Part shown: positions 1-58,978 of the stretch, piece after piece | How the letters are laid out: each line of letters begins with the position of its first letter | How positions within the stretch are numbered: the first letter of the stretch is position 1 | Assembly: GCA_005777315.1 (NCBI GenBank) | Contig: SXMN01000367.1 | Coordinates: 1-58,978, forward strand | From: Verrucomicrobiales bacterium | GTDB lineage: Bacteria; Verrucomicrobiota; Verrucomicrobiia; Limisphaerales; F1-12-MAGs170 | Length of the DNA: 58,978 nucleotides | Reading direction: 5' to 3' | Translations under genes and position numbers: made by a program | Notes under the pieces: model-generated | What the model saw: only the letters and a program-made list of their open reading frames with translations | The model's database searches: none | What the model was told of the DNA's origin: nothing

Positions 1-320
1 GATGCAGATGCGAGGCGCGAACGCGGGAGGATGCCCGCAGCGGCCTCTGACCAAGCGAGCAACGAAGCAGATGCGTCTGTGCCGCCGTCAAGATTTGTAG
101 CCTACCCCACGGTCTCCTCAGTAGCTCGCTTTGCCGACGTGCTCACCCCGGCCATCTTAACTTCCTCTTCCCCCCACAGCTTAGTGACGGAGGACGTCGT
201 TAACCAGTTTGCTGACATCGGGGCAGGCGTCCCATGATCGTGACTTCCCTCCGTCATCCTGCACCGGGGGAAGCGAGCGTGCGATCTGATGGGGCTTGGC
301 TACCGTGTGGACGCCGACTC

Positions 321-1511
321 TCAACCATCATTGCGCCGATAAAATCCCCGGACGAACATCCGGACCAGAAGCGCGAATGGAACGTGATCGGTCAGGTGGA
401 AACGGCGCTTTGGAAATTTCGACGCAGAAATCCGTGGCGCTTCGGAAATCTCCCGGATGAACGTGGCATACGTCCGGTTGTAACTGTCATTCAAGTGAGG
501 TTCGATCACCTCCCGGCAACGCGCGCGCCATTGGGCAACCTGTGCTTCCCCCGCCCGCACCACTTCGGACACAATCGACGCGACGCGAGTCAGATCCCGC
601 AGCTCATAGACAAACCGGCCATCCAATCGACGCACGTAATCATCCCCACCGCTCTGGATGTTTGGGAAGATCGGCAATATGCCCACGCTCATCGCCTCCA
701 GCAAAGACAACGGCAGCCCCTCGAAGTCGCTCGTGAACAAAATGGCGTCCCAACCGGCGACCACCTTCCAATAAGCTTCGCCACTCAGGTGTCCGTGGAA
801 TCGAACCTTCGGCGAACCGCCGAACTCTCGTTTCAGCCACGACTCCTGCGGGCCACTGCCGAGAAGCTCAAGACGGAAATCAACGCCCGTTTTCTCCAGC
901 GCGCGAACCACCTCGGGCAATCGATCCACCCGTTTCTGTTCGTTCACAAGGCGGGCGGAGAACCCAATCACAAACGTCCGTTTTCCGAGGGGCGGATGTT
1001 CCACAGGAAATGGACATTCAGGAAGTGGCATCGGCAAAAAGGCCATGCGCTCCGGCGGAAGCGAGGGGAGGAATCGCCTCACCGTCTCCCGCATCTGCTC
1101 GCTTGGATAAAGGACGCCATCCACCAGGCCTTCCTCCGCCGCGAGGCATTCGCCCAGCAGCGGCTCGTAGTAGGAATGCAGTGCTGCGATGCGCCGCGTC
1201 GAACGGTCAAGGTCAGCCAGAAATGGCAGCCCCCAGAAGTTGTTGTAAACCGCGACTGGTTTGCGCTCGTCCGAAGGAAGTTCACGGAGGTAGGAGCGGC
1301 GGGCACTCCAGACAGTGCTTTTCCAGCTCAAGCCGATTCCACGAACACGCCCATTCTCAATCGTTCCCTTTGGGTCGAAGAACGCGACGACGTTGGAGTC
1401 CAGCCCGAACCTTGCGTCGTTCTTGATGTGCAGGCGCAACATGCTCTGCACACCGCCAAGCGAACGGTAGAATGTGAAATAATGCGTTACCGGAATCGGA
1501 CTCATCTTCAA
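321..1511 (-). CDS. glycosyltransferase, GT-B fold (family 4-like)
   Basis: 396-aa ORF. C-terminal GT1/GT4-type region (ILFTSDFEGLPLSLLEAMSVGILPIF). First gene seen of a same-strand glycan block. Confidence 0.85.
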   Translation of the reverse strand: MKMSPIPVTHYFTFYRSLGGVQSMLRLHIKNDARFGLDSNVVAFFDPKGTIENGRVRGIGLSWKSTVWSARRSYLRELPSDERKPVAVYNNFWGLPFLADLDRSTRRIAALHSYYEPLLGECLAAEEGLVDGVLYPSEQMRETVRRFLPSLPPERMAFLPMPLPECPFPVEHPPLGKRTFVIGFSARLVNEQKRVDRLPEVVRALEKTGVDFRLELLGSGPQESWLKREFGGSPKVRFHGHLSGEAYWKVVAGWDAILFTSDFEGLPLSLLEAMSVGILPIFPNIQSGGDDYVRRLDGRFVYELRDLTRVASIVSEVVRAGEAQVAQWRARCREVIEPHLNDSYNRTYATFIREISEAPRISASKFPKRRFHLTDHVPFALLVRMFVRGFYRRNDG

Positions 1512-1570
1512 TTCAAGGAAGCTGCCGCCTTTGTCGTCAAGCTCTCGTCATGCAAGCGGCGCGTCGGCTG

Positions 1571-2737
1571 TCACAATTTGGCTGCCAGTTCGCCCAGTCG
1601 CGTTGCCCACGTATGACTCCGCATGACTCTTGCACGGCCTGCCTGCCCAATCAGCCGCGCACGCTCCGGCTCCCGCAACATCCGGCGGGTATTGTCCGCC
1701 GCTTCCCACATCGTGCGATACGTGAGAATTTCCTTTCCCACCTCGAAGGCTCTCGGCACGTCCTCATTGTGCTCCGTGAGATAGCAGCACCCGTAGCCTG
1801 GGAATTCTACATCGCGGAATTTCATGTAGCTCATGAATCGTCCCTGTTCATCCTTCCCTTGATTGAGGCCCAACACCACGCCGCAGCGTTGGATGAACGG
1901 TCCGAATTCCTCATCGCTCAACGCCCCTCCCGTCTGCGCCCGGACGAATTGCCAGAACACCCGGCGTAGTGCTTTTTCGACGAGCCCTCGTTTGAACAAC
2001 GCTTGCCATATTCGCTCAGATCGCGGCTTTGCGCTGTGGAATGGGTCCGGTCCATCGTTCGCCACCCAGCTTCGACCGCGTATCGTCACCCGGCATCCAA
2101 ACAACCTCAGCCATCCGAGTTGCGTGATCCGGTTTGATGAAGGCAGGCCGACAAAGGCCATCGGAACTTCGGGTGTTCGACAGCCTAAATCCGGCAGGCA
2201 CTCAGGGTTCATCGCGTAAGGTGCGCAAAGGCTCGGCACACCCAACGCCGCATAACGGCCCGCTGCCGCGCTCTCAGGAAACCAGTTGAGCGACACCACG
2301 CGCGCCAGCGGTTCCACTTTCTCGAACATGTGCGTGCTGTCACAGAAGAAATTGATCCAGGGAATGCCCCTTTGGATTGTCCGTTTCACCAGCTCCGGAT
2401 CGACATCCCACGCGAAGCAATAAGAGATCACCGCATCTAGCCCATGCTGCTGGTGCGCCTCACTGATCATTTTCCACAGTCGTTCGCTAGAAGTCGCACG
2501 TGGTTCGTCCAACGGCCCCGTGTCCACGTCATGCCCCTGTCGGGCCCAGTCGAAGTTCATTCCTTCGGGCGTGATCAGGATTTCCGTCAGTGGCCGCAGC
2601 GCATCGTAAATGTGTCTTCGCCAAAGAAACCGGTAATAGCCACTGGACACGTGACAATCGGGAGAGAGGGCGAAAATTTTGCGGGGAATCTTCACCTCAG
2701 AAAAGGCAGTCGAAACCACTGATTTCGCGGATTTCAC
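1571..2737 (-). CDS. CgeB-like glycosyltransferase (Glyco_trans_1_2 / DUF3880 type)
   Basis: 388-aa ORF. C-terminus (CCYLTEHNEDVPRAFEVGKEILTYRT...ARLIGQAGRARVMRSHTW) resembles the CgeB-family C-terminal GT domain, from recall only. Confidence 0.65.
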   Translation of the reverse strand: MKSAKSVVSTAFSEVKIPRKIFALSPDCHVSSGYYRFLWRRHIYDALRPLTEILITPEGMNFDWARQGHDVDTGPLDEPRATSSERLWKMISEAHQQHGLDAVISYCFAWDVDPELVKRTIQRGIPWINFFCDSTHMFEKVEPLARVVSLNWFPESAAAGRYAALGVPSLCAPYAMNPECLPDLGCRTPEVPMAFVGLPSSNRITQLGWLRLFGCRVTIRGRSWVANDGPDPFHSAKPRSERIWQALFKRGLVEKALRRVFWQFVRAQTGGALSDEEFGPFIQRCGVVLGLNQGKDEQGRFMSYMKFRDVEFPGYGCCYLTEHNEDVPRAFEVGKEILTYRTMWEAADNTRRMLREPERARLIGQAGRARVMRSHTWATRLGELAAKL

Positions 2738-2882
2738 GGATGAAGAGGAGCTGGCGACTGAGAGGGCTCTTACCAGGCGGGTGAATGTAAAAGATGCGCC
2801 GGCTCTCCCCGAAACGAATTGTTATCTGTGTTATCCGAGTCATCCGTGGTTTCTCAACTTCCTGATTCAGGTTCACCAGCGC

Positions 2883-3608
2883 TCACACACGTTTCGCGGC
2901 CACCAGGTAACTGAGGCAGATGACACGATTGCCCAGCCAGTCATCGAAGCGCGAAATCGTCCACGGCACCAGGTAATGCACGAAAACTTTGGCCACCATT
3001 CGCATCATCCATGACAACGCGCGGGGAACGGGTCCAAGTTTTTTCTCGGCCGCGCTCCAGCTCATGTAGAAAGCCTGGGCAAAGACAATCGCGGCCCGCG
3101 CCGGTCCGCCGACGGCTGTGATCGATTCAACTTCGAAACCCTTTCGTGGCAGCCAATGCTCATACCAATAACGGGTGAATCCTCCGTAGTAGTGGTACGG
3201 CTCCATGTGAAGATGCGACAACAACGGGGAAGTCAGGAATAATCGCCCTCCCGGCTTGAGCAGTCTCCGAAACTCGTCCAGCACCACCATTGGATCGACC
3301 ACGTGTTCGATGACTTCAGTGCAAAGGATGGCGTCGAGCGACTGGTCTGGAAGTGGAATCGAAGTGATGTCACCAACGAAATCAATCGGCTCGACATACT
3401 TCACCAGCGGGCCTTCGTACTTGCAGAAATCCTGCGTCTTGTAGTCGCAGTGCGCGAAAAATGGACGGTACTTGCTCGCGCCTGCCCCGGCGTCGAGAAC
3501 CTTCGCTCCCTTGGGCAAACTTTCCGCGTGTTCCTTGATCCAGTGGTCCCGCTGGTAAATGTCCGGGTGCCAGAAGCGCTCGCGGTCAGTCAGGATAAGT
3601 CGGTCCAT
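2883..3608 (-). CDS. class I SAM-dependent methyltransferase
   Basis: 241-aa ORF. Motif I VLDAGAGASKY and post-I/II region LKPGGRLFLTSP. Confidence 0.85.
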   Translation of the reverse strand: MDRLILTDRERFWHPDIYQRDHWIKEHAESLPKGAKVLDAGAGASKYRPFFAHCDYKTQDFCKYEGPLVKYVEPIDFVGDITSIPLPDQSLDAILCTEVIEHVVDPMVVLDEFRRLLKPGGRLFLTSPLLSHLHMEPYHYYGGFTRYWYEHWLPRKGFEVESITAVGGPARAAIVFAQAFYMSWSAAEKKLGPVPRALSWMMRMVAKVFVHYLVPWTISRFDDWLGNRVICLSYLVAAKRV

Positions 3609-3612
3609 AACG

Positions 3613-4899
3613 TCAGTCCCGCGTCTTGTTGTGCGCGGGTCGCGCGACAGTGCCGGGAGCCAGCGCCAGGCGCAAGATCATCGTCCGGCCCACAGCCATG
3701 CACACGAGCGGCGAAAGCCATAACCAAACCATGAAGGTGTTCCACGAGAGCGCCGCCGCAACAGCACTGGCCAGCGTCTTGAGTCCGGCCACCATCAACA
3801 TCACCTTCACCATTGCCGAGCTGTTATGCTGGCCTTGCAGCAGGAGGTAATAGAATTGGTTCCCGAGAGCCGCCAGCATCACAAGGCCGGCAGCCGCCAG
3901 CATCGGCAGTGCGGCGGCATATTTGTCGTCGATCAGCCAGCCCGTGAACATGGGCGCCACAAGATGCAGCGTCAGCAATCCCGCGAGGGTCAAGGCCACG
4001 AAACCGATGGTGATCCGGTCGCATTGGCGAGCAATGGTTCGCCAGTCGTCAGGCGTTCGGGCGTGATCCGACTTTTGAAAAATTCCGGGAAAGTACAATT
4101 GCATCAAGACGCCCACCGCCATCGTTGGAATGATTCCTCCGAGCTGGAGCGCGACACCGAACAGTCCCGCCTGGGCAGAGCCAAACGACTGTTCCACGAT
4201 CCAGCGGTCAGCGTATTGAAGCAGCCATGCACCGACTCCCAGCAACATGAAAGGACCCCCGTAATCCTTCAATTCCTGATGCCAATAAACAGACCTCGCA
4301 GCATCGGGCTTGGACGCGCCGATTGCTTTGTGAAATAGCGCCAGCAACAGGCCAATGATCAAGATCCCGTGCAGCGTGTAACCCACACTGAGCATTCCCA
4401 GACTCATCGTGGTCATCCAGGCAAAACCGAGTGGCGCGAGAACACGGGTTGCATTTCCCACTGTCGAAAGGAGCAGCATCTGCCACGGGCGTTGGGCCGC
4501 ATTCAGGACCAGCGAACCGATTCCATTGAGTGCCAGCGCCAGATTTGAGACGACCAACAACGGCAGCAACCAGCACCAGATCCAGTTGCCATCCTTCAAT
4601 GCCCGAATCAGTACCGTGAGCACCACGATCGGCACCAGAAGCCGAAGTCCCCGCCACGATTCAGTCCACAGGAAGCGGGCATATATCCATGCATGGTTCC
4701 CTTCCCGTTGCCAGTAACGCGACGCGTGGTTGGTGATTCCCGAGTGTGTGATCAGCGGGCCGATCTGTGTGAGCGACACAAAGAGGGTGTAGAGTCCATT
4801 CACATCGGGTGGAACCAGCCTGGTTATCAACTTCACCCCCACAAGCCCCAGCAGAAGCATCATCAACTGATTCGCCACGATGGGAACGAGCGAGCGCAT
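3613..4899 (-). CDS. polysaccharide/oligosaccharide flippase (Wzx-like, MOP superfamily)
   Basis: 428-aa polytopic membrane ORF in a glycan block. Its start overlaps the stop of the upstream methyltransferase by 1 nt. Confidence 0.75.
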   Translation of the reverse strand: MRSLVPIVANQLMMLLLGLVGVKLITRLVPPDVNGLYTLFVSLTQIGPLITHSGITNHASRYWQREGNHAWIYARFLWTESWRGLRLLVPIVVLTVLIRALKDGNWIWCWLLPLLVVSNLALALNGIGSLVLNAAQRPWQMLLLSTVGNATRVLAPLGFAWMTTMSLGMLSVGYTLHGILIIGLLLALFHKAIGASKPDAARSVYWHQELKDYGGPFMLLGVGAWLLQYADRWIVEQSFGSAQAGLFGVALQLGGIIPTMAVGVLMQLYFPGIFQKSDHARTPDDWRTIARQCDRITIGFVALTLAGLLTLHLVAPMFTGWLIDDKYAAALPMLAAAGLVMLAALGNQFYYLLLQGQHNSSAMVKVMLMVAGLKTLASAVAAALSWNTFMVWLWLSPLVCMAVGRTMILRLALAPGTVARPAHNKTRD

Positions 4900-5786
4900 C
4901 AGTCCGCGAGCAGCTCCCGGCCACTCGGCGCGAAGATCAAATTGTCATAGGCATACACTCCACGCGCTTCATGCCTCCTGAAACCGCCGTCGCGAAATTC
5001 CCACGGAACAAATCCAAGTCCACAGAGCAATTCCACCAGCGATCGACCTGTCGGAGCGCCCTCCGAGTCGCCTACTTCGAGTGAAATCAACGGGTGATCT
5101 TCCGCCAGCAGCCGTTTTCCGCCGGAGATGATTTCAGCCTCCGCCGACTCGGCGTCGATCTTCAGCAGCGCGACGGGCTTCTTCAGTTGCCGTTGAAATT
5201 CATCCAGCGTCGTGGTGGTCACATCGAATAATTTTGGCTCCGGAGCGCCGTTGGCTTTCGCGTTGGTGAAACTATTGAACGCCATCCATTGCGGACCATA
5301 ATCGCGGAACGACAACTTCTTGACCGAGGACCAGACGGCCTCCGGATGCACCACCACCTGGGAAAATGCCCCGACGTTTCGAGCCGCAATGTCGCGCGTT
5401 GAAGGAGTGGGCTCGAACGCGTGAACCTGTCCCTTCGCTCCCACCAGCCGTGCAAAGAGGGTTGTGTAGTAGCCCAGATGCATCCCGATATCGACAACCA
5501 GTTGGCCTGGTTTCACGAGATTTAGAAAGGCCTCCGTCAGCGAATCCTCGTAGATGCCGTAGCTCTCAATCTGCTGGCTCACCGCCTCGCCTTGCACCAC
5601 GGTGAAGCCATCCAGGTGGAAGCTCGTGCTGCGACGCAGGCTCCCCGTCAAGCCGGCGAACAAACCCCGCTTTCGAAGCTGATTGACGACGAATCGACGC
5701 GGGTTGATGAACGGCTTTTGCCATGACCTGGCAAGTTTGTAGCGCTGGCACGTTCGGAAACTTTGCAGAAGGTCGTGTGGTGACAT
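4899..5786 (-). CDS. FkbM family methyltransferase
   Basis: 295-aa ORF. VVDIGMHLGYYT...VHAFEP and LKIDAESAEAEII are typical of FkbM-type methyltransferases. Confidence 0.85.
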   Translation of the reverse strand: MSPHDLLQSFRTCQRYKLARSWQKPFINPRRFVVNQLRKRGLFAGLTGSLRRSTSFHLDGFTVVQGEAVSQQIESYGIYEDSLTEAFLNLVKPGQLVVDIGMHLGYYTTLFARLVGAKGQVHAFEPTPSTRDIAARNVGAFSQVVVHPEAVWSSVKKLSFRDYGPQWMAFNSFTNAKANGAPEPKLFDVTTTTLDEFQRQLKKPVALLKIDAESAEAEIISGGKRLLAEDHPLISLEVGDSEGAPTGRSLVELLCGLGFVPWEFRDGGFRRHEARGVYAYDNLIFAPSGRELLAD

Positions 5787-6617
5787 TTACTTCGCGCGCT
5801 TCAACCAGAGGTCCACCTGGGAGACAGGTCCCGGCCAGATGCGGCAGCCTTCGGTAATATCGTCGATCTCAAATCCCAATCCTGCCAGTTCGTGCGCCAC
5901 TTCCGGCATGAGGGCCTGGCCGCTGTAGATCGTCTGCAATGAAACCTCGATCACCACGCGCTGCGCCAGCGCCAGCGTCTTGCGACCGCCAGCGATGACC
6001 GCGCGTTCGAACCCCTGAACATCGATTTTCACCAGGTCAGGTGGCAGCCAGCGGTTTTCAGAAACGAGACGGTCCAGCGTCGCCACCTTCACTTCCTCGC
6101 GGCGAACCGGCCTCGTTCCCCAGCTTGCCGGGACATCGCTCGAACCAGTTGGCGCCAGCAGCGAGGACGCGGCGGAATTTTCAGTTAGATGCATCCATTG
6201 CGTCTCGTCCTTGTCCCCAAGTGCCGACTGGACAAGTTCCCACCCGGCGCGCTCCGGCTTTCGGCTCATGATCTTCTCCCGGAACGCCTGCTGAGGCTCG
6301 AAGAGAATCACCTTCTGTGGTTCGAAGATCGAGTGCGCCATCTGCGACCAGACGCCATGATGAGCGCCGATGTCATAAATCACCTGCGGATGAAACCCTT
6401 CATCACGCCAGCGCAACAGCCGGATGTAATGGGCACCCTCCCAGCCGTGTTTCCATGCAGACGAGACCCTTGGATCGTCCGCCAGCAAAAGCCCAGCGCT
6501 GCACAGTCGTTGCAACCGCGCCCGCAGAAACCGGCTCAACCGGGCGGAAAAATCCCGGCAGCGAATGTCATTCGCACGCGCGGAAAAGGGGCGGCTGGCG
6601 GCCATGGCCTGGTTCAT
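5787..6617 (-). CDS. FkbM family methyltransferase (second copy)
   Basis: IYDIGAHHGVWS...ILFEPQ and VKIDVQGFERAVIAG. The track ORF runs to 6953, but its first ~112 codons look non-coding. I place the start at ATG 6617 (MNQAMAAS...); the start is uncertain. Confidence 0.75.
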   Translation of the reverse strand: MNQAMAASRPFSARANDIRCRDFSARLSRFLRARLQRLCSAGLLLADDPRVSSAWKHGWEGAHYIRLLRWRDEGFHPQVIYDIGAHHGVWSQMAHSIFEPQKVILFEPQQAFREKIMSRKPERAGWELVQSALGDKDETQWMHLTENSAASSLLAPTGSSDVPASWGTRPVRREEVKVATLDRLVSENRWLPPDLVKIDVQGFERAVIAGGRKTLALAQRVVIEVSLQTIYSGQALMPEVAHELAGLGFEIDDITEGCRIWPGPVSQVDLWLKRAK

Positions 6618-7097
6618 AAAGACTCCCACGAAACAAACGCAAGCCATCTCAAATGGCAAGACAATCGACCGCCAAACCAGATTCGAGCTGCGGCACTTGA
6701 GTTGGAGCACTGAATTTGTCCGCAGGCGCGTGCAATATCCAATCCAGCGACAGATCATCCTTCCGGAGCCATGCTCCACTGATTCAATCGAATGCGACGC
6801 CTGCTGGTGCAGACGGGATGGTCGTACTCTCCGGATCTCACACAACAACCGGCGTGAGGAGGCACACCCGTGATGCCGCAGCGGCTGACCCATCAACAGG
6901 AGAAATGAAAACCGCTCGGCGTTGACAAAATCAGAAGTAAATGGCGTCCTCACCGCCAGTCAGCTCCAGAGGGGGATGGTGCCGCAGGCGTACCCTCGAG
7001 TCGCTGCCCTGCGTCGTTGCAGAGGGTGAGCATAGTGCCCCGCTGTGTGAACCGCACGGTCTGGATAGACACTGCGACCGGCAGGAACTTTTTTCAA

Positions 7098-9002
7098 ATG
7101 ACATCGAATCCAAGAATTACTCCGACCGAGGGTTCATCCATCCATCAAGTGGTCCGACTGCAATGCGGGACCCATCCTGACACTCCCATGCTGTTTGCAC
7201 CCAACTTTAAGCCGCTGACTTGGGCCGCTCTTGGTGCTCAACTGGACTATGCGGGCCAGGCTTTGCGCGAACGAGGCATCGGCCGGAACGACCGCGTTGC
7301 CGTGGTCCTGCCGGACGGTCCGGAGATGGCTGTGGCATTTCTGACCGTCTCCACGGCCGCCACTTTCGCCCCGCTCAATCCGACGTATCGGGCTGAAGAT
7401 TTTGAATTTTACTTAGCCGACCTGCAGGCCAGGGCGCTGATTCTCTCCGCAGGCCAGGAATCACCCGCCCGTGGGGTTGCACGAAAACGTGGCATTCCGA
7501 TTCTTGAATTAACCGCTCAACCCGGCGCGCCGGCCGGCCAGTTCAGATTGAAATCCGAGAATGCTCACCAGTCGTCTGTCGATCTCCCGGTGGAGTGGGC
7601 AGACTCTGATGACGTCGCTCTGGTCCTCCACACTTCAGGTACGACTTCGCGTCCGAAGATGGTTCCGCTGACCCACCGGAATCTTTGCAGCTCTGGCCTC
7701 CACATTGCCAGGACGCTCGGACTGACGCCCGCGGATCTCGGGTTGTGCGTGATGCCGTTGTTCCATATCCATGGGTTGATCGGAGCCTTGTTGTCGTCGG
7801 TTATGGCTGGTGCGCGCGTCGTCTGTGCTCCGGGGTTTTCGGCGTTGCGTTTCTTCGCCTGGCTGGATGAGTTCGAGCCTTCGTGGTACACGGCCGTGCC
7901 CACCATGCATCAGGCGATTCTCGCGCAGGCCGCGAGCCATGCTTCCATCATCAAGAGCCGTCCCCTACGGCTGATCAGGTCATCGTCCTCCGCTCTGCCA
8001 CCGCAGGTCATGCGGGGACTCGAAGCGGTCTTTGGCGCACCGGTCATCGAGTCCTACGGGATGACCGAAGCCTCCCATCAAATGGCGAGCAACCCGTTGC
8101 CGCCGCGCGAACGCAAGCCGGGGTCCGTTGGCCAGGCCGCCGGTCCCGAGGTTGCCATCATGGATCCAAAGGGCGGGTTGCTGAAGCTTGGAGAAACAGG
8201 CGAGATCGTGATTCAAGGTTCCAACGTCACCAAGGGTTACGAGAATAATCCAACCGCAAACGCCACGGCATTCACGAACGGCTGGTTTCGAACGGGCGAC
8301 CAGGGTTATCTGGATTTGGATGGCTATCTGTTCATTACTGGACGGCTCAAGGAATTGATCAACCGCGGCGGCGAGAAGGTTGCGCCGCGTGAAATCGATG
8401 AGGCCTTGCTGAACCACCCGGCCGTCCGGCAGGCGGTGGCATTTGCGGTGCCTCACCTCACCCTGGGCGAAGACATCGCGGCCGCCGTTGTTGTACAGGA
8501 CGGACAGAGCGTGAGCGAATCCGAGTTGCGCCGCTTTGTCGCGCATCATTTGCCGCCCTTCAAGCTTCCCACCCGGATCGTTGTGTTGAAGGACATTCCA
8601 AAGGGGCCGACAGGCAAGATCCAGCGGATCGGGATGGCTGACCGTTTGTCAAGGGAGCTTGCCGTCGCCTACGAACCTCCATCGGGAACATTCGAGGAGT
8701 TGGTTGCCTCGATCTACGAGCAGGTGCTGGGACACGACCGGATCGGGCGAGGGAACAACTTCTTCGCCGTCGGCGGAGACTCCATCCGCGCAATGCATGT
8801 CATGTTCAGGTTGAGAGAATCCCTCGGGATCGAATTGCCTGTGTCCACTCTGTTCGAGAACCCAACGCCGGCAATGCTGGCACTTGTACTGGAGAGCCGG
8901 GTCGCGGAACTGGACGTGGAGTCACTCGCCGAAGATCTGCGGAAACTCCCTCCCGAGGAGGTTGCCCGACTTCTTGATGATTCGCTCTCCAAGCCGCTGT
9001 GA
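7098..9002 (+). CDS. adenylate-forming acyl ligase fused to a C-terminal carrier protein (A-T didomain); A domain resembles the AAE3/Pcs60 oxalate-CoA ligase clade
   Basis: ANL motifs LHTSGTTSRPK, GWFRTGD, GRLKELINRGGEK and PKGPTGKIQR. C-terminal PCP motif FFAVGGDSIRAM, with the Ser codon at 8781-8783. Start chosen at ATG 7098 (track ORF begins at 7017). Confidence 0.9.
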   Translation: MTSNPRITPTEGSSIHQVVRLQCGTHPDTPMLFAPNFKPLTWAALGAQLDYAGQALRERGIGRNDRVAVVLPDGPEMAVAFLTVSTAATFAPLNPTYRAEDFEFYLADLQARALILSAGQESPARGVARKRGIPILELTAQPGAPAGQFRLKSENAHQSSVDLPVEWADSDDVALVLHTSGTTSRPKMVPLTHRNLCSSGLHIARTLGLTPADLGLCVMPLFHIHGLIGALLSSVMAGARVVCAPGFSALRFFAWLDEFEPSWYTAVPTMHQAILAQAASHASIIKSRPLRLIRSSSSALPPQVMRGLEAVFGAPVIESYGMTEASHQMASNPLPPRERKPGSVGQAAGPEVAIMDPKGGLLKLGETGEIVIQGSNVTKGYENNPTANATAFTNGWFRTGDQGYLDLDGYLFITGRLKELINRGGEKVAPREIDEALLNHPAVRQAVAFAVPHLTLGEDIAAAVVVQDGQSVSESELRRFVAHHLPPFKLPTRIVVLKDIPKGPTGKIQRIGMADRLSRELAVAYEPPSGTFEELVASIYEQVLGHDRIGRGNNFFAVGGDSIRAMHVMFRLRESLGIELPVSTLFENPTPAMLALVLESRVAELDVESLAEDLRKLPPEEVARLLDDSLSKPL

Positions 9003-10726
9003 TGAGTGTTAACAAGTCAGGCTTGATCGAACGGCTAAAGTCACTCCCCTCGGAGAAACTGGCCCGACTCCGGCAGGAGGTCGCTTCTCGCCTGACTGTC
9101 GGTCACGCTCAAGTGGCCGAGTCCCTCAAGCGTTGTGGGATCAAGCGAGTGTATGGCATCAGCGGCACGCCGGTGGACCAGATCTTCGCAGCGTGCGCCG
9201 CGCGCGGCATCCGGCCCATCTCAGCGGCGAATCAAAATGCCGCCGTTCTGATGGCGGCGGCGGGCAACTATGTGGCCGGATGCCTCGAGTCCGTCGTGGT
9301 GCTCTCTGCGGGGCCCGCCGTGGCCAATTCTGTGATGGGAATACTCGTCGCGCACGACAACGGATGGCCCGTGCTCGTTTTCGGCGGCCGCCGGGCGCTC
9401 CACAAAGAAGGCATCGGCTACTTCCAGGAACTGGATGCCGTGCCGATTCTTTCGCCATTGACCAGGATGTCTGCCACGGTTCGAAACACCTCCGAGATCA
9501 CTGATTCGGTCTTTCAAGCCTTCACCACGGCCCAAACCGGACGGCGCGGGCCCGTGTACATCGATCTCCCGGAGGATGTCCTGGAAGGATATTCGCTAGA
9601 GCGCCGGACGCCATCCCCAGAACTGCCGCCGCGATCGGAAATCGACTTAAAGGCTGTCCAGAGCGCGGCCCGGCTCGTTGCGGAAGCGGAGCGACCTTTG
9701 CTGATCCTCGGCGAAGACCTTCGCTGGTCCTTTCAGCCGGAGTCGTTGCGCAAGTTGGTCGAAGGTTTTGGAATCCCATTCATCACGTCGCCGATGGGAC
9801 GCGGCTATTTGCCCGATGATCATCCCCTCTGCGCGAACGAAGCGCGACGGTGGTTTCAAGGCCAGGCCGACGTCGTTGTCATGGCTGGGGCGTGGCTTGA
9901 CTGGCGGTTTCGATTCGGCACGGAGCTGGCCGTGGATGCGAGAGTGATCCACGCGGACACCGACACGAAAACCCTGGGCAAAAACGGTGTACCCAAAGTC
10001 GCCGTCATGGGCGAACCGGGAGAATTTCTGTCCCTTTTGGCCGACGCCCTCGGCACCGATATGAACGGTGTCGGCGGGCACCGGTATGCCGCATGGCGCA
10101 AGGTGATGGTGGAAGCCATCGCCGAGAGACGCAAATCGTCTGAAGAGTGGCTTTACCAACAGGCCGTCCCGCTGCTGCCTCAACAGCTCTTTCTGGCGGT
10201 GCGCGATGTCCTGCCGGCGGACAGCATCATCGCAGTCGAAGGCAACATCTGCCTGGCAGCGGCGCAGAAGATCCTGCAAGCCCGTCGTCCCGCTTCCTGG
10301 TTGGACCCGGGCAGAAACGGCGTGATTGGCGCCAGCATCCCCTTTGCGATGGGCGCGAAACTGGCCTGTCCGGAGCGTCCGGTTGTTGCCTTTTGCAGCG
10401 ACACAGGGTTTAGCATGAGCGCGATGGATCTTGAAGCTGCCGTGCGCCATCGCATCTCTATCATCGTCGTGATCGCGAACAACGATGGAAACAGCGGTTC
10501 GGTGAGGCAGAAAAAATTCTTCCCTGTCGGCTACCCCGAGCGGTTTTCGGAGTTCCTCCCAGGCCTGCGGTATGAGCGAATCATGGACATGTTCGGAGGC
10601 CATGCCGAATACATTACGGAAGCAGCGGCAATTCGCCCTGGATTCGAACACGCCCTCGCTTCGGGCGTTCCCGCCTGCCTCAACGTTCGTCTGGATCCGC
10701 ACGCTCCGCATTCGGGTTTCTGGTAG
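8999..10726 (+). CDS. ThDP-dependent enzyme of the acetolactate synthase / oxalyl-CoA decarboxylase / 2-hydroxyacyl-CoA lyase fold
   Basis: 575-aa ORF. Three-domain ALS-like layout (GISGTPVDQIF..., central SPMGRGYLPDDHP, C-terminal SDTGFSM...ANNDGN ThDP/Mg motif). ATGA overlap with the upstream A-T gene. About 45 aa N-terminal extension. Confidence 0.9.
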   Translation: MMSVNKSGLIERLKSLPSEKLARLRQEVASRLTVGHAQVAESLKRCGIKRVYGISGTPVDQIFAACAARGIRPISAANQNAAVLMAAAGNYVAGCLESVVVLSAGPAVANSVMGILVAHDNGWPVLVFGGRRALHKEGIGYFQELDAVPILSPLTRMSATVRNTSEITDSVFQAFTTAQTGRRGPVYIDLPEDVLEGYSLERRTPSPELPPRSEIDLKAVQSAARLVAEAERPLLILGEDLRWSFQPESLRKLVEGFGIPFITSPMGRGYLPDDHPLCANEARRWFQGQADVVVMAGAWLDWRFRFGTELAVDARVIHADTDTKTLGKNGVPKVAVMGEPGEFLSLLADALGTDMNGVGGHRYAAWRKVMVEAIAERRKSSEEWLYQQAVPLLPQQLFLAVRDVLPADSIIAVEGNICLAAAQKILQARRPASWLDPGRNGVIGASIPFAMGAKLACPERPVVAFCSDTGFSMSAMDLEAAVRHRISIIVVIANNDGNSGSVRQKKFFPVGYPERFSEFLPGLRYERIMDMFGGHAEYITEAAAIRPGFEHALASGVPACLNVRLDPHAPHSGFW

Positions 10727-10781
10727 ATCCCAAGTCCGCCGAGCGATCCGAGCTCGTGAAGAGTTCCATTGCGGCTCAGTT

Positions 10782-11052
10782 CAGCGTCGAGCCGAACCTC
10801 ATCTTCCCATTGGCGTAGCCACCCTGGGATTCAGCCGACAGGCATTCCGGCAGGCATTCCGCCTTTACGACGTCTCCGAGGCGGGATATTGCCGCGGCGA
10901 CCTGGCCGGTCTTGAGGCTTTTTCAAAACAGCTTGCCGTGGACTCTGAATCGTGCGAAGTAAACGCCCGATGATGAGCAGCGGATCAGATTCGACTACTG
11001 TGTCTCCAGCCAAGGTGAATCTTTCTTTGGCGCTATTTTGCCGCTGTTTCAC
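10782..11052 (-). pseudogene. remnant of a tyrosine integrase N-terminus (decayed paralog of the integrase at 19538-20695)
   Basis: The nucleotide sequence aligns by eye with 20438-20695. It has an extra base near the start, an in-frame TAG where the intact copy has TAC, and a 12-nt tandem duplication at 10839-10862. Only about the first 90 codons remain. Confidence 0.7.
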
Positions 11053-11131
11053 AGCAGCAGTTTTGGGATGCAGTGTGGAAAATCAAATTGCGGTCCGCTG
11101 AAATCATCTAAAAGTCCAATAAACCGAGTGT

Positions 11132-11171
11132 GGAAGGGTGGCTGAGTGGTTGAAGGCACCTGACTCGAAAT
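11132..11171 (+). repeat. displaced 5' half of tRNA-Ser(CGA); att-type direct repeat (attL side)
   Basis: 40 nt identical to 20776-20815 (acceptor 5' strand through the anticodon loop). Identity stops one base after the loop. No 3' half follows. Confidence 0.85.
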
Positions 11172-11193
11172 TCAAAGCAGCCGGTTTTCTCAT

Positions 11194-11213
11194 TTTTGCC
11201 CACATTAGCGCAA
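11194..11213 (+). repeat. 20-nt direct repeat copy 1 (TTTTGCCCACATTAGCGCAA)
   Basis: Repeated with one mismatch at 11267-11286. Contains the imperfect inverted half-sites TTGCCC/GCGCAA. Confidence 0.6.
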
Positions 11214-11266
11214 CGCATCAAATGCACATGGATATTGGTCGGAATCGCCTTTTAGCTTGCCGCCAC

Positions 11267-11286
11267 TTTTGCCCACTTTAGCGCAA
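11267..11286 (+). repeat. 20-nt direct repeat copy 2 (TTTTGCCCACTTTAGCGCAA)
   Basis: See copy 1. The two copies start 73 bp apart, just inside the island's left end. Confidence 0.6.
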
Positions 11287-11297
11287 AAATGACCGGC

Positions 11298-11320
11298 CAG
11301 TATAGAAATGCAGTATAGAA
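11298..11320 (+). repeat. 23-nt motif CAGTATAGAAATGCAGTATAGAA (internal tandem CAGTATAGAA), left-arm copy
   Basis: An exact second copy lies at 20701-20723, between the integrase start and the tRNA. Confidence 0.7.
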
Positions 11321-11431
11321 TGATGGGTTCCCTGAAAGGTAGCGGCTCTGACCCTTTGGCACTTCCTGCCTTGAATCCGAGGACGCCCAAGCCTTGCATC
11401 CTATAACGGGGAGCGTTACGGTGTCCCGGCA

Positions 11432-11713
11432 ATGATACGGAACTTCGCCTGCCCTGAGACAGAGCGGCTGTTCTATGACGAGGCGGTGCGGCGGCTTCCA
11501 CCCGGCATTCAGCGGGTAGCCCGGCGCAAGCTGCTCCTGTTGCACCAGGCGCGGCGCGTCGATGATTTAAGGTCGCCGCCAGGAAACCGGCTGGAAACGT
11601 TGAAGGGCGACAGGAACGGGCAGCACAGCGTCCGTATCAATGACCAGTGGCGGCTGTGCTTCCGCTGGCAGGACGCAGACGCTTACGACGTGGAAATCGT
11701 GGACTATCACTGA
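11432..11713 (+). CDS. higB: HigB-type toxin (RelE/ParE superfamily, plasmid maintenance killer protein)
   Basis: 93 aa. C-terminus LKGDRNGQHSVRINDQWRLCFRWQDADAYDVEIVDYH is typical of HigB. Followed 2 nt later by higA. Confidence 0.9.
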   Translation: MIRNFACPETERLFYDEAVRRLPPGIQRVARRKLLLLHQARRVDDLRSPPGNRLETLKGDRNGQHSVRINDQWRLCFRWQDADAYDVEIVDYH

Positions 11714-11715
11714 GC

Positions 11716-12033
11716 ATGAAGACGAAGAAACTGGAACCGATCCATCCGGGAGAAATCCTCCGGGAAGAGTTCATGCAACCGCTCGGCTTGTCTCAGAACG
11801 CGCTGGCGCGGGCGCTCCGGGTTCCGCCCCGGCGCATCAATGAGATTGTGATGGAGAAGCGCGGCATCACGGCGGACACGGCCTTGCGGCTGGCCCGATA
11901 CTTTGGCACCAGCGCGGAATTGTGGACGGGCTTGCAGGCGGACTATGAGTTGCGGATGGCGCGTTACGAGACGGAGAGGGAAATCGAACGCGAAGTGTCG
12001 CCGCTTCATTCGGCAGCCCCGGTGCCGGCGTGA
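11716..12033 (+). CDS. higA: HigA-type antitoxin (XRE-family HTH)
   Basis: IHPGEILREEFMQPLGLSQNALARALRVPPRRINEIVMEKRGITADTALRLARYFGTSAELW is the HigA signature. Start placed at ATG 11716 inside track ORF 11647-12033. Confidence 0.9.
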   Translation: MKTKKLEPIHPGEILREEFMQPLGLSQNALARALRVPPRRINEIVMEKRGITADTALRLARYFGTSAELWTGLQADYELRMARYETEREIEREVSPLHSAAPVPA

Positions 12034-12067
12034 TCGCAGCCACCTTCTTCTACTTTATCTGGCGAGA

Positions 12068-12427
12068 TCAGGTCGGGCGAAAGCGGACGCGCCAAGTCTC
12101 CACGATCGCGAGTCGTCCGGGCAACCGTTCGATCAACTCCCTCTGCGAAAGAAACGAGTCCAACGCGCTCACGACGACATTTGCCACGGCATCGTCCGGC
12201 AACTGCAACACGACAATGCCGGAATAGTTTTCCGGCGGATAATTGCGGATGTCGGCAAAGTCGAAGTCCCGCGTGACCAGGGCCATGTCATGCGCTCGCG
12301 CGTGTCGCGCAATTGCCGCGTCATCCGGCCCCAATCCCACATCCCGGACATGCACCGCTTCGTGCCCGTGGCGAAGGAGCAATGGCCCGGTCGAACGCGG
12401 CATGTTGGCATCGATCAGAAAGTGCAT
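12068..12427 (-). CDS. DUF5615-family PIN-like protein (putative toxin)
   Basis: 119 aa. MHFLIDANMP...ALVTRDFDFADI. Lies directly downstream (7-nt gap) of a DUF433 gene, the usual pairing. Confidence 0.8.
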   Translation of the reverse strand: MHFLIDANMPRSTGPLLLRHGHEAVHVRDVGLGPDDAAIARHARAHDMALVTRDFDFADIRNYPPENYSGIVVLQLPDDAVANVVVSALDSFLSQRELIERLPGRLAIVETWRVRFRPT

Positions 12428-12434
12428 TGGCAGA

Positions 12435-12671
12435 TCAGCCGGGCAACGGATGATACTGCTCCTGCTCCACCAAATCCCCGGCGAACTTCAGGGCCGCCCG
12501 GATGTCCTCCATGCTCAGGTCGTATTCCTTCTGCACGGCGTCGAAAGTCATCCCTCCCGCGAGGCTGCCTACCACCAATGCCACGGGCATTCGCGTGCCA
12601 CGGATCACGGGCTTGCCGTGGCAGACCTTCGGGTCGATCACGATTCGTTCCAGCAAGTCGTCTCGTTTCAT
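12435..12671 (-). CDS. DUF433 domain protein (putative antitoxin)
   Basis: IVIDPKVCHGKPVIRGTRMPVALVVGSLAGGMTFDAVQKEY is the DUF433 core. Start placed at ATG 12671 inside track ORF 12435-12821. Confidence 0.8.
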   Translation of the reverse strand: MKRDDLLERIVIDPKVCHGKPVIRGTRMPVALVVGSLAGGMTFDAVQKEYDLSMEDIRAALKFAGDLVEQEQYHPLPG

Positions 12672-12866
12672 GGAATGCAGTGTAACCGAATCGACGAGTT
12701 TCGACAGCAGGGATTTTGTGTGTGGAGAGGGCAGCAATTCTCCGGGGAAGATTTCCGCAGCCTTGGGGAGGGAACGCCACGGAATTTTCAAAGGTTCGGA
12801 ACATAGATCGAAGATCAACAAAACGCAGCGAAGCTGACCGAAAGAGAGGCAAAATGCGACTCAACC

Positions 12867-14018
12867 TTATCGTGCCTTCATCCGATAAAACCATCCGGGA
12901 CGATCCGCGACGACGCCATCGGTCCAAGTCCCTTTCCCGATTGAATCCAGAGCTACGTTGCCTATCTGCTCCCAAGGGCCGTTAGGCACGGGTGAGCCCT
13001 CCACGACTACAGTGGAGTTCGGTGTGCCCGTCACGACGAGGCGTGCAACCATCGCGATGGATGTGATTACGGGTTGCTGGAACGGCGGTTCGGTAAGCGG
13101 TAATGAATCCCACGCCAGCGCGAAGTTGACCGTGTCATTAGACGTGAAGACACGGATGCTTTTATCGCTTCTTCTGAAAACACCAAGGATAGGCTGTGGC
13201 ATGACTGTTTCCACAGTGGTGCCGTCAGTCGCGTGAAAGCGCAGGGTCTCTCTTTGCCAGGCGAAAATCCCACCGGGCACGAGCAGAACCTTCCAGCCGG
13301 AATCAATGAACGCCAAGGGCACCAGAGACTCGCCTCGCAGGACGAAGAGCCTCCACTTGAGGTTCAAACTGTCTCTGATGAAGGTTCCAAGTTCACCACT
13401 AAAGACCGGTTCGACGATGAGATCCGTGACCTGATGCCAGAGCCTGCCGTCCAAGGAGCGCCAGGTTCCAGTACCTGTGCCTACGAAACTCTCTCCGTCA
13501 AAATACACTTGAGTTAGCGAGATCTTGGTTCCGTTCACCGGCCCCCACGGGTTAAGGTATTCTTTCCATGTGGCACCTGAATCCTCAGAAACGTAAACAA
13601 TGTTCTGCGCCACAGTGATCCACCGCGCCCCGTTGACTGCTGTCGATGTACCCAGGGCACCAGGGCGGGAATGCGCAATTCTTACGCTCTTGCCATCGAT
13701 TATTCGATAGAGGTTCGTCGCGACTTGGAAGACTCCGAGACCACGATGGATGGTGCGGTCAATATGGCCTAAGAAGCTGTATGTTAGCCGCGCGATGTTC
13801 TTTGCAGTCGTCCCTCCATCGATAGAGAAGGCAGCGTAATCACCTGGAGAGTATGGGTCCAAATCCTTGCCTTGCCCGACAATCACGCCGTCCACAGCGT
13901 AGCCCACGAGATTGAACTGCGATGCCGCTTGCTTCCACGGGGTCAGGGAGATGTCCAAGGAACGGGTGCCAACGGCGGACATTAGAATTGCCAGCATCAC
14001 TGCAATCGGAGTCTTCAT
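12867..14018 (-). CDS. exported protein with Asp-box (BNR-like) motifs, function unknown
   Basis: 383 aa. N-terminal signal-like MKTPIAVMLAILMSAVG. SEDSGATW matches S-x-D-x-G-x-T-W, with weaker FSIDGGTT and RSLDGRLW. C-terminal beta-sandwich-like tail ending GWFYRMKAR. Confidence 0.75.
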   Translation of the reverse strand: MKTPIAVMLAILMSAVGTRSLDISLTPWKQAASQFNLVGYAVDGVIVGQGKDLDPYSPGDYAAFSIDGGTTAKNIARLTYSFLGHIDRTIHRGLGVFQVATNLYRIIDGKSVRIAHSRPGALGTSTAVNGARWITVAQNIVYVSEDSGATWKEYLNPWGPVNGTKISLTQVYFDGESFVGTGTGTWRSLDGRLWHQVTDLIVEPVFSGELGTFIRDSLNLKWRLFVLRGESLVPLAFIDSGWKVLLVPGGIFAWQRETLRFHATDGTTVETVMPQPILGVFRRSDKSIRVFTSNDTVNFALAWDSLPLTEPPFQQPVITSIAMVARLVVTGTPNSTVVVEGSPVPNGPWEQIGNVALDSIGKGTWTDGVVADRPGWFYRMKAR

Positions 14019-14398
14019 GTTTTGATTCGCTTAAGTTCTTTCTCCCACAGGGACACGATTACATTCCTCCGTATCGGGAATTACTCAATCGAAATCAGTC
14101 ACCATCACGGGAAACTCCGAGTGAACGCAGCCGTGTGCCTTCAAGCATCGACCGGTTCACCCTCATCCTGTCGGCTATCCGCTGATACCGGACAATTTTG
14201 AGCGGTGCAACATTGGGACCGCTTCAGTCCACGATCACGTCCGGCTTGAGATTCCACCGTCCGAGCTGATTGGCGTCGATCCAGTCCATCACCGCCGCAC
14301 GGTCGGGAACTTCCGTCCAGAATTTACCGTGCTCAACCGCTCCCATGAACATGGATCAGGCTTGATGCAAAAAGCGTCCTTTCTCCACCGGCAGCTTC

Positions 14399-14683
14399 TC
14401 AAACACGGCTCCGGGCGTTCTGTAGCATTTCTTCCAACTGGCTCCGTATCGCCGTCCTGAACTGTTTTTTCGTCCAGCCCGGAAACGTTTCGGGAGACTC
14501 TCTTTCAAGGGTCTCACGGACCTCTTCGATAAGTGCTTTCAGTGTTTTCTCCTTCTCCTCGTCAGACCCGCCAATGATCCCGGAAACCTCATCGCTCCGT
14601 GATGTTCGCGCCACGGCTGACGGCTCGAACGTTCGCGAGACATTCGTTGCATCGCTTCTCAAGTTCGGAGCGTATCTGGTCAA
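14399..14683 (-). CDS. hypothetical protein (weak call)
   Basis: 94-aa ORF overlapping the upstream ORF by 95 nt in another frame. The real start is probably internal (GTG), or the two ORFs are joined by a frameshift. Confidence 0.3.
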   Translation of the reverse strand: MTRYAPNLRSDATNVSRTFEPSAVARTSRSDEVSGIIGGSDEEKEKTLKALIEEVRETLERESPETFPGWTKKQFRTAIRSQLEEMLQNARSRV

Positions 14684-15143
14684 CCGTCATTCCGTTCAGC
14701 ACAACAGGGCATTCTGAAATCATGTTTTGCATCCACTGTTTAACCGGACCTAGAAGCGCCCACATCAACTCTCCAACTTCATCCTCGGTCCACAACTCGT
14801 CATTGATCTTCTGCGTTCGTGCTTCGAGTGATGCGACTTGTGCGACGAGTTTGCGTGTTTCCAGGGCTTCCATCGGGTCCGGCACGCCCACGTTCGCATC
14901 AAGCCAGCCTTCGGGAAATTCTCCAGGTCGAACCCTGCCGCCGCGCATGGATGGATGCCCGGAGTTTTTCAGCCGCTTGAGTGCGGCCATCGAGACTCTC
15001 AACGCTGTGGAAGCTCGTTTCAGCGTGTCATAAGTGCGGTCGGTCGGGATGGCTTCCGCTGTCGTTTTGCTCCTGGCTTTTGTGCCGTCAGTTTTCATTG
15101 GGATTTGTGATTCGGGTGTTTTTCCGTTTTTTTCATGTCTCAC
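14589..15143 (-). CDS. hypothetical protein; possible Nu1/DUF1441-like small terminase subunit (weak)
   Basis: 184 aa. HTH-like TLKRASTALRVSMAALKRLKNSGHPSMRGG followed by a coiled-coil-like region. The architecture recalls lambda Nu1-type TerS, by eye only. Confidence 0.5.
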   Translation of the reverse strand: MRHEKNGKTPESQIPMKTDGTKARSKTTAEAIPTDRTYDTLKRASTALRVSMAALKRLKNSGHPSMRGGRVRPGEFPEGWLDANVGVPDPMEALETRKLVAQVASLEARTQKINDELWTEDEVGELMWALLGPVKQWMQNMISECPVVLNGMTVDQIRSELEKRCNECLANVRAVSRGANITER

Positions 15144-15197
15144 GTTTTTTGCGACGGGTGGCCTTGGCTGTTGCCCTGGGAGGAAGTAAAAGATTCC

Positions 15198-15398
15198 TTA
15201 CCGGGGGTGGGGTGGCCTTCGGGAATGGCCTGCCCGCGCTCTTGGCTGGCCTGCGGACGCGCTTGGATGCACTGCAAGCCGGAATCCGCGAAGCGCCACC
15301 TTCAACGCGCCCTTGAGCCGTTGCTCAGGCGTCCGGCGCAACACACGGTCTGGCAATGGCCGTAGGAGAATCACATAGTTTGGCGGCTGCTCAGTCAT
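15198..15398 (-). CDS. small hypothetical protein
   Basis: 66 aa. Its start overlaps the upstream stop in an ATGA (15395-15398). Confidence 0.45.
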   Translation of the reverse strand: MTEQPPNYVILLRPLPDRVLRRTPEQRLKGALKVALRGFRLAVHPSASAGQPRARAGHSRRPPHPR

Positions 15399-15598
15399 GC
15401 CTGAATGGCTTTCAACTTCTGCCGATGGATTGTCAGCCGTTGGCCGTGTTCATCCAGGCAGCGGAAGAACCCGGCTTTCTCGGATGGTCCAAGAATGCGG
15501 ACGCGTACCCGGGCGACCGGCGCGTAGTCAGGTCCGAGTGTGGCGATGAAGTGTGCGGTTGCTTGGGCCAGCGGATTTGCGTTTGTGTTTGTGGTCAT
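15395..15598 (-). CDS. small hypothetical protein
   Basis: 67 aa from ATG 15598 (MTTNTNANPL...). ATGA overlap with the upstream ORF stop at 15595-15598. The track ORF extends to 15712. Confidence 0.45.
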   Translation of the reverse strand: MTTNTNANPLAQATAHFIATLGPDYAPVARVRVRILGPSEKAGFFRCLDEHGQRLTIHRQKLKAIQA

Positions 15599-16215
15599 CG
15601 AGGTATCCTTGGCATTCGCTCCTGTATTCGTGGTGCTGAGTGAAGTGGCTGGCCTGTTCGACTCCAGCCAATCAGCCGACCGCGTGCTCCAAGTTGTGGG
15701 TGCGAAGACCATCTCGGGTCGTTGCGTAGTGCCAGCCAGGTTGCCAACACGTCAACGAAGTCTCCAGGTATTGGCTCGTCAGGACGCAAGACCATCGGAA
15801 CGCTTTTGCGACATGACCTGGACTCTTCAGTTGGTCTGGTGACGATCCTCTCCTGAGCAGTGGGTGGCGTGATGAGAGGATGTGGCGGGGGTGTCTTGGG
15901 CTCTATTTTCCAGACTACGCGGACGGCTGCTGACCTTGGTTGGCGGACGGCGCGGAGTTGTCCACCAGCCTTGCGCCGTGCATCCTCCAACTTGTGCGCC
16001 AGTTCCTTTTCAGCCCAGAGCGGTTGGCAATGCGTGCCATTCCACTCTCGCAGCACGGCCATTGCGTCCGCGTCTGACAAACCAAAGCGGACACACTCGC
16101 ACGCGGCGCGGAATGTCGCCGGGTGTCCACCAGCGCCGGACACGGCAGGCGGAACCTTGGCAAGGTAGGCTCGGCAGGCGGTAAGGGCATTCATGGCAGG
16201 CTTTCCTTGCTCCAC
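15595..16215 (-). CDS. PriCT-like (primase C-terminal helical) domain protein
   Basis: N-terminal ~95 aa (GGHPATFRAACECVRFGLSDADAMAVLREWNGTHCQPLWAEKELAHKLEDARRK) resemble PriCT domains. The rest is Pro/Arg-rich and low-complexity. Confidence 0.6.
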   Translation of the reverse strand: MEQGKPAMNALTACRAYLAKVPPAVSGAGGHPATFRAACECVRFGLSDADAMAVLREWNGTHCQPLWAEKELAHKLEDARRKAGGQLRAVRQPRSAAVRVVWKIEPKTPPPHPLITPPTAQERIVTRPTEESRSCRKSVPMVLRPDEPIPGDFVDVLATWLALRNDPRWSSHPQLGARGRLIGWSRTGQPLHSAPRIQERMPRIPR

Positions 16216-16311
16216 CCAACTCCACCCAAGGGGCTATACTCCTTAAGAAAGACACGGTTTTTCATAGTCTATAGACCCTTGGGTGGGCTTGGGTGGTTGG
16301 GTGGTTTTGAT

Positions 16312-18438
16312 TCATCGCGTGAAGCTATAGGCGTTTGTGAAATCCATGTCGCCCGACGGCTTGCGGTATTCCTTTTTACCGCGCGTCACGGTGAAGCCGT
16401 CCACGTCCACAGTTTCAGACTCGCGGAACACTTGCTTGCACAAGCTCCCGACTTGCCGCTTGGCGCGGTCTTCGTCGGCTGGTTTGCCGGGAACCTCGAT
16501 GCCGTGCAGCTCGCAAACCTCCACCAGTTCGGACGCGGTAAGGGCAATGCCAAGTCGGCTGTCGGCTACGACGGCCAGCGCCACGGCGCGAAGCCATGAC
16601 AAGGCCGGGTTGCTGGTGCGTTCCTGTGCGGCTTGGTGTCCATCCATGAGCGGCGCGCAGCCAAGGACGTGTTGAACGATCCAGTCGAGAACTTGGCACC
16701 ATTCGGTGAAGGAGTGGCGGGTGTCGCTGGTGCGCGGCTTCCCGTTGGCGATCCAGTCCATGATTACTGCGAAGGTGCAGCCGAGAAAATACGGCTGGCG
16801 CTTCTGAAGTTCTCCCAATGTGTCGCGATAGGCGAAGCCAGGTCTTTTGCGGATACGGCAAATGGCAGCACGATTGGCAAGGTCGGGGGTTGTTTCAAGC
16901 CCGTTGCTGCTCATTTGCAAAATGAAACGGCGCGGATCAATCAGGACTTCGCCACGGTGGGGAATGCGGGCAGGGAACAAACTTGGACACGTCAAAAATG
17001 CTTCAAGATTTTGCGAGTCCATTCGTCCACGGAAGTTGTCCAGGCAGATGAATGGCCGTGCCGAGACGAGCGCAGCGGCAAATGATTCGTCCACGCTGCC
17101 GACGCCGCCACTCTTGGCCGTCACGAAATAGCTGGCCTCGTTGAATAGCGCACAGATGAGGTTGTGACGATAGCCCTTCCCGCTCTGACTTTGGTCGGCC
17201 TCGGCGCAGTCCACCGGGATGTTGCCTCGAATAAATCCACCGATGCGAAGCGCTGGTGTCAGGAAGGCGGCCAGGGCGCGGCTACGGTCGCCTTCGCCCT
17301 GAAAGGTAAATTCATCCACCAGCCAGCGCAGAGTTTTCACGGCCTCGGCAAGCGGCACTTGGGGCGGTGCATCGCCGTCCACAATAAGCAAGCCGCCTTG
17401 CTCGACGTGATAACCACGGCAAAGAATTTCAACTTCACCGTTCGCGGTTTCAATCAGGACTGGACAACGAAGCACATTGGCAATGGGTGGCAGAAAATCG
17501 CGTGCCTCACTCGCAGCCAATAATTTTTTGGCGCATTCGACGGACATGTGCGCTGGCTTCAGCGCGGGTCCGCTTTCTCCACCAGCGCGCCACGCATACA
17601 GGTTGCCGAATTTGTCCACGCGACTGCAAAAGCCTTCCGGCTTCACCATGTCCAGACTCGTCACGCCGTTCACTGTCGCCACTTCCACCAGCGCGCCGCC
17701 ACGCCAGAACAAGGATCGGCTTGGTGCGATGCGTTGAAATATCACGCGCGCCGATTCGCTGATTGTCACGGGGCCAGACGGCAGGATGATGATGCTCGGC
17801 TCGGCGCTTCCGGCGGATTCCATGACCGGCGGTGTCGGCGCGCAGTTTTCCAAGGAGGCACCTTCAGGCAACGGAAGCGGGCTAGTGTCTTTCAACCAAG
17901 CGCCAGGATCGTCCGAAACGAAACACAAACGCAGCCGGTCTTTAACAGCGGGATCGATCTCAACGCCGTATGTGTCCCGGAAGTAGTTTTGAGCCGCTTG
18001 GAAACTTTCACTATGCCGACTGCCGTCGATCGACAATCCAAACTTCAGGCCGACGCCACTTGGTGATATGAAACCAAAAGCAACGTGCGGGTCGGCTTTC
18101 ACTTTCTCGCGCAACACTTCGAGCGTGCCGTCGAGCTGGTCGCAGTCGATTTGCAACAAGCCGGAATGCGTAAGCGGCTTGGTTCTGCTGGCTGCTGTGC
18201 CGGATACAAGGAACGCCGGCAGGCTTCTTTTTGCGCGCTGGTAACCTTCGTTGTCTGTTGCGCGGAGTGCTCGCAGTCGCGCCACTTGCCTTGCATATTT
18301 TCCTTCACGGATGGCCTCGATTACGGATGCAAGCGTGCAATCCTTCGGCTCTTTCGCGAAGGCATCGCCAAAAATTGAAACTCGCAATCCCGAGAACCAA
18401 CGGAGCGGAGGGAGTGCATCGTCTGCTGGTTGATTCAC
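16312..18438 (-). CDS. mobile-element replication protein: VirE_N/BT4734-like primase domain plus P-loop (SF3 helicase-like) domain
   Basis: 708 aa. N-terminal LPAFLVSGTA...LLQIDCDQL...FISPSGVGLKFG...RLCFVSDDP fits VirE_N-type primases. Central SQSGKGY (Walker A-like, GKG not GKS/T) and FICLDNF (Walker B-like). GTG start. Confidence 0.8.
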   Translation of the reverse strand: MNQPADDALPPLRWFSGLRVSIFGDAFAKEPKDCTLASVIEAIREGKYARQVARLRALRATDNEGYQRAKRSLPAFLVSGTAASRTKPLTHSGLLQIDCDQLDGTLEVLREKVKADPHVAFGFISPSGVGLKFGLSIDGSRHSESFQAAQNYFRDTYGVEIDPAVKDRLRLCFVSDDPGAWLKDTSPLPLPEGASLENCAPTPPVMESAGSAEPSIIILPSGPVTISESARVIFQRIAPSRSLFWRGGALVEVATVNGVTSLDMVKPEGFCSRVDKFGNLYAWRAGGESGPALKPAHMSVECAKKLLAASEARDFLPPIANVLRCPVLIETANGEVEILCRGYHVEQGGLLIVDGDAPPQVPLAEAVKTLRWLVDEFTFQGEGDRSRALAAFLTPALRIGGFIRGNIPVDCAEADQSQSGKGYRHNLICALFNEASYFVTAKSGGVGSVDESFAAALVSARPFICLDNFRGRMDSQNLEAFLTCPSLFPARIPHRGEVLIDPRRFILQMSSNGLETTPDLANRAAICRIRKRPGFAYRDTLGELQKRQPYFLGCTFAVIMDWIANGKPRTSDTRHSFTEWCQVLDWIVQHVLGCAPLMDGHQAAQERTSNPALSWLRAVALAVVADSRLGIALTASELVEVCELHGIEVPGKPADEDRAKRQVGSLCKQVFRESETVDVDGFTVTRGKKEYRKPSGDMDFTNAYSFTR

Positions 18439-18577
18439 TCAACACCGCCCTTCATCGCGCGCTGGCGCTTCCCACGAAAATCCGAGACGCGCTGTCCCGG
18501 CGACCAGCCGCGACGCAGGACGCGCTCAACGAGACGGCGGGTGCTGCCAGAACTGCGGGATGCACGGAGACCACGCT

Positions 18578-18796
18578 TCAATTTGCCTCCTCAGCCAGGA
18601 ACCTGTTGATCTCCGCCACGCTGATCAGCTTGTGACGAAGCGCATTCGACGCTTTGAGTTTGCCGCGCTGGATCAGGCGGTAAACCGAGTGGTAGTTGAC
18701 ACCGAGAGCCTGTGCGGCCTCCTCGATCTTGAAGGCCATCCGTGGAATCGGAATCGGCTGTGGAACGGATTTTTCTGCGGGCGCAAGGTTTGTCAT
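18578..18796 (-). CDS. excisionase/AlpA-family helix-turn-helix protein
   Basis: 72 aa. FKIEEAAQALGVNYHSVYRLIQRGKLKA is the HTH_17/excisionase-type motif. Located between the integrase module and the replication module. Confidence 0.8.
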   Translation of the reverse strand: MTNLAPAEKSVPQPIPIPRMAFKIEEAAQALGVNYHSVYRLIQRGKLKASNALRHKLISVAEINRFLAEEAN

Positions 18797-18857
18797 GCGC
18801 CCAATGTATTTACGCCGATCTTAGCTCATTGGAACACCATTGATTGTTTCCAAGGAA

Positions 18858-19541
18858 TCAATCGTTGCGCTTAACTCGCTGCCGCTTCGGGACTCTAAAG
18901 CCCAAGTCTGCTTTCAACTTTTTTGCGTCCGTCAACGCACTTTGCACCTTGGGAGCGACTTCCCGCGCCCGCTTTTTCGCCTTCGACAATTGAGCGCTCC
19001 AGGAATTGCTAAACACGATTTGCTCGTGAAGATCGATGTCCCAAATCTCGACCCAACGCCAGGAAACGGGGTTGCGTCGATGCTTTTCAGGCTGCCGTTT
19101 TTTGATGTCCCGTTGCCCGACAAGGAAGGTTTTAATGATCGCGCCAAAGCTTTTGATGATGGTCGAATCGGTCGCACGTAAATTGAACCGGATCGGCCAT
19201 GTAAAATCCGGGTCAACCGGCGATGTGTCGCAATGGTCGGAGGAAATTTTCCAAGGTTCTTCCACATGTGCCTTCCCAATCGCCTTGATGAGGCACTGAG
19301 ATTCATACATGTCCAACTTGGGCCAAGGCGGAAGCTGAAGATCGGGTTTAAGGCGGCGAACCAACTCATAGTCATGCGCGGCGGTTTCGCGTCCGCGACG
19401 CCAAAACCAAGTCGAGGCGTAATGATCTCCTTTGAGTGTGCGCCCTTTCTTTTCATAGTAAGTCCAGAGCTTTTTAGGGCCCAAAGTTTTGGGAGTACGC
19501 CACCACCATCCGTACGCTTCAGCCCGGTCTGAATCTTTCAC
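18858..19541 (-). CDS. hypothetical Trp-rich protein co-transcribed with the integrase
   Basis: 227 aa. Its GTG start overlaps the integrase stop (GTGA at 19538-19541). No recognisable family. Confidence 0.6.
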   Translation of the reverse strand: MKDSDRAEAYGWWWRTPKTLGPKKLWTYYEKKGRTLKGDHYASTWFWRRGRETAAHDYELVRRLKPDLQLPPWPKLDMYESQCLIKAIGKAHVEEPWKISSDHCDTSPVDPDFTWPIRFNLRATDSTIIKSFGAIIKTFLVGQRDIKKRQPEKHRRNPVSWRWVEIWDIDLHEQIVFSNSWSAQLSKAKKRAREVAPKVQSALTDAKKLKADLGFRVPKRQRVKRND

Positions 19542-20695
19542 GAGATGGCCTCTTGCTGAAGTTGAACAACGTTGGCCGGCGTTGCCGTTGAAAACGAAAC
19601 ACGCTTCGCCATCTCAGCCGAGTGCTGGTCCCGAAGATGTCCGTAAACCTTCATCGCCAAAGCGCCCCCGTCCTTGTGACCAAGCCATCGCGAGACGGTC
19701 GGGATGTCCACGCCGCTTTCAATGCAACGTGTCGCGAACAGATGGCGAAGATCATGGTGGGTAATTCTTTTCATCTTCACCAGTTCGGTTGCCCGATCCA
19801 TGTTCCCCTGACATTCGCCTACACGCATCACACAGTCATGGTCTTCATGCGGTTGCTCGCTTCGCAATCGCTCTAGCAGCCCCCGCATTTCCTCGATGAT
19901 GGGCACAATCCTCTCCTCGGAGTTCTTTGTGCCCGACTCCGCATCACCGCGAACCCTGATTGTCCCCCGATCCAGATCGACATCCCCCCAGGTGACGTTT
20001 GAGGCTTCACCCTTCCGAAGTCCGCTGTAGGCCAGGAAGCGGACCAGATCCGCGCTTCCGTGGCATTGGCACACGCCTGCATTCTCGATAGCAGCCACCC
20101 ATTTCTCGAATTGCATCTGTGATGGAAGGTGAAGCTTCTTCAGTTGTGGTCGCGCTCGTTTGACGAACCTGGCGGGATTGTCATATCTGGCCCCCAGTTC
20201 GACCGCGACATCCAAGACGTGCCTCAGGACAGACACCGTGTTGTTGTAAGCAGTCGGGCTCGCTTCCTGACTGAACCGCCCTGCCCAGTCCAGGCATTCC
20301 GTTCTCGTTATCCTCCGAACATCCAGCTTCCCAAGCGAAGGCCAGGAGCGCTCAAGCGCATTGATTCGTTCGTGATAGTAAGACTTGGACCTCGGCTTTA
20401 GGGAGACATCCCCGTTGAGCCTCGCCTTGTAGATGTCCAGCGTTGAGCTGAACGTCATCTTCCCATTGGCGCAGCCAGCCTGTGATTCAGCCGACTGGCG
20501 TTCCGCCTTTTCGAGGTCTCCGAGGCGCAGTTTTGCCACGGTGACTTGATCCGTCTTGAGGCTTTTCCAAATCAGCTTGCCGTGAACCCTGAATCGTGCG
20601 AAGTAAACGCCCGATGATTTGTAGCGGATCAGATTCGAGTACTGCGTCTTCAGCCAAGGGGAATCCTTCTTTGGCTCTATTTTGCCCTGTTTCAC
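19538..20695 (-). CDS. int: tyrosine-type site-specific integrase
   Basis: 385 aa. C-terminal catalytic region HDLRHLFATRCIESGVDIPTVSRWLGHKDGGALAMKVYGHL (R..HxxR..Y). GTG start 80 nt from the tRNA 5' end. Confidence 0.9.
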   Translation of the reverse strand: MKQGKIEPKKDSPWLKTQYSNLIRYKSSGVYFARFRVHGKLIWKSLKTDQVTVAKLRLGDLEKAERQSAESQAGCANGKMTFSSTLDIYKARLNGDVSLKPRSKSYYHERINALERSWPSLGKLDVRRITRTECLDWAGRFSQEASPTAYNNTVSVLRHVLDVAVELGARYDNPARFVKRARPQLKKLHLPSQMQFEKWVAAIENAGVCQCHGSADLVRFLAYSGLRKGEASNVTWGDVDLDRGTIRVRGDAESGTKNSEERIVPIIEEMRGLLERLRSEQPHEDHDCVMRVGECQGNMDRATELVKMKRITHHDLRHLFATRCIESGVDIPTVSRWLGHKDGGALAMKVYGHLRDQHSAEMAKRVSFSTATPANVVQLQQEAIS

Positions 20696-20700
20696 AACGG

Positions 20701-20723
20701 CAGTATAGAAATGCAGTATAGAA
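20701..20723 (+). repeat. 23-nt motif CAGTATAGAAATGCAGTATAGAA, right-arm copy
   Basis: Exact copy of 11298-11320. The decayed older copy at about 11057-11080 reads cagttttgggatgcagtgtggaa. Confidence 0.7.
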
Positions 20724-20775
20724 AGTCAAATCGTGGTCTGCTGCAATCGTCTAAAAGTCCAATAAAACCAAGTGT

Positions 20776-20865
20776 GGAAGGGTGGCTGAGTGGTTGAAGG
20801 CACCTGACTCGAAATCAGGCGTAGTCGAAAGGCTACCGTGGGTTCAAATCCCACCCCTTCCGCCA
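20776..20865 (+). tRNA. tRNA-Ser (anticodon CGA)
   Basis: Hand-folded cloverleaf. Acceptor GGAAGGG/CCCTTCC, anticodon stem CCTGA/TCAGG with loop CTCGAAA, long variable arm, T arm GTGGG-TTCAAAT-CCCAC, encoded CCA. Confidence 0.9.
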
Positions 20866-20942
20866 TTTGTTTGGATAGATCTCTTCGCCCTCCGCCGGCT
20901 CCCGCTGAGGCGTCTCTCGCATGAAGTGTCAGCTCTTTCTGG

Positions 20943-22013
20943 TCAAATCTTAACCTTGAACTGTTCGCCCTTCTTCAAGGATGCCGCAAAGGCGGCCATA
21001 AGTTCGGGGATCAGGACCAGATCCTTCAGGCTGACAATTTCGACCGGCGAGTGCATGTAGCGGTTCGGAAGGCTGATCAGCGCGCTGGGGATGCCGCCGC
21101 GAGTCCAGAAGATCACGTCAGTATCGGTGCCGGAAGTCGCTGACATGGCTTCGTGCTGGAGAGGAATTCCACGGGCTTCGGCAACTTTTTCAATTCGAGC
21201 GACGACTTCCGGGTGATTGCAACCGCCGTGCGTGAGCGCCGGGCCTTTTCCGATCGACACATCGCCGTGCTGAATCTTGCTCACCGTGGGATAGTCCGTC
21301 GCGTGCGTGACATCGACGACAAGAGCCACGTCCGGTTTCAAAGTGTAGGCGATCTGCCTCGCACCGAACAGGCCGACCTCCTCCATGATGTTGGACACTG
21401 CAAGAATCTCGGCGTGAATCTTTGTTTTGCTCTCGCTCAACAGTCGCAAGGCTTCCGCGACTGCGAACGTGCCGATGCGGTTGTCGAAAGCGCGGGCAAT
21501 GGCGAGGTCGTTCCTCAGAAGTTCAAACTGGTCGTTGAGGGTGATCGGGTCGCCAATCCTCACGAGTTTCTGCGCATCCTTTTTGTCCGAAGCACCGATG
21601 TCGATGAACAGATCATGAATCTTTGGCGTTTTCTTTTCCGAATCATCCTTCGTGAGATGAGGAGCCACGTTTCCTACCACGCCTTTCACGGGCCCCGCCT
21701 TGGTGTGGATGGTGACTCGTTGTGCTTTGGTAATCGCAGGATCCACTCCACCGAGCCGGCGAACGTACACGAAACCTTCGTTGTCGATGTAGTTGACCGC
21801 CATCGCGATTTCATCCGCGTGGCCCGCGAGCATCACCCGTGGCGAACCGCCCTTGTTGAGGACTGCAACCGCGTTGCCGTATGAATCGGTGAACGTTTCA
21901 TCGGCGAAGGATTCCACGTAATCCAGCCACACGCGTTGGCCACGCGCCTCGTGCCCCGGAGGACTGGGGGTGTTCAGAAGTTTCTCCAGAAAACTCAACG
22001 ATTTTTTGCGCAT
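20943..22013 (-). CDS. M42 family metallopeptidase (FrvX/CelM-like aminopeptidase)
   Basis: 356 aa. PSPPGHE...MLAGHADEI...RAFDNRIG...MEEVGLFGA pattern of M42 peptidases. Confidence 0.9.
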   Translation of the reverse strand: MRKKSLSFLEKLLNTPSPPGHEARGQRVWLDYVESFADETFTDSYGNAVAVLNKGGSPRVMLAGHADEIAMAVNYIDNEGFVYVRRLGGVDPAITKAQRVTIHTKAGPVKGVVGNVAPHLTKDDSEKKTPKIHDLFIDIGASDKKDAQKLVRIGDPITLNDQFELLRNDLAIARAFDNRIGTFAVAEALRLLSESKTKIHAEILAVSNIMEEVGLFGARQIAYTLKPDVALVVDVTHATDYPTVSKIQHGDVSIGKGPALTHGGCNHPEVVARIEKVAEARGIPLQHEAMSATSGTDTDVIFWTRGGIPSALISLPNRYMHSPVEIVSLKDLVLIPELMAAFAASLKKGEQFKVKI

Positions 22014-22122
22014 GGATGAAGGTTAGAAAACAGCCACGGATAGAGCAAAGGGCAATTTCGACAGGGAATGTTGGGTCAAGCCATTGCCCTCGCGCATCAG
22101 GCGGACGGCTTGGGAGATTCCC

Positions 22123-22827
22123 TCACACTACAAGCCAGTAGCTCCCAGTGATGATTGCCAGCCCGGAACAGGTTCCCATCAAGTATCGATAAGCACGAGT
22201 GCCGCTGGAAGACATGGAACGGGAGACAGCCGCGATCACTGCGGCGAAGGAGGCCATGGCCAGCGCAGTGCCGGCACCGTATGCCACAAGATACGTGGAC
22301 GCCTGCGGCAAAGTGGGAAAGGCCAACGCCGGCAGAACTCCCCAAAAATGCGAACTTCCCGCCAATCCGTGAAGGGTTCCCACCGCAAACGCGGCATGGC
22401 TATGCCGATGCGCAGTCCCGTTCGAATGCGATGGGGCATCCGAAGTTCGATGGACATGCACATGAATGTGCGAGCTGCCGTCGTGTTGATGCGTGTGCGA
22501 ATGGATGTGATTCGGCCAGGCCCTTCGCAATCCCCAGATGCCTATTCCGATCAACATGATTCCAACGAGTCGCTCTGCCCACGAAGACATCTGCTCGATG
22601 GGAAGGAGTCCTCTCAAGCCAAGCAGGAGCGCACCTACGAGAACGACACCCGCCGAATGCCCGAGTCCCCATCGAAGTCCCGTCCTCCAGGTGTCACGAT
22701 GGCGATGTGCGGCCAGCGGCGCGACCGCCACCAGATGATCCGGCCCGGAGAAGACATGAATCAGCCCCGCCATCAATCCTGCAAAAAGTGCTATCAAGAG
22801 TCGCGTCCTTCTTTGATCCGACCGCAA
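22123..22827 (-). CDS. His-rich-loop metal transporter-like membrane protein (HupE/UreJ/NicO-like)
   Basis: 234 aa, polytopic. HVFSGPDHLVAV motif near TM1. Central loop has 13 His in 38 residues. Family assignment is tentative. Confidence 0.7.
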   Translation of the reverse strand: MRSDQRRTRLLIALFAGLMAGLIHVFSGPDHLVAVAPLAAHRHRDTWRTGLRWGLGHSAGVVLVGALLLGLRGLLPIEQMSSWAERLVGIMLIGIGIWGLRRAWPNHIHSHTHQHDGSSHIHVHVHRTSDAPSHSNGTAHRHSHAAFAVGTLHGLAGSSHFWGVLPALAFPTLPQASTYLVAYGAGTALAMASFAAVIAAVSRSMSSSGTRAYRYLMGTCSGLAIITGSYWLVV

Positions 22828-22988
22828 GTCGAGTTGATCCCGCCGGGCGTTCGATTGGTCGCAAAGAGATATGGCCGGGTTTCGCTGGCTGATGCAACCT
22901 TGAAAACCCTTCGTGATCCCAAATCAGTGATGTGGCTCGGAAAAAACGACGAAGGGATCAACTCAAGGCACGCAACAGCAGTCGAGTG

Positions 22989-25900
22989 TCACCTTCGCAT
23001 GATCGCTTCGTCATGATTCATGATGGCCTTTGCCAGCACGGTCCCGGCGGCAAGGTTCTCCAAAGCAATGGACGGGTCATTGACCGCTTCGCCGACGGTG
23101 ACAAGTCTCGCCGCCGCCGAAGGGTCAGCAGCGAACAGCTCCCGTTGATCATCGTACAACTTCCTCAGCACGGCGATTTCCCTCGCGGCGGGCCGGCGTG
23201 AAGTGACGGTGCGAAACGCCCATGCGAGCTGGTCTTCCAACGATGAACCACCTTCCTTGAACATGCGTTCAGCCAGGAGGCGAGCGGCCTCGATGAACTG
23301 GGTGTCGTTAAGAAGGGTCAACGCCTGTAGTGGCGTGCTGGTGTCCTGCCTCCGCACAGCGCAAGTGTTTCGCTCAGTGGAATCGAAAGTCATCATGGCT
23401 GGGTGAGGCACGGTGCGCTTCCAAAAGGTGTAAAGACTGCGTCGATGGAGATCATCGCCGTGCCCTTGCCCATACCGCGGGCGACCCATGGCGATTTCCT
23501 CCCACAAGCCTTCGGGCTGGTAGGGCTTCACGCTGGGCCCGCCCAACCGCTCCACCAACAGACTGCTTGCGGCCAGTGCCTGATCTCGGAGCATCTCGGC
23601 GGTGAGCCGGCGGGTAGGTCCGCGCGCCAGCGATTGATTGCCCGGATCACGGGCCAGCAGGTCGGCGCTGGCATGGGACGATTGGCGGTAAGTGGCCGAG
23701 GTGGCGATGAGTTTCAGCAACCGTTTCATGTCCCAACCTGTGTCGGAGAACTCGCGAGCCAGCCAATCCAGCAGCTCGGGATGAGTCGGCGTGGCACCCT
23801 GGCTCCCGAAATTATCGGGCGTCTCGACGATGCCCTTTCCGAACATCATCTGCCAGGCTCGATTGACGGTGACTCGGGCCATCAATGGGTTCTCCGGCGC
23901 GACGAGCCAGCGCGCAAGACCGAGCCGGTTCGTCGGCTGGCCTGTAGGAAATGGCGGCATGACTGCCGGTGTGTTGGCGGAGACGCGATCGCCCGGGGCA
24001 TCGTAAGCGCCGCGTTTGAGCACAAAGGCCGGCTTCGGCTCCGCCATTTCCTGCATGACCATCAATTCAGGAATCGGATTGATGAGTTTGCTTTGTTCCC
24101 TTCTGAGAGTCTGGAGGTTTTCAAGAAATCGTTGAGCCGGGGCGTAAGAGTTCGCCACGAAGTAGTCGAGCAGCCCATCCCTCTGTTCAGCTGTCAACGA
24201 CGCTGGATCCGTGTTCCACGCCTGGGTGTAATCAGGCAAGCCGGCGATGTGTGTCACTTCAAGCAAGGTCAAAGCCCTGTTGAAAACCATGAAGTCATCC
24301 ACCACGCCACCCCTGAAACCGCTGTCGCGGAAACGATGGCCAATCGCGAGATCAGGTTCCCCGCTTTCATACGTGATGTCCTTGATCAAGCCATCGCGGA
24401 TCACCTCGGTATCAGCCAGACGGCCATTGATGAAAATTCGGACGCCAGCAGCGCGGCTGGAACCGTCGTAAGCGAACGCCACATGAGTCCATTCGTTGGT
24501 TGCGAGTGTTTGCCGGGTTGAAACTTTCAGTGAATTTCCTGGCCATGCATGGTGCAACCCGAGTGCGACGCGCCCACTCTCCAGCAGCAACTCATAGCCA
24601 CGACTGCCTGCATCGACGGGTGCACGGCTGTGGTGCGCCACGACAAACCGGGGACTGTGCACGGGCGTTCGGAGCCACATGCCGATCGAGAAGGCATCGG
24701 TCCGGGTGAAATGTCCAACGCCTGGAAGAGTGAAGCCGTTTTCGCCAGTCAGTTCAGCCGCCTGCCCGTTCCGACTGGCAACAAGTTTTGGGGATTCAAC
24801 CGTGCTGGCGGGTTTTGTTGCGTTTGCAAGGTTGGTCACCTTGTTGGTAACGATTTCATCAAATGACAGGTAAGCCACAAGGCCTCGAAGTTCGGCGATG
24901 GTTGGGGCGCGTTGCGGAGTCGTCGAGGCTGAGGCCGCCCTGCCAGTGTCCAGCCATTGTGCGAACGCTGTCCCGGCCTGGCTCCGCAGGTTTGGAACCT
25001 GGCGTTCCTTTGTGGAAATCTGTTCTCGCAGGCGAGCCAGTTGCGCATCCTGTTCATCCGTGCTCAACAGCATTGTTGGCACAGGCATGACTTCGCCAAA
25101 ATAAACTGTCTGCCCCGACTCATCAATGTTTTGGAAGAAGGATGACAGTGAATAGAAATCCCGCATCGAGAGAGGGTCGTACTTGTGATCGTGGCATCGG
25201 GAACACTCGGTGGTGAGCCCGAGAAACGCCGTCGCAAACGTGTTCACCCGATCAACCACGTAAGCGACACGATATTCCTCCTCAACGATGCCGCCTTCCT
25301 CGTTCTGGCAGTGGAGCCGGTTGAACGCCGTGGCAAGTCGCTGATCCTTGGTTGCGTTCGGGAGGAGGTCGCCGGCAATCTGCCACGTGACGAACTGGTC
25401 GTAAGGAAGATTCTGATTGAACGCCTTGATCACCCAGTCGCGATACGGCCAGACCGCGCGAAAACGATCCATCTGATAACCATGAGTGTCCGCGTAGCGG
25501 GCAATGTCCAGCCACTCAACGGCCATTCTCTCTCCGTAACGAGGTGAATTGAGCAGGCGGTCAACCTGGCGCTCATAGGCGTCGGATGCCTGGTCGGAAA
25601 GGAAGGCATCAAGCTCGGCTTGAGTCGGTGGCAGGCCGGTCAAATCGAGTGTCAGGCGGCGAAGCAAAACCTCGCGTCGCGCTTCCGGTGCTGGAGTCAC
25701 ACCTTCTTTTTCCAGCCGTTCGAGAATGAAGTTATCGACAGGATTGCGCACCGAATGCTTCCCTCGCAGCGCTGGCACCTGTGGGCGCTGCGGCGTTGCA
25801 AATGCCCAATGCGTTTCCCACTTCGCCCCTTCTTCAACCCATCTGCGCAACGTCGAGATCTGTGTCGCCGTCAGTTTGCGGTCCGATTCAGTCGGCGGCA

Positions 25901-26225
25901 TGAGGTCGTCCGCGTTGGTGGTTGTCAGCCGCCGGACCAGTTCGCTCTCCGCGCTGTTTCCTGGAATGATTGCCGGCTTGCCGTCCTTGATCCGAAACGC
26001 GCCTTCCTTCGTATCGAGCCGGAATTTTCCTTTGCGAGCCTTCTCGTCGGGGCCGTGACATTGGAAGCAGTTGTCCGAAAGAATAGGTCGGACTTCCCGA
26101 TTGAAATCAACCGCGCATCGCACCCATCCGATCGAGGAGTGCAGCGCCATCAACATCAGGCAGGACAGGATCGACCGGCGGTGCCGGGTCATTACTTTGC
26201 GCAGGTTCATGAATGGCTCCAGCAT
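22989..26225 (-). CDS. PSCyt1 (Planctomycete cytochrome c) / DUF1549 / LamG-like / DUF1553 (PSD1) protein
   Basis: 1078 aa. N-terminal signal, CFQCHGP haem-binding-type motif, and the typical DUF1549/DUF1553 regions of PVC genomes. Confidence 0.9.
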   Translation of the reverse strand: MLEPFMNLRKVMTRHRRSILSCLMLMALHSSIGWVRCAVDFNREVRPILSDNCFQCHGPDEKARKGKFRLDTKEGAFRIKDGKPAIIPGNSAESELVRRLTTTNADDLMPPTESDRKLTATQISTLRRWVEEGAKWETHWAFATPQRPQVPALRGKHSVRNPVDNFILERLEKEGVTPAPEARREVLLRRLTLDLTGLPPTQAELDAFLSDQASDAYERQVDRLLNSPRYGERMAVEWLDIARYADTHGYQMDRFRAVWPYRDWVIKAFNQNLPYDQFVTWQIAGDLLPNATKDQRLATAFNRLHCQNEEGGIVEEEYRVAYVVDRVNTFATAFLGLTTECSRCHDHKYDPLSMRDFYSLSSFFQNIDESGQTVYFGEVMPVPTMLLSTDEQDAQLARLREQISTKERQVPNLRSQAGTAFAQWLDTGRAASASTTPQRAPTIAELRGLVAYLSFDEIVTNKVTNLANATKPASTVESPKLVASRNGQAAELTGENGFTLPGVGHFTRTDAFSIGMWLRTPVHSPRFVVAHHSRAPVDAGSRGYELLLESGRVALGLHHAWPGNSLKVSTRQTLATNEWTHVAFAYDGSSRAAGVRIFINGRLADTEVIRDGLIKDITYESGEPDLAIGHRFRDSGFRGGVVDDFMVFNRALTLLEVTHIAGLPDYTQAWNTDPASLTAEQRDGLLDYFVANSYAPAQRFLENLQTLRREQSKLINPIPELMVMQEMAEPKPAFVLKRGAYDAPGDRVSANTPAVMPPFPTGQPTNRLGLARWLVAPENPLMARVTVNRAWQMMFGKGIVETPDNFGSQGATPTHPELLDWLAREFSDTGWDMKRLLKLIATSATYRQSSHASADLLARDPGNQSLARGPTRRLTAEMLRDQALAASSLLVERLGGPSVKPYQPEGLWEEIAMGRPRYGQGHGDDLHRRSLYTFWKRTVPHPAMMTFDSTERNTCAVRRQDTSTPLQALTLLNDTQFIEAARLLAERMFKEGGSSLEDQLAWAFRTVTSRRPAAREIAVLRKLYDDQRELFAADPSAAARLVTVGEAVNDPSIALENLAAGTVLAKAIMNHDEAIMRR

Positions 26226-26769
26226 AGCCGGAGGTGTGGAGCGCGCGCAATCCGCCGTTCACGGCCCGTATATGGCGGTGTTCTGGCCCGGATATTTCAT
26301 ACACTTTCTTCGCGAGACGCCGCGCGAGCGAGTCTTGCGAGGCCAATGCAGTCAGGCGAGCTCGCAGCAAGTTGCAGAAGGAAGGGCAAGAAATATCCAG
26401 GCCGGCTTTGACACGACAAGGGTGTCATTCAAACATGAGTGACACACAAGCCAAGCAGGCCGGCTGGTGAGCTTGGGAATGGAGGTGGACGGTCCGGTCG
26501 CTCGTTTGGTCTGGGTGGAAGTTGGTGGGAACGCATTTTTGTTGCTCACCAACCTTGAGAACACGTCCCAACTAACGAAACAGGCGTAGCATCGACCAAC
26601 TGAGCGGACCCGACTTTCCGCGACAGCCTGGAAGAATCCAACACCCAACCTGTAGTCTGTCGAATTCCGCGAACCACAATGGATAGCCTTCGGGGAGTGG
26701 TTTGAGATCCAAATGAGCCTTACCCCATCCCTTTCAAAAAGCTTGCATTTCGTGCGCTTGACTTTATCT

Positions 26770-26789
26770 CGTTCAATTCAAATTGAACG
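26770..26789 (+). promoter_or_regulatory. perfect 8-bp inverted repeat CGTTCAAT-tcaa-ATTGAACG, candidate operator
   Basis: Palindrome read directly. Lies ~180 nt upstream of the GbsR/MarR-like regulator and just downstream of a TTGACT hexamer (26758-26763). Confidence 0.25.
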
Positions 26790-26965
26790 TTCTAAACCCT
26801 CCCTCTTGGAGGTTCGTTGGTGGGCAAACCGCGAACTGACAGGCACGAAGTGCCTCCGCGTAAATCCAGACTCTGTCTTCCTACCGCTCATCGCGACTCG
26901 TCCAAGTGTCCAGTCAGGCTCACGCAGAGATTCGAGTTCCTTCATTGTCACGCACTCGTGTGGAG

Positions 26966-27424
26966 ATGATTGAGGCCGCCGCTCGCTTGTGTCAGTTGAT
27001 CGCCTTACCCAGATCAACCGGACAAATCTACGGTTTGCTTTACCTGTCGCCGTCAGCGTTGTCGCTCGATGACATGGTTGAGTTGCTCAGGATCAGCAAA
27101 GCCAGCGCGAGTACCGCCACAAGACAACTCGCATCATTGCGCGCGATCCGTCAGGTATGGGTTCAAGGAGATCGACGCGATTACTTCGAAGCCGAACCAG
27201 ATATCAGCGCCCTCCTCCGCATTGGTTACACCGAATTCCTCCAGCCGCGCCTGAAATCTTCCCGTACGCGGCTCGAACGGATGTCGGGGGCGCTAAACGA
27301 TGATCTCGCCCGGGGGAGGATTTCAGAAGCAGATCATAAGCTCTGCTCCGAACGTTTGAAAAACATCTCAGCCCTGGAGCAAAAGTTCCAAGCGCTGGCC
27401 CCATTGGCTGAGAAGTTTCTTTGA
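26966..27424 (+). CDS. GbsR/MarR-family winged-helix transcriptional regulator
   Basis: LPRSTGQIYGLLYLSPSALSLDDMVELLRISKASASTATRQLASLRAI is GbsR/MarR-like. Start placed at ATG 26966 inside track ORF 26906-27424. Confidence 0.75.
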   Translation: MIEAAARLCQLIALPRSTGQIYGLLYLSPSALSLDDMVELLRISKASASTATRQLASLRAIRQVWVQGDRRDYFEAEPDISALLRIGYTEFLQPRLKSSRTRLERMSGALNDDLARGRISEADHKLCSERLKNISALEQKFQALAPLAEKFL

Positions 27425-28062
27425 ATTTCGAGCCCCTCCCTCGCACAGCTCCGATGAGCATTCACTGGCAATGGCTGACCGCAGCATGTGCACTGCTCCT
27501 GCCGCCTCCGTTCCTGTCTGGCGCACTGAGGAGAAATGTCATCAGTTCCAGACGAAATTCAAACCTCACCATGGAGTCGCTCGTCCAGCCTTGGCAAAAC
27601 TGGTTCGACCTCTTTCGTGGCGCTCTCGGGACGCTGATCCTTGTTGAACTGGCCATGGTCAAAGATCCAACGCGGCCCGATGGAACCAGAGTCGTCCTTG
27701 CCTGTGCCGCCATGGTTGCCGTGGCTTTGCTTGTGCAGGTAATCCGCCTGAATCTCGCGTCGGGGCGCGCTGAACAGCGCTATCAGTTCATCTCGCCGCT
27801 GTTTTATCTCTCAGGTGTCACGTTGTTTTTTGGCGGTTTCGTCACCGGCGCATTCGCAGTTGCCGTCGGCTGGATGCTTGGAGGCGCTTCTAAAAATTTG
27901 AACTACATCCTGCCGGCAATGGGGCTTGCATTACTCGGCGCGGGATACGCCTTCGAATTCGGGCTCCCCCTGATCTTCAATATCGTCCTGCTTCTGCTGC
28001 CCTTCGCACCCGCGTTCGTCTTCAGGAAACGGATGGTTCATGTGGGGGCAAGCGCATATTGA
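27421..28062 (+). CDS. membrane protein, unknown function
   Basis: 213-aa ORF with several hydrophobic segments. TTG start overlaps the regulator stop; alternative ATG at 27454. Confidence 0.55.
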   Translation: MNFEPLPRTAPMSIHWQWLTAACALLLPPPFLSGALRRNVISSRRNSNLTMESLVQPWQNWFDLFRGALGTLILVELAMVKDPTRPDGTRVVLACAAMVAVALLVQVIRLNLASGRAEQRYQFISPLFYLSGVTLFFGGFVTGAFAVAVGWMLGGASKNLNYILPAMGLALLGAGYAFEFGLPLIFNIVLLLLPFAPAFVFRKRMVHVGASAY

Positions 28063-28103
28063 ATCACGGGCTTGCGAATCTCCTCACGACAGCATTCCTC
28101 TGA

Positions 28104-29195
28104 ATGACCGCTTACGACCAGCTTCGATCAGAACTCCCCAAAAGTCCCCGGACCTGGTTGGTCACGGGCGTGGGTGGATTCATCGGTTCGAATCTGCTTG
28201 AAGCTTTGCTGAAGCTCGACCAGCGCGTCATCGGTTTGGACAATTTCGCCACTGGTCATCGCGCAAATCTCGATGAAGTCCGGGCAATTGTCTCGGTGGA
28301 TCAATGGCGGCGATTTCATTTTATTGAGGGCGATATTCGGAACTTGGCGACATGCCAGGCGGCCTCGAAGGACGCCGACTATGTGCTTCATCAAGCGGCT
28401 TTGGGCTCCGTCCCGCGTTCTATCGAGGATCCGATACTATCCAACGAAGCAAACGTTACCGGTTCCTTGAACATGCTGATCGCCGCGCGGGATAATTGCG
28501 TAAATCGGTTTGTTTATGCCGCAAGCAGCTCTACTTACGGCGATCATCCTGCTTTGCCAAAGGTCGAGGATCAAATTGGCCGACCGCTTTCTCCTTACGC
28601 GGTGACAAAGTACGTCAACGAACTGTACGCGGACGTCTTTGGGCGCTGCTACGGTGTGCAGTCGATTGGACTGCGCTACTTCAATGTCTTCGGGCCGCGT
28701 CAGGATCCTGACGGACCTTACGCTGCCGTGATTCCCAAATGGGTTGCGGCCATGATCAAGAATGAGCCTTGTAACATCAACGGCGACGGCGAGACGAGCC
28801 GAGACTTCTGCTTTGTGCAGAATGTGGTGCTAGCCAATCTCCTCGCGGCGACGACTCGGAATCCGGAAGCGGTGGGGCAGGTTTACAATGTGGCTGTCCA
28901 GACCCGGACCACATTGAACCAGTTGTTTTCCATGATTCGCGAGCGGCTCCTGCCGGAGTTTCCTCACTTGGGCGATTCCAAACCCCAATACCGTGCTTTC
29001 CGCGACGGTGATGTCCGACATTCGGAGGCCAACATCTCCAAGGCCCGGGAACTCCTCGGTTATAGCCCGACCCACACGGTCGAAACGGGACTCTCCGAGG
29101 CTCTGGCATGGTACAAGAAACAACCTTGGAGTGGTACGGGAATATCTACATCCAAATCCAGTGACAGCTCCCAGCCCGTTCTCCTTGCAACCTGA
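28104..29195 (+). CDS. wbpP: UDP-N-acetylglucosamine (uronate) C4-epimerase, WbpP/TviC type SDR
   Basis: Matches my recall of WbpP/TviC along its length ([35 protein letters not shown]...[18 protein letters not shown]...[11 protein letters not shown]). About 25-aa Ser-rich C-terminal tail. Confidence 0.9.
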
Positions 29196-29204
29196 ATCCG
29201 ATCC

Positions 29205-30398
29205 ATGGCTGTTCCACTTCTCGATCTTAAGGCTCAGCACGCACCGCTGGAACGTGCGCTCAAAGATGCTTTCGAACGAGTGCTTCGATCTGGGCAGTAT
29301 ATCCTGGGTCCGGAAATCGAGAATTTTGAAAGAAGCCTTGCCGAGTACGTCGGTGCGCGCCACGCAATTTCCGTTTCGTCCGGGACCGATGCGATTTTGC
29401 TCGCTCTGATGGTTTTGGGAATCGGTCCCGGCGATGAAGTCATTTGCCCTTCATTCACCTTCTTTGCCACAGCCGGTTGCGTAGCCCGCACGGGTGCTAC
29501 TCCTGTTTTCGCCGACTCCTGTCCCGTGTGCTTCAACATTGATCCGGATGATATTGTCGCAAGGATCACTCCAAGAACGAAGGCCATCATTCCGGTGCAT
29601 CTTTTCGGACAACCTGCGGCGATGGATCGAATTCTGGAAACTGCCAAACGACACAACTTGCGCGTCATCGAGGATGCGGCTCAGTCACTGGGGGCGAAAT
29701 TCCGGGGGCAATCGGCCGGCACTATGGGGGCGTTTGGGATTTTCAGTTTTTTTCCTTCAAAGAACCTGGGATGCCTCGGCGACGGTGGCTTGCTCGTGAC
29801 GAACGATGATTCGCTGGCTGAACGAGCGCGTTTGCTGAGAACACATGGTGCGAAGCCGAAGTACTACCATAATTATATCGGAGCGAATTTTCGCATGGAC
29901 GCACTGCAGGCGGCCCTGCTCGCTGTGAAGCTCCCACTCCTTGCTTCTTATGCAAAATCACGGGCTGCGAATGCCAGCTTCTATGCAGATCGGTTAAGCA
30001 AAATCCCCGGAGTCCTCCTTGGACAGCCGGACAATCAATGCTGCGCGGTCTCGAAAACGTCAGGTGATGGAAGTTCCTCAAACTTTCAAATCTCTCTCCC
30101 CTTGGAGATTCCAGGACGCCATCACGTATGGAACCAATACACTTTGCGTGTGACCGGTGGCCGGCGTGATGCACTGCGTGATTGGCTGACCAGCCGGGAA
30201 ATCGGGTCCGAAATCTATTACCCTGTGCCGATGCACCAGCAGGAATGCTTCGCGGCGTGTGTTCCCCCAACATTGAGGCTGCCTGTGGCCGAGCGCCTGG
30301 CAGGAGAGAGCCTGAGCATTCCCGTCTTTCCTGAACTGACCGGAGATCAAAAAGAAGAAGTCACTTCCGCCATCAGCAAATTCATCTGCAACCAATGA
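29205..30398 (+). CDS. DegT/DnrJ/EryC1/StrS family sugar aminotransferase (PLP)
   Basis: 397 aa. YILGPEIENFE..., SSGTDAILLAL, and the PLP-Lys region FSFFPSKNLGCLGDGG. Carries a ~40-aa insertion near residues 270-310. Confidence 0.9.
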   Translation: MAVPLLDLKAQHAPLERALKDAFERVLRSGQYILGPEIENFERSLAEYVGARHAISVSSGTDAILLALMVLGIGPGDEVICPSFTFFATAGCVARTGATPVFADSCPVCFNIDPDDIVARITPRTKAIIPVHLFGQPAAMDRILETAKRHNLRVIEDAAQSLGAKFRGQSAGTMGAFGIFSFFPSKNLGCLGDGGLLVTNDDSLAERARLLRTHGAKPKYYHNYIGANFRMDALQAALLAVKLPLLASYAKSRAANASFYADRLSKIPGVLLGQPDNQCCAVSKTSGDGSSSNFQISLPLEIPGRHHVWNQYTLRVTGGRRDALRDWLTSREIGSEIYYPVPMHQQECFAACVPPTLRLPVAERLAGESLSIPVFPELTGDQKEEVTSAISKFICNQ

Positions 30399-30417
30399 TG
30401 CCCGGCAACATCCAACC

Positions 30418-31710
30418 ATGAGTATGAAAATCGCCATTGTCGGCCTCGGATATGTAGGCCTTCCGCTGTCACTTCAATTCGCCCGCTCGGGCGTGTCCGT
30501 CCTTGGACTGGACATTGATCCGCCGAAAATTGCGGCGATCAACGGGGGGCAGAGTTACATCAAGCACATCGAGAGCGCTTCAATCAAAGAACAGATCGAC
30601 GCCAGACGCTTCGAAGCCTCGACCGATTTCAGCCGGGTCAAAGAAGTTCAGGCCGTGATCATCTGTGTGCCTACTCCGCTCAACAAGAATCGCGAGCCGG
30701 ACATTTCCTACATCCTTGATACTGGCCGCGCCATCGCACCTCATCTGCACAAGGGTATTCTGGTCGTGCTGGAATCCACCACCTACCCAGGCACCACCGA
30801 CGAGGATTTGAAGAAGGTTCTTGAACAAGGCTCGAAGCTCAAAGCGGGAACCGACTTCCATCTCGCCTTCTCACCTGAACGCGAAGACCCTGGCAATCCG
30901 AACAGCAAAGTCGCCATCATTCCCAAAGTGGTCGGCGGCTACACGCCTGCTTGTTTGGAAAAAGCCAAGGCACTTTATTCCCTGTCCATCAAGACTGTCG
31001 TGCCGGTCTCGTCCTGCCGCGCGGCTGAAGCCACCAAACTCCTCGAAAACATTTTTCGCAGTGTCAACATCGCACTGGTCAACGAACTGAAAGTCGTTTA
31101 CGCCGCAATGGGCATTGATGTTTGGGAAGTGATCAATGCGGCCAAGACCAAGCCCTTCGGTTTCATGGCATTCTACCCAGGCCCAGGCCTTGGCGGACAC
31201 TGCATCCCCATCGATCCCTTTTACCTGACTTGGAAAGCTCGCGAGTATGGCCAGAACACCCGGTTCATCGAACTGGCCGGGGAGGTGAACACTTCCATGC
31301 CTCACTATGTCGTTGAACAGGTCGGTGAAGCACTCAACTCGCACAAAAAACCGATTAACGGATCCAGAATCCTCCTCGTTGGTCTCGCCTATAAGCCAAA
31401 CGTCGATGACGACCGCGAGAGCCCGAGCTACCACCTCCTTGACATGCTGAAGCAAAGAGGAGCAGAAGTTTCCTATTACGACCCGTACGTCCCCGTCATC
31501 CGCCCGACACGCGAGCACCCGCACTGGGCTGGAACAAAATCTGTCGAATGGAACAAGGAAACCGTCTCCAAATACGATGCTGTCCTGGTCGCGACTGCAC
31601 ATGCATCGGTTGATCACACCCAATTGCTCGATTGGTCGCCCTGCATCATCGACACGCGCAACTCCGTCCCGCAGTCCAACGCATGCAAGAATCAACTGTG
31701 GCGTGCGTGA
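30418..31710 (+). CDS. nucleotide-sugar 6-dehydrogenase, UDP-GlcNAc/GalNAc dehydrogenase type (WbpA/WbpO/TviB-like)
   Basis: 430 aa. IAIVGLGYVGLPL Rossmann motif and catalytic-Cys region GPGLGGHCIPIDPFYL. Confidence 0.9.
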   Translation: MSMKIAIVGLGYVGLPLSLQFARSGVSVLGLDIDPPKIAAINGGQSYIKHIESASIKEQIDARRFEASTDFSRVKEVQAVIICVPTPLNKNREPDISYILDTGRAIAPHLHKGILVVLESTTYPGTTDEDLKKVLEQGSKLKAGTDFHLAFSPEREDPGNPNSKVAIIPKVVGGYTPACLEKAKALYSLSIKTVVPVSSCRAAEATKLLENIFRSVNIALVNELKVVYAAMGIDVWEVINAAKTKPFGFMAFYPGPGLGGHCIPIDPFYLTWKAREYGQNTRFIELAGEVNTSMPHYVVEQVGEALNSHKKPINGSRILLVGLAYKPNVDDDRESPSYHLLDMLKQRGAEVSYYDPYVPVIRPTREHPHWAGTKSVEWNKETVSKYDAVLVATAHASVDHTQLLDWSPCIIDTRNSVPQSNACKNQLWRA

Positions 31711-32012
31711 GACTTGAGAGCTGGCAGTTGAACCCAATCTCTGGAGCGAATCAGCCATCCGCCCTTTCCTGTTCTGGCTTCGTGCCTGGGCGTCTTTGCG
31801 CGAGTCCTGCGCTATCAAGCTGCATCCCAACTCAAGAGGCTGGCAACCATTTTGCGCCGATTTTATGAAAAACCTGGCGGCACCGGAGAAATTCCAGAGG
31901 AATTACCTGCCTGAGTGGCGGGTGACATTGAGATCCCGCCGTTCGCGAGAGACCGAAGGATCGTCTCCTCTCCAGTAAACGCCGCTGTAGTGAAGATTGA
32001 ATAGCTCTGCCC

Positions 32013-33128
32013 GTGATTCCTGCGCGCGAAAGCCAATATGTCGAGTTCAAGCTCGAATCTGTCCATGCCGCGGATATGGCTGAGGAACTGGTCGCATTAG
32101 CCAATGCGGAAGGTGGAGAAATATGGCTTGGCGTGGATGATGCCGGTGTTGCACGGGGTTTGAGCCGTTCCTACGAGGAAGATGTGATGAACATCAGTCG
32201 GACCGCTTGCATCCCGCCGATCCGGCCCGTTTACGAGGCACTTACGGTGAACGGGCTCCCCATCGCGCGGATCAGTGTTCCGAAAGGACCGGACCGTCCC
32301 TATTATACCTCGCGGAACCGTTATTACATCCGCGTGGGCTCCACCAAACGCATCGCCTCCTGCGAAGAGTTGGTGCGCCTTTTCCAGGCGTCCGGCTTGT
32401 TCCATTACGATCTCGTGGAACTTGGCACCGCCGTGCGCGAGCAACTGAACTTTTCTGAACTGGCTGACTATTTCAGACAATATGAAGTTTCTTTTGAGCG
32501 CGAAAGTGAGGACGAGAAGACACGACTTCTCCGCGCAAGTGACATCCTCGGACCTGCCGGGCATCCAACTGTTGGAGGGCTGCTCATGTTTGGGATCTCG
32601 CCAGAGCGAAGCTTGCCCCAGGCGGGCGTTCATTTCGCCCATTTCGCCGGGCATGAATTGAGTGCCGAATTGAGGGACAAGAAGGAATTTGGCGGCAGCC
32701 TGCCGCGGCAGGTGGATAATGCCATGTCTGAGATCAAAGCAAATCTGCCACTGGCTTCCACCATTGAAGGAGCGCGGCGGAAAAATGCCACCTTCTATCC
32801 TGACAAGGTTTTTCGCGAGCTGCTGGTGAATGCCTGCGTCCATCGCAACTACAGCATCATCGGATCACAAATCCGGGTTCTTCTCTTCCCGGACCGGTGC
32901 GAATTTATCAGCCCTGGCAGGCTGCCCAACACCGTCAGCATTGAGAAGCTCGCCGTGGGCACCAGTTACGCCCGCAACCCGCTTTTGGTCCGGTTCATGG
33001 AAAATCTCGGTTATATGGACAAACTTGGGCGCGGCTTGCCCATGGTAGTGCGCGAAGCGGGGAAGCTCGGTCAAACGGTGCATTTCGAGGAATCGGGCGA
33101 GGAATTCAGGGTAACATTGAGCTTCTAA
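32013..33128 (+). CDS. AlbA_2 (Schlafen-like 'divergent AAA') + HATPase_c_4 ATP-binding protein
   Basis: 371 aa. ESQYVEFKLE...LVALANAEGGEIWLGVDD (AlbA_2) and VFRELLVNACVHRNY...GRLPN (GHKL-like ATPase). GTG start. No obvious C-terminal wHTH. Confidence 0.85.
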   Translation: MIPARESQYVEFKLESVHAADMAEELVALANAEGGEIWLGVDDAGVARGLSRSYEEDVMNISRTACIPPIRPVYEALTVNGLPIARISVPKGPDRPYYTSRNRYYIRVGSTKRIASCEELVRLFQASGLFHYDLVELGTAVREQLNFSELADYFRQYEVSFERESEDEKTRLLRASDILGPAGHPTVGGLLMFGISPERSLPQAGVHFAHFAGHELSAELRDKKEFGGSLPRQVDNAMSEIKANLPLASTIEGARRKNATFYPDKVFRELLVNACVHRNYSIIGSQIRVLLFPDRCEFISPGRLPNTVSIEKLAVGTSYARNPLLVRFMENLGYMDKLGRGLPMVVREAGKLGQTVHFEESGEEFRVTLSF

Positions 33129-33134
33129 GAACCG

Positions 33135-33434
33135 ATGAATTTCCGTGAATTACCAGACACAGTACAGCAAGCTGTTCGCTTTTTAGCTCAAGCGGCAAGA
33201 GAGGATGGGGTGAAGCTGTTCGTATTTGGCTCGTTCGCGCGTGGCGATGCCCGTCCGAATTCCGATCTGGATCTCGGCTACGAGCTTCCTCCCGGTAGTC
33301 ACCCTCTGGCAGAGACTCGTTTGCACAAAGCCGTTGATCAATTGCCTACCATTAGGCCAGTGGACTTGGTGGATTTTGGACAGGTTTCTGATGCTTTCAG
33401 GGACCTGGCGGGAAAGGCGGTTATTGATTTATGA
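33135..33434 (+). CDS. MNT-type nucleotidyltransferase (antitoxin-like)
   Basis: 99 aa. FGSFARGDARPNSDLDLG is the minimal NTase motif. 6-nt gap from the upstream gene and 4-nt overlap with the downstream gene. Confidence 0.85.
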   Translation: MNFRELPDTVQQAVRFLAQAAREDGVKLFVFGSFARGDARPNSDLDLGYELPPGSHPLAETRLHKAVDQLPTIRPVDLVDFGQVSDAFRDLAGKAVIDL

Positions 33435-33813
33435 CCGTCCTCCCAGAGCAAAAGCTGAAGGATCTAGCGCGGATCATTTGTCGGCTACGCGAATCCTTGG
33501 CGTTACCTCCCGATTCCGTGGCTCGCGATTCCGCCATCCTTCGCTTTGAACTGGCTTTTGAAGTAGGTTGCAAAACGGTGCAGCAGTTTGCGCGAGAGCA
33601 AGGTTTCGAGGTCAACAGCCCACGGCAAGCTTTCGAGCGGGCGTTCTCCTGGGCTGGATCACCGATGAAGTCCTGTGGGAAAAGATGATTGCCACGCGAA
33701 ACACGGCGGTTCACGTCTATCACGAAGAACTGGCCGACAGGCTTCATGGTGCATTGCCCGGATTTCTCAAGGGATTCGAGGAACTCCATCGAAGCCTTGG
33801 AAAGCTGCATTAA
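33431..33813 (+). pseudogene. HEPN-type nucleotidyltransferase substrate-binding protein (HI0074/HepT-like), frameshifted
   Basis: The N-terminal part is in the frame of ORF 33431-33688. The C-terminal part, with the RNTAVH (Rx4H) HEPN motif, is in the frame of ORF 33568-33813. The frames switch at about 33635-33650. Confidence 0.7.
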
Positions 33814-34088
33814 CACAACGGCAGTAGCGCGGCGCTGCCGCTGAGGTTCCGGGGCACTATTCAGTCGCAATGAGGGAGAGTTTGTGTTTCGCCCGCGCTT
33901 GGTGAGCGTCCCGCTGACCACCTGTCAGCTCCGGAAACTCACTATCTGGTGACTGGTCATGACGTGCTCAATTCTCGGCACGAGGCCGAGAACTACAATC
34001 GAGACGGCAGCACTCCCCATTTCAATTGCATAATCACAACCAAGAAACCACAGAACGACTCGCCAATAGACCAACCAACCATACCCTG

Positions 34089-35180
34089 ATGGAGTTCATT
34101 GATCTCAAGACACAGTACCGCCGCTATCAAGTGGCCGTTGATGCACGCATTCACAAAGTCCTCGAACATGGACACTACATCATGGGACCCGAGATTGCGG
34201 AGATCGAGACCCAGCTGGCAGCCTACGTCGGTGTTAAGCATGCCATCACCGTGGCCAGCGGAACCGATAGCTTGGAGATCGCTTTGCGAGCCTTGGGGGT
34301 GGGCTTTGGAGACGAAGTAATCACTGTTCCATTCACATGGATCAGCAGTGCGGAAGTCATTTCTCAAGTGGGGGCAAAGCCAGTGTTCGTGGACATTGAA
34401 CCTGCCACTTTCAATCTGGATGTTTCGAAACTCGAGGCCGCCATCACTCCCAGGACCAAGGCTATCATCCCGGTGAGTTTGTTCGGACAGATGCCGGACC
34501 TCCACGCGATCAACGCCACTGCCGCTCGTCACGGGATACCCGTCATCGAGGATGGAGCGCAAAGCTTCGGTGCCACTCAGAAAGGGAGGCGGAGTTGCGG
34601 CGCCACCTTGATCGGCAGTACCAGTTTCTTCCCTGCCAAGCCTTTCGGCTGCTACGGCGATGGTGGCGCCTTGTTTACTCAGGATGATCGACTTGCCGAT
34701 GCCATGCGGGCCATCAGAACTCACGGAGGCGTGAAACGCCACCACCACACTCTCGTGGGCATGAATGGGCGCTTTGATACAATCCAAGCTGCTGTGCTTC
34801 TGGCTAAATTCCCACACTTCGAATGGGAGGTGAATGAACGTCAGCGAATCGGGGCTCGCTACTCTGAATTGCTCCGTGGCGTATGTGTCGTGCCCGAGGT
34901 GGTGTCGGGCAATACTCATGTTTACGCTCAGTATACCGTACGAGTACCTAACCATGACGCAATCACGGATCGACTAAAGTCACATCTGATCCCCACAGGC
35001 ATATACTATCCCAAGTGCCTTCACGAACAACCGGTGTTTGCTTCGTTGGGTTATGTTTTTGGGGATTTTCCGGAGTCTGAGAAAGCTTCGCGAGAAGTGA
35101 TTAGCCTCCCAATGCACCCTTTTCTGAACCATGCGGATCAGGACCAGATCGTCGCTGCCTTGAAGGCTTCGCTCAACTGA
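34089..35180 (+). CDS. wbpE: UDP-2-acetamido-2-deoxy-3-oxo-glucuronate aminotransferase (WbpE/WlbC type, DegT family)
   Basis: Matches my recall of WbpE closely from MEFIDLKTQY... through SFFPAKPFGCYGDGGALFT and VYAQYTVRV. Start placed at ATG 34089 inside track ORF 34026-35180. Confidence 0.9.
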   Translation: MEFIDLKTQYRRYQVAVDARIHKVLEHGHYIMGPEIAEIETQLAAYVGVKHAITVASGTDSLEIALRALGVGFGDEVITVPFTWISSAEVISQVGAKPVFVDIEPATFNLDVSKLEAAITPRTKAIIPVSLFGQMPDLHAINATAARHGIPVIEDGAQSFGATQKGRRSCGATLIGSTSFFPAKPFGCYGDGGALFTQDDRLADAMRAIRTHGGVKRHHHTLVGMNGRFDTIQAAVLLAKFPHFEWEVNERQRIGARYSELLRGVCVVPEVVSGNTHVYAQYTVRVPNHDAITDRLKSHLIPTGIYYPKCLHEQPVFASLGYVFGDFPESEKASREVISLPMHPFLNHADQDQIVAALKASLN

Positions 35181-35228
35181 CGGCGGCTTGGCCTCTTTAC
35201 AAGCATCAAGAACCATTCACTATTTCAC

Positions 35229-36863
35229 ATGTCATTTACACGTGATGTTGCTCTCATTGGCGCGGGCTACTGGGGCAAGAATCTAGCCCGCAGCTTCAAT
35301 GCTCTTGGTGCGCTTCATACCATTTGCGACCTCGATCCAAGAACTCTGGCCGGTTACTCAGATGGCTACGAGCGTGTTCTCAAAACTTCGGATGTCGAGT
35401 CCCCATTCAAGAACGCTGAGATCAAGAAGATTGCAATTGTAGCTCCTGCGGCACTCCATTACCAGCTTGCAAAGACTGCATTGTCGCATGGCAAAGATGT
35501 ATTGGTGGAGAAGCCTCTCTGTTTGAACGAAACTGAAGGTGAAGAACTCGTCGATCTCGGCAGTAAGACCGGACAAGTCTTGATGGTTGGTCATCTCCTG
35601 CAGTACCATCCGCATATCCAGAAGCTGCAGTCTTTGGTAGGCAGTGGAGAACTAGGCAGGCTTTACTACATCACCTCCAACCGCCTGAACCTCGGTAAGA
35701 TTCGACAGGAGGAAAATGCCCTTTGGAGTTTTGCACCCCATGACATTTCTGTGATTCTTTCACTGGTCGCTAATCAGCTTCCAGACGGCATCCAATGCTC
35801 CGGCCAGGCGTACCTTTCACATGGCGTTGCAGACATGACTCTCACAACCCTCCGGTTCAGCGGAGGAGTACGTGCGCACGTTTATGTGAACTGGCTGAAC
35901 CCCTTCAAGGAGCAGAAACTGGCTGTTGTGGGTTCAAACGGCATGGCTGTTTTCGATGACGGAAAGCCTTGGGGTGAGAAACTGGTTCTCTACCGCCAGC
36001 ACCTCACCTGGACCGACGGACGAACTCCCACACCCAGCAAAGCCGCTGGGGAGGCCATTCAAGTGCCTGAGTCCGAGCCTCTGCGAAACGAGTGCGTTCA
36101 CTTCCTCGAATGCTGCAACGATCGTCGCCCGCCTCGGACGGATGCATCCGAAGGATTGCGAGTACTGCGTGTTCTTGCAGCCGCCCAGCGGAGCATGAGC
36201 AAAGACGGAGCGGTCGAACGCGTGAGCTGTCCGGAGCCTGCGCAATCCTACTATGCCCATCCGACAGCAGTGATTGACGAAGGTGCGGTGATTGGAAAAG
36301 GAACAAAGATTTGGCATTTCAGTCACGTTATGAAGGGGGCAGAACTCGGGGAAGAGTGCAATCTTGGGCAAAACGTGGTCATCAGCCCAAGGGTCAAGCT
36401 TGGCCGCAATGTCAAGGTACAGAACAATGTCAGCATTTACACGGGCGTGACCTGTGAGGATGATGTCTTCTTGGGGCCGTCCTGCGTGCTGACCAACATC
36501 AGCAATCCGAGGTCGGAGGTGAGGCGCCAACATCTTTATGAGAAGACCGTGATCAAGAAGGGAGCCACAATAGGGGCAAATGCAACCATCGTCTGTGGTG
36601 TCACTTTAGGGCGATATTGCTTCATCGCGGCTGGGGCGGTGATAACGAAGGATGTTCCGGACTACGCTATGATGGTTGGCGTGCCAGCGCGACAGAAGGG
36701 GTGGATGAGTCGGCATGGCCATCGGCTAATGCCCAGCTCTGATGGGAACCTAGTCTGTCCAGAAAGTGGGCTTCGATATCATGAAGAAGGACCAGACCGC
36801 CTAGTGTGTTTGGCCTTGCCCGAGGACGCGCCTCTGACTACGCACCCGGGTTTGGATGTGTAA
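35229..36863 (+). CDS. fusion protein: Gfo/Idh/MocA oxidoreductase (WbpB/WlbA-like) + left-handed beta-helix N-acetyltransferase (WbpD/WlbB-like)
   Basis: 544 aa. N-terminal IGAGYWGKN...VEKPL. The C-terminal ~200 aa ([22 protein letters not shown]...[19 protein letters not shown]...[13 protein letters not shown]) match WbpD/WlbB by recall. Domain junction at about 36230-36250. Confidence 0.85.
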
Positions 36864-36950
36864 GGGCTGCGTGAGGGGCACTGGGGTTGTAAGACCCTGA
36901 TTAAGTGCTCAGTCCGGTTCTGAATTTTCTGGAAGCTAATAAATAGCCAC

Positions 36951-38291
36951 TTGCGCCCCCAGATCACATCGTTGCCTGTGATCACCAAGACACTGGCACC
37001 TTCAAAGTGCGGGGTTGTTCATCATGCCTTACGACTCTTCGGATCGAACGCTCTCAGTCACCTTCTTTTTCTGGCCACATCCCCGCTTCTGGTCCGGCTT
37101 TACTCAGGAGCGCAGTTCGGCACTTTTGCAGTCTTCAATTCCTATATTGGCATCGTCGCGGGGATTGTTTGTCTCCGCTATGACGCAGCCTTGGTAGGTG
37201 CGGCATCCACCGGCCAACTAATACGTCTATCTGCACTCTCCGTCATGTGTGCACTGGCCAGTTCGCTGGCCAGCAGCCTAATCCTGCTGGGCTTCATCCA
37301 AGCTGGCACACTTTCCTTCGCACAATTGCCTCATTCCGCTGCGCTCCTCGCTGGCTTCTACTTGTTCTTCTTTGGCATCAGTTTGGTGCTCCGTGGCACG
37401 CTTCTACGTGCGGGTGATTTCGGTACTTTAAGCCGCCTCACTTTTTTCCAGGCATCGTGCCGAAGTGCGGTAGCTCTTGTTTCCGGGGTTGCCGGGATCG
37501 GATGGATCGGACTAGGCCTGGGCGAGATCGCGGGAAAAGTTGCGGGCAATGGGGCACGGCCATTCGAGGCAAGACTAATAGGCAGACTGTTGACCACCCC
37601 GAAACGGTTTAGGCTAATCTGGAAGACAGCAAAGCAATTTAAGGTTTATCCCCTCGCAGCGACCTTATCTCAATTAATCGATGCAGGTTCTTCGGGGCTG
37701 CCAGTTATTCTAGTTGCAACATTATTCTCCCCAGCGGAGGCGGGGATCCTGTTTCTGTTGAACAGGACTGTCACAGCGCCAATCACGGTGTTGGCTGGCT
37801 GCATAGCTGATCCGCTGCAAAAGCACCTACAGGACATATCCGCGAGCGCGCCGCGAGAACTAAATGAGGCTTTCCGAACTCATGCACGAAAACTTTTTTT
37901 CTTTAGTACAACTGGAGCATTTCTTACTGCATTGCTTCTTACTCCCACGCTGCAGCGCATCTGGGGGCGTGAATATGCGGAGGTTGGCTATCTAGCCAAT
38001 CTGGCGCTTCCTGCGATATGGGCTGCGGCAATTGTCGCGCCGCTCAGCCGGGTTCTCATAATTCTCAACCGCCCACAATTGAAATTGCTGTACGATTTGA
38101 CCAGCCTAACGCTGACCTGCGGTTGCTTCTACGCCGCCCAACGCTTTGGAATGGGCTTCCACTCAACAATAATGCTTCTCAGTTGGCTGAACCTTGCCGC
38201 ATACGTGCTCTATTTCTCCCTGTGCTGGCACGCAATTCAATCACTTAAATCAGTCAATACCAGATCATGTGTGGAATCGCAGGCATCGTAG
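36951..38291 (+). CDS. Wzx-like polysaccharide flippase (MOP superfamily)
   Basis: 446-aa polytopic ORF. N-terminal LVRLYSGAQFGTFAVF...LRYDAAL pattern of O-unit flippases. TTG start is uncertain. Confidence 0.75.
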   Translation: MRPQITSLPVITKTLAPSKCGVVHHALRLFGSNALSHLLFLATSPLLVRLYSGAQFGTFAVFNSYIGIVAGIVCLRYDAALVGAASTGQLIRLSALSVMCALASSLASSLILLGFIQAGTLSFAQLPHSAALLAGFYLFFFGISLVLRGTLLRAGDFGTLSRLTFFQASCRSAVALVSGVAGIGWIGLGLGEIAGKVAGNGARPFEARLIGRLLTTPKRFRLIWKTAKQFKVYPLAATLSQLIDAGSSGLPVILVATLFSPAEAGILFLLNRTVTAPITVLAGCIADPLQKHLQDISASAPRELNEAFRTHARKLFFFSTTGAFLTALLLTPTLQRIWGREYAEVGYLANLALPAIWAAAIVAPLSRVLIILNRPQLKLLYDLTSLTLTCGCFYAAQRFGMGFHSTIMLLSWLNLAAYVLYFSLCWHAIQSLKSVNTRSCVESQAS

Positions 38292-40195
38292 GCCTCTGGA
38301 ATGGGAGTTCCTCACCCCAATTGCTTGAGGGAATGCGGAAAGTTCTCAAACACAGGGGACCCGATGACTTTGGTTACCTCTTGTGCTGCAACCAACATGC
38401 CACAGTCGGTCGCACACTGGAGCTTGGAACTTCCTACGACTTGGCTTGCGCACACCTTCGGTTGTCCATACTGGATTTGAGCCCAGCGGGCTGGCAGCCA
38501 ATGTGTACTCAAGACGGTCGATATGCCCTACTTTTCAATGGGGAAATCTACAACTACCTCGAGCTCAGAAAGGAATTGGAGGCCGAGCAGATCGAGTTTC
38601 ACACGCATTCGGACACCGAGGTGTTGCTTCAGGCCCTAGTCCTTTGGGGGGATGGTGCATTTCAGAAGCTGGTCGGTATGTTCGCGCTTGCTTTTGTCAA
38701 TACTGTTCAAAACACTCTTTTACTGGCGCGTGATTTTTACGGAATCAAGCCCCTTTACTTTTCAAAATGTGGGAGTTCCCTTGCCTTTGCTTCAGAGATT
38801 AAGGCTATCCTTACTTTGCCTGGCCGCGCATGGATCGCCAATCCCGAAACTTTGTTCAAGTATCTTCGCTGGGGCAGAACTTCCAATGGTCGAGAGACGA
38901 TGGTCACGGGCATCGAACAACTCAATCCCGGAACCTGCATGACCGTGCATCTTGGAAATGGACTTATCACCGAGCCTCGATCCTACTGGCTACCGCAACC
39001 AAGATTGGCTGAGAGTATTCCATTCGAGGATGCGGTCCAGACTACTCGCGACCTCCTCCTGGATAGTGTACGCATCCACTTGCGAAGCGATGTACGGATT
39101 GGAGCCGCCCTCTCCGGAGGAGTTGACTCCTCCGGAATAGTAGGGATGATTTCGGCGCTCCAGCCAGACGTAGAACTGCGAACGTTTAGCTTCATCGCGA
39201 GGGGAACACGCTTTAGCGAGGAGCGATGGATTGACGAGGTCACACGAGGGCGCCGAATCCTGAGCTACAAGATCTGTCCTTCCCTTCCCGAACTACAGAC
39301 GGCCGTCGAGAATTCTCTGGAGGCGCAAGATGAGCCGTTTAGCAGCATGAGCGTCATCGCACAGAACCTTGTTTTTAGAAAAGCTGCGTGCGAAGGAGTC
39401 AAAGTCATGCTTGATGGGCAGGGAGCCGATGAGATTTTCGGCGGTTATGACCTTTACCGTGGCGTCCGGCTGGCTCAACTTTTACGGAGTGGGGATTTTG
39501 CCGGTTCACTCCGTTTCCTTAGTTCAGCTTCAGAATACCCAGACAGCCCGCCCCTCCGTCTGCTCAGTTGGACCGGTGAATTTTTGCTACCGGACAAGGC
39601 CAAGGTTTTGTTCCGCAAGTTAAGTGGAAAGGGCCTCGTTCCCTCATGGATGAACTCGTTCTGGTTCAATCAAAATGGTGTTAAGATTTGCTCGCCCCGA
39701 TCTATGCGGCCTGGTATGCGATTGCAGGAACTGTTGCATGACGAGTTGTTTGGGATGATGCTTGGCGACCTGTTGCGCTACGAAGACAGGAACTCCATGT
39801 TCTACTCGATTGAGAGCCGTGTGCCCTTTCTTAATCCTCAGATCACGAACTTTATCTCTAGACTACCAGATTCATACCTGATGTCGCCTGAGGGCGAAAC
39901 CAAGAATGTGCTGCGTCATGCACTAAAGCCGTTCGTTCCGAGCAGTGTTTTGGAACGTCGGGAAAAGTTTGGCTTTGAAGCTCCACAGTCGGATTGGCTT
40001 CGCGCCCTGCTACCTGACATTCAGGAAACTCTCCAAGAATTTGGGTGGCAGGACTTGCCGTTTCTCGCGGGGGGAAAAACTGTGTATCGGGCGTTAGTCA
40101 GCCACGAGAACTCGCTGTCTGTCATGGAGCAAACATGGTGGCGTTGGTATAATTTGGCCCGATGGAGCAGACGACATCACGTTTCACTCTGTTGA
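38267..40195 (+). CDS. asparagine synthase (glutamine-hydrolysing) family amidotransferase (WbpS-like role plausible)
   Basis: 642 aa. N-terminal MCGIAG (Ntn Cys2) and PP-loop SGGVDSS. Confidence 0.9.
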   Translation: MCGIAGIVGLWNGSSSPQLLEGMRKVLKHRGPDDFGYLLCCNQHATVGRTLELGTSYDLACAHLRLSILDLSPAGWQPMCTQDGRYALLFNGEIYNYLELRKELEAEQIEFHTHSDTEVLLQALVLWGDGAFQKLVGMFALAFVNTVQNTLLLARDFYGIKPLYFSKCGSSLAFASEIKAILTLPGRAWIANPETLFKYLRWGRTSNGRETMVTGIEQLNPGTCMTVHLGNGLITEPRSYWLPQPRLAESIPFEDAVQTTRDLLLDSVRIHLRSDVRIGAALSGGVDSSGIVGMISALQPDVELRTFSFIARGTRFSEERWIDEVTRGRRILSYKICPSLPELQTAVENSLEAQDEPFSSMSVIAQNLVFRKAACEGVKVMLDGQGADEIFGGYDLYRGVRLAQLLRSGDFAGSLRFLSSASEYPDSPPLRLLSWTGEFLLPDKAKVLFRKLSGKGLVPSWMNSFWFNQNGVKICSPRSMRPGMRLQELLHDELFGMMLGDLLRYEDRNSMFYSIESRVPFLNPQITNFISRLPDSYLMSPEGETKNVLRHALKPFVPSSVLERREKFGFEAPQSDWLRALLPDIQETLQEFGWQDLPFLAGGKTVYRALVSHENSLSVMEQTWWRWYNLARWSRRHHVSLC

Positions 40196-40305
40196 TTACC
40201 TACCGATGAAGCCCGCACTACCCCGCTACATCTGCCGGCGGAATCGCAACCCTTCCTACTCCCTACACCAAGAACTTGCCGGGGCCAGTAACTTTATTTG
40301 CAAAA

Positions 40306-40929
40306 ATGATTGGGATCATTGATTACGGCCTTGGCAACCCTGGCTCAGTCGCAAACGCATTCCAGCGACTTCACATTCCTACAGGTATTTGCCGTGAGCC
40401 CGCGGAACTTCGCAAGTTTCGGTCGCTCATCCTTCCTGGTGTTGGGGCGTTTGATGCCGGGATGCAGAAATTGGCGGACAAGGGCTGGCTGGGACCGCTG
40501 AACAAGGCTGTTTTGGAACAAGGCAAGCCGTTTCTAGGAATTTGTTTGGGGATGCAAATGCTTGGAACTCGCAGTGAAGAAGGATCTCTGCCTGGCTTAG
40601 GATGGCTCGATGCAGTATCGTGTAGGATTCCAAGCGGAGATCAACCTTTAGAAAAGCCGCTGCGTCTACCTCATATGGGATGGAACGAGGTGCAGATCAC
40701 ACGTCTCAATCCGGTACTCGCCCTGGATGAACCCGACCATCGCTTCTATTTCGTTCATAGCTATCACCTCAAGTGTCTTCACTCTGAGAACGCCATCGGA
40801 AAAACATGCTACGGCATCGAATTTGACTCTGCTGTCCAAAGAGATCACATCTTCGGAACACAATTTCATCCCGAAAAAAGCCACAAGTATGGCTTACGGT
40901 TGTTGGCGAGTTTTGCCAAAATCGAATGA
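40306..40929 (+). CDS. hisH: imidazole glycerol phosphate synthase HisH-like glutaminase subunit (glycan-locus paralog, WbuY/HisH2 type)
   Basis: MIGIIDYGLGNPGSV..., GICLGMQ catalytic Cys, FHPEKS. Start placed at ATG 40306 inside the track ORF. Confidence 0.9.
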   Translation: MIGIIDYGLGNPGSVANAFQRLHIPTGICREPAELRKFRSLILPGVGAFDAGMQKLADKGWLGPLNKAVLEQGKPFLGICLGMQMLGTRSEEGSLPGLGWLDAVSCRIPSGDQPLEKPLRLPHMGWNEVQITRLNPVLALDEPDHRFYFVHSYHLKCLHSENAIGKTCYGIEFDSAVQRDHIFGTQFHPEKSHKYGLRLLASFAKIE

Positions 40930-41699
40930 ATGCGGTGCGCCTAATTCCCTGCCTCCTTCTCCAAGGAGAAAGATTGGTCAAGACGATCAAATTCAAATCA
41001 CCAACATATATCGGCGATCCGCGGAATGCTGTCCGGATATTCAACGACAAAGAGGCCGATGAGCTGGTGCTTCTTGATATTGATGCATCACGACACCGCA
41101 AGCAGCCGGACCCTGGTCTAATCTCGGAAATCATCAGCGAGGCATTCATGCCGGTGGCATTCGGCGGCTTCATCACAGACGTTGCCACGGCTCGGACATA
41201 TTTCAAAGTCGGGATGGAAAAGCTCGTTCTTAACTCCGCAATCGCCGACAATCATGAATTAGTGACTGAACTTGCGAAGGAGTTTGGTAGCCAGAGTATA
41301 ATGGCAAGTATCGATGCAAAACGCTCCTTGTTCGGATCCTACGCTGTTTTCACTCGAGGAGGCACTCAAAGGACCACTTGGACACCTGCTGATTTAGCTC
41401 GAAAGTATGAGGAAGCCGGAGCCGGGGAAATTCTAATAAACTCAATTGATCGCGATGGAACCCTGAGCGGATATGATCTCGAATTGGTAAAGGCCGTGAC
41501 CTCTAGCGTCACTATCCCGGTAATTTCATGCGGTGGAGCCAGGGGGGTGCAAGATTTTGAAACCGTCATCAGGGACGCGGGTGCCTCAGCCGCCTCAGCG
41601 GGAAGCTGTTTCGTGTTCCAAGGAAAACATCGTGCTGTCCTGATTTCATTCCCTACAGTGGCTGAACGTAAGCAATTGGCTTCCCGATGTCATCTCTAA
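40926..41699 (+). CDS. hisF: HisF-like cyclase subunit (glycan-locus paralog, WbuZ/HisF2 type)
   Basis: 257 aa. RLIPCLLLQGERLVKT...GDP...ADELVLLDIDAS. 4-nt overlap with hisH. Confidence 0.9.
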   Translation: MNAVRLIPCLLLQGERLVKTIKFKSPTYIGDPRNAVRIFNDKEADELVLLDIDASRHRKQPDPGLISEIISEAFMPVAFGGFITDVATARTYFKVGMEKLVLNSAIADNHELVTELAKEFGSQSIMASIDAKRSLFGSYAVFTRGGTQRTTWTPADLARKYEEAGAGEILINSIDRDGTLSGYDLELVKAVTSSVTIPVISCGGARGVQDFETVIRDAGASAASAGSCFVFQGKHRAVLISFPTVAERKQLASRCHL

Positions 41700-43072
41700 C
41701 GACTACCAAGACTCAGTTAGTCGAATCATCAGTGGTCGGCGGTTCAAGAATGAACAAAATAGTCATTGTCAAGAGGGAGTCGTCAATCGGCCAGCGTCAA
41801 ACAGTCCTTTTGTTCGGTTTCGCGTTCTTTTGGCTTCTGGATACTTTTTACGTCACGATTTTACTGCCCGTTTATGGCAGCTACTTTGTTGACTTAGACG
41901 TTTCGCTGGCTAAAAAGCTAACTCTTTCCGTTCTGGCAGCACTTCCCGCGCTCTGGCTCCCACTTAGAATTGATCGACCTTCCAAATTTGCGCTCTGGGG
42001 ATTCTATTTCGTGATGTATGTTCCAGTTTCAGCAGTATTTCCCTACATGTTAAACGAGCCGTTTCCAAAAATTGTGGCTTGGATATGCGCTTATGCATGT
42101 TGCATGGCCACGCTCCAGTTTCTATGCAGCAGTCCTCCATTCAAAATCCCTAGAGCTCACCTCGCCGGGCCAGCATATTGGTCAATCTTGTTGTTTCTTT
42201 TGAGTGCGGCCGTGATAGCTATCGGCTTGCAGGTAGGCTTCCGCTGGGAGTTTACGGCGTTCTCGGACGTGTATGAACTGCGCGACATGGCTTCGACACA
42301 GCATAACAGACTTTCAAGCTACCTATACGGCTTGCTTGCAAATGGTCTCAATACCGTCGTTGTCATCCGCGCAATCCAGTCTCGCAATATTTTCTGGATT
42401 GCGGTTTCGTTTGGGAGCTCTGTTTTTGCGTATTCGATCGAGGGAGGGAAGCACTCTCTTTTCTTGCCCATTCTCGCGTTTGTAGCCTACGTATTACTTT
42501 CAAGAAAACATCGCTATCACTCCGTACTTATTGCCTTCTTCTTTCTCGCCTCAAGCTTCATCGCATTCATTGCCGAGTCATTGTGGGAAGGCAAATTCAA
42601 TTTTTCTCTCTTCCTACTCAGACGCGTCTTCATCATCCCAGCCTCAGTTTCGGCTAAATACATTGAGTTTTTCAGTGAAAACCCTTTTACGTATATGGGT
42701 GATGGCTTACTACGCTACTTCGTGAAATACCCCTATGAAGTTAGCACCCCAGAACTCATCGCTAATAATTACTTTGGAGTTGGTTCATCAGCTAACACCG
42801 GTTATATCGCCTCTAGTTTCAGTCAATTTGGTTTTCTTGGAATCATTTTGTCCACCCTTATAGTGGGGTTTCTGCTTAGAACGCTAGACTCCGTTTGCAA
42901 AGGTCTCGAGACCAAACTGGGTGCCGCTTTCTCATCAGTAATGATTTTGGTGCTGTCCAACACTCAGGTCACGGTTGGCTTACTTACTCACGGGGTTGGA
43001 CTGATGTTAATCCTCGCTTATGCTTATCCAAGAGAACGCCGCCCGGCTAGCGATATTAGCCAGCTATCATGA
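41687..43072 (+). CDS. O-antigen/EPS repeat-unit polymerase-like membrane protein (Wzy-like)
   Basis: 461-aa, very hydrophobic, AT-richer ORF with at least 10 predicted TM segments. No conserved motif recognised; call rests on context. Alternative start at 41750. Confidence 0.55.
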   Translation: MSSLTTTKTQLVESSVVGGSRMNKIVIVKRESSIGQRQTVLLFGFAFFWLLDTFYVTILLPVYGSYFVDLDVSLAKKLTLSVLAALPALWLPLRIDRPSKFALWGFYFVMYVPVSAVFPYMLNEPFPKIVAWICAYACCMATLQFLCSSPPFKIPRAHLAGPAYWSILLFLLSAAVIAIGLQVGFRWEFTAFSDVYELRDMASTQHNRLSSYLYGLLANGLNTVVVIRAIQSRNIFWIAVSFGSSVFAYSIEGGKHSLFLPILAFVAYVLLSRKHRYHSVLIAFFFLASSFIAFIAESLWEGKFNFSLFLLRRVFIIPASVSAKYIEFFSENPFTYMGDGLLRYFVKYPYEVSTPELIANNYFGVGSSANTGYIASSFSQFGFLGIILSTLIVGFLLRTLDSVCKGLETKLGAAFSSVMILVLSNTQVTVGLLTHGVGLMLILAYAYPRERRPASDISQLS

Positions 43073-44151
43073 AAATTCTTACCGTAGTTGGCGCCAGACC
43101 GCAGTTCATCAAGGCAGCACCAGTCAGCGAGGTCTTAATTCAAGCTGGAATTGAGGAGCATCTTCTTCATACAGGGCAGCATTACGACACCAATATGTCC
43201 GATGTGTTTTTCAAGGAACTCGGCCTGCGGCTGCCCAATATAAATTTGGCGGTTGGTTCTGGATCTCATGCTCAACAAACTGCAATGATGCTCGTGGGGG
43301 TTGAGAAGGCGCTTATTGAGCAAAGGCCTGATTGGTTGTTGGTTTACGGAGACACAAACTCGACATTGGCCGGTGTGGTTGCAGCTTCGAAACTGAACGT
43401 GCCTGTAGCCCATGTTGAGGCAGGACTCCGTTCGTTCAACCGGCGAATGCCAGAAGAGATCAACCGAATTGTCGCGGATGCTTTGGCAACACTCTTGTTT
43501 ACCCCCACTGAAACAGCTTCCAACAATCTGTTTCGAGAAGGGATTCCTTCCGAACGTGTTGTTCAAACCGGTGATGTCATGCTGGACGCCTGCTTGATGT
43601 TTCGAGACAGGGCGTTCAAGCAGTCGAAAGTGCTATCTCAGTTCGCCTTGCCTGAGAAGGGATATATCTTGGCTACGATCCATCGAGCCGAGAACACAGA
43701 CGATAATGTGAAGTTAAGTGCTATCGCCAGCGGACTCGATCAAGTTGCTTCGCAAGTCCCAGTTCTGCTCCCTCTTCATCCCAGAACTCGCCATCGACTT
43801 TCCGCTTTGAGGATGGGGGAATTCAAGAACCTCCGTATTGTCGAACCACTTGGGTTTCTAGATATGTTACGAGCCGAAGCCGGGGCTGCGCTCATAGTAA
43901 CCGACTCTGGTGGGGTTCAAAAGGAAGCATTCTTCCACAAAGTGCCATGCATCACCCTTCGAGAGGAAACCGAATGGATAGAACTAATCGAGCTGGGTTG
44001 GAACACGCTATGCGATCCCATAAGCAGCGAAATCATTGTGCAGACGGTATTGTCGAAGCTAGGTACGGTCGGTTCGGAGGCGTTCCCCTATGGGAGCGGC
44101 AATGCCGCTGAAATAATCGTGAAAGCGCTTGCTGGCTCAACAGGCGCTTGA
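43069..44151 (+). CDS. wecB: UDP-N-acetylglucosamine 2-epimerase, non-hydrolysing (WecB/WbpI type)
   Basis: 360 aa. MKILTVVGARPQFIKAAPV...HTGQHYD...GDTNSTLAG...HVEAGLRSFN signature. Confidence 0.9.
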   Translation: MKILTVVGARPQFIKAAPVSEVLIQAGIEEHLLHTGQHYDTNMSDVFFKELGLRLPNINLAVGSGSHAQQTAMMLVGVEKALIEQRPDWLLVYGDTNSTLAGVVAASKLNVPVAHVEAGLRSFNRRMPEEINRIVADALATLLFTPTETASNNLFREGIPSERVVQTGDVMLDACLMFRDRAFKQSKVLSQFALPEKGYILATIHRAENTDDNVKLSAIASGLDQVASQVPVLLPLHPRTRHRLSALRMGEFKNLRIVEPLGFLDMLRAEAGAALIVTDSGGVQKEAFFHKVPCITLREETEWIELIELGWNTLCDPISSEIIVQTVLSKLGTVGSEAFPYGSGNAAEIIVKALAGSTGA

Positions 44152-44191
44152 TTCGTTTTCGATCTTCAGCGTCTCGTGAGCATTTAATGAT

Positions 44192-45388
44192 ATGGTAAAC
44201 TTACACATCTACCCAACTTCCATGGTGAAGGAGGCGCGCATGTTCCGCATCACCAATGCACTTGCGAAGGCGGGGATCTTCACTTCCATTGAACTGATCG
44301 GGATACATGAAGGAGATTTGCCCGAGATTCAAGCTCTTGACGAGTGGCGAAGGGTCGTCCGGCTAAGAAGAAAGTCCACGATCGGAGGTGGTTCCACGGT
44401 TGGCAAAGCCATTCGCACGATTGAGTGGAGTGCCCGTGTGGCACGCGCGTATGCTAAACAGACAGGTGCCTGTATAAGCTGCCATAGCCTGCCAGTTCTT
44501 CCACTTTGCGTTTTCCTCAAATTCGTCACCCGAGGGAAGCTAGTTTACGAAACCCATGAATTGGAAACCGAAACAGTCGAGTGCCATGGTTTCAAGCGGG
44601 TTATCTACAAGTTGTTGGAAAGACATCTTGTAAGATTTGCTGACCAGATCGTGGTTGTCAGCGATTCGATCGCTGATTGGTATCGAGACCATTATAAAAT
44701 CCTTCGGCCGACCGTAGTCCGGAATATTCCGGAGTTCAGCGGTGACTTCATCATGCCAGAAACCAATCTCATCCGGCGGCATCTTGGAATTCCGGAGGGA
44801 GAGCTGATATTTCTCTATCAAGGGCGATTGGGGCCTGGGAGGTGCATTGAGAAACTTCTTCGCATTTTCTCGGACATGGACACAAAGCGTCATCTAGTTT
44901 TCCTTGGGTTCGGTTTGTTGACAGACAAGATTCTCGCGGCAGCTAAATCTTTCAAAAACATTCATTACTTGTCCGCTGTGCCCCCAAACGAACTGCTGTC
45001 ATGGACCAGTGGTGCGGATGTCGGCATCGTAGGCTTGGAAGACAGCTGCTTGTGCCACTCCTACGCTCTACCAAATAAGCTTTTCGAGTATATGCGTGCG
45101 GGGGTCCCCGCTCTTGTGAATAACCTACCCGAAATGCGGCGTGTTGTGGAACAAGGTGCTTGGGGTTGGGTTGCTCCGAGCGACGAGACGACTTGGAAGG
45201 CTCTCATTGTTTCCCTCACCGCTAGTGAAATCGCTCTGAAACGTGAAGCCTTGAAAAAGGTGGTTCCTCAGTATTCTTGGACGGAGGAAGTAAAGAAGGT
45301 GGTCCCAACTTATCGGCGAATCTACGTGGAGGATTGTGGCACGGTGGATTGCTCAAAGGATGAAATAGCCCCTGCGGGGAGCAGGTGA
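44192..45388 (+). CDS. glycosyltransferase, GT-B fold (family 4-like)
   Basis: 398 aa. C-terminal NKLFEYMRAGVPALVNNLPEMRRVV region. Confidence 0.85.
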   Translation: MVNLHIYPTSMVKEARMFRITNALAKAGIFTSIELIGIHEGDLPEIQALDEWRRVVRLRRKSTIGGGSTVGKAIRTIEWSARVARAYAKQTGACISCHSLPVLPLCVFLKFVTRGKLVYETHELETETVECHGFKRVIYKLLERHLVRFADQIVVVSDSIADWYRDHYKILRPTVVRNIPEFSGDFIMPETNLIRRHLGIPEGELIFLYQGRLGPGRCIEKLLRIFSDMDTKRHLVFLGFGLLTDKILAAAKSFKNIHYLSAVPPNELLSWTSGADVGIVGLEDSCLCHSYALPNKLFEYMRAGVPALVNNLPEMRRVVEQGAWGWVAPSDETTWKALIVSLTASEIALKREALKKVVPQYSWTEEVKKVVPTYRRIYVEDCGTVDCSKDEIAPAGSR

Positions 45389-45419
45389 TAGATCCAAACG
45401 ACTACAGCATAACGACGCT

Positions 45420-46475
45420 ATGATGCGCTTTGGTTTGATTGGATGCGGTGCCATCGCACGGCGGCACGCTGAATTGCTCGCAAATGAAAGCGTGTCCGGT
45501 GCGCGGCTTGTCGCGGTCTGTGACGCGAATGCCAGGCGCGCTGAAGAATTTGGTCAGCGATACGGAGTCAAAGCCTTCGGCACCATCGCCGAACTTCTGA
45601 ACGACGGGGTGGATGCAGTGACCGTACTTACGCCGAGCGGGATGCATGCGAGCCACGTGATGCAAGCGGCACCTCAATGCAAGGCTATCATCGTGGAAAA
45701 ACCGATGGCATTAACTCTGTCTGACGCGGATCGGATGATCGAAGCTTGCGACCGCCATTCTTCCCGGCTCTTCGTCGTGAAGCAAAATCGCTTCAATCGC
45801 CCTGTAATGGCCCTTCGGCAAGCGCTTGAAGCAGGCCGTTTCGGCAAACTCGTGATGGGCACGGTGCGGGTCCGATGGTGTCGGCACCAATCTTACTATG
45901 ATTCGGCCAGTTGGCGTGGCACATGGGCTCACGATGGTGGTGTTCTGGCCAATCAGGCCAGCCACCACATCGATCTGCTCGAGTGGATGATGGGAGAGGT
46001 GGAAAGCGTCTCCGCGATGTCCACTCGGGCGTTGGCGAAGATTGAAGCTGAGGACACGGCGGTCGCTGTTTTGCGCTTCCGCAGTGGGGCATTGGGAGTG
46101 GTGGAGGCCACCACCGCCGTCCGCCCAAAGGACTTGGAAGGCAGCCTTTCCATCATGGGCGAATTCGGAGCCGTGGAAATCGGTGGATTTGCGGTAAACA
46201 ACCTGAAGATATGGAACTTTGCGAATAACCACCCGGAAGATGGCACCGTATTCGATAAATTCGGTTCTAATCCAGACCATCCCTACGGCTATGGCCACGC
46301 AAAGTATTACGAGCATGTGGTTCAATGCTTGGCCGAGAACAAGCGCCAGTTGGTGGATGGACTGGAGGGCCGAAAAAGCCTGGAATTGATAACAGCCATC
46401 TACGAGGCGATTGAGTGCGGCCGGGAAGTTCAATTGAGGTTCAACCCAAAACGCTGTCGCTTGGGAATGGGCTGA
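45420..46475 (+). CDS. Gfo/Idh/MocA family sugar oxidoreductase (second WlbA/WbpB-like or GnnA-like enzyme)
   Basis: 351 aa. FGLIGCGAIARRH Rossmann motif and VEKPMALT motif. Confidence 0.9.
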   Translation: MMRFGLIGCGAIARRHAELLANESVSGARLVAVCDANARRAEEFGQRYGVKAFGTIAELLNDGVDAVTVLTPSGMHASHVMQAAPQCKAIIVEKPMALTLSDADRMIEACDRHSSRLFVVKQNRFNRPVMALRQALEAGRFGKLVMGTVRVRWCRHQSYYDSASWRGTWAHDGGVLANQASHHIDLLEWMMGEVESVSAMSTRALAKIEAEDTAVAVLRFRSGALGVVEATTAVRPKDLEGSLSIMGEFGAVEIGGFAVNNLKIWNFANNHPEDGTVFDKFGSNPDHPYGYGHAKYYEHVVQCLAENKRQLVDGLEGRKSLELITAIYEAIECGREVQLRFNPKRCRLGMG

Positions 46476-46479
46476 TCTT

Positions 46480-46950
46480 ATGGAGCCACTCATCAAGCAG
46501 GTGGGAATTGTAGATATCGAGTGCGGTGAAAAAGTCACCATCATCCAACCGGTCAATCTCTATGGCTGCAAGCTTGGGTCGGGTACTTTTGTTGGGCCGT
46601 TTGTCGAGATTCAGCGTAATGTGACTGTCGGGGAACGTTGTCGTATTCAGTCACACAGTTTTGTCTGCGAGCTGGTGACTATCGGCAATGACTGTGTCAT
46701 CGCCCATGGCGTCATCTTCATCAACGACTCGTTCAAGATCGGTGGACCGGCACAGGGCAACCGCAGCCTTTGGTCTGCCACACGTATTGGTAATCGTGTA
46801 TCGATCGGCTCAAACGCCACCATCCTGCCTGTGAGCATCTGCGATGATGTCGTGATAGGTGCCGGTTCCGTCGTCAGCAAAGACATCCTCAAGCCAGGCA
46901 TTTACGCGGGAAATCCGGCCAAGTTCATGCGCTCATTTACGCGGCCCTAG
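46480..46950 (+). CDS. hexapeptide-repeat (LbH) sugar N-acetyltransferase
   Basis: 156 aa with repeated [LIV]-G-x4 turns (IGNDCVIAHGVIF, IGNRVSIGSNATI, IGAGSVV). Confidence 0.85.
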   Translation: MEPLIKQVGIVDIECGEKVTIIQPVNLYGCKLGSGTFVGPFVEIQRNVTVGERCRIQSHSFVCELVTIGNDCVIAHGVIFINDSFKIGGPAQGNRSLWSATRIGNRVSIGSNATILPVSICDDVVIGAGSVVSKDILKPGIYAGNPAKFMRSFTRP

Positions 46951-46973
46951 TCGTTTAGAACTCCAAATCGCTC

Positions 46974-48074
46974 ATGCACGTTCCCTTCAACGATCTGGTC
47001 CTTCACCATGCTTCCCTGCAGCCGGCGCTTAACCAAGCCATCGCCAAGACGGTGGCCGAATCTTCCTTCATCCGAGGGCCCGAAGTGGACGCCTTTGAGA
47101 AGGAGTTCGCGACTCTGCACGGGGTCAAACACTGTGTCTCCTGTGCCAATGGCACCGATGCTCTCTATATTGCCATGCGCGCGCTGGGCCTCAAGCCAGG
47201 CGAGGAGGTGATCACGACCGCGCATTCCTGGATTTCCACCTCCGAGACAATCACCCAGGCGGGTGGATCGGTTGTCTTCTGCGACACGGATGCGGACACG
47301 TTTACCGTTGATCCGCAGCAAATCGAGGGCAAAATCACATCTCGAACACGAGGCGTCATCCCCGTCCACCTCTATGGCCAGGCGGCGGACATGGACCCGA
47401 TACTGGAGATTGCTCGTCGGCACAACCTTTGGGTCATTGAGGACTGTGCGCAGGCTCATCTGGCGACTTACAAGGGCCGAACTGTAGGCACTTTTGGCGA
47501 TGTGGCCACCTACTCCTTTTATCCCGGCAAGAACTTGGGGGCGATAGGCGATGCAGGGGGGATCTTGACCAATCGTGACGATCTCGCTTCTTGGATGACT
47601 ATGTTTGCCCGCCACGGCGGCAAGGGAGACCATTTGATTGAGGGAATGAACAGCCGCATGGATGGAATCCAAGGAGCCGTTCTGCGGGTAAAACTTCCGC
47701 ACCTCCAGAATTGGACTGAACGTCGGCGTCAAGTGGCTCAACACTACAATGAGTTGCTGGCTGGGGTAGGTGATTTGAGATTACCACAGGTAGCGGAAGG
47801 CCGCGATCATGTTTACCACCTTTATGTGGTGCGAACAAAACAGCGTGACGCGCTACGTGCGCACTTGAAAGGGCGTGGCATCGAAACTGTGCTGAACTAT
47901 CCCCGTGCTTTGCCATTTTACCCGGCTTACTCTTATCTAGATCACAAGCCAGAAGAGTTCCCCAACGCCTTCGAAAACCAGTCACGGATTCTTTCGCTGC
48001 CAATTTACCCGGAAATGCAGGTCGAAAAGATCCGCTATGTGGCTGAAAGCATTCGCTCATTTTATGGCCAGTAG
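46974..48074 (+). CDS. DegT/DnrJ/EryC1/StrS family sugar aminotransferase
   Basis: 366 aa. FIRGPEVDAFE, ANGTDALYIA, and PLP-Lys region YSFYPGKNLGAIGDAGG. Confidence 0.9.
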   Translation: MHVPFNDLVLHHASLQPALNQAIAKTVAESSFIRGPEVDAFEKEFATLHGVKHCVSCANGTDALYIAMRALGLKPGEEVITTAHSWISTSETITQAGGSVVFCDTDADTFTVDPQQIEGKITSRTRGVIPVHLYGQAADMDPILEIARRHNLWVIEDCAQAHLATYKGRTVGTFGDVATYSFYPGKNLGAIGDAGGILTNRDDLASWMTMFARHGGKGDHLIEGMNSRMDGIQGAVLRVKLPHLQNWTERRRQVAQHYNELLAGVGDLRLPQVAEGRDHVYHLYVVRTKQRDALRAHLKGRGIETVLNYPRALPFYPAYSYLDHKPEEFPNAFENQSRILSLPIYPEMQVEKIRYVAESIRSFYGQ

Positions 48075-48097
48075 TATCCTGTGAATTCAATTCCGAC

Positions 48098-49288
48098 GTG
48101 AATATCAGCGAAACTCAAAGATCAGACACAGAAGCTTTCCCCTCCAGTTTACTGAACCAGCGGAACTATCGAATCTGTACCCGCTGCGTCATGGATACCA
48201 GTGATCCGGGTATACAGTTTGACCCTCTTGGGGTCTGTCACCACTGCTCTCAGTATCTACGAAGGAGATCGGAAGAGCTGCCAGATCCCGAGAAGGCCCG
48301 CCAGATTCTTTCCGCTCTGGTTGAAGAAATGAAGCAGGAGGGGAAAGGCAAGGACTACGACTGTATTATCGGCCTGAGTGGGGGCGTGGACAGTTCCTAC
48401 GTTGCCTACCAAGTAGCGAATCTGGGACTCCGAGCGTTGGGTGTACATCTGGACAACGCTTGGAATTCTGAACCGGCGGTAGGAAACATCGAAAAGATTG
48501 TCAACAAGCTCGGTATCGACCTCTACTCACACGTCCTGCCTTGGGAAGAATTTCGAGGGCTACAGCGGGCTTTTTTCCGCGCTTCCGTCCCGAACTGTGA
48601 AGTGCCGACAGACCATGCGATTCTGGCCGTGCTGTTCGACACAGCTGCCAAGCATGGTGTGCGCTTTATCTTGAGCGGTTCCAATCTGGCAAGTGAGGGC
48701 ATCACTCTGCCGACGGCTTGGGGACGAGACTATCGAGATTGGACACACCTGAAAGCAATTCACCGAGTCTTCGGAGAGACTCCTTTGCAAAAGTTTCCAC
48801 GCCTGTCTTTGTCAAAATTGCTCTATCGCGTGTTTGTTAATCGGATTCGTTTCGTCCCAATCCTAAACTACATGCCCTATGTCAAGAACGACGCGATAGC
48901 GACATTGAAGTCGGAGCTGGGCTGGGCAGAATATGGGAGAAAGCACGGGGAGTCGATTTTCACTCGTTATTACCAGGAATATTATCTGCCGGTCAAATTC
49001 GGATATGACAAACGCCGTCTCCATTATTCGGTGCTGATCAACTCGGGCCAGATGACTAGGGCGGAGGCGCTCACCCAACTGGACAATCCCATGTTTTCTT
49101 CCGAAGAACTGGAAGAGGTGACTACTTTTTTCCTGAAAAAAATGATGTTTTCTCGTGAAGAGTGGCAAAGAATAATGTCTGCCCCCTGTAGGTCGCACAT
49201 GGATTATCCCACCAATTGGTGTTTTACCATGAGAGAATCCGGGGTCGCTCAGTTCGTCCGCCGGATGGCCACTTCGCGAAAAAACTGA
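48098..49288 (+). CDS. wbpG: N-acetyl sugar amidotransferase (WbpG/WbuX/PseA-like PP-loop enzyme)
   Basis: 396 aa. N-terminal Cys4 ribbon CTRCVMD...CHHC and PP-loop GLSGGVDSSYV. Lies in the same operon as hisH/hisF paralogs. GTG start. Confidence 0.8.
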   Translation: MNISETQRSDTEAFPSSLLNQRNYRICTRCVMDTSDPGIQFDPLGVCHHCSQYLRRRSEELPDPEKARQILSALVEEMKQEGKGKDYDCIIGLSGGVDSSYVAYQVANLGLRALGVHLDNAWNSEPAVGNIEKIVNKLGIDLYSHVLPWEEFRGLQRAFFRASVPNCEVPTDHAILAVLFDTAAKHGVRFILSGSNLASEGITLPTAWGRDYRDWTHLKAIHRVFGETPLQKFPRLSLSKLLYRVFVNRIRFVPILNYMPYVKNDAIATLKSELGWAEYGRKHGESIFTRYYQEYYLPVKFGYDKRRLHYSVLINSGQMTRAEALTQLDNPMFSSEELEEVTTFFLKKMMFSREEWQRIMSAPCRSHMDYPTNWCFTMRESGVAQFVRRMATSRKN

Positions 49289-49451
49289 TCCCATTGAAAC
49301 AGCCCGTTGATTGAGGCCTCATGCTTGGGGGGAAGCTCCGCACACACGTGATCTTCCCGCAAAAAGGCGATGATAAGAGTGATCTAACCAGCACAACCAG
49401 ACCTCGTGCGATATATTATTAAGATCTTCACCCACCTCCACCTGCCGATCC

Positions 49452-50228
49452 ATGGAAGAACGCAAACTCATTGAGGCCGATTTTCACGACCGGAGAGCGC
49501 GCGACAAACAAGCCGCTTCGCTTCGCGAATTCGAGTCAAAGTACCCCAACAAGAAACTCTATGCTGTTACCCGAGATCACCGGAAACGCATTGACGCCTG
49601 GATTGCGCAGTGGTGCCCCGGCTCCGTAGCGCTCGACTTCTGCTGCGGTGAGGGAGAGGGTGCCATCAAGATGAGTAAAGCGGGGGCGGATGTCCACGGG
49701 ATTGACATCAGCGCGGATTCACTCGCCACTGCTACTGAATCCGCTAGGCACTTGACCAAGCCGCCTGCCTTCAAGGTAATGGACGCGGAGAACCTCGAGT
49801 TCCCGGATAACTATTTTGATGTCGTATACGCTGCGGGATGCTTCCACCACCTTGATCTTTCTAAGACATACCAGGAGTTGCATCGAGTTCTGAAGCCCGG
49901 CGGGCGGGTCATGTGCAACGAGTCGCTAGCGCACAATCCAGTTTTCCACTTTTACAGAAGAAAGACCCCCCACTTGCGCACCCCGTGGGAAGTGCCGCAT
50001 ATCCTCCGAGTAGCTGATGTGATGCGAGCAGGCGAGTTTTTTGGCAAGATCGATATCCGGTATCATTATCTCTTCTCTTTGGCCGCGGTGCCCCTGCGTC
50101 GAACTGCATTGTTCAACACCGTCCTCAGCATCCTCGAAAAGGTGGATCGTTTAGTTCTGTCCGTTCCTGGAGTGCAACGAATGGCGTGGCAATGCACATT
50201 TGAGCTCTCCTTGCCCAAGAAGAAGTGA
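49452..50228 (+). CDS. class I SAM-dependent methyltransferase
   Basis: 258 aa. ALDFCCGEGEG motif I and LKPGGRVM. Confidence 0.85.
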   Translation: MEERKLIEADFHDRRARDKQAASLREFESKYPNKKLYAVTRDHRKRIDAWIAQWCPGSVALDFCCGEGEGAIKMSKAGADVHGIDISADSLATATESARHLTKPPAFKVMDAENLEFPDNYFDVVYAAGCFHHLDLSKTYQELHRVLKPGGRVMCNESLAHNPVFHFYRRKTPHLRTPWEVPHILRVADVMRAGEFFGKIDIRYHYLFSLAAVPLRRTALFNTVLSILEKVDRLVLSVPGVQRMAWQCTFELSLPKKK

Positions 50229-51472
50229 TGCGGATTTGGCTCTTCAAGGATGGTGAATCGTTGCCTGTTGAACTCAAAAGCCGACGAATGCGTACGGGCA
50301 TGCTTGCCGAGGAATTGCGGCGGCGCGGGCACGAAGTCCACTGGTTTTCGAGCACGTTTCTTCATCACAGGAAGGTTCTTCACGCGTCGTCGGATCTGCG
50401 CACTGAACCTTCCACAGGGTTGACGCTGCATCTACTACACGCCGGGCAATTCCAGCGGAACCTTTCTTACGCGAGGTATGCGTTCTACCAACGCTACGCG
50501 AAAAAAATCAGATCGTATTGCGCGCAGCAGACGCCTCCCGATGTAGTGGTTTGTTCATTTCCACTGATTGATGTAGCCATGCACATCGTTACTTGGGGTA
50601 AGCAAAGGGGGATCCCCGTCATTTTGGATGTGCGAGATCTTTGGCCCGATACGATTCTTGATATTTTCCCCCGGTGGGCGAGATCGGTGGCACGCTGGGC
50701 TCTGAGGGCAGATTTCAAAAATACGCAGCATGCCATGGCGCACGCGACCTGCCTCTGCGCCATGTCAAACGGCGTGCTGAAATGGGGGCTGAATTATGCC
50801 AGACGAGAACGAGGTTCTTGGGACCGAGTGATACCTATCGGCTATCCGACCTTGGATTTGGTCCGACAGACCTCGATCTGTGTCCCGGCATTACTTGCTC
50901 CGCTTCAAGGACGACGAATCTTCAGTTACGTTGGTACTTTTGGCCACACTTACGACCTTCCGCTGCTAGCTCAGGTCGCACACGAGTTGGAAGCCTTGTC
51001 ACGAAGGGATGTGGGTCTGGTACTGGCTGGAAACGGTCCGTTACTGGAAAGAATCCGGCATCAGGTTAAGGGTCTGAGTAACGTGGTCCTCACGGGATGG
51101 ATCGACGTCACTGAGATTGGCGAGGTGCTCTCAAGAACGACAGCTGGTCTGCTTCCTTGGAACTCCATCAATGACGCGATGCCAAACAAATTTTTTGAAT
51201 ATATTGCTGCTGGGCTTCCTGTGATTGCATCTGCCGAAGGAGAACTAAATAACCTGATTGACACAGAGCACATCGGGCTTTGCTACCAAAAGGGGCAATC
51301 CGCTGAACTCCTCCGGGCTATCTTAAAACTGGCGGACGAAACCGATTTTCAGAAAGGCTGCGCCAAACAAGCATCTGACCTTTTCACGCGCAGGTTTCGT
51401 GAGGATGCGGTGTATGGGGTATATGCGGACTACGTCGAGGAAGTAGCTGCCGCCCCCGCCCTCTCCAATTGA
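50225..51472 (+). CDS. glycosyltransferase, GT-B fold (family 4-like)
   Basis: 415 aa. C-terminal PNKFFEYIAAGLPVIAS region. 4-nt overlap with the upstream gene. Confidence 0.85.
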   Translation: MMRIWLFKDGESLPVELKSRRMRTGMLAEELRRRGHEVHWFSSTFLHHRKVLHASSDLRTEPSTGLTLHLLHAGQFQRNLSYARYAFYQRYAKKIRSYCAQQTPPDVVVCSFPLIDVAMHIVTWGKQRGIPVILDVRDLWPDTILDIFPRWARSVARWALRADFKNTQHAMAHATCLCAMSNGVLKWGLNYARRERGSWDRVIPIGYPTLDLVRQTSICVPALLAPLQGRRIFSYVGTFGHTYDLPLLAQVAHELEALSRRDVGLVLAGNGPLLERIRHQVKGLSNVVLTGWIDVTEIGEVLSRTTAGLLPWNSINDAMPNKFFEYIAAGLPVIASAEGELNNLIDTEHIGLCYQKGQSAELLRAILKLADETDFQKGCAKQASDLFTRRFREDAVYGVYADYVEEVAAAPALSN

Positions 51473-51483
51473 GCGTGCCGCGT

Positions 51484-52404
51484 ATGGAATACACCCGATT
51501 GGGACAGACCGGACTTGCGGTTTCGCGAATCTGCTTTGGATGCGCAGCGATCGGAGGCTATGATTATGGTCCTGTGGAAGATGCGATCAGCATCGGAGCG
51601 ATCCATAAGGCGTTGGACTTGGGCATCAACTTCTTTGACGTGGCAGACGTGTATGGATTCGGCCATGCCGAATCAACATTGCAGAAAGCCCTGGGTGCCC
51701 GGGTCAATCAACTGGTGATTGCAACGAAATTTGGAGTTCGCTGGAGCGCAGAAGGTGAGACTATGCGTGACATTTCACCGGCCCATCTTCGGCGCGCCTT
51801 GGAGGGTTCCTTGCGGCGACTGGGTTGTGACTCGATCACCCTCTATCAAGTGCATTGGCCTGACCACCAAACTTCCTTGGAGGATGCAGTCGCAACGTTA
51901 GCTGAATGTCAGCAAGCGGGAAAAATCCGGCACTTTGGTGTGTGCAATCTCACAGGGGAGGATGTGCGTTCCTGCCAAAAGATAGCACGTTTGGAAAGCT
52001 TGCAGATACCTTTCTCCCTAGCCGAGCGCCAGAACACAGGGTTGATTCAGATTGCCGCTCGGGAGCATTTCATGACGGTTATGGTCTACAATGCATTGGC
52101 CCACGGCCTTTTCTCAGGCAAGTATAACCGTGAATCCGTTTTTTCGGGCACGGACTTGCGTGCCCGAGTAAAGCTCTTCCAAGGGGAGGCTTTCGAAAAT
52201 GCCCTTGAACTCCTGGACCGGATCAGGCAAGTCGCTTCCACGACAGGCAAGACATGCACCCAAGTGGCCTTGAACTGGACCCTTTCTCAATGTGGCGTAA
52301 GTTCCGTGATCGTGGGTACAAAGAGCGCGTCCCAAATTGAAGACAGCGTTGCAGCGATTGAGTTCCGGTTGGATGCTGAACAGCTAAAGCAACTGAGCGC
52401 CTGA
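51484..52404 (+). CDS. aldo/keto reductase
   Basis: MEYTRLGQTGLAVSRICFGC... with the D/Y (FDVADVYG), K (ATKFG) and H (QVHWPD) tetrad. Alternative upstream start at 51469. Confidence 0.9.
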   Translation: MEYTRLGQTGLAVSRICFGCAAIGGYDYGPVEDAISIGAIHKALDLGINFFDVADVYGFGHAESTLQKALGARVNQLVIATKFGVRWSAEGETMRDISPAHLRRALEGSLRRLGCDSITLYQVHWPDHQTSLEDAVATLAECQQAGKIRHFGVCNLTGEDVRSCQKIARLESLQIPFSLAERQNTGLIQIAAREHFMTVMVYNALAHGLFSGKYNRESVFSGTDLRARVKLFQGEAFENALELLDRIRQVASTTGKTCTQVALNWTLSQCGVSSVIVGTKSASQIEDSVAAIEFRLDAEQLKQLSA

Positions 52405-52414
52405 CATTTGATTT

Positions 52415-53461
52415 ATGATTACAACCGATGACAGTCATCATCTTGGGAAACTGGCCGATTCCAATAGCTACTGGGATCCCATTAATATCGATGGGGAAGA
52501 TCCACGTGAACTGCTGGATCAGCTTCGTCTCATGGTCCTGATTCGTTGCGCCGAGGAGCGGATTGGGGAGGGGTTTGGGAAAGGAGTTATTCGCTGTCCT
52601 TGTCACTTGGTCATAGGACAGGAAGTGCCGGCAGTGGGTCTCGCGAGCCGAATCCAAAAGGGAGACAAGGTATTCGGAGCCCATCGTTCGCATGCCCATT
52701 ATTTGGCGCTTGGTGGTGACTTGCGTAAACTTTTAGCGGAAGTGCTGGGACGTGACACCGGTTGTTCCAAAGGTATGGGTGGATCAATGCATTTGATCGC
52801 CTTGGAACAGGGCCTCTACGGAACCGTTCCAATCGTTGGGGCTACAATTCCGATTGCTGCAGGTGCCGCGCTGGCCGCCAAACTAGATAAGTCGGATTCG
52901 GTGGTGGTGAGTTTCCTTGGGGACGGTGCTACAGAGGAAGGTGTTTTTCACGAAACGTTAAACTTCGCATCAAACTTTCAACTGCCTGTCGTTTTTGTCA
53001 TAGAGAACAACCTTTTTGCTAGCCATCTTCATATGAGCCTCCGCCAGCCGTTTGACTCGACTTGTCGCTTTGCCCAAGCTCACGGGGTTTCTTGGCAACG
53101 AGTGGATGGTAACGACTTGGTGGCCATGAAACGCGCTTCGTCGCTGGCTGTTTGCCAAGCCCGAGCAGGTGCAGGCCCCCAGCTAATTGAGGCGGTCACC
53201 TATCGCTGGAGAGGGCATGTGGGTGACCGCGAGGATCAAGACGTGGGAGTTGCAAGGAAGGAAGGATTGGAAAGCTGGAAGAAACGTGACCCGATCCAAC
53301 GACTGGCTTTGGCATTGGAAACCAGTGGTCGCCTTGATGAAGGGATGCTTCAAGACATGCGGAAGAAGTCTCAAACTGTGGTAGCGGAGGCTTGGGAACA
53401 AGCTAGGCTGGATCCTTTCCCAGCCGCTGAAGCACTACTCGACCGAGTCTATTTCAAGTGA
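52415..53461 (+). CDS. ThDP-dependent 2-oxoacid dehydrogenase E1 component, alpha subunit-like
   Basis: 348 aa. Canonical GDGATEEGVFHETLNFASNFQLPVVFVIENN ThDP motif. Confidence 0.9.
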   Translation: MITTDDSHHLGKLADSNSYWDPINIDGEDPRELLDQLRLMVLIRCAEERIGEGFGKGVIRCPCHLVIGQEVPAVGLASRIQKGDKVFGAHRSHAHYLALGGDLRKLLAEVLGRDTGCSKGMGGSMHLIALEQGLYGTVPIVGATIPIAAGAALAAKLDKSDSVVVSFLGDGATEEGVFHETLNFASNFQLPVVFVIENNLFASHLHMSLRQPFDSTCRFAQAHGVSWQRVDGNDLVAMKRASSLAVCQARAGAGPQLIEAVTYRWRGHVGDREDQDVGVARKEGLESWKKRDPIQRLALALETSGRLDEGMLQDMRKKSQTVVAEAWEQARLDPFPAAEALLDRVYFK

Positions 53462-53465
53462 AGAA

Positions 53466-54458
53466 ATGCAGCGTATGACTAATTATGGCACTGCCATCAG
53501 GGACGGATTCGTGTACCTCTTGGCTAATCATCCAGAAGTATTTACCATAGGCCAGGGGTTGTGGAGTCCTTGGTACGTTGGGAATAGCATGACCAACCTT
53601 GATAAAGAATTCGGAAAAGAGCGAGTGATTGACACTCCCGTTTCCGAGTTGGCATGCACTGGCGCAGCCTTGGGAGCGGCACTGGCAGGCAAACGCCCTA
53701 TTGTTATCCACCCCAGAGTTGACTTCGCGCTACTCGCTATCGATCAGATCGTGAACCAGGCCGCTAAATGGTGCCATATGTTCGGGGGGCAAGTTAGTGT
53801 GCCTTTGACCATCAGGGCTATAGTCAATCGTGGTGGAGAGCAAGGAGCCCAACACTCTCAGTCTCTCTACTCATGGTTTGCCCACATCCCAGGGTTGCGG
53901 GTCATCCTGCCTGCCACAGCATCAGACGCGCGTGACCTGCTCGTCGCCAGCGTACTGGGTCGAGATCCAGTCCTCTACATTGACGATCGATGGCTCTATG
54001 AACAGGAAGAAGAGCTGGCTCCAATTCAGATCCTTGATCTGCGTCGCGAGGGTCCTCGACAAACCAGCAAGGGCGAAGACATTACCCTCGTAGGTGCCAG
54101 TTACGCCAGCTTGTTGTGCAAAAAGGCGGACCAGGAACTCAGGAGGAACCACGGAGTGACTTGTGACGTCTTCGACTTGCGGGTCATTAACCCTTTGAAC
54201 TGCGAGACGATTGTCGAGTCTGTTCAGCGCACTGGTCGCCTGTTGGTTGTCGACTGTGACTGGTCGAGTTGCGGACTTGCTGCTGAGGTGATTGCGCAGG
54301 TTGCTGAATGTGTCGAACCGGCAGTGTTGCGATGCCGCCCCGCACGAGTGACCCTTCCGGACGCACCGGCACCTACCAGCTCGGCGCTCGAATCAGCCTA
54401 CTATCCGAAGATGACGACAGTAGTTGAGCGAGCCATGTCCCTGCTAAAGAAAGTCTGA
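53466..54458 (+). CDS. 2-oxoacid dehydrogenase E1 component, beta subunit-like (transketolase-type Pyr and C-terminal domains)
   Basis: 330 aa. DTPVSELACTGAALGAALAG... pattern. 4-nt gaps to both neighbours. Confidence 0.9.
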   Translation: MQRMTNYGTAIRDGFVYLLANHPEVFTIGQGLWSPWYVGNSMTNLDKEFGKERVIDTPVSELACTGAALGAALAGKRPIVIHPRVDFALLAIDQIVNQAAKWCHMFGGQVSVPLTIRAIVNRGGEQGAQHSQSLYSWFAHIPGLRVILPATASDARDLLVASVLGRDPVLYIDDRWLYEQEEELAPIQILDLRREGPRQTSKGEDITLVGASYASLLCKKADQELRRNHGVTCDVFDLRVINPLNCETIVESVQRTGRLLVVDCDWSSCGLAAEVIAQVAECVEPAVLRCRPARVTLPDAPAPTSSALESAYYPKMTTVVERAMSLLKKV

Positions 54459-54462
54459 CGAT

Positions 54463-55209
54463 GTGATCAAGCGTGCTCTAGACATTGGGCTGTCTTTGAT
54501 GGCTTTGTTTTTGGCCGCACCGTTTCTCGGAGCGGCCATGGTAGCAATATGGCTGCAAGACTTCCAATCTCCGGTGTACTTAGCGCGGAGGGTCGGCAGG
54601 AATGGAGCACCCTTCTGGATGTTCAAGCTCCGCACTATGATACCTAATGCAGACCGCAATGGAGTGGACTCCACGTCCATGTCCGACCCACGATTGACTC
54701 GCGTCGGGCGTATTATACGCAAAGTAAAGATCGACGAGATACCACAATTCATCAACGTACTAATCGGTGATATGTCTTTGGTTGGCCCACGCCCAAACGT
54801 CGAAACTGAAACTCGCTATTACACGGCAGTGGAGCAGCGGATGTTGAACCTCCGGCCTGGCATCACAGACATCTCTTCCATCGTATTTTCGGACCTAAAT
54901 CAGATATTAAAAAGTTCCACCAATGCAAATCTCGATTACAGCAGGTATGTCCGTCCTTGGAAGTCCCGTCTAGCATTGCTCTATGTCGATTGCGCCAGTC
55001 TCGATTTGGATATTAAACTAATACTTTTGACAGCCTTGGCTGCAATTTCTAAGTCAAGATCCCTGCAGTTTTTGCAGCTAATCGTCCGCGAACTGGGAGG
55101 CGACGAACAACTTTGCAGAATCGTAGCGCGGCAAGAAGCATTGCCAACTTTCCCGCCGCCTGGCCGCGATACAATTGTCACCGAGGATGAGATTAGAAGA
55201 GGAAACTGA
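54463..55209 (+). CDS. bacterial sugar transferase, small monotopic phosphoglycosyl transferase (PglC/EpsL/WbaP C-terminal type)
   Basis: 248 aa. KRALDIGLSLMALFLAAPF..., FKLRTM, DPRLTRVGRIIRKVKIDEIPQFINVLIGDMSLVGPRP. GTG start. Confidence 0.9.
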   Translation: MIKRALDIGLSLMALFLAAPFLGAAMVAIWLQDFQSPVYLARRVGRNGAPFWMFKLRTMIPNADRNGVDSTSMSDPRLTRVGRIIRKVKIDEIPQFINVLIGDMSLVGPRPNVETETRYYTAVEQRMLNLRPGITDISSIVFSDLNQILKSSTNANLDYSRYVRPWKSRLALLYVDCASLDLDIKLILLTALAAISKSRSLQFLQLIVRELGGDEQLCRIVARQEALPTFPPPGRDTIVTEDEIRRGN

Positions 55210-55239
55210 AGCCATCGAAACCATTTCGCAATCTGGCTA

Positions 55240-56460
55240 GTACTTCGTCAGGCATCAAATGAGGGGTAAAGTTTCTTGAGTTTGCCGCGGGCTTCTTGAG
55301 TGGTGAAGCGCCAGTTGATCTTACAGGCGGGATGATCGCGACGCTTTGTCCAAGCGCCCACTTCCTCCCGCAGGAGGTTCCAGTCTCCGATCCGGCGGTC
55401 TAGGCATTGCCGGTTGAGCACGCTCAATTCAATCTCCGCGATGTTGAGCCAACTGCCATGCTTGGGAGTGTAGTGAAACTCAAAACGTTCCAACAGCCGC
55501 CGGGCGGTGGCCGGTTCAAATGCTTCGTAGAGTGAGGCGGCGGCGTGGGTGTTGAGGTTGTCCTGGACCAGCACGATTTTCTCCGCCGCGGGAAAGTGTT
55601 CCTCGGCCAAGGCGCGCAAGCACTGGGCGTAATCGACACGGGTCTTGCGTTCCCGCACGCTCACTTCCCTCCAGCCCACCAGAGGCGCGCACATCATGAA
55701 CAGACTGGCCACGCCGTGCCGTTCATATTCGTAATCTTCACTGAGGGGTCGGCCCGGCACCGCCGGCAAAGGCAGGCGGGTTTCTTGGACCAGTTGTTTG
55801 GTGGTTTCGTCCAGGCACACCAACGGACGCTTGGGGTCCTCAGGCTGTTGATAGACTTCCAGCACGTCCTCCATCCGGCAGACAAACTCCGCGCTGGCCG
55901 TCGGGGCGATGCACCACTGACGCTTGCGCCAAGGCTTGATCTCGTTGGTCTGCAGCGTCTGGCGCACGGTTTCGTGGGAGATGGAGTCAACGACCTCCAG
56001 TTCGACCAACCGGTCGGCCAGCAGGCGCAGCGTCCAACGCGCACAGCCGGCTGGAGGCGCTCCACACGCTTCGGCAATGAGGCGGGCTTCAGCGGCCCCA
56101 TCCAGGCGGCGCTCATATTCCCGCTCGGGAGCTTTGCGCTCCAAGGCTCGGTCCAACCCTTCTTCCACACAGCGTCGGCGCACACGTTGGACCGTGGCGA
56201 GGGAGATCTCGACCGCTGCGGCAATGTCCAGGTCACACAGGCCACCCTCAGGCCCGTTCTCGTCGGCTTTGAGCAGGATGCGGGTGTGCGATTGACGTGC
56301 CGTCGCACATCGCTGCTTGCGGAGAATGTTCATCAACTTTTCTCGTTCCTGAGGAGCTAGCCGGATGCGGTATTTAATAGGCATCCACTCCAATTAGACA
56401 TGCTTATCAAAAGTACAAGTACAAATTTATCCACCCACCAACTCACGGTTGACGAAGTAA
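55240..56460 (-). mobile_element. IS630-family insertion sequence (1221 bp)
   Basis: Terminal inverted repeat core TACTTCGTCA (55241-55250) / TGACGAAGTA (56450-56459). Flanking TA at 55238-55239 and 56461-56462. Single DDE transposase ORF inside. Confidence 0.8.
55248..56393 (-). CDS. IS630 family transposase
   Basis: 381 aa. N-terminal HTH region and the DDE region VLVQDNLNTH...HYTPKHGSWLNIAEIELS. Confidence 0.9.
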   Translation of the reverse strand: MEWMPIKYRIRLAPQEREKLMNILRKQRCATARQSHTRILLKADENGPEGGLCDLDIAAAVEISLATVQRVRRRCVEEGLDRALERKAPEREYERRLDGAAEARLIAEACGAPPAGCARWTLRLLADRLVELEVVDSISHETVRQTLQTNEIKPWRKRQWCIAPTASAEFVCRMEDVLEVYQQPEDPKRPLVCLDETTKQLVQETRLPLPAVPGRPLSEDYEYERHGVASLFMMCAPLVGWREVSVRERKTRVDYAQCLRALAEEHFPAAEKIVLVQDNLNTHAAASLYEAFEPATARRLLERFEFHYTPKHGSWLNIAEIELSVLNRQCLDRRIGDWNLLREEVGAWTKRRDHPACKINWRFTTQEARGKLKKLYPSFDA

Positions 56461-56464
56461 TAGG

Positions 56465-56911
56465 ATGTTCATGGATGACGTCAGCAGCGCTCCTCTCGGT
56501 TTTCTGCTGGCAGCATTGGCTCTCTGGACTGCAGCCTCGTATGGTGGGTGGTTGCTGCTGCCGCTCGGATTGCTTCACGCGAACTTCGTCCTTGATACGG
56601 CGGTTACATTGATTCGCCGCATCGCTCGTGGGGAGCGTTGGTACGCGCCGCACCGTGAGCATTTTTATCAGCGCCTTGTACGTGCTGGGAAGAGTCACTC
56701 TTGGGTTACAGGGTGGGAGGCAGGCTTGCAGGTTCTTGCTTTGTTGTTGTTGTTGGCTTCGTTGCAAGCAGCTCTTTTGGTCCAAGCATTCCTCTATCTG
56801 AGCGTGGTCCTACTTTGGCTCGGCTTCTTTGCCTACGCGGAAGTGGTTTTCCGTAGATCGCAGGCAATAGAAAGCTCTGCTTCAGCCCATTCCAATGCCC
56901 CAGCCGTCTAG
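56465..56911 (+). pseudogene. C-terminal fragment of a WbpL/WecA (MraY-family, GT4) polyprenyl-phosphate HexNAc-1-P transferase
   Basis: 148-aa ORF starting at the (N)FMDD... motif position and containing NFVLDTAVTLIRRIARGERWYAPHREHFYQRL, typical of WbpL-like C-termini. The ~190 N-terminal residues are absent. Confidence 0.65.
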
Positions 56912-58064
56912 GGTTTCGCTACAACGCATACTACTTTCGGTCCCTCACCTGAGTGGAAAGGAGAGTCGTTATGTTCAGGAGGCACTACATACCGGGTGGG
57001 TATCTACTGTTGGGCCGAGCGTCTCGGCGTTGGAGCAGGAATTCTCAACACTTGCAAAACTCCCGACACTAGCATTGAGCAGCGGTACCGCAGCAATTCA
57101 CCTTGGGCTCAGATTGTTCCGCTTGCGGCCCGATGATGAAGTCATTTGTCCAACACTCACCTTCGTTGCGAGTTGCAACCCGATTCTTTATGAAGGATGC
57201 AAACCTGTTTTCGCGGACAGTGATCGGGAGTCTTGGAACATCGATCCTCAGCGACTTTCCGATACTCTTGGGCAGCGAGCCCGCTCCAACAAGCTCCCGA
57301 AGGCGGTCATCGTGGTGCATTTGTTCGGATTGAGTGCCGACATCGGAAACATACTTGAAATTTGCCGCCGTTACGAGATTCCAGTCCTCGAAGATGCTGC
57401 GGAAGCTCTTGGCGCTACTCACAAAGGGGAACTTGTAGGAACTTTTGGGGATGTCGGTGCGTTTTCGCTTAACGGAAACAAGGTGATAACCAGCGGTGGC
57501 GGCGGCTTGCTCGTCTCACCTAGGAAGGACTGGGTGGACAACGCCCGCCATTGGAGTCAGCAGGCGTGCGATCCGAGCAGTGATGGAAACTACCTTCACT
57601 CTCAAACTGGATACAATTACCGCATGAGCAATGTTCTCGCTGGCATCGCGCGAGGACAGCTTGAGGTGCTGCATGAGCGAGTTGAGGCTCGCAGGGCCAT
57701 TTCTTTTCGGTATAGGGATGCATTGTTGGATGTGCCGGGGCTGGAATTCATGCCTCAGCCGGCGGATGCACGCCATCTCAACTGGCTCAGTTGTTTTCTT
57801 ATCGATGAGGCATTGTTTGGTTGTGACCAAGCTGCGTTGATCAGATTTCTCGATACTGCAAACGTTGAAACTCGCCCTGTTTGGAAACCGATGCACACAC
57901 AGAAACTATTTGAACGATACGAATGCGTCGGGGGCGAAGTGGCTGAGGATCTGAATCGTCGCGGCATCTGTTTGCCGAGTTCGAGTTCGTTGTCGCAAGA
58001 GGATCAGCAGTTCGTCATCGATCGCATTCGCGAAGCGCATTTGAGGGCAACCGGAAAGTGGTAG
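56895..58064 (+). CDS. DegT family aminotransferase, EpsN/PglE type
   Basis: 389 aa. LSVPHLSGKESRYVQEALHTGWVSTVGPSV... and PLP-Lys region FSLNGNKVITSGGGG. Confidence 0.9.
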   Translation: MPQPSRVSLQRILLSVPHLSGKESRYVQEALHTGWVSTVGPSVSALEQEFSTLAKLPTLALSSGTAAIHLGLRLFRLRPDDEVICPTLTFVASCNPILYEGCKPVFADSDRESWNIDPQRLSDTLGQRARSNKLPKAVIVVHLFGLSADIGNILEICRRYEIPVLEDAAEALGATHKGELVGTFGDVGAFSLNGNKVITSGGGGLLVSPRKDWVDNARHWSQQACDPSSDGNYLHSQTGYNYRMSNVLAGIARGQLEVLHERVEARRAISFRYRDALLDVPGLEFMPQPADARHLNWLSCFLIDEALFGCDQAALIRFLDTANVETRPVWKPMHTQKLFERYECVGGEVAEDLNRRGICLPSSSSLSQEDQQFVIDRIREAHLRATGKW

Positions 58065-58071
58065 GCTTCAA

Positions 58072-58725
58072 GTGGCCAAGCTTATCATCATCGGTGCTGG
58101 TGGATTCGGGCGTGAAGTTTTGGAGTGGGCGCTCGACCAACAGGCCGAAAGTTCCGTTTGGAAGGTGATTGGATTTCTGGATTCCAATCCGCATGCCTTG
58201 AATCATTTTGATTGCGATCTGCCAATCCTTGGATCTCCCGAGTCGTTTGCACCTTCACCGAGCCATCTGTTTGTTTGTGCCATCGGAAATCCCGCGGTGC
58301 GCCTGCGAATCGCCGAAATGCTGAGTGCGCTTGGAGCGGCGTTCACTAATGTCATTCATCCATCCGCCTATGTAAGTCGTCGATGCCGCATCGGCGTCGG
58401 TTGTATCATTTGTCCGGGAGCGATCATTTCAGCAAATGCAACTCTGGGAAACCACGTCGTCTTGAACATGCACGGCACGGTCGCCCACGACTCAGTTCTC
58501 GCCCATGGTGCTACTCTTGCCTGTCACGCGGACGTGACCGGCGCTGCCGTTCTGGAACGTGGCGCGATGCTGGGCAGCCATGCCAGTGTCATGCCGCGCG
58601 TGCGCGTTGGTACGTTCGGAATGGTTGGTGCCGGAAGCGTGGCCTACAAGGATGTTCCTCCGCACACCACAGTGGTCGGCGTGCCTGCGCGTCCAGTGCC
58701 TTCGGACAAGCACTCTCGGTTATGA
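58072..58725 (+). CDS. NeuD/PglD/EpsM family sugar N-acetyltransferase (LbH)
   Basis: 217 aa. N-terminal Rossmann-like KLIIIGAGGFGREV plus C-terminal hexapeptide repeats. GTG start. Confidence 0.85.
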   Translation: MAKLIIIGAGGFGREVLEWALDQQAESSVWKVIGFLDSNPHALNHFDCDLPILGSPESFAPSPSHLFVCAIGNPAVRLRIAEMLSALGAAFTNVIHPSAYVSRRCRIGVGCIICPGAIISANATLGNHVVLNMHGTVAHDSVLAHGATLACHADVTGAAVLERGAMLGSHASVMPRVRVGTFGMVGAGSVAYKDVPPHTTVVGVPARPVPSDKHSRL

Positions 58726-58772
58726 ATGAACGCTAATCAGCGGTTTTCAGATGTTTCCACTTACGCGCCAAA

Positions 58773-58978
58773 CTATCGTGTCCATTTTGATCGAGAGTCT
58801 TCGGGAAGAAAATGTTCCCACGCCAGAATCCCCGGAAGCACTAAGGGCGAGCGAAATAATAACTTGAGCAAATAGGCTGGCTTTTGAAACGGATCGAGAG
58901 ATAAGCTCGAAGGATCCGGCTCAAGATCATCATCGCCCAGGTCAGGAGAAAGTATCGGCAATTGTCCGTGCGGATGGA
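58773..58978 (-). CDS. 3' end of an unidentified gene that continues past the window edge (partial)
   Basis: The reading frame of track ORF 58773-58961 stays open to the last base of the window. No family recognised. Confidence 0.25.
   Translation of the reverse strand, partial: HPHGQLPILSPDLGDDDLEPDPSSLSLDPFQKPAYLLKLLFRSPLVLPGILAWEHFLPEDSRSKWTR

What the first reader, a model, noticed from the sequence alone, without database searches (positions are those of the whole stretch)
7098..10726. Carrier-protein-fused AAE3/oxalate-ligase-like adenylase coupled to an Oxc/HACL/ALS-fold ThDP enzyme inside a glycan locus
Seen in sequence: a stand-alone A-T didomain (GGDS phosphopantetheinylation site, Ser codon 8781-8783) whose stop overlaps the start of a ThDP enzyme (ATGA at 8999-9002). 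No condensation, thioesterase or acyltransferase domain lies nearby. By eye the adenylation domain tracks plant AAE3 / yeast Pcs60 oxalate-CoA ligases closely (LHTSGTTSRPK..., PLFHIHGL, WYTAVPTMHQ, SYGMTEASHQMASNPLP, GWFRTGDQGYLD). The partner resembles oxalyl-CoA decarboxylase / 2-hydroxyacyl-CoA lyase (PMGRGYLPDDHP, ...ANNDGN). It also has a ~45-aa helical N-terminal extension that could dock the carrier domain. Established knowledge: AAE3 plus Oxc convert oxalate to oxalyl-CoA and then formyl-CoA, and HACL/Oxc enzymes also run C1 acyloin condensations on CoA thioesters. Inference: here the thioester would be carrier-tethered rather than CoA-bound. That suggests a carrier-bound C1/C2 or 2-hydroxyacyl unit (formyl, glycolyl, lactyl) made for decorating an amino sugar. 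I do not know of a described system with this arrangement.
Basis: partly seen in the sequence, partly recalled or inferred. Interest (0 to 1): 0.75.

Follow-up and report, generated by a model that had tools for sequence, protein, structure and literature searches.

The report
Orphan oxalate-type NRPS starter cassette
Two overlapping genes encode an oxalate-type acid-activating enzyme fused to a carrier domain, plus a thiamine enzyme related to oxalyl-CoA decarboxylase that lacks the usual catalytic glutamate; in nearly all relatives this pair starts a nonribosomal peptide rather than decorating a sugar, and I found no published description of such carrier-bound thiamine chemistry.

Summary
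Window 7098-9002 encodes an A-T didomain and 9002-10726 a three-domain ThDP enzyme. The genes overlap, and no C, TE or acyltransferase domain was found in the 59-kb window.

The A domain is AAE3/Pcs60-like (421 bits to AtAAE3; best non-oxalate acyl-CoA ligase 208 bits). It keeps the oxalate-specific Ser and His. The ThDP protein is HACL/OXC-like by sequence and predicted fold.

The pairing is real. In 54 of 54 related loci the AAE3-like A(-T) gene sits directly upstream. Single-chain A-T-ThDP fusions also exist.

The glycan reading is not supported. In 45 of 47 loci an NRPS condensation domain follows within 2 kb. A-T genes without the ThDP partner usually lead straight into a C domain. The cassette is therefore an NRPS starter unit, and the window copy is an orphan without its C domain.

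The ThDP proteins form a monophyletic clade. The cofactor-activating Glu is Gln in 111 of 111 homologues. One of two acyl-CoA-binding Arg is Gln, and the C-terminal CoA lid is gone.

Best model: oxalyl-S-carrier is decarboxylated on ThDP to a formyl or 2-hydroxyacyl cap. I found no published description.

The parts
7098..9002 (+). A-T didomain gene (634 aa from ATG 7098; a gene caller used GTG 7035). AAE3/oxalate-ligase-like adenylation domain fused to a thiolation (carrier) domain and a C-terminal tail.
   Evidence: Pfam AMP-binding, AMP-binding_C and PP-binding. Best solved relatives are AtAAE3 5ie0 (421 bits), 6qjz and Pcs60 8aff.
7632..7658 (+). ANL P-loop TSGTTSRPK (aa 179-187).
   Evidence: Most of its positions are invariant in alignment A1.
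7974..8078 (+). Oxalate-pocket residues. IRSSSSAL contains Ser297, equivalent to AtAAE3 Ser289. YGMTEASH contains His327, equivalent to AtAAE3 His319.
   Evidence: Residue-by-residue alignment to 5ie0. Residue roles come from PMC8905533. S297 and H327 are invariant in the 25 sequences of A1.
8703..8882 (+). Thiolation (PCP-type) domain. GGDS at 8772-8783, phosphopantetheinyl Ser562 codon at 8781-8783.
   Evidence: Pfam PP-binding aa 536-595. Sequence read.
8925..8975 (+). C-terminal tail LAEDLRKLPPEEVARLL, a docking-type helix motif after the carrier domain.
   Evidence: The motif 'EL.KLPPEEA.RLL' recurs in homologues with and without a ThDP partner.
9002..10726 (+). ThDP enzyme gene (574 aa; alternative GTG start at 8999). 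Member of a Glu-less clade of the HACL/OXC family.
   Evidence: Pfam TPP_enzyme_N/M/C. Best PDB sequence match is HACL/S at 261 bits. AF2 model pLDDT 86; the top 42 Foldseek hits are all HACL/S or OXC.
9020..9082 (+). N-terminal extension motif GLIERLKSLPSEKLARLRQEV, predicted as two helices (aa 5-13 and 17-29). Docking-type element.
   Evidence: The same motif type occurs at the N-termini of downstream C-domain proteins.
9233..9235 (+). Gln78 codon, at the position of the canonical ThDP-activating Glu (OfOXC E56; ApbHACL/S E54).
   Evidence: Gln in 111 of 111 homologues. Gln in nearly all top representatives.
10238..10267 (+). EGNICLAAAQ. Asn415 replaces MeOXC Ala415, which is fully conserved in HACL/OXC. 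Gln422 replaces the acyl-CoA-binding Arg (OfOXC R408; ApbHACL/S R400).
   Evidence: Residue roles come from PMC11271303 and PMC8411744.
10397..10492 (+). ThDP-Mg binding motif SDT...NNDGN. Asp467 and Asn494 are retained; the first Gly of the GDG motif is Ser.
   Evidence: D and N are invariant in the family.
10694..10723 (+). Short C-terminus DPHAPHSGFW, in place of the basic C-terminal lid that covers CoA in OXC and HACL/S.
   Evidence: Family tails listed. Lid residues R545, K546, Q548 and W552 are described in PMC11271303.
11127..11171 (+). 45-bp exact copy of the 5' half of tRNA-Ser(CGA) plus 5 upstream bases. It marks one end of an integrated island and shows what lay downstream of the pair before insertion.
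20776..20865 (+). Intact tRNA-Ser(CGA), the other end of the island. Integrase gene at 19538-20695 (-).
   Evidence: ARAGORN. Pfam Phage_integrase.

Best explanation
The two genes are the first two parts of a widespread, undescribed NRPS starter-unit cassette. The usual gene order is A(AAE3-like)-T, then a Glu-less HACL/OXC-type ThDP enzyme, sometimes an ICL/PEP-mutase-family lyase, then a C domain and the rest of an NRPS.

Proposed steps, with status:
1. The A domain adenylates oxalate and loads it on the phosphopantetheine arm of its own T domain as oxalyl-S-T. Inferred from the conserved oxalate pocket.
2. The ThDP enzyme is recruited through an N-terminal docking helix. It attacks the carrier-bound thioester carbonyl and removes CO2, leaving a ThDP-bound formyl-anion equivalent. 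Inferred from HACL/OXC homology and from loss of the CoA-specific contacts.
3. That intermediate is either protonated to formyl-S-T, or trapped by an aldehyde or ketone to give 2-hydroxyacyl-S-T. The outcome is undecided. The OXC proton-relay residues are absent, as in HACL/S and the engineered carboligase MeOXC4. However, no aldehyde-supplying gene is conserved.
4. In relatives, the downstream C domain transfers the cap to the first amino acid.

The window copy has intact genes that keep every family-invariant residue, but no C domain in 59 kb. It is an orphan cassette. It works either with a partner encoded elsewhere in the genome or not at all. Its position next to glycan genes is most likely incidental.
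For: A domain:
- 421 bits to AtAAE3; best non-oxalate acyl-CoA ligase FadD13 scores 208.
- The oxalate-specific Ser289/His319 equivalents are invariant.

ThDP protein:
- HACL/S 261 bits, EcOXC 203, OfOXC 170, best ALS 155.
- Foldseek TM 0.84-0.92 to HACL/S and OXC.

Coupling:
- 54 of 54 loci have the AAE3-like A(-T) gene directly upstream. 45 of 47 have a C domain within 2 kb downstream.
- The closest relatives, L169 (75% identity), L168 (71%) and L088 (68%), all have a C domain.
- A-T-ThDP single-chain fusions exist: P0260, P0273, P0309 and P0248.
- A-T genes without the ThDP gene have a C domain directly downstream or fused in 9 of 16 genome loci (L003-L006, L008, L012, L049, L067, L075).
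- Most downstream C domains carry HHxxxDG.

Carrier rather than CoA:
- R408 is Gln in 111 of 111 homologues, and the C-terminal lid is replaced.
- The Gln-type proteins form one clade in 30 of 30 NJ bootstraps.
- A T-less A-OXC fusion from Chlorokybus keeps Glu and both Arg.

Oxalate supply:
- An ICL/PEP-mutase-family gene lies in or next to 11 cassettes. Its best solved relatives are the petal death protein and oxaloacetate acetylhydrolase.

Docking:
- Related helix motifs occur on the A-T tail, the ThDP N-terminus and the C-protein N-termini. Tail length and extension length correlate (rho 0.52).
Against: - No biochemical data exist for any member.
- The activating Glu is missing. Glu-to-Gln variants of other ThDP enzymes are strongly impaired (my own knowledge), so catalysis may be slow or different in kind.
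- Substrate identity rests on pocket conservation only. Glyoxylate, glycolate or oxamate cannot be excluded.
- The ICL-family gene scores about equally to methylisocitrate lyase.
- The docking correlation is not corrected for phylogeny. The A-T tail also occurs without a ThDP partner.
- In the window the off-loading enzyme is absent, so function there is unproven.
- Both proteins score below every curated NCBIfam cut-off.
Confidence: 0.6

Rival explanations
1. The carrier-bound C1/C2 or 2-hydroxyacyl unit is made to N- or O-acylate an amino sugar of the polysaccharide encoded around the pair. An acyltransferase in the glycan locus would do the transfer.
For: The pair is divergently transcribed from a glycan block, 145 bp away: two FkbM methyltransferases, a flippase, a methyltransferase and two GTs. 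A large amino-sugar locus follows at 28-55 kb. No C domain was found in the window. Carrier-dependent N-acylation of O-antigen sugars has precedent in V. cholerae O1 RfbK-O (my own knowledge).
Against: In 45 of 47 relatives the acceptor machinery is an NRPS C domain. No glycan gene family is conserved beside the pair across 82 loci. No acyltransferase candidate was found near the pair or among the unannotated window ORFs. The nearest relatives sit in unrelated contexts, for example a TonB receptor and an aldehyde dehydrogenase in L168.
Confidence: 0.1
2. The window copy is an evolutionary remnant. The NRPS part was lost and the two genes are no longer used. They may be on the way to decay or expressed without a product.
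For: This is 1 of only 2 loci among 47 without a downstream C domain. The pair sits at a recombination-prone spot, next to a tRNA-Ser with an integrated island.
Against: Both ORFs are intact and overlap as in translationally coupled pairs. They keep all residues that are invariant in alignments A1 and A2. The island inserted into the tRNA, not into an NRPS gene. No C-domain or ICL-gene remnant is detectable. The same sequence was recovered on 10 contigs.
Confidence: 0.2
3. The Glu-less ThDP protein is not a catalyst. It is a structural partner, gatekeeper or chaperone for the loaded carrier domain, and the cap delivered to the NRPS is simply oxalyl.
For: The canonical activating Glu is Gln in every member. 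A-T genes lacking the ThDP partner also feed C domains, so the ThDP step is dispensable for starter function.
Against: The Mg-ThDP ligands Asp467 and Asn494 are invariant, and 68 columns are invariant down to 45% identity, including active-site F141, Q142 and N415. Glyoxylate carboligase shows that ThDP catalysis without the Glu is possible (my own knowledge). A clade-wide ordered set of active-site changes suggests retuning rather than decay.
Confidence: 0.1
4. Ordinary oxalate catabolism. An oxalyl-CoA synthetase and an oxalyl-CoA decarboxylase detoxify or use oxalate through CoA thioesters.
For: Both proteins' nearest characterised relatives carry out exactly this pathway. JGI names some homologues oxalate-CoA ligase and 2-hydroxyacyl-CoA lyase.
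Against: The ligase carries a fused PCP domain with an intact Ser. The ThDP clade lacks the OXC proton relay (Y120, E121, Y483, S553), one CoA-binding Arg, the lid and the activating Glu. The context is NRPS and includes no formyl-CoA transferase. The stand-alone bacterial AAE3 homologues, which lack a T domain, do not have this ThDP neighbour.
Confidence: 0.03

Closest known systems
Oxalyl-CoA synthetase (plant AAE3, yeast Pcs60) plus oxalyl-CoA decarboxylase (OXC): the CoA-dependent oxalate degradation pair
   Same: The same two enzyme superfamilies in the same order. The A domain keeps the oxalate pocket, including the Ser289/His319 equivalents. The ThDP protein has the three-domain OXC/HACL fold with the Mg-ThDP ligands.
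   Different: The thioester acceptor is a fused carrier domain, not CoA. The ThDP enzyme lacks the activating Glu, the OXC proton relay (Y120, E121, Y483, S553), one acyl-CoA Arg and the C-terminal lid. The genomic context is NRPS, not catabolism.
[quoted passage not shown]
   Same: These are the best sequence and structure matches. They share the F-Q-E active-site triad. Like MeOXC4, the clade has lost the residues that protonate the carbanion, which favours C-C bond formation from a formyl-anion equivalent.
   Different: HACL/S enzymes use CoA thioesters, keep Glu50/54 and both Arg (R260, R400), and close a basic C-terminal lid over CoA. Here Glu is Gln, R400 is Gln, the conserved Ala (MeOXC A415) is Asn, and the C-terminus is short.
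Glyoxylate carboligase (Gcl)
   Same: To my knowledge the only well-studied natural ThDP enzyme without the canonical activating glutamate. It also works on a C2 acid with decarboxylation.
   Different: Gcl has Val, not Gln, at that position. It is FAD-binding and ALS-like, acts on free glyoxylate, and has no carrier or CoA substrate. Here it scores far lower (about 130 bits).
NRPS initiation modules that install N-caps: the LgrA formylation domain, starter C domains with acyl-ACP, and the ThDP/lipoyl-dependent glycolicacyl-S-ACP system of quinocarcin and naphthyridinomycin (my own knowledge)
   Same: A stand-alone or N-terminal A-T (or ACP) presents a small acyl group to the first C domain. 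In the quinocarcin system a ThDP enzyme builds a C2 unit that ends up on a carrier protein.
   Different: The formyl group in LgrA comes from formyl-tetrahydrofolate. The quinocarcin system uses transketolase/E1-E2-type proteins and ketose phosphates. No known system uses an AAE3-type A domain or an HACL/OXC-type enzyme acting on a PCP-bound thioester.

Membership tests
AAE3/Pcs60 oxalate-CoA ligase (ANL superfamily) | ANL adenylate-forming fold and core motifs (P-loop, YGMTE, GWxxTGD, catalytic Lys) | tested here: met
   Pfam AMP-binding 6e-75 and AMP-binding_C. Motifs at aa 179-187, 320-327, 395-401 and 501-507.
AAE3/Pcs60 oxalate-CoA ligase (ANL superfamily) | Closest similarity to experimentally characterised oxalyl-CoA synthetases rather than to other acyl-CoA ligases | tested here: met
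   5ie0 421 bits, 6qjz 411, 8aff 378. The best non-oxalate acyl-CoA ligase, FadD13, scores 208.
AAE3/Pcs60 oxalate-CoA ligase (ANL superfamily) | Oxalate-specific pocket residues Ser289 and His319 (AtAAE3 numbering) | tested here: met
   Window Ser297 and His327. The rest of the pocket reads I, H, S, G, M, K against V215, H216, C288, A313, M314, K500. Both residues are invariant in A1.
AAE3/Pcs60 oxalate-CoA ligase (ANL superfamily) | Free CoA as thioester acceptor, in a stand-alone ~515-aa enzyme | tested here: not met
   A PP-binding domain with GGDS is fused at aa 536-595. Whether CoA can also be used is not testable here.
AAE3/Pcs60 oxalate-CoA ligase (ANL superfamily) | Curated NCBIfam cut-off of the nearest model (FadD7 family, NF004511) | tested here: not met
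   404.8 bits against a cut-off of 650.
HACL/OXC family (ThDP- and CoA-dependent) | Three-domain PYR-R-PP fold, closest to HACL/S and OXC structures | tested here: met
   Pfam N/M/C domains. AF2 pLDDT 86. All top 42 Foldseek hits are HACL/S or OXC, TM 0.84-0.92.
HACL/OXC family (ThDP- and CoA-dependent) | Mg-ThDP binding motif (GDG...NN) | tested here: met
   Motif reads SDT...NNDGN. Asp467 and Asn494 are invariant in the family; the first Gly is Ser.
HACL/OXC family (ThDP- and CoA-dependent) | Canonical cofactor-activating Glu (OfOXC E56; HACL/S E50/54) | tested here: not met
   Gln78 in the window. Gln in 111 of 111 homologues and throughout a monophyletic clade.
HACL/OXC family (ThDP- and CoA-dependent) | Two Arg that bind acyl-CoA (ApbHACL/S R260 and R400) | tested here: not met
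   The R260 equivalent is kept (R282). The R400 equivalent is Gln422 in 111 of 111.
HACL/OXC family (ThDP- and CoA-dependent) | C-terminal lid with basic residues that folds over CoA | tested here: not met
   The protein ends ...DPHAPHSGFW eight residues after the last strand. No Arg or Lys is present; only a terminal Trp is conserved.
HACL/OXC family (ThDP- and CoA-dependent) | OXC-specific proton relay Y120, E121, Y483, S553 (OfOXC numbering) | tested here: not met
   F141, Q142 and S/T/C at these positions, with no lid Ser. The triad is HACL/S-like F-Q-E.
HACL/OXC family (ThDP- and CoA-dependent) | ADP-binding Arg pair in the R domain (ApbHACL/S R156 and R276) | tested here: inconclusive
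   The R156 equivalent is kept. The R276 equivalent is Trp in the window and varies across the family (R 45, W 38, S 17).
NRPS initiation (starter) module | A-T didomain with a phosphopantetheinylation Ser | tested here: met
NRPS initiation (starter) module | A condensation domain that accepts the loaded acyl group | tested here: not met
   None found in the 59-kb window. Present in 45 of 47 related loci.
Acetolactate synthase / acetohydroxyacid synthase | Closest similarity to ALS/AHAS enzymes | tested here: not met
   The best solved ALS scores 155 bits against 261 for HACL/S. The top NCBIfam model, NF004516, is named 'acetolactate synthase', but the score is 345 against a cut-off of 587. 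The OXC and HACL models come next.

The most novel reading that the evidence does not exclude
The Glu-less clade is a natural, carrier-protein-dependent 'formyl-anion' carboligase. Oxalate serves as an activated C1 donor. After decarboxylation on ThDP, the carrier-bound carbanion adds to a cellular aldehyde or ketone and builds a 2-hydroxyacyl starter unit directly on an NRPS. This would be nature's counterpart of the engineered OXS-OXC/MeOXC4 one-carbon extension cascade. The Glu-to-Gln, Ala-to-Asn and Arg-to-Gln changes would retune ThDP chemistry for a tethered substrate.
Probability: 0.3. Interest if true: 0.85.

Novelty: new variant of a known kind. Interest (0 to 1): 0.7.

Why it matters
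- HACL/OXC enzymes are central to synthetic one-carbon assimilation, and all known members need CoA thioesters and the canonical Glu. A natural, monophyletic branch that works on carrier-bound substrates without that Glu would widen the known mechanistic range of ThDP catalysis. So far only glyoxylate carboligase is a well-studied Glu-less case.
- It could give protein engineers a scaffold that accepts pantetheine-tethered substrates.
- For natural-product research, it defines an unrecognised starter-unit logic using oxalate as a building block. The cassette occurs in NRPS clusters of largely uncultured Verrucomicrobiota, Nitrospirota, Planctomycetota, Cyanobacteria and candidate deltaproteobacterial and Binatia lineages. 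It predicts N-oxalyl, N-formyl or N-(2-hydroxyacyl) peptides.
- It gives genome miners a simple signature: an AAE3-like A-T gene next to an 'RHQQ' ThDP enzyme.

Tried and rejected
1. A conserved FAD-linked oxidase partner. The window ORF 234..1616 (+) that I first took for the FAD_binding_4 gene is a spurious antisense ORF over the GT1 gene 321..1505 (-). The real FAD gene lies outside the window. The GlcD-like gene in L084 recurs in no other locus.
2. The island deleted the NRPS. Rejected. The 45-bp tRNA-Ser repeat shows a clean insertion into the tRNA. No C-domain or ICL-gene remnant is detectable at E up to 10.
3. The A-T tail docks specifically to the ThDP protein. Only partly upheld. The tail also occurs in loci without the ThDP gene, and C-protein N-termini carry the same motif.
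4. A conserved aldehyde-supplying neighbour gene. None was found by clustering 487 neighbouring ORFs.
5. An hmmalign-based residue mapping gave nonsense. I replaced it with pairwise blastp mapping.
6. Six full-text literature searches for a described carrier-dependent HACL/OXC enzyme or an oxalate-loading NRPS module found nothing relevant. The library lacks many subscription papers, so this is not proof of absence.
7. I did not attempt Stachelhaus-code prediction of the first acceptor amino acid.

Full report
**1. What is in the sequence**

Window 7098-9002 (+) encodes a 634-aa protein with Pfam AMP-binding, AMP-binding_C and PP-binding domains.

The next ORF, 9002-10726 (+), encodes a 574-aa protein with the three ThDP-enzyme domains. 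The junction reads CTG TGA TG. The stop is at 9000-9002 and the start is either ATG 9002 or GTG 8999. The genes therefore overlap by 1 or 4 nt; the sequence is not 'ATGA'.

The window matches a metagenome contig, ENA ERZ27257033 k141_1503. A PSCyt/PSD1 protein in the window and a Verrucomicrobiota best named homologue suggest a Verrucomicrobiota or Planctomycetota origin.

**2. Surroundings**

- Upstream and divergently transcribed: two FkbM-type methyltransferases, a flippase, a SAM methyltransferase and two GT1/GT4-type glycosyltransferases.
- From about 28 to 55 kb: a large amino-sugar locus.
- Downstream of the ThDP gene: about 400 bp, then a 45-bp exact copy of the 5' half of tRNA-Ser(CGA) at 11127-11171.
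- Next: a 9.6-kb island with two toxin-antitoxin pairs, a BT4734-like_N protein and an integrase.
- Finally: the intact tRNA-Ser at 20776-20865.

Before the island arrived, the pair was followed by the tRNA and a peptidase gene. No condensation, thioesterase or acyltransferase domain, and no remnant of one, was found in the window.

**3. The A domain**

Against all solved structures, the best matches are three oxalate-CoA ligases: Arabidopsis AAE3 (5ie0, 421 bits), Lathyrus oxalyl-CoA synthetase (6qjz, 411 bits) and yeast Pcs60 (8aff, 378 bits). Multi-domain NRPS chains come next because the T domain also matches. The best other acyl-CoA ligase, FadD13, scores 208 bits.

PMC8905533 lists the oxalate pocket of AtAAE3 as V215, H216, C288, S289, A313, M314, H319 and K500, with S289 and H319 specific to oxalyl-CoA synthetases. 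In the printed alignment the window has I, H, S, S297, G, M, H327 and K.

S297 and H327 are invariant in 25 diverse A-T homologues. That last step is an inference.

**4. The ThDP protein**

Its best solved relatives by sequence are 2-hydroxyacyl-CoA lyase/synthases (8vzf, 6xn8; about 260 bits). E. coli OXC follows at 203, O. formigenes OXC at 170, and the best acetolactate synthase at 155.

An AF2 model (pLDDT 86, pTM 0.89) matches HACL/S and OXC structures with TM 0.84-0.92. All 42 top Foldseek hits belong to that family. The protein is therefore not an ordinary acetolactate synthase.

The top NCBIfam model is named 'acetolactate synthase', but the score is below its cut-off. The OXC and HACL models come next.

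**5. A clade without the catalytic glutamate**

The changes are:

| Position (reference numbering) | Normal role | In this clade |
|---|---|---|
| OfOXC E56 / HACL/S E50/54 | activates ThDP | Gln in 111 of 111 ('RHQQ' instead of 'RHEQ'; ANQNAA, Gln78, in the window) |
| ApbHACL/S R400 / OfOXC R408 | binds acyl-CoA | Gln in 111 of 111 |
| ApbHACL/S R260 | binds acyl-CoA | retained |
| MeOXC A415 | fully conserved Ala in HACL/OXC | Asn |
| OfOXC Y120, E121, Y483, S553 | OXC proton relay | absent (F, Q, S/T/C, no lid Ser) |
| C-terminal lid (R545, K546, Q548, W552) | folds over CoA | short ...DPxAPxPGxW end |

The Mg-ThDP ligands Asp467 and Asn494 stay invariant.

A full HMMER scan of 1.84 billion representatives showed the same pairing. 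Gln/Gln occurs in nearly all of the top ~47 representatives. Glu/Arg, or Glu with Ala or Gly, occurs in lower-ranked ones.

In NJ trees all 35 full-length Gln-type representatives form one clade. The only non-Gln member has Gly. The clade is recovered in 30 of 30 bootstrap replicates.

**6. Is the pairing real?**

Yes. I fetched loci around ThDP-clade homologues from metagenomes and genomes.

- All 54 loci with at least 1.5 kb upstream have an AAE3-like A(-T) gene directly upstream on the same strand.
- Single polypeptides with the architecture A-T-ThDP exist and recur on several contigs: P0260 (1185 aa), P0273 (1153 aa), P0309 and P0248. All are Gln-type.
- One contrast is telling. A fusion from the alga Chlorokybus atmophyticus (P0319) joins an AAE3-like A domain to an OXC/HACL domain with no carrier domain. 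It keeps the Glu and both Arg.

Loss of the CoA contacts thus goes with presence of the carrier domain.

**7. What the pair is for**

- In 45 of 47 loci with at least 1.5 kb downstream, an NRPS condensation domain starts within 2 kb. It follows either directly or after an ICL/PEP-mutase-family gene. The two exceptions are the window and a locus with only 1.9 kb of flank.
- The nearest relatives, at 75, 71 and 68% identity, all have the C domain.
- Most of these C domains carry HHxxxDG.
- AAE3-like A-T genes without the ThDP gene have a C domain directly downstream or fused in 9 of 16 genome loci, for example in Gemmatimonadota, Verrucomicrobia and cyanobacteria.
- Clustering 487 neighbouring ORFs found only three recurrent families: A-T/NRPS, ThDP, and the ICL-family gene in 11 loci. 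No glycan gene and no aldehyde-forming enzyme recurs.

The cassette is therefore an NRPS starter-unit module with an optional ThDP tailoring step. The glycan neighbourhood of the window copy looks incidental.

**8. Docking elements**

- The A-T protein ends in a helix-type tail (consensus EL.KLPPEEA.RLL; window 8925-8975).
- The ThDP protein begins with about 33 extra residues, predicted as two helices, carrying L.ERLK.LP.EK.A.L (window 9020-9082).
- The downstream C-domain proteins begin with the same kind of motif (L..RL..LSPAKRALL).
- Across 59 non-identical loci, tail length and ThDP extension length correlate (Spearman 0.52, p = 2e-5, not corrected for phylogeny).

The tail is not specific to the ThDP partner, however, and the extension is about 33 aa rather than about 45.

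**9. Mechanism**

Shown: the domain content, the conserved order and fusion, the conserved oxalate pocket, the retained ThDP-Mg site, and the lost Glu, Arg and lid.

Inferred: oxalate is adenylated and loaded as oxalyl-S-T. The ThDP ylide adds to the thioester carbonyl. CO2 leaves and gives the same carbanion/enamine that OXC and HACL share (PMC8411744).

Two outcomes are then possible:
- Protonation gives formyl-S-T and hence an N-formyl cap.
- Capture of a carbonyl compound gives 2-hydroxyacyl-S-T.

Absence of the OXC proton relay resembles HACL/S and the engineered carboligase MeOXC4. MeOXC4 converts oxalyl-CoA directly to glycolyl-CoA and barely releases formyl-CoA. That favours carboligation. 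Absence of any conserved aldehyde-supplying gene favours the simpler formyl outcome. I cannot decide between them.

The ICL-family gene's best solved relatives are the petal death protein and oxaloacetate acetylhydrolase, followed closely by methylisocitrate lyase. Both of the first two make oxalate from oxaloacetate. This fits an oxalate-supply role but does not prove it.

What Gln78 does is unknown. Glyoxylate carboligase shows that ThDP catalysis without the Glu is possible (my own knowledge).

**10. The window copy**

Both genes are intact and overlapping, and they keep every invariant residue of their families. Without a C domain the loaded group has no visible acceptor.

Either a partner is encoded elsewhere in the genome or the cassette is an orphan remnant. 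A glycan acceptor is possible but has no positive evidence.

**11. Comparison with known systems and novelty**

The parts belong to known superfamilies, and the closest pathway is AAE3 plus OXC. Membership of the HACL/OXC family in the strict sense fails on four tested defining features: the Glu, one CoA Arg, the lid and the curated cut-offs.

Six full-text literature searches found no description of an HACL/OXC-type enzyme acting on a carrier protein or of an oxalate-loading NRPS module. Kim et al. 2024 mention a clade of HACL/S homologues with no detected activity and no predicted function. Whether that clade is this one I could not check.

I rate this a new variant of a known kind, with interest 0.7.

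Noticed in passing
window 11127-20865: A 9.6-kb integrated island bounded by a 45-bp exact direct repeat (11127-11171 = 20771-20815), which is the 5' half of tRNA-Ser(CGA). It carries HigB/HTH_3 and PIN/DUF433 toxin-antitoxin pairs, a 708-aa BT4734-like_N protein, an HTH_17 protein and a tyrosine integrase (19538-20695, - strand). The duplicated part is the 5' half of the tRNA rather than the more usual 3' end.
   Followed up: partly
window 51469-55209: Inside the glycan locus lie an aldo-keto reductase and a second ThDP system: an E1 alpha subunit (52415-53461) and an E1 beta/transketolase-like subunit (53466-54458). These sit directly before the initiating Bac_transf sugar transferase (54463-55209). 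A two-subunit ThDP enzyme in a polysaccharide locus could install a C2 side chain on a sugar.
   Followed up: no
window 28104-49288: Two sets of Wbp-like genes for 2,3-diamino uronic acids: UDP-sugar dehydrogenase, GFO/IDH oxidoreductases, DegT aminotransferases and hexapeptide acetyltransferases. With them are an asparagine synthase-like amidotransferase (38267-40195), a HisH/HisF-like pair (40276-41699) and a PP-loop ATPase-like ORF (48191-49285). This suggests amidated or amidino-modified sugars.
   Followed up: no
window 32013-33700: A SLFN_AlbA_2/HATPase_c_4 protein and a nucleotidyltransferase with NTase_sub_bind (a toxin-antitoxin-like pair) are inserted in the middle of the glycan locus.
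   Followed up: no
window 234-1616 (+): A 460-aa ORF with no family match lies antisense to the real GT1 gene (321-1505, - strand). It is an example of the long spurious ORFs this 58% GC sequence produces, and I first mistook it for a neighbouring FAD oxidase gene.
   Followed up: yes
P0319 (EukProt, Chlorokybus atmophyticus), 1105 aa: A eukaryotic single-chain fusion of an AAE3-like oxalate ligase and a canonical (Glu, Arg, Arg) OXC/HACL domain with no carrier domain. If the gene model is right, this is a fused CoA-dependent oxalate pathway.
   Followed up: partly
P0048, P0059, P0066, P0077, P0085 and others; loci L003-L012, L067, L075: The AAE3-like A-T architecture is very common: 8000 hits in the first search. 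It also occurs as A-T-TE (with a thioesterase) and as A-T followed directly by, or fused to, a C domain without the ThDP gene. This implies other fates for the same loaded acid, possibly N-oxalyl caps.
   Followed up: partly
L083 11673-12719; L169 4558-5262; L093-L097, L149, L151: An ICL/PEP-mutase-family gene is embedded in or next to 11 cassettes. In L083 it overlaps the end of the ThDP gene. Its best solved relatives are the petal death protein and oxaloacetate acetylhydrolase. In L089 and L132 only a ~30-aa remnant of it survives between the ThDP and C genes.
   Followed up: partly
window 55248-56393 (-): A DDE_3/HTH_32 transposase gene lies just after the Bac_transf gene at the end of the glycan locus.
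   Followed up: no

Follow-up and report, generated by a model that had tools for sequence, protein, structure and literature searches.

The PICI core comprises five components (de Sousa et al. 2023), and Proteobacteria or Firmicutes hold >99.9% of the PICIs detected so far (PMC10085698). The Gram-negative PICI EcCICFT073 lacks TerS, carries the helper cosN and redirects the phage TerS via Rpp (PMC6092414; PMC6739421). The VEIMEs (virion-encapsidated integrative mobile elements) are small, tRNA-associated elements of environmental bacteria including Verrucomicrobia; they encode an integrase, a primase-helicase, AlpA or an excisionase and sometimes a TerS or a serine protease, differ in sequence from the reference satellites, and owe their definition to the concatemers in which they were recovered from virions of marine origin (Eppley et al. 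2022, PMC9618062). Phage satellites are barely documented in the Verrucomicrobia-type group. The preliminary description of the present locus was aware of none characterised in PVC-type hosts, but virion-packaged elements integrated in marine Verrucomicrobia have already been reported (Eppley et al. 2022, PMC9618062), so that the group is not entirely unexplored.

The stretch of DNA analysed here (the window, 58,978 nt or 59 kb) contains a sharply bounded island of 9,644 bp (positions 11172-20815) in what looks like a freshwater, Verrucomicrobia-type host. This island is a strong candidate for a PICI-like satellite. It encodes an integrase and a replication enzyme, contains an origin of its own and carries a lone packaging gene, and is therefore probably a phage satellite using the capsids of another phage. 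The features of the island and its ends are as follows.

10779-11131, minus strand: degraded remains of another, related element (repeats and tblastn)
11132-11171, plus strand: attL core, a displaced 40-nt copy of the tRNA-Ser 5' half (repeat D4)
11432-11713, plus strand: HigB-like toxin (Pfam HigB-like_toxin, 7.8e-20)
11716-12033, plus strand: HTH_3 antitoxin (Pfam HTH_3, 7e-10)
12068-12427, minus strand: PIN-like DUF5615 toxin (Pfam DUF5615, 8e-19)
12435-12671, minus strand: DUF433 partner (Pfam DUF433, 5.9e-22)
12867-14018, minus strand: 383-aa cargo protein, N-terminus signal-peptide-like by eye
14399-14614, minus strand: 71-aa ORF overlapping the terS 3' end (maximal ORF 94 aa, to 14683)
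14589-15098, minus strand: small terminase (TerS) homologue, 169 aa (phmmer family, phrog_57, HMM)
15128-15205, minus strand: conserved non-coding block of ~85 nt (blastn to phage contig L108)
15198-15398, minus strand: 66-aa ORF, its start overlapping the stop of the 67-aa ORF (ATGA); no family match
15395-15598, minus strand: 67-aa ORF translationally coupled to the PriCT-like gene; no family match
15595-16194, minus strand: 199-aa protein (206/199 aa) with a PriCT_1-like N-terminal domain (family matches)
16212-16304, no strand assigned: candidate replication origin (iterons, sequence reading)
16312-18438, minus strand: 708-aa AEP primase (BT4734-like_N) fused to a D5-like SF3 helicase (Pfam, 2.5e-15)
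18578-18796, minus strand: 72-aa excisionase-family HTH protein (HTH_17, 9e-11; phrog_66; TIGR01764)
18858-19541, minus strand: 227-aa protein (ORF list)
19538-20695, minus strand: 385-aa tyrosine integrase (Phage_integrase, 1e-20; phrog_1, 1e-54)
20776-20815, plus strand: attR core, the first 40 nt of tRNA-Ser, supplied by the island (repeat D4)
20776-20865, plus strand: intact tRNA-Ser(CGA) (ARAGORN; Rfam tRNA, 60 bits)

Along the minus strand, the order starts with the tyrosine integrase, the 227-aa protein, the excisionase-family HTH protein and the AEP-primase/D5-like helicase, continues with the iteron origin, the PriCT-like protein, two tiny coupled ORFs and the 184-aa (probably 169-aa) protein, and ends with a small ORF followed by the cargo, which consists of two toxin-antitoxin pairs and a putative secreted 383-aa protein. 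The preliminary description had placed a PICI-like gene set without structural genes at 14399-18796. All of its genes are present, but this interval is the core only and leaves out the integrase and the 227-aa ORF. The computational checks suggested in that description all favoured its satellite reading. The layout runs from int through an excisionase-type HTH, pri-rep with an adjacent iteron origin and terS to the cargo, and thereby includes four of the five components that make up the PICI core (de Sousa et al. 2023).

As in the SaPI-type PICIs with their own TerS (SaPI1, SaPIbov1), a terminal integrase gene goes with a specific att site, an excision or regulatory HTH protein is encoded, the primase-helicase is predicted to fold like SaPI PriRep (7pds, 7ola) and is directly followed by an iteron origin, TerS occurs without TerL, structural and lysis genes are absent, and cargo occupies the far end of an element of ~10 kb. 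In contrast, sequence homology to SaPIs is limited to generic families, there is no Stl-type repressor or divergent regulatory region (core genes all face one direction), and no gene for capsid morphogenesis or for redirecting capsid size is recognisable in the island. Its TerS family partners GpA-type (lambda-like) terminases, whereas SaPIs are linked to staphylococcal pac phages, and its host is Verrucomicrobiota-like, whereas detected PICIs belong mainly to Proteobacteria/Firmicutes. The island shares with EcCICFT073-type Gram-negative PICIs the layout of int, small HTH, pri-rep and packaging-specificity genes; they have a lambda-like helper and a helper-like cis site, and for the island, too, the helper is presumed to possess a terminase and head of lambda type, and such a site may exist. 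It differs from EcCICFT073 in possessing a TerS homologue and in that its 72-aa protein belongs to excisionase-family HTH_17, not Pfam Phage_AlpA. By description it resembles the VEIMEs in being a small tRNA-associated element with an integrase, a primase-helicase, an excisionase-type gene and TerS, but it is a freshwater element known as an integrated island, whereas VEIMEs are marine and come from virions. P4-like satellites are integrative elements of similar size (~10 kb) that encode int, a small HTH protein (Vis/AlpA) and a primase-helicase (alpha) with adjacent ori; they rely on helper late functions, as presumed here, and P4 and its helper P2 have common cis sites (cos, late promoters) that the ~85-nt block may parallel. 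However, P4 lacks TerS, and no homologues of Psu, Delta, Sid or Epsilon occur in the island. The left half of cfPICIs (capsid-forming PICIs) has the same int, regulator and pri-rep, and more distant replicon relatives of the island carry TerS and TerL directly after the primase, whereas capsid, portal, protease, connector and TerL genes are absent from the island itself.

The insertion point is the anticodon loop of tRNA-Ser(CGA). Repeat D4 shows 98% identity over 51 nt with a spacing of 9644, and identity in the attL copy stops at tRNA nucleotide 40, just beyond the anticodon loop. The adjoining remnant consists of integrase codons 4-87 and the int-tRNA spacer; these codons are 72% identical to the island integrase with two in-frame stops (tblastn), and repeats D1-D3 match 20435-20775 at 80-87% identity. 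The start of the 227-aa ORF and the stop of the integrase gene share 4 nt; the 227-aa protein has no family match in Pfam, PHROG, NCBIfam or PADLOC and two weak relatives, both in sister loci. While the integrase was assigned correctly from the outset, the 72-aa protein had been called excisionase/AlpA-type: it scores 29.3 bits against TIGR01764 'excisionase family' (cut-off 28.8), but the AlpA-type label is unsupported because Phage_AlpA is unmatched in Pfam. It is a candidate Xis or AlpA-like regulator.

The 708-aa protein had been recognised as a VirE_N primase with a P-loop, in agreement with its match to BT4734-like_N, the renamed VirE_N. Its predicted fold resembles D5/E5 primase-helicases, PriRep1 (7pds) and the SaPI5 primase-helicase (7ola) with a Foldseek probability of 1.0, and this structural model indicates a pri-rep analogue. 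More than 300 homologues were found, for the most part in Verrucomicrobiota. The candidate origin, which the preliminary description had not mentioned, reads on the gene strand as three CCACCCAA iterons in direct orientation, followed after a 49-nt spacer by two inverted copies; five of the six copies of this 8-mer in the window fall within it. Of 95 related loci, 27 show the same iteron/spacer/inverted-iteron layout behind the primase stop, as against none of 1798 control segments, and the iteron sequence is lineage-specific. The PriCT-like protein itself has no Pfam match, whereas 8 of the 18 members of its family match PriCT_1 (PF08708; best 1.9e-4), in line with the initial reading, and its N-terminal ~100 aa adjoin the primase in 23-36 related loci; it is a conserved partner of the primase-helicase. 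The coupling of the tiny ORFs was also confirmed, the 199-, 67- and 66-aa ORFs overlapping by 4 nt each. The 66-aa ORF is absent from the calls of the public gene caller.

The 184-aa ORF originally described starts from a GTG at 15143; the product probably starts at the ATG at 15098 and has 169 aa. It had been compared by eye to Nu1/DUF1441-type TerS. Neither family matches, but homology to TerS was found. An exhaustive phmmer search with the 184-aa protein yielded 22 distant full-length relatives, 16 of which match phrog_57 (PHROG 57, TerS; best 3e-10), and a family HMM built without the island protein scores it at 66.7 bits over its full length (E 1.4e-22). Two relatives (P0132, P0169) lie directly upstream of a GpA_ATPase TerL, after which come Phage_portal_2 and Peptidase_S49. 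With 37% identity, P0122 is the closest relative; in phage contig L108 its gene is flanked by those for TerL and portal, though it is not adjacent to TerL. The model (AF2 pLDDT 87) shows an N-domain resembling a winged HTH and, after it, three long helices; among its named BFVD matches the best is to a TerS, although weak. The assignment to the TerS family is transitive because the island protein itself has no direct match in Pfam, PHROG, NCBIfam, PDB or GenBank phages. The 71-aa ORF downstream has no match in Pfam, PHROG or NCBIfam.

Between the stop of the 66-aa ORF and the terS ATG lies the ~85-nt block, with the core GGCAACAGCCAAGGCCACCCG. It is ~76% identical over 82 aligned columns, in the same orientation, to positions 1219-1297 of L108, the phage contig holding the closest TerS relative (blastn E 9e-6 among phage loci, 1e-4 among all loci, 1.77 Mb). 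L108 is the one partner; searches of IMG/VR and of JGI metagenomes gave no further true copy. The block may act as a packaging signal or as a promoter that responds to a helper, and could be a promoter instead of a packaging site.

Homologues of the lambda-like TerL, portal, protease and capsid set are absent from the island, as first reported, and from the whole window, five island ORFs being without family assignment. An orphan phage head or packaging gene is also present in four other small islands, independent of this one, which supports the satellite reading. Three carry a TerS-like gene without TerL: L106 (tRNA-Asp, int, HTH, primase-helicase), L028 (an Akkermansia muciniphila MAG) and L011 (primase 60% identical; TerS-like protein matching phrog_57 at 8e-9). 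The fourth (L098/L099; primase 68% identical, same iterons, ~10 kb) has an orphan head-maturation (prohead) protease in place of TerS (3.7e-60). No helper phage was identified, and IMG/VR contains neither the element nor relatives with a primase above ~41% identity to that of the island.

We propose that, when a helper phage with a lambda-type head module (GpA-family TerL, portal, S49 prohead protease) infects or is induced, the island would be excised by Int and the HTH protein and would replicate from its own origin. TerS would bind island DNA, with the ~85-nt block common to island and phage as candidate site, and would recruit the helper TerL, so that island DNA would enter helper capsids. 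Packaging would probably involve concatemers: four units amount to 38.6 kb, inside the 28-43 kb range of contigs with related TerS genes. Packaging at the expense of the helper would interfere with it.

An integrative, self-replicating satellite of PICI type in a Verrucomicrobiota-like host is the reading we favour as probable. Rather unlikely, but the most serious of the others, is a self-replicating integrative element that is never packaged and whose TerS-like protein is a decoy interfering with lambda-like-head phages (a defence island) or a DNA-binding regulator. The N-domain is indeed an HTH, a few family members weakly match HTH_17 and excisionase PHROG 66, L106 and L028 have a GerE/LuxR regulator gene alongside the TerS-like one, and two toxin-antitoxin pairs, frequent in defence islands, are present. 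Neither excision nor amplification was seen in three freshwater metagenomes, where island depth equals flank depth (~24x) and no circular or empty-site junction occurs, which also counts against the favoured reading. However, the full-length TerS architecture is kept, down to the conserved ELPPxLxG region at the C-terminal end of TerL-adjacent relatives, PADLOC detects no defence family, and the complete integration, excision and replication set would be superfluous for pure defence. This reading also overlaps with the favoured one, because known satellites combine interference with packaging of their own.

It is improbable that the island is a decayed prophage whose TerS-like gene was left by a deleted head module, even though the primase-helicase and TerS families both occur in genuine (pro)phages with TerL and portal (L071, L078, L085, L086, L088, L090, L091, L107) and a decayed integrase fragment adjoins the island. 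The att ends and tRNA are intact, no ORF is interrupted and the ORFs lie close together, overlapping by 4 nt, terS directly follows the replication module and precedes cargo, not TerL, and the compact arrangement recurs in four other tRNA-bounded islands of ~10 kb with unrelated sequences; metagenome contigs with the island match the window sequence exactly. Conjugative mobilisation with a relaxase or oriT in trans is very hard to credit. Small int-plus-primase islands are often mobilisable and five ORFs have no assignment, but no relaxase, coupling-protein or T4SS family was found in the island (Pfam, PHROG, NCBIfam) or is listed for 149 neighbouring ORFs of its relatives, where terminases, nucleases and methylases occur instead, and the primase-helicase is unmatched in 72,556 plasmids. 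Among the genes of the family, those for phage packaging and heads are the only ones that can be recognised as related to transfer.

The 383-aa cargo protein has no Pfam, PHROG, NCBIfam or PADLOC match and occurs in this island only among the related loci compared. Judged by eye, the rest of the window looks like polysaccharide-synthesis genes.

The limits of the island were set by its attachment site. The sole tRNA gene in the window, tRNA-Ser(CGA), lies at 20776-20865, and its first 40 nt (20776-20815) recur at 11132-11171 as a direct repeat (98% identity over 51 nt, spacing 9,644 bp). Identity ends at nucleotide 40 of the tRNA, directly past the anticodon loop; given this end point and the spacing, the island therefore corresponds to 11172-20815 and is inserted in the anticodon loop. 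It provides tRNA-Ser with a new 5' half. A PICI is expected to encode an integrase that acts at one specific attachment site; here these are a tyrosine integrase and the anticodon loop of tRNA-Ser(CGA), with its 40-nt repeat. The G+C content of the island showed nothing distinctive. The island integrase faces the 5' end of its tRNA whereas that of related loci adjoins the 3' end (L100, tRNA-Glu; L106, tRNA-Asp; L012, tRNA-Thr), and the orientation is therefore unusual for the family.

The site had been occupied before. Immediately to the left of attL, the segment 10779-11131 is 80-87% identical to 20435-20775. It codes for integrase residues 4-87, 72% identical to the island integrase and with two in-frame stops, and carries a copy of the spacer between the integrase and tRNA genes. 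This segment is what is left of a related element that used the tRNA-Ser site earlier, and is evidence of tandem or serial integration.

The preliminary description had placed a satellite-like gene set at 14399-18796. A run of minus-strand ORFs is indeed present there, but the integrase gene and the 227-aa ORF lie outside this interval, in the same island. The genes are as follows.

Genes of the island, with database matches
19538-20695, minus strand: integrase (Phage_integrase 1e-20, phrog_1 1e-54)
18858-19541, minus strand: 227-aa ORF, no family match
72-aa protein: HTH_17 (9e-11) and TIGR01764 'excisionase family' (29.3 bits, cut-off 28.8)
708-aa protein: BT4734-like_N, the old VirE_N (2.5e-15)
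206-aa ORF, 199 aa from the called ATG: PriCT-like protein, no Pfam match of its own
After the PriCT-like gene: tiny ORFs of 67 aa and 66 aa, with ATGA overlaps
After the 66-aa ORF: 184-aa ORF, called as 169 aa with its ATG at 15098
After the 184-aa ORF: 71/94-aa ORF
Cargo: 383-aa protein, N-terminus resembling a signal peptide by eye, function not assignable
Cargo: DUF433 / PIN-like DUF5615 pair
Cargo: HigB/HigA pair

The absence of structural, tail and lysis genes noted at first reading was confirmed: Pfam, PHROG, NCBIfam and PADLOC scans of the island gave no match to capsid, portal, TerL, tail, lysis, relaxase or known defence families, as expected of a PICI. The 94/71-, 66-, 67-, 227- and 383-aa proteins had no family match in Pfam, PHROGs, NCBIfam or PADLOC, and essentially no homologues of these five ORFs were found among ~100 related loci. 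Where PICIs carry a regulation module (an alpA, merR or stl homologue), the island encodes the 72-aa protein as a candidate counterpart. Its proposed excisionase character is supported by HTH_17 and TIGR01764 whereas the AlpA assignment is not, as Phage_AlpA was not matched. No repressor was recognised in the island.

The 708-aa protein had been read as a VirE_N primase with a P-loop domain, and this reading is borne out by the BT4734-like_N match and a D5-like helicase fold. Its AlphaFold model (pLDDT 76) matched poxvirus D5/E5 primase-helicases, PriRep1 (7pds), the SaPI5 primase-helicase (7ola) and NrS-1 (Foldseek probability 1.0, E 4e-7 to 6e-5 for the four). The PriCT-like label given to the 206-aa ORF rests on its relatives: the ORF itself has no Pfam match but PriCT_1 was matched by 8 of its 18 relatives, and its N-terminal domain adjoins the primase in 23-36 related loci.

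A stretch of 117 nt separates the stop codon of the primase-helicase gene from the next gene; it had escaped the preliminary description and is structured by repeats. On the gene strand, CCACCCAA occurs there three times in direct orientation and, beyond a 49-nt spacer, twice inverted. The window contains six copies of this 8-mer, against 2.3 expected for its whole 59 kb, and five of them fall within these 93 nt. In related loci the primase stop is likewise followed by 2-4 direct iterons, a spacer and 2-3 inverted iterons, the spacer being mostly 47-61 nt long with 53-69% A+T (two viral contigs have longer ones, of 86 and 97 nt). In a strict test requiring exact 7-mers, this architecture was found in 27 of 95 related loci against none of 1,798 random control segments, and several more loci show it by eye. 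The iteron sequence varies by lineage (CCACCCA, CGCACCC, CGCACAA, CGCACCA, CCGCAGC, GTACACC and others), which is the pattern expected of an origin co-evolving with its initiator; such co-evolution is described for SaPIs and PICIs (PMC6092414). The primase-replicase and iteron-type candidate origin typical of PICIs thus have counterparts predicted from sequence and fold.

We then consider the 184-aa protein, for which a small terminase (TerS) had been suggested by eye. Direct annotation gave nothing in Pfam, PHROGs, NCBIfam, PADLOC or a PDB sequence search, nor did tblastn against 50,697 GenBank phages, and a word-indexed homology search returned the protein itself only. An exhaustive phmmer search of 1.8 billion representatives yielded 22 full-length relatives (150-240 aa, E 3e-20 to 1e-3). 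PHROG 57, 'terminase small subunit', was matched by 16 of the 22 in alignments that cover almost the full profile (best 3e-10), and four of the 22 also matched the TerS family PHROG 141. A profile of 36 family members built with the window protein left out scored that protein at 66.7 bits (E 1.4e-22, residues 20-180). Two family members, P0132 (found by phmmer with the 184-aa protein itself, E 4e-5) and P0169, are encoded directly upstream of a GpA_ATPase large terminase (TerL) that is followed by Phage_portal_2 and then Peptidase_S49, a lambda-type head module, on contigs of 28-43 kb. The closest relative, P0122 (37% identical), sits between TerL and portal on the phage contig L108. On the sequence evidence, this genomic context settles the predicted function of the family as TerS. 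The AlphaFold model of the 184-aa protein (pLDDT 87) begins with a small HTH-type domain, after which come three long helices; its top named match in BFVD was a weak one to TerS (probability 0.93, E 0.08), and Foldseek against the PDB returned nothing. The TerS suggestion was therefore upheld by the PHROG 57 matches of the relatives, the family profile and the TerL-adjacent context, but its attribution to the lambda Nu1/DUF1441 type was not: neither the protein nor any of the 22 relatives matched Pfam Phage_Nu1 or DUF1441 at E<=0.1. The lambda Nu1 sequence scored only 6 bits against the family HMM. No homologue of the TerL, portal, protease or capsid genes associated with this family was found anywhere in the window.

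The 99-nt gap before the terS ATG holds a conserved 85-nt block (15128-15205, ~100 nt ahead of terS). It is ~76% identical over 82 aligned columns to L108 1219-1297, and the two are oriented alike with respect to the genes; L108 had been fetched solely for carrying the closest TerS. This match (blastn E 9e-6 against phage loci, 1e-4 against the 1.77 Mb of all fetched loci) is the best outside homologous genes in those loci. The L108 copy is intergenic: a P-loop ATPase gene (DnaC-like by eye) lies on one side and the next rightward genes on the other, their first start codon ~95 nt away. The two copies have their central 10-mer, GGCCWWGGCC, in opposite orientations. The block may act as a packaging signal of cos/pac type or as a helper-responsive late promoter, and either role would fit a satellite-helper relation. 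The PICI component defined by a small terminase homologue or the cos/pac of a helper is represented here by the predicted TerS and by a candidate cis site common with a phage. No further true copy was found in IMG/VR or JGI metagenomes: exact matches to the 21-nt core of the block (7 and 45, respectively) were attributed to chance because their flanks are all unrelated. A 12-mer common to the sister island L011 lies at no fixed distance from the gene and may also be due to chance. The 66-aa ORF (15198-15398, containing NYVILLRPLPDRVLRRTPEQRLKGALKVALRGFRLAV) was missed by the public gene caller, yet is coupled to the 67-aa gene by an ATGA start-stop overlap; its stop overlaps the start of the block.

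More than 300 homologues of the primase-helicase were found, mostly in Verrucomicrobiota MAGs and also in Lentisphaerota, Kiritimatiellota, Planctomycetota and other phyla, and an integrase gene lies 1-2.5 kb upstream in ~45 loci. An orphan gene for a phage head or packaging function occurs in further small islands.

Islands related to that of the window
L106: tRNA-Asp, integrase, HTH protein, CHC2/Toprim primase-helicase, 172-aa ORF, TerS-like protein of 151 aa, GerE regulator
L028, 1-5400: primase-helicase, 74-aa ORF, TerS-like protein of 160 aa, GerE regulator, tRNA-Met ~3 kb further on
L011: primase 60% identical, TerS-like protein matching PHROG 57 at 8e-9
L098/L099 (L098 6835-16668): ~10 kb, primase 68% identical, same CCACCCAA iterons, ending at tRNA-Ala

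L028 belongs to an Akkermansia muciniphila MAG (CAMCFN010000024.1). Its TerS-like protein matched the family HMM at 1.3e-8 and phrog_57 at 1.4e-3, and the 9 kb downstream contain no TerL; L028 is thus a possible satellite in a human-gut species. L098/L099 carry, instead of TerS, an orphan ClpP-type head-maturation protease (phrog_2976, 3.7e-60) surrounded by small ORFs, and no capsid, portal or terminase gene accompanies it. Further out in the family are true (pro)phages or cfPICI-like elements, in which TerS and TerL, and in some also a portal, lie downstream of the primase. Among GenBank phages only the primase domain of the 708-aa protein found matches, in Bacteroidota phages; IMG/VR contains neither the element nor any close relative. 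The N-terminus of the primase-helicase appears to undergo domain shuffling: in different relatives (P0064, P0080, P0088, P0091, P0096, P0118) a helicase part of ~500 aa, 66-77% identical to that of the window, is joined to BT4734-like_N, Toprim, PrimPol or zf-CHC2.

These features were compared with those of known mobile elements. The PICI core consists of five components (de Sousa et al. 2023, PMC10085698), of which the island has four: integrase, a candidate small HTH regulator/excisionase, pri-rep and terS. For the fifth, a capsid-morphogenesis or size-redirection gene, Pfam, PHROG and NCBIfam gave no match in the island, although an analogue may be hidden among the small unassigned ORFs; this component is optional in 'Type B' PICIs (PMC10085698). 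With neither 'forbidden' structural genes nor a capsid-morphogenesis gene that could be recognised, the predicted gene content corresponds to the 'Type B' layout. The island differs from known PICIs in its unrelated sequences, its entirely co-directional core genes, its lack of a recognisable repressor and its host phylum; known-family catalogues place >99.9% of PICIs in Proteobacteria and Firmicutes (PMC10085698). Moreover, its TerS family partners GpA-type terminases, whereas the lambda-exploiting PICIs of E. coli have no TerS and use cos plus Rpp (PMC6092414; PMC6739421). A P4-like satellite shares with the island a primase (P4 alpha) that is a generic primase-helicase analogue only, and no match to Psu, Delta, Sid or Epsilon was found in the island with PHROG or Pfam. 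A cfPICI would bring its own set of capsid, portal, protease, connector and terminase, which the island does not have. A conjugative or mobilisable element, the alternative named in the preliminary description, finds no signal in the relatives: no relaxase or T4SS occurs among the families listed for 149 of their neighbouring ORFs, and the replicon had no match among PLSDB plasmids. Virion-packaged integrative elements, some with TerS or serine-protease genes, are known in marine Verrucomicrobia (Eppley et al. 2022, PMC9618062), so that satellites are not wholly without precedent in the host group. These VEIMEs are defined by their recovery as concatemers from purified virions (PMC9618062). 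No paper on satellites of Verrucomicrobiota or Akkermansia was found beyond Eppley et al. 2022.

The island is a well-supported candidate satellite, not a demonstrated one. More tentatively, with somewhat less than an even chance in our estimate, it may belong to a whole lineage of phage satellites, modular in build, that Verrucomicrobiota and other PVC bacteria carry, Akkermansia muciniphila among them; these would combine one replicon with swappable hijack genes. The replicon of such a lineage would comprise the D5-like primase-helicase, the co-evolving iteron origin and the PriCT-like partner. A single 'hijack' gene, for TerS in some islands and for a prohead protease in others, each time as an orphan, would be plugged into it and aimed at phages with lambda-type heads, and the 85-nt block would have been copied from the helper as a packaging signal or as a mimic of a late promoter. 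Satellites influence the dynamics between phages and their hosts, gene transfer and defence against phages; with the element and its relatives, PICI-like hijacking by means of TerS would reach into Verrucomicrobiota, Akkermansia included. Such elements would probably escape current detectors because their proteins lack direct matches in family libraries; the primase-helicase and iteron-origin module, found in ~100 loci, offers a concrete handle for finding them. As the orphan TerS and protease genes point to helpers with lambda-like heads, helper-satellite pairing in a poorly studied phylum may be directly testable.

Helper-dependent induction, packaging into phage-like particles and high-frequency transfer also characterise PICIs, and three freshwater metagenomes containing the island bear on them indirectly. 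There the island (24.3, 21.2 and 23.7) and its flanks have equal assembler depth. No attP or excision junction, empty site or excess coverage was found in them, the 'joints' listed in these runs being short contigs from related sequences. The same runs contained no related terS or block sequence with at least 80% similarity, and no helper phage was identified. In the higA region (11700-11870), assemblies break at 11854 in two runs, and extra short contigs of high depth map there, as does a 'skips 151' joint (11714 to 11866, depth up to 150x against 24x); a sequence related to this region seems to occur in the community in repeated or variant form.

Outside the island, ORF translations read by eye in 28100-58100 revealed no prophage genes and suggested a large surface-polysaccharide or O-antigen-type cluster with epimerases, DegT-type aminotransferases, a UDP-sugar dehydrogenase, a flippase, an asparagine-synthase-like protein, a WecB-like epimerase and glycosyltransferases. 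The G+C content is lower around 38-45 kb (0.46-0.53), and an IS630-like transposase appears, by eye, at 55248-56393.

Follow-up and report, generated by a model that had tools for sequence, protein, structure and literature searches.

A widespread E1αβ gene module of glycan loci with a probable role in two-carbon branching of the first sugar of cell-surface polysaccharides

Gene organization of the locus

We analysed a stretch of 58,978 nt (hereafter, the window), which is the 3'-terminal part of a MAG contig of 83.6 kb (GCA_005800335.1). Its glycan locus includes a gene for a class I SAM methyltransferase (49452..50228, +; Pfam Methyltransf_11, 1.8e-23), which is probably a tailoring enzyme of the module described here, and a gene for a GT4-family glycosyltransferase (50225..51472, +; Pfam Glyco_trans_1_4, Glycos_transf_1 and Glyco_trans_4_4). 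Directly 3' of the latter lies an aldo-keto reductase (AKR) gene (51469..52404, +; Pfam Aldo_ket_red PF00248, 4.7e-66). The AKR ORF from 51469 opens with TTG, and its likely true start is the ATG at 51484, which is also the start in the NCBI record (306 aa); counted from the TTG, the AKR overlaps the GT4 gene by 4 nt, whereas the ATG leaves 11 nt between them. After 10 nt follows the gene for an E1α-like ThDP-binding subunit (52415..53461, +; E1_dh PF00676, 1.8e-63), after 4 nt that for an E1β-like subunit (53466..54458, +; Transket_pyr PF02779, 8.9e-24, and Transketolase_C PF02780, 2.9e-20), and after another 4 nt that for a small monotopic, PglC-like phosphoglycosyl transferase (PGT; 54463..55209, +; Bac_transf PF02397, 3.5e-47). 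These coordinates and Pfam matches confirm a preliminary description in which AKR, E1α and E1β were packed with short gaps between a glycosyltransferase and a priming transferase; all three genes are intact.

The closest solved structure to the PGT is the diNAcBac-1-P transferase PglC (8g1n, 2e-21). The AKR is closest to solved structures of the AKR11 type (3n2t and YhdN, 1pz1), and its tetrad D57/Y62/K87/H129 is invariant in 36 relatives. Eleven loci have the AKR next to E1αβ, and 7 have it next to a split transketolase. An orthologous methyltransferase gene stands next to AKR-E1αβ in two other loci (60% identity in L089 and 42% in L003), members of three methyltransferase clusters lie no more than 6 kb from E1αβ (in 12, 8 and 4 subfamily loci), and related GT4 genes were found in 9-10 subfamily loci.

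The E1αβ pair belongs to a clade apart from E2-linked E1s

The ThDP motif of E1α, which had been reported as intact, is indeed so (G169-D170-G171 ... N198-N199) and is invariant across the subfamily. H64 and H268 of E1α, and E61 (the catalytic Glu) and H130 (the His) of E1β, are all conserved; every residue that E1s use for ThDP activation and reductive acylation is kept in the pair. The best matches among solved structures are human PDH E1α and E1β (~1e-47). The retained residues and these matches fit a conventional E1 of a pyruvate, acetoin or branched-chain 2-oxoacid dehydrogenase whose E2/E3 are encoded elsewhere in the genome, and which could, for example, provide acyl-CoA for glycan acylation. 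We consider this very improbable, because the phylogeny, the gene neighbourhood and the sequence of the pair all speak against it. E1α scores 286 bits against TIGR03182 (PDH E1α) and E1β 225 bits against PRK09212, under the equivalog cutoffs of 394 and 321 bits, respectively. In E1β, a loop close to the active site, Q30-G-L-W-S-P-W-Y-V-G39, replaces the canonical E-D-V-G-x-x-G-G-x-F in a clade-specific manner.

We compared 46 clade loci with 37 control E1 loci at 36-43% identity. In trees built by neighbour joining (NJ) only, from 621 columns, the glycan-locus E1αβ formed a clade apart from the E2-linked E1s with a bootstrap of 200/200. Grouping with E2-partnered E1s, which the preliminary description had named as evidence against its proposal, is thus not what was found. 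E1β identity is at least 51% within the clade (49% in L100, a metagenome locus added later) and at most 38% to sequences outside it. Not a single clade locus contains E2, which was found in 33 of the 37 controls (p=4e-19; this and the other co-occurrence counts and p values include loci that are not phylogenetically independent), and E3 shows the same pattern (0/46 versus 31/37). A tblastn search of the whole window with Pfam-verified E2/E3 probes taken from the control loci gave a best match of only E=0.16, so the earlier statement that the window holds no E2 or E3 stands. The description of the pair as an orphan does not, as its clade is spread over more than 10 phyla, streamlined genomes included. 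The E1αβ pair is part of a widespread, conserved gene module that had not been described before.

Conserved neighbourhood of the module

A PGT gene lies within 5 kb of E1αβ in 42 of the 46 clade loci and in none of the 37 E2-linked E1 loci (p=2e-19), and a PglF-type UDP-GlcNAc 4,6-dehydratase is encoded in 16/46 and 0/37, respectively. Given these PGT counts and the distribution of E2, the packing of E1αβ with the AKR in a glycan locus is not due to chance. The presence of pairs of this clade in PGT/PglF modules across so many phyla is a further point against a dehydrogenase E1. It also means that the module supplies exactly the kind of keto-sugar that had been postulated earlier. In the nearest relative, L089, the gene order is PglE-like, methyltransferase, AKR, E1α, E1β, PGT, PglF.

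The gene beside E1αβ encodes a DegT aminotransferase (hereafter DegT*) in 33/46 loci and an AKR in 7/46, and no locus has both. The remaining 6 loci have neither; in each of them, the sequence breaks off less than 700 nt upstream of E1α. On the E1 tree, the AKR loci do not form a single group (0/200), and pairings of an AKR locus with a DegT locus as sisters have bootstraps of 200/200 and 190/200. AKR and DegT* have thus been exchanged at least three times beside E1αβ. This mutual exclusion on a mixed tree makes the two enzymes look like interchangeable processors of one carbonyl. Furthermore, a split transketolase fills the E1αβ slot in 7 PGT-AKR-PglF loci, which points to a ThDP-dependent C-C step coupled to the AKR. 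A transketolase never uses E2, and its ability to stand in for the pair also argues against a dehydrogenase E1. We infer the coupling of AKR to E1 from these arrangements; about 5 loci (L095, L103/104, L106, L110 and L120) have a PGT-AKR pair with neither PglF nor a ThDP enzyme less than 6 kb away, indicating that the AKR lineage can work without a ThDP enzyme. No aldolase or other recurrent family that might build a longer donor was found in the subfamily loci; a simple donor, for example pyruvate, is therefore more likely.

Proposed function

The AKR, E1α, E1β and PGT, probably together with the upstream methyltransferase, may act as one cassette for the synthesis of a modified priming sugar, a reading that we give about an even chance. 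In our best model, which we hold with equal reserve, an E2-independent ThDP carboligase would acetylate C4 of a UDP-4-keto-6-deoxy-HexNAc, the AKR would reduce the product, and the PGT would prime the repeat unit with it. Which donor and acceptor are used, in what order the steps run and what they yield are proposals drawn from gene content and sequence. A PglF-type dehydratase, as found in relatives, would convert UDP-GlcNAc to UDP-2-acetamido-2,6-dideoxy-hexos-4-ulose. The α2β2 E1-like enzyme, acting without E2 or lipoate, would use ThDP to decarboxylate a small 2-oxo acid (most likely pyruvate), and the hydroxyethylidene carbanion would add to the C4 ketone to give a tertiary alcohol with a 4-C-acetyl branch. 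Since this attack consumes the ring ketone, the branch carbonyl would be the sole carbonyl remaining, and the AKR, proposed to be NADPH-dependent, would reduce it to a 1-hydroxyethyl group with NAD(P)H. The methyltransferase may add a methyl group, and the PglC-like PGT would start the repeat unit by placing the sugar-1-phosphate, its first residue, on undecaprenyl phosphate. The dedicated DegT* of most relatives would instead produce a 1-aminoethyl branch, and in others the split transketolase would replace E1αβ and lead to a hydroxyacetyl-derived branch. Against this model, the literature searched yielded no glycan with a 4-C-(1-hydroxyethyl)-HexNAc.

The loci in which a PGT-AKR pair lacks a ThDP enzyme imply an AKR substrate that E1 does not make, and the AKR lies outside the Pau7 subfamily discussed below. 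Both points suit another assignment of steps, possible but unlikely in our view, in which E1αβ is still an E2-independent carboligase on the priming sugar and AKR or DegT* acts on the ring C4 ketone or another carbonyl. Reaction at the ring ketone would give QuiNAc/FucNAc-type or 4-amino sugars; the branch would stay acetyl or be processed otherwise, and the ThDP step could hit a different carbon or a lipid-linked sugar. Consumption of the ring ketone by AKR or DegT*, however, would leave no sugar carbonyl as an acceptor for E1αβ. DegT* is also only distantly related to PglE/PseC-type 4-aminotransferases (1e-28 and 1.5e-26, versus 7e-75 for WbpE), and the strict alternation of AKR and DegT*, together with the position of the AKR within an AKR-[E1 or transketolase]-PglF block, fits a role after the ThDP step.

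We regard it as quite unlikely that the pair makes or attaches a substituent other than a branch, either as a substitute for PglD that decorates a 4-amino sugar at N4 or a 4-hydroxy sugar at O4, or as the source of a small acyloin, to be reduced or aminated before it is joined to the glycan. The E1αβ slot is exactly the PglD slot of PglF-E-D-C pathways, PglD-like N-acetyltransferases are almost missing from DegT*-type modules (hexapeptide acetyltransferases lie within 5 kb in just 3/46 loci), and in S. magneticus pDMC1 a kinase and a nucleotidyltransferase accompany other E1αβ-DegT pairs. Against this, making an acyl-ThDP donor out of a 2-oxo acid calls for an oxidant, for example lipoamide, and the loci encode none. 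The AKR-type modules L003, L040, L026 and L032 have no aminotransferase match within ~7 kb of E1αβ, and the recurrent families of the loci include no ligase or transferase that would attach a small substituent. DegT enzymes normally require a nucleotide- or cyclitol-bound substrate. Carboligation at C4 followed by reduction of the branch stays our best model.

Substrate supply at the locus

In the window, the PGT gene is followed by an IS630-type transposase gene (55248..56393, -; Pfam DDE_3, HTH_32 and HTH_29), at the place where L089 has PglF (Polysacc_synt_2, 4e-115) directly after the PGT. Next to it, a WecA/WbpL-type (Glycos_transf_4) transferase gene is left as a truncated C-terminal piece (56465..56911, +). 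This ORF has no Pfam match of its own; over its first 82 residues it aligns with the end of L012:15585-16643(-), starting near residue 217 of that 352-aa PF00953 protein (3e-35). Then come genes for a LegC/PglE-type sugar 4-aminotransferase (56895..58064, +; TIGR04181, 7.7e-106, 354 bits) and a PglD/NeuD-type N-acetyltransferase (58072..58725, +; PglD_N and Hexapep; TIGR03570, 3.9e-59, exceeding its cutoff), and the contig ends ~250 nt later. The 4-aminotransferase is 27% identical to DegT* and has a 49%-identical homolog in L089; in both loci, it would form a parallel branch off the same 4-keto intermediate and compete for it, a point against the model.

No sugar 4,6-dehydratase or PglF-like gene was found within the 58,978 nt. 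With the IS630 element and the truncated gene after the PGT, this means that the cassette may lack its substrate supply, or that the dehydratase lies beyond the contig end. The former would make the cassette a decaying remnant, in which the insertion cost the dehydratase and truncated the transferase, leaving intact genes that are currently without a substrate. We see a slim chance of this, because AKR, E1α, E1β and PGT are full-length and keep every catalytic residue, and PglF may lie just past the nearby contig end. It would in any case bear on present activity and not on the identity of the module.

Comparison with known systems

The closest parallel is paulomycose biosynthesis in Streptomyces, where an E1α/E1β-like ThDP pair without E2/E3, Pau11/Pau12, also occurs with an AKR, Pau7 (PMC4753412, PMC4802897). 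Pau11/Pau12 (also Plm8/Plm9, described with AviB1/B2 in PMC4802897) are proposed to attach an acetyl group from pyruvate as a branch to C4 of an NDP-4-ketosugar, a likeness to our pair that is drawn by description, and Pau7 reduces the branch attributed to them to 1-hydroxyethyl (PMC4753412). Paulomycin, however, is an actinomycete antibiotic whose pathway uses a dTDP-2,6-dideoxyhexose, whereas we propose a UDP-HexNAc that primes a surface glycan. The AKR5I enzyme Pau7 acts on the glycosylated antibiotic (PMC4753412), and our AKR is AKR11-like; thus, the parallel is an analogy and not an orthology. AviB1/AviB2 (avilamycin eurekanate), EvdU5/EvdS3 (everninomicin) and the aldgarose E1 pair are likewise PDH-E1-like heterodimers without E2/E3 in sugar pathways and, again compared by description, are implicated by genetic or hypothetical evidence in two-carbon branching of 4-ketosugars, but they belong to secondary metabolism and have no PGT, PglF or DegT*-type partner. 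As of 2023, E1-type sugar branching had not been reconstituted in vitro, and EvdU5/EvdS3 were named as 'future work' (PMC10338323).

For cell-surface glycans, YerE/YerF (yersiniose A), ErwE/ErwF (erwiniose) and MyGE (mycobacterial branched sugars) join a 2-oxoacid-derived unit to a nucleotide sugar by ThDP-dependent acyloin addition at its C4 ketone, and a reduction with NAD(P)H comes next; acetyl branches are later modified by reductases, transaminases or oxygenases (PMC9306805). YerE-type enzymes differ from E1αβ in being single-chain and acetolactate-synthase-like, their acceptor is a CDP-3,6-dideoxy-4-ketohexose, and their reductases are not AKRs of our type; no YerE-like gene lies at the locus. 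Canonical heterotetrameric 2-oxoacid dehydrogenase E1s share with the pair the fold, domain set, ThDP/Mg motif and catalytic Glu and His, but fall in another clade and in most control loci have E2/E3 nearby, while our pair is sub-cutoff, lies in a glycan locus and has the remodelled β loop. The PglF-PglE-PglD-PglC pathway of di-N-acetylbacillosamine shares its PglF-type start and PglC-type end with the module, and the window too carries PglE- and PglD-like genes; in the module, the PglE/PglD tailoring steps would be taken by E1αβ and the AKR or DegT*, which is not PglE-like.

The preliminary description had read E1αβ and the AKR as installing a branch and then reducing it, and this is partly supported. 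The separate clade, the absence of E2/E3 from its loci, the PglF/PGT setting, the Pau7 precedent and the transketolase swap favour it; the usual DegT partner, the ThDP-less PGT-AKR loci, the lack of a 4,6-dehydratase in the window and an actinomycete E1 precedent that is itself genetic or proposed (PMC10338323) limit the support. Taken together, the gene neighbourhoods suggest that the module most likely adds a two-carbon branch and, if so, this branch would be placed on the first sugar of a cell-surface polysaccharide.

The E1αβ and aldo-keto reductase genes of a probable priming-sugar cassette

An aldo-keto reductase (AKR) and the two subunits of a thiamine diphosphate (ThDP)-dependent enzyme (E1α and E1β) are encoded on the plus strand between two genes of the same strand, that of a GT4 glycosyltransferase (50225-51472) on the left of AKR and that of a phosphoglycosyl transferase (PGT; 54463-55209, 248 aa) on the right of E1β. 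The AKR gene (51469-52404; PF00248 Aldo_ket_red, 4.7e-66), whose likelier start, also the one called by NCBI, is the ATG at 51484, is followed by those of E1α (52415-53461; PF00676 E1_dh, 1.8e-63) and E1β (53466-54458; PF02779 Transket_pyr and PF02780 Transketolase_C). Gaps along AKR-E1α-E1β-PGT are 10, 4, and 4 nt, confirming the tight packing reported in the preliminary description. The ThDP/Mg2+ motif GDG(X)~26NN, also reported there as GDG...NN, was found unbroken in E1α (G169-D170-G171...N198-N199). Catalytic residues E61 and H130 in E1β and H64 and H268 in E1α are conserved. The domains, the motif, and the catalytic Glu identify E1α and E1β as members of the heterotetrameric ThDP-dependent E1 superfamily. 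AKR belongs to the aldo-keto reductase superfamily, as shown by its domain and its Asp-Tyr-Lys-His tetrad (D57/Y62/K87/H129), which is unchanged across 36 aligned relatives. Its nearest relatives among solved structures and NCBIfam models, YhdN, IolS, and YdjG, are AKR11-like. The best solved-structure match of PGT (PF02397 Bac_transf, 3.5e-47) is PglC (8g1n, 2.3e-21); judged from its sequence, PGT is a small monotopic PglC-like phosphoglycosyl transferase consisting of a stand-alone Bac_transf domain, and its sugar specificity is putative.

Separation of E1αβ from dehydrogenase E1s

Metagenomes are rich in E1α homologs with 59-69% identity, which annotation pipelines label pyruvate or acetoin dehydrogenase. 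We compared the window with 80 loci obtained by a scan of species-representative genomes (handles L001-L121 denote the loci compared in this work). The loci split sharply into 46 glycan loci including the window, with at least 44% (E1α) and at least 51% (E1β) identity to the window pair, and 37 control loci, with 36-43% (E1α) and at most 38% (E1β). The 46 loci formed a clade in 200 of 200 bootstraps of a tree of concatenated E1α and E1β, built, like all trees here, by neighbor joining only. In the controls, the gene after E1β encoded a lipoyl E2 in 7 of the 10 ORFs examined with Pfam, and E2 and E3 were present in 33/37 and 31/37 loci, respectively. Neither was found in any of the 46 clade loci, searched at the locus level only (p ~1e-17 to 1e-19; these p values and all co-occurrence counts given here are not phylogenetically independent). 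The window itself was said to lack E2 and E3, and Pfam-verified probes from the control loci bore this out: the best tblastn hit over the 58,978 nt had E=0.16. E1α scored 286.5 bits, below the cutoff of 393.85 of the pyruvate dehydrogenase (PDH) E1α equivalog TIGR03182, and E1β fell below both NCBIfam PDH cutoffs (PRK09212, 224.7 vs 321 bits; PRK11892, 218.7 vs 454 bits). Grouping with E2-partnered E1s, which the preliminary description had named as evidence against its sugar-branching proposal, was checked in this way, and the pair was placed in its separate clade instead. E1αβ is probably an E2-independent ThDP enzyme belonging to the priming-sugar pathway.

Clade members also differ from canonical proteins in sequence. 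The E1β loop Q30-G-L-W-S-P-W-Y-V-G39 (window positions 53553-53582) is clade-specific, and canonical E2-linked E1β has E-D-V-G-x-x-G-G-x-F. This loop aligns with residues 28-37 of human E1β, and an alignment to 1W85_B was also obtained. Further E1β residues, including N121 and D157, are found only in the clade; at these positions, Gly is universal (100%) among the canonical sequences. We take the region at 30-39 to border the active site; if so, its remodelling would fit a changed acceptor. The loop and the clade-only residues could be used as an annotation signature for such pairs.

Three E2-less E1αβ pairs lie outside the clade and are about 40% identical: L087 (S. magneticus pDMC1, 8958-10981), L088 (Azospirillum thermophilum, 9007-11044), and L086 (S. 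griseofuscus pSGRIFU1, 10986-13032). Two of them adjoin DegT, SDR, kinase, or nucleotidyltransferase sugar genes. The Streptomyces pair, L086, lies in a PKS/NRPS region beside genes for a condensation-domain protein and an ACP and shows no link to a sugar pathway. A tblastn search of plasmids found only pairs of at most 42% identity.

A conserved module with exchangeable partners

PGT lies within 5 kb of E1αβ in 42 of the 46 clade loci and in none of the 37 controls. A UDP-GlcNAc 4,6-dehydratase of PglF type is present in 16/46 and 0/37, respectively, many contigs being truncated. Clustering of the module neighbours gave PGT, DegT aminotransferases, methyltransferases (three clusters, in 12, 8, and 4 loci), PglF, glycosyltransferases, and AKR as the only recurrent families. 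No family of YerE type (single-chain, acetolactate-synthase-like) recurs among these clustered neighbours, nor does an aldolase or other donor-building enzyme. The latter absence makes pyruvate, or another simple donor, the likeliest.

The neighbour of E1αβ is a DegT aminotransferase of one particular subfamily in 33 loci (e.g., L001, 8883-9992), mostly 52-88% identical across phyla, and AKR in seven: the window, L003 (DG1235), L026, L032, L040 (Prochlorococcus SS51), L041, and L057. The two never occur together, and the six loci with neither are all cut less than 700 nt upstream of E1α. The window pair, presented at first as an orphan, is therefore a minority (AKR) variant of a widespread cassette. 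The AKR loci do not cluster on the E1 tree (monophyly in 0/200 bootstraps), and AKR and DegT loci form sister pairs in 200/200 and 190/200. This indicates at least three swaps between AKR and the aminotransferase. The aminotransferase retains the catalytic Lys185, which rules it out as a 3-dehydrase. We also rejected the idea that it is an ordinary PglE, as it matches WbpE, DesV, and QdtB at ~1e-73 to 1e-75 vs 1e-28 for PglE. It is 27% identical to the PglE-like enzyme of the window, and loci of this type hardly ever contain a PglD-type acetyltransferase.

The module is found in more than 10 phyla, including Verrucomicrobiota, Gemmatimonadota, Planctomycetota, several classes of Proteobacteria, Prochlorococcus, SAR86, and acI Actinobacteria. 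Among the carriers are streamlined genomes from the sea and from fresh water (L040, Prochlorococcus marinus SS51; L043, SAR86; L044, Planktophila). L032 is on a contig binned as a Micrarchaeota MAG, which could reflect lateral transfer or a binning error.

As a reciprocal test, we scanned metagenomes starting from AKR. The nearest relative, L089, has the order PglE-like, methyltransferase, AKR, E1α, E1β, PGT, PglF (Polysacc_synt_2, 4e-115). PGT-AKR modules with E1αβ and then PglF were found in L100 and L114, and in L098 the contig stops after E1β. In seven loci (L093, L094, L112, L113 at 7066-8841, L115, L116, and L121), the position of E1αβ is taken by a split transketolase, that is, Transketolase_N followed by Transket_pyr and Transketolase_C. 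Where the contig is long enough (L113 and L115), the order is TylF-type methyltransferase, PGT, AKR, the two transketolase genes (N, then C), PglF. A two-subunit ThDP enzyme, either E1αβ or transketolase, thus adjoins 18 of ~23 PGT-linked AKRs. In about five PGT-AKR loci (L095, L103/104, L106, L110, and L120), neither a ThDP enzyme nor PglF lies within 6 kb. We therefore rejected the view that this AKR is a lineage dedicated to E1 partners, because PGT-AKR also occurs with a split transketolase or without any ThDP enzyme.

A protein of ~554 aa is encoded after AKR in ThDP-less loci (L103, 7224-8888; homologs in L095, L104, L106, and L110) and recurs in the DegT-type loci L007, L008, L017, and L018. 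We considered it as a hidden ThDP enzyme and rejected this: relaxing the Pfam threshold to E=1 brought no match, and other glycan loci carry the protein too, so a membrane protein of glycan assembly is its probable identity.

The surrounding glycan cluster

The cassette ends a glycan cluster at ~27-55 kb of the window whose genes are all on the plus strand and encode a TviC-like epimerase, a nucleotide-sugar dehydrogenase, several DegT aminotransferases, a methyltransferase, and GT4 enzymes. The region 38267-49288 holds a complete gene set for a sugar of the 2,3-diacetamido-mannuronic-acid type, probably with an acetamidino group: an AsnB-type amidotransferase (38267-40195), HisH/HisF-like genes (40276-41699), a UDP-GlcNAc 2-epimerase (43069-44151), a WbpB/WbpD/WbpE-like trio (45420-48074), and a WbuX amidotransferase (48098-49288). 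A second, fused WbpB-WbpD-like protein is encoded at 35229-36863. The plus-strand glycan genes are broken off between 31.7 and 34.0 kb, and a Schlafen AlbA_2/HATPase_c_4 gene at 32013-33128 may be a regulatory or defence gene that was inserted there. GC content is 0.48-0.55 over the glycan cluster (34000-50000) vs 0.58-0.61 at 1-10000, consistent with horizontal acquisition. A PSCyt/PSD1 protein encoded in the window, together with the closest E1 relatives, points to a source in the PVC (Planctomycetota-Verrucomicrobiota-Chlamydiota) group.

Directly after PGT, where L089 has PglF, there is an IS630-type transposase gene on the minus strand (55248-56393), followed by a C-terminal remnant (~135 aa) of a WecA/WbpL-type Glycos_transf_4 protein (56465-56911). 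The cluster was thus rearranged or truncated at 55248-56911. An exact-match search found no inverted repeats flanking the IS630. Beyond the remnant lie a LegC/PglE-type aminotransferase and a PglD-type acetyltransferase, and the contig ends 250 nt further on. No PglF-type 4,6-dehydratase is present within the 58,978-nt window, where the sequence following PGT is broken by the IS element and then by the end of the contig. The PglE/PglD pair of the window would compete with E1αβ for one and the same intermediate.

Proposed reaction and relation to known systems

ThDP enzymes of the E1 superfamily need a carbonyl acceptor. From the gene content, we infer that the acceptor in this module would be the PglF product, UDP-2-acetamido-2,6-dideoxy-hexos-4-ulose. 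A pyruvate-derived carbanion would attack the C4 ketone, giving a tertiary alcohol and an acetyl branch. The only carbonyl remaining would then be on the branch, where AKR would reduce it, and PGT would load the product as primer of the repeat unit. Such a sole carbonyl on the branch would make a reductase and an aminotransferase alternative, mutually exclusive neighbours. Likewise, attack on a C4 ketone would allow another C2-transferring ThDP enzyme to stand in for E1αβ, and modules with the split transketolase would give a hydroxyacetyl-derived branch. We regard C4 acetylation by E1αβ followed by AKR reduction as evenly poised between right and wrong; its weak points are the dehydratase missing from the window, the cassette abutting an IS element, the competing PglE/PglD pair, and the PGT-AKR loci without a ThDP enzyme. 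The broader proposal is put forward more tentatively: a modular system of more than 10 phyla may exist in which E1αβ or a split transketolase branches UDP-4-keto-6-deoxy-HexNAc, AKR or DegT converts the branch carbonyl to a hydroxyl or an amine, respectively, and PGT installs this first sugar.

The closest analogue of the module is the paulomycin trio. Pau11 and Pau12 are E1-like and were proposed to install a C4 acetyl branch, and the AKR Pau7 was shown to reduce that branch (PMC4753412, PMC4802897). Judged by its nearest relatives, the module AKR is AKR11-like and probably distinct from Pau7, which is AKR5I. Membership of the AKR5 family requires more than 40% identity to AKR5 members (PMC4753412). 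AviB1/B2 and EvdU5/S3 are pairs of the same kind, which are unvalidated biochemically, C-branching not having been demonstrated in vitro (PMC10338323). Pairs of the AviB1/AviB2-Pau11/Pau12 type, of which the window pair is a candidate member, lack E2/E3 and sit in a deoxysugar pathway making an NDP-4-ketosugar. In the clade, E2/E3 are absent and a PglF-type dehydratase adjoins the pair in 16/46 relatives and in L089, although not in the window. The characterised branching enzymes of surface glycans are single-chain ThDP enzymes of YerE/ErwE type acting on CDP-3,6-dideoxy-4-ketohexose, and acetyl branches undergo later change by reductases, transaminases, or oxygenases (PMC9306805). Unlike the acetolactate-synthase-like YerE, the window enzyme is of the two-subunit E1 type. 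Compared with these systems, the module stands out by an E1-type enzyme in the setting of a surface-glycan priming sugar, a predicted UDP-HexNAc scaffold, and its aminotransferase and transketolase variants. In the literature on E1 pairs in bacillosamine, PGT, or O-antigen loci, we found no description of the module, and that on Coxiella/virenose, transketolase/O-antigen, and shewanellose gave no genetic link.

Significance of the module

If the model holds, E1-type (PDH-like) sugar C-branching would for the first time be linked to glycans of the cell surface, and for the first time have a UDP-HexNAc priming sugar as its acceptor. The module, which cultured organisms carry, is compact and easily cloned, and its substrate would be readily made from PglF and UDP-GlcNAc. 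E1-type branching, long unvalidated for AviB1/B2, EvdU5/S3, and Pau11/12, would thereby become directly testable. An annotation rule would also follow, namely that E1αβ beside a small PGT is not a pyruvate or acetoin dehydrogenase, despite current pipeline labels. The exchanges between AKR and DegT and between E1 and transketolase offer a naturally occurring set of tools for glycoengineering and ThDP biocatalysis. The model also predicts that new branched amino-sugars stand at the reducing end of the repeat unit in abundant environmental bacteria, including marine picocyanobacteria, with implications for phage receptors, resistance to grazing, and the annotation of glycans. The broader system, if true, would produce a family of N-acetyl-hexosamines that carry hydroxyethyl, aminoethyl, or dihydroxyethyl branches at C4 and are undescribed in any glycan.
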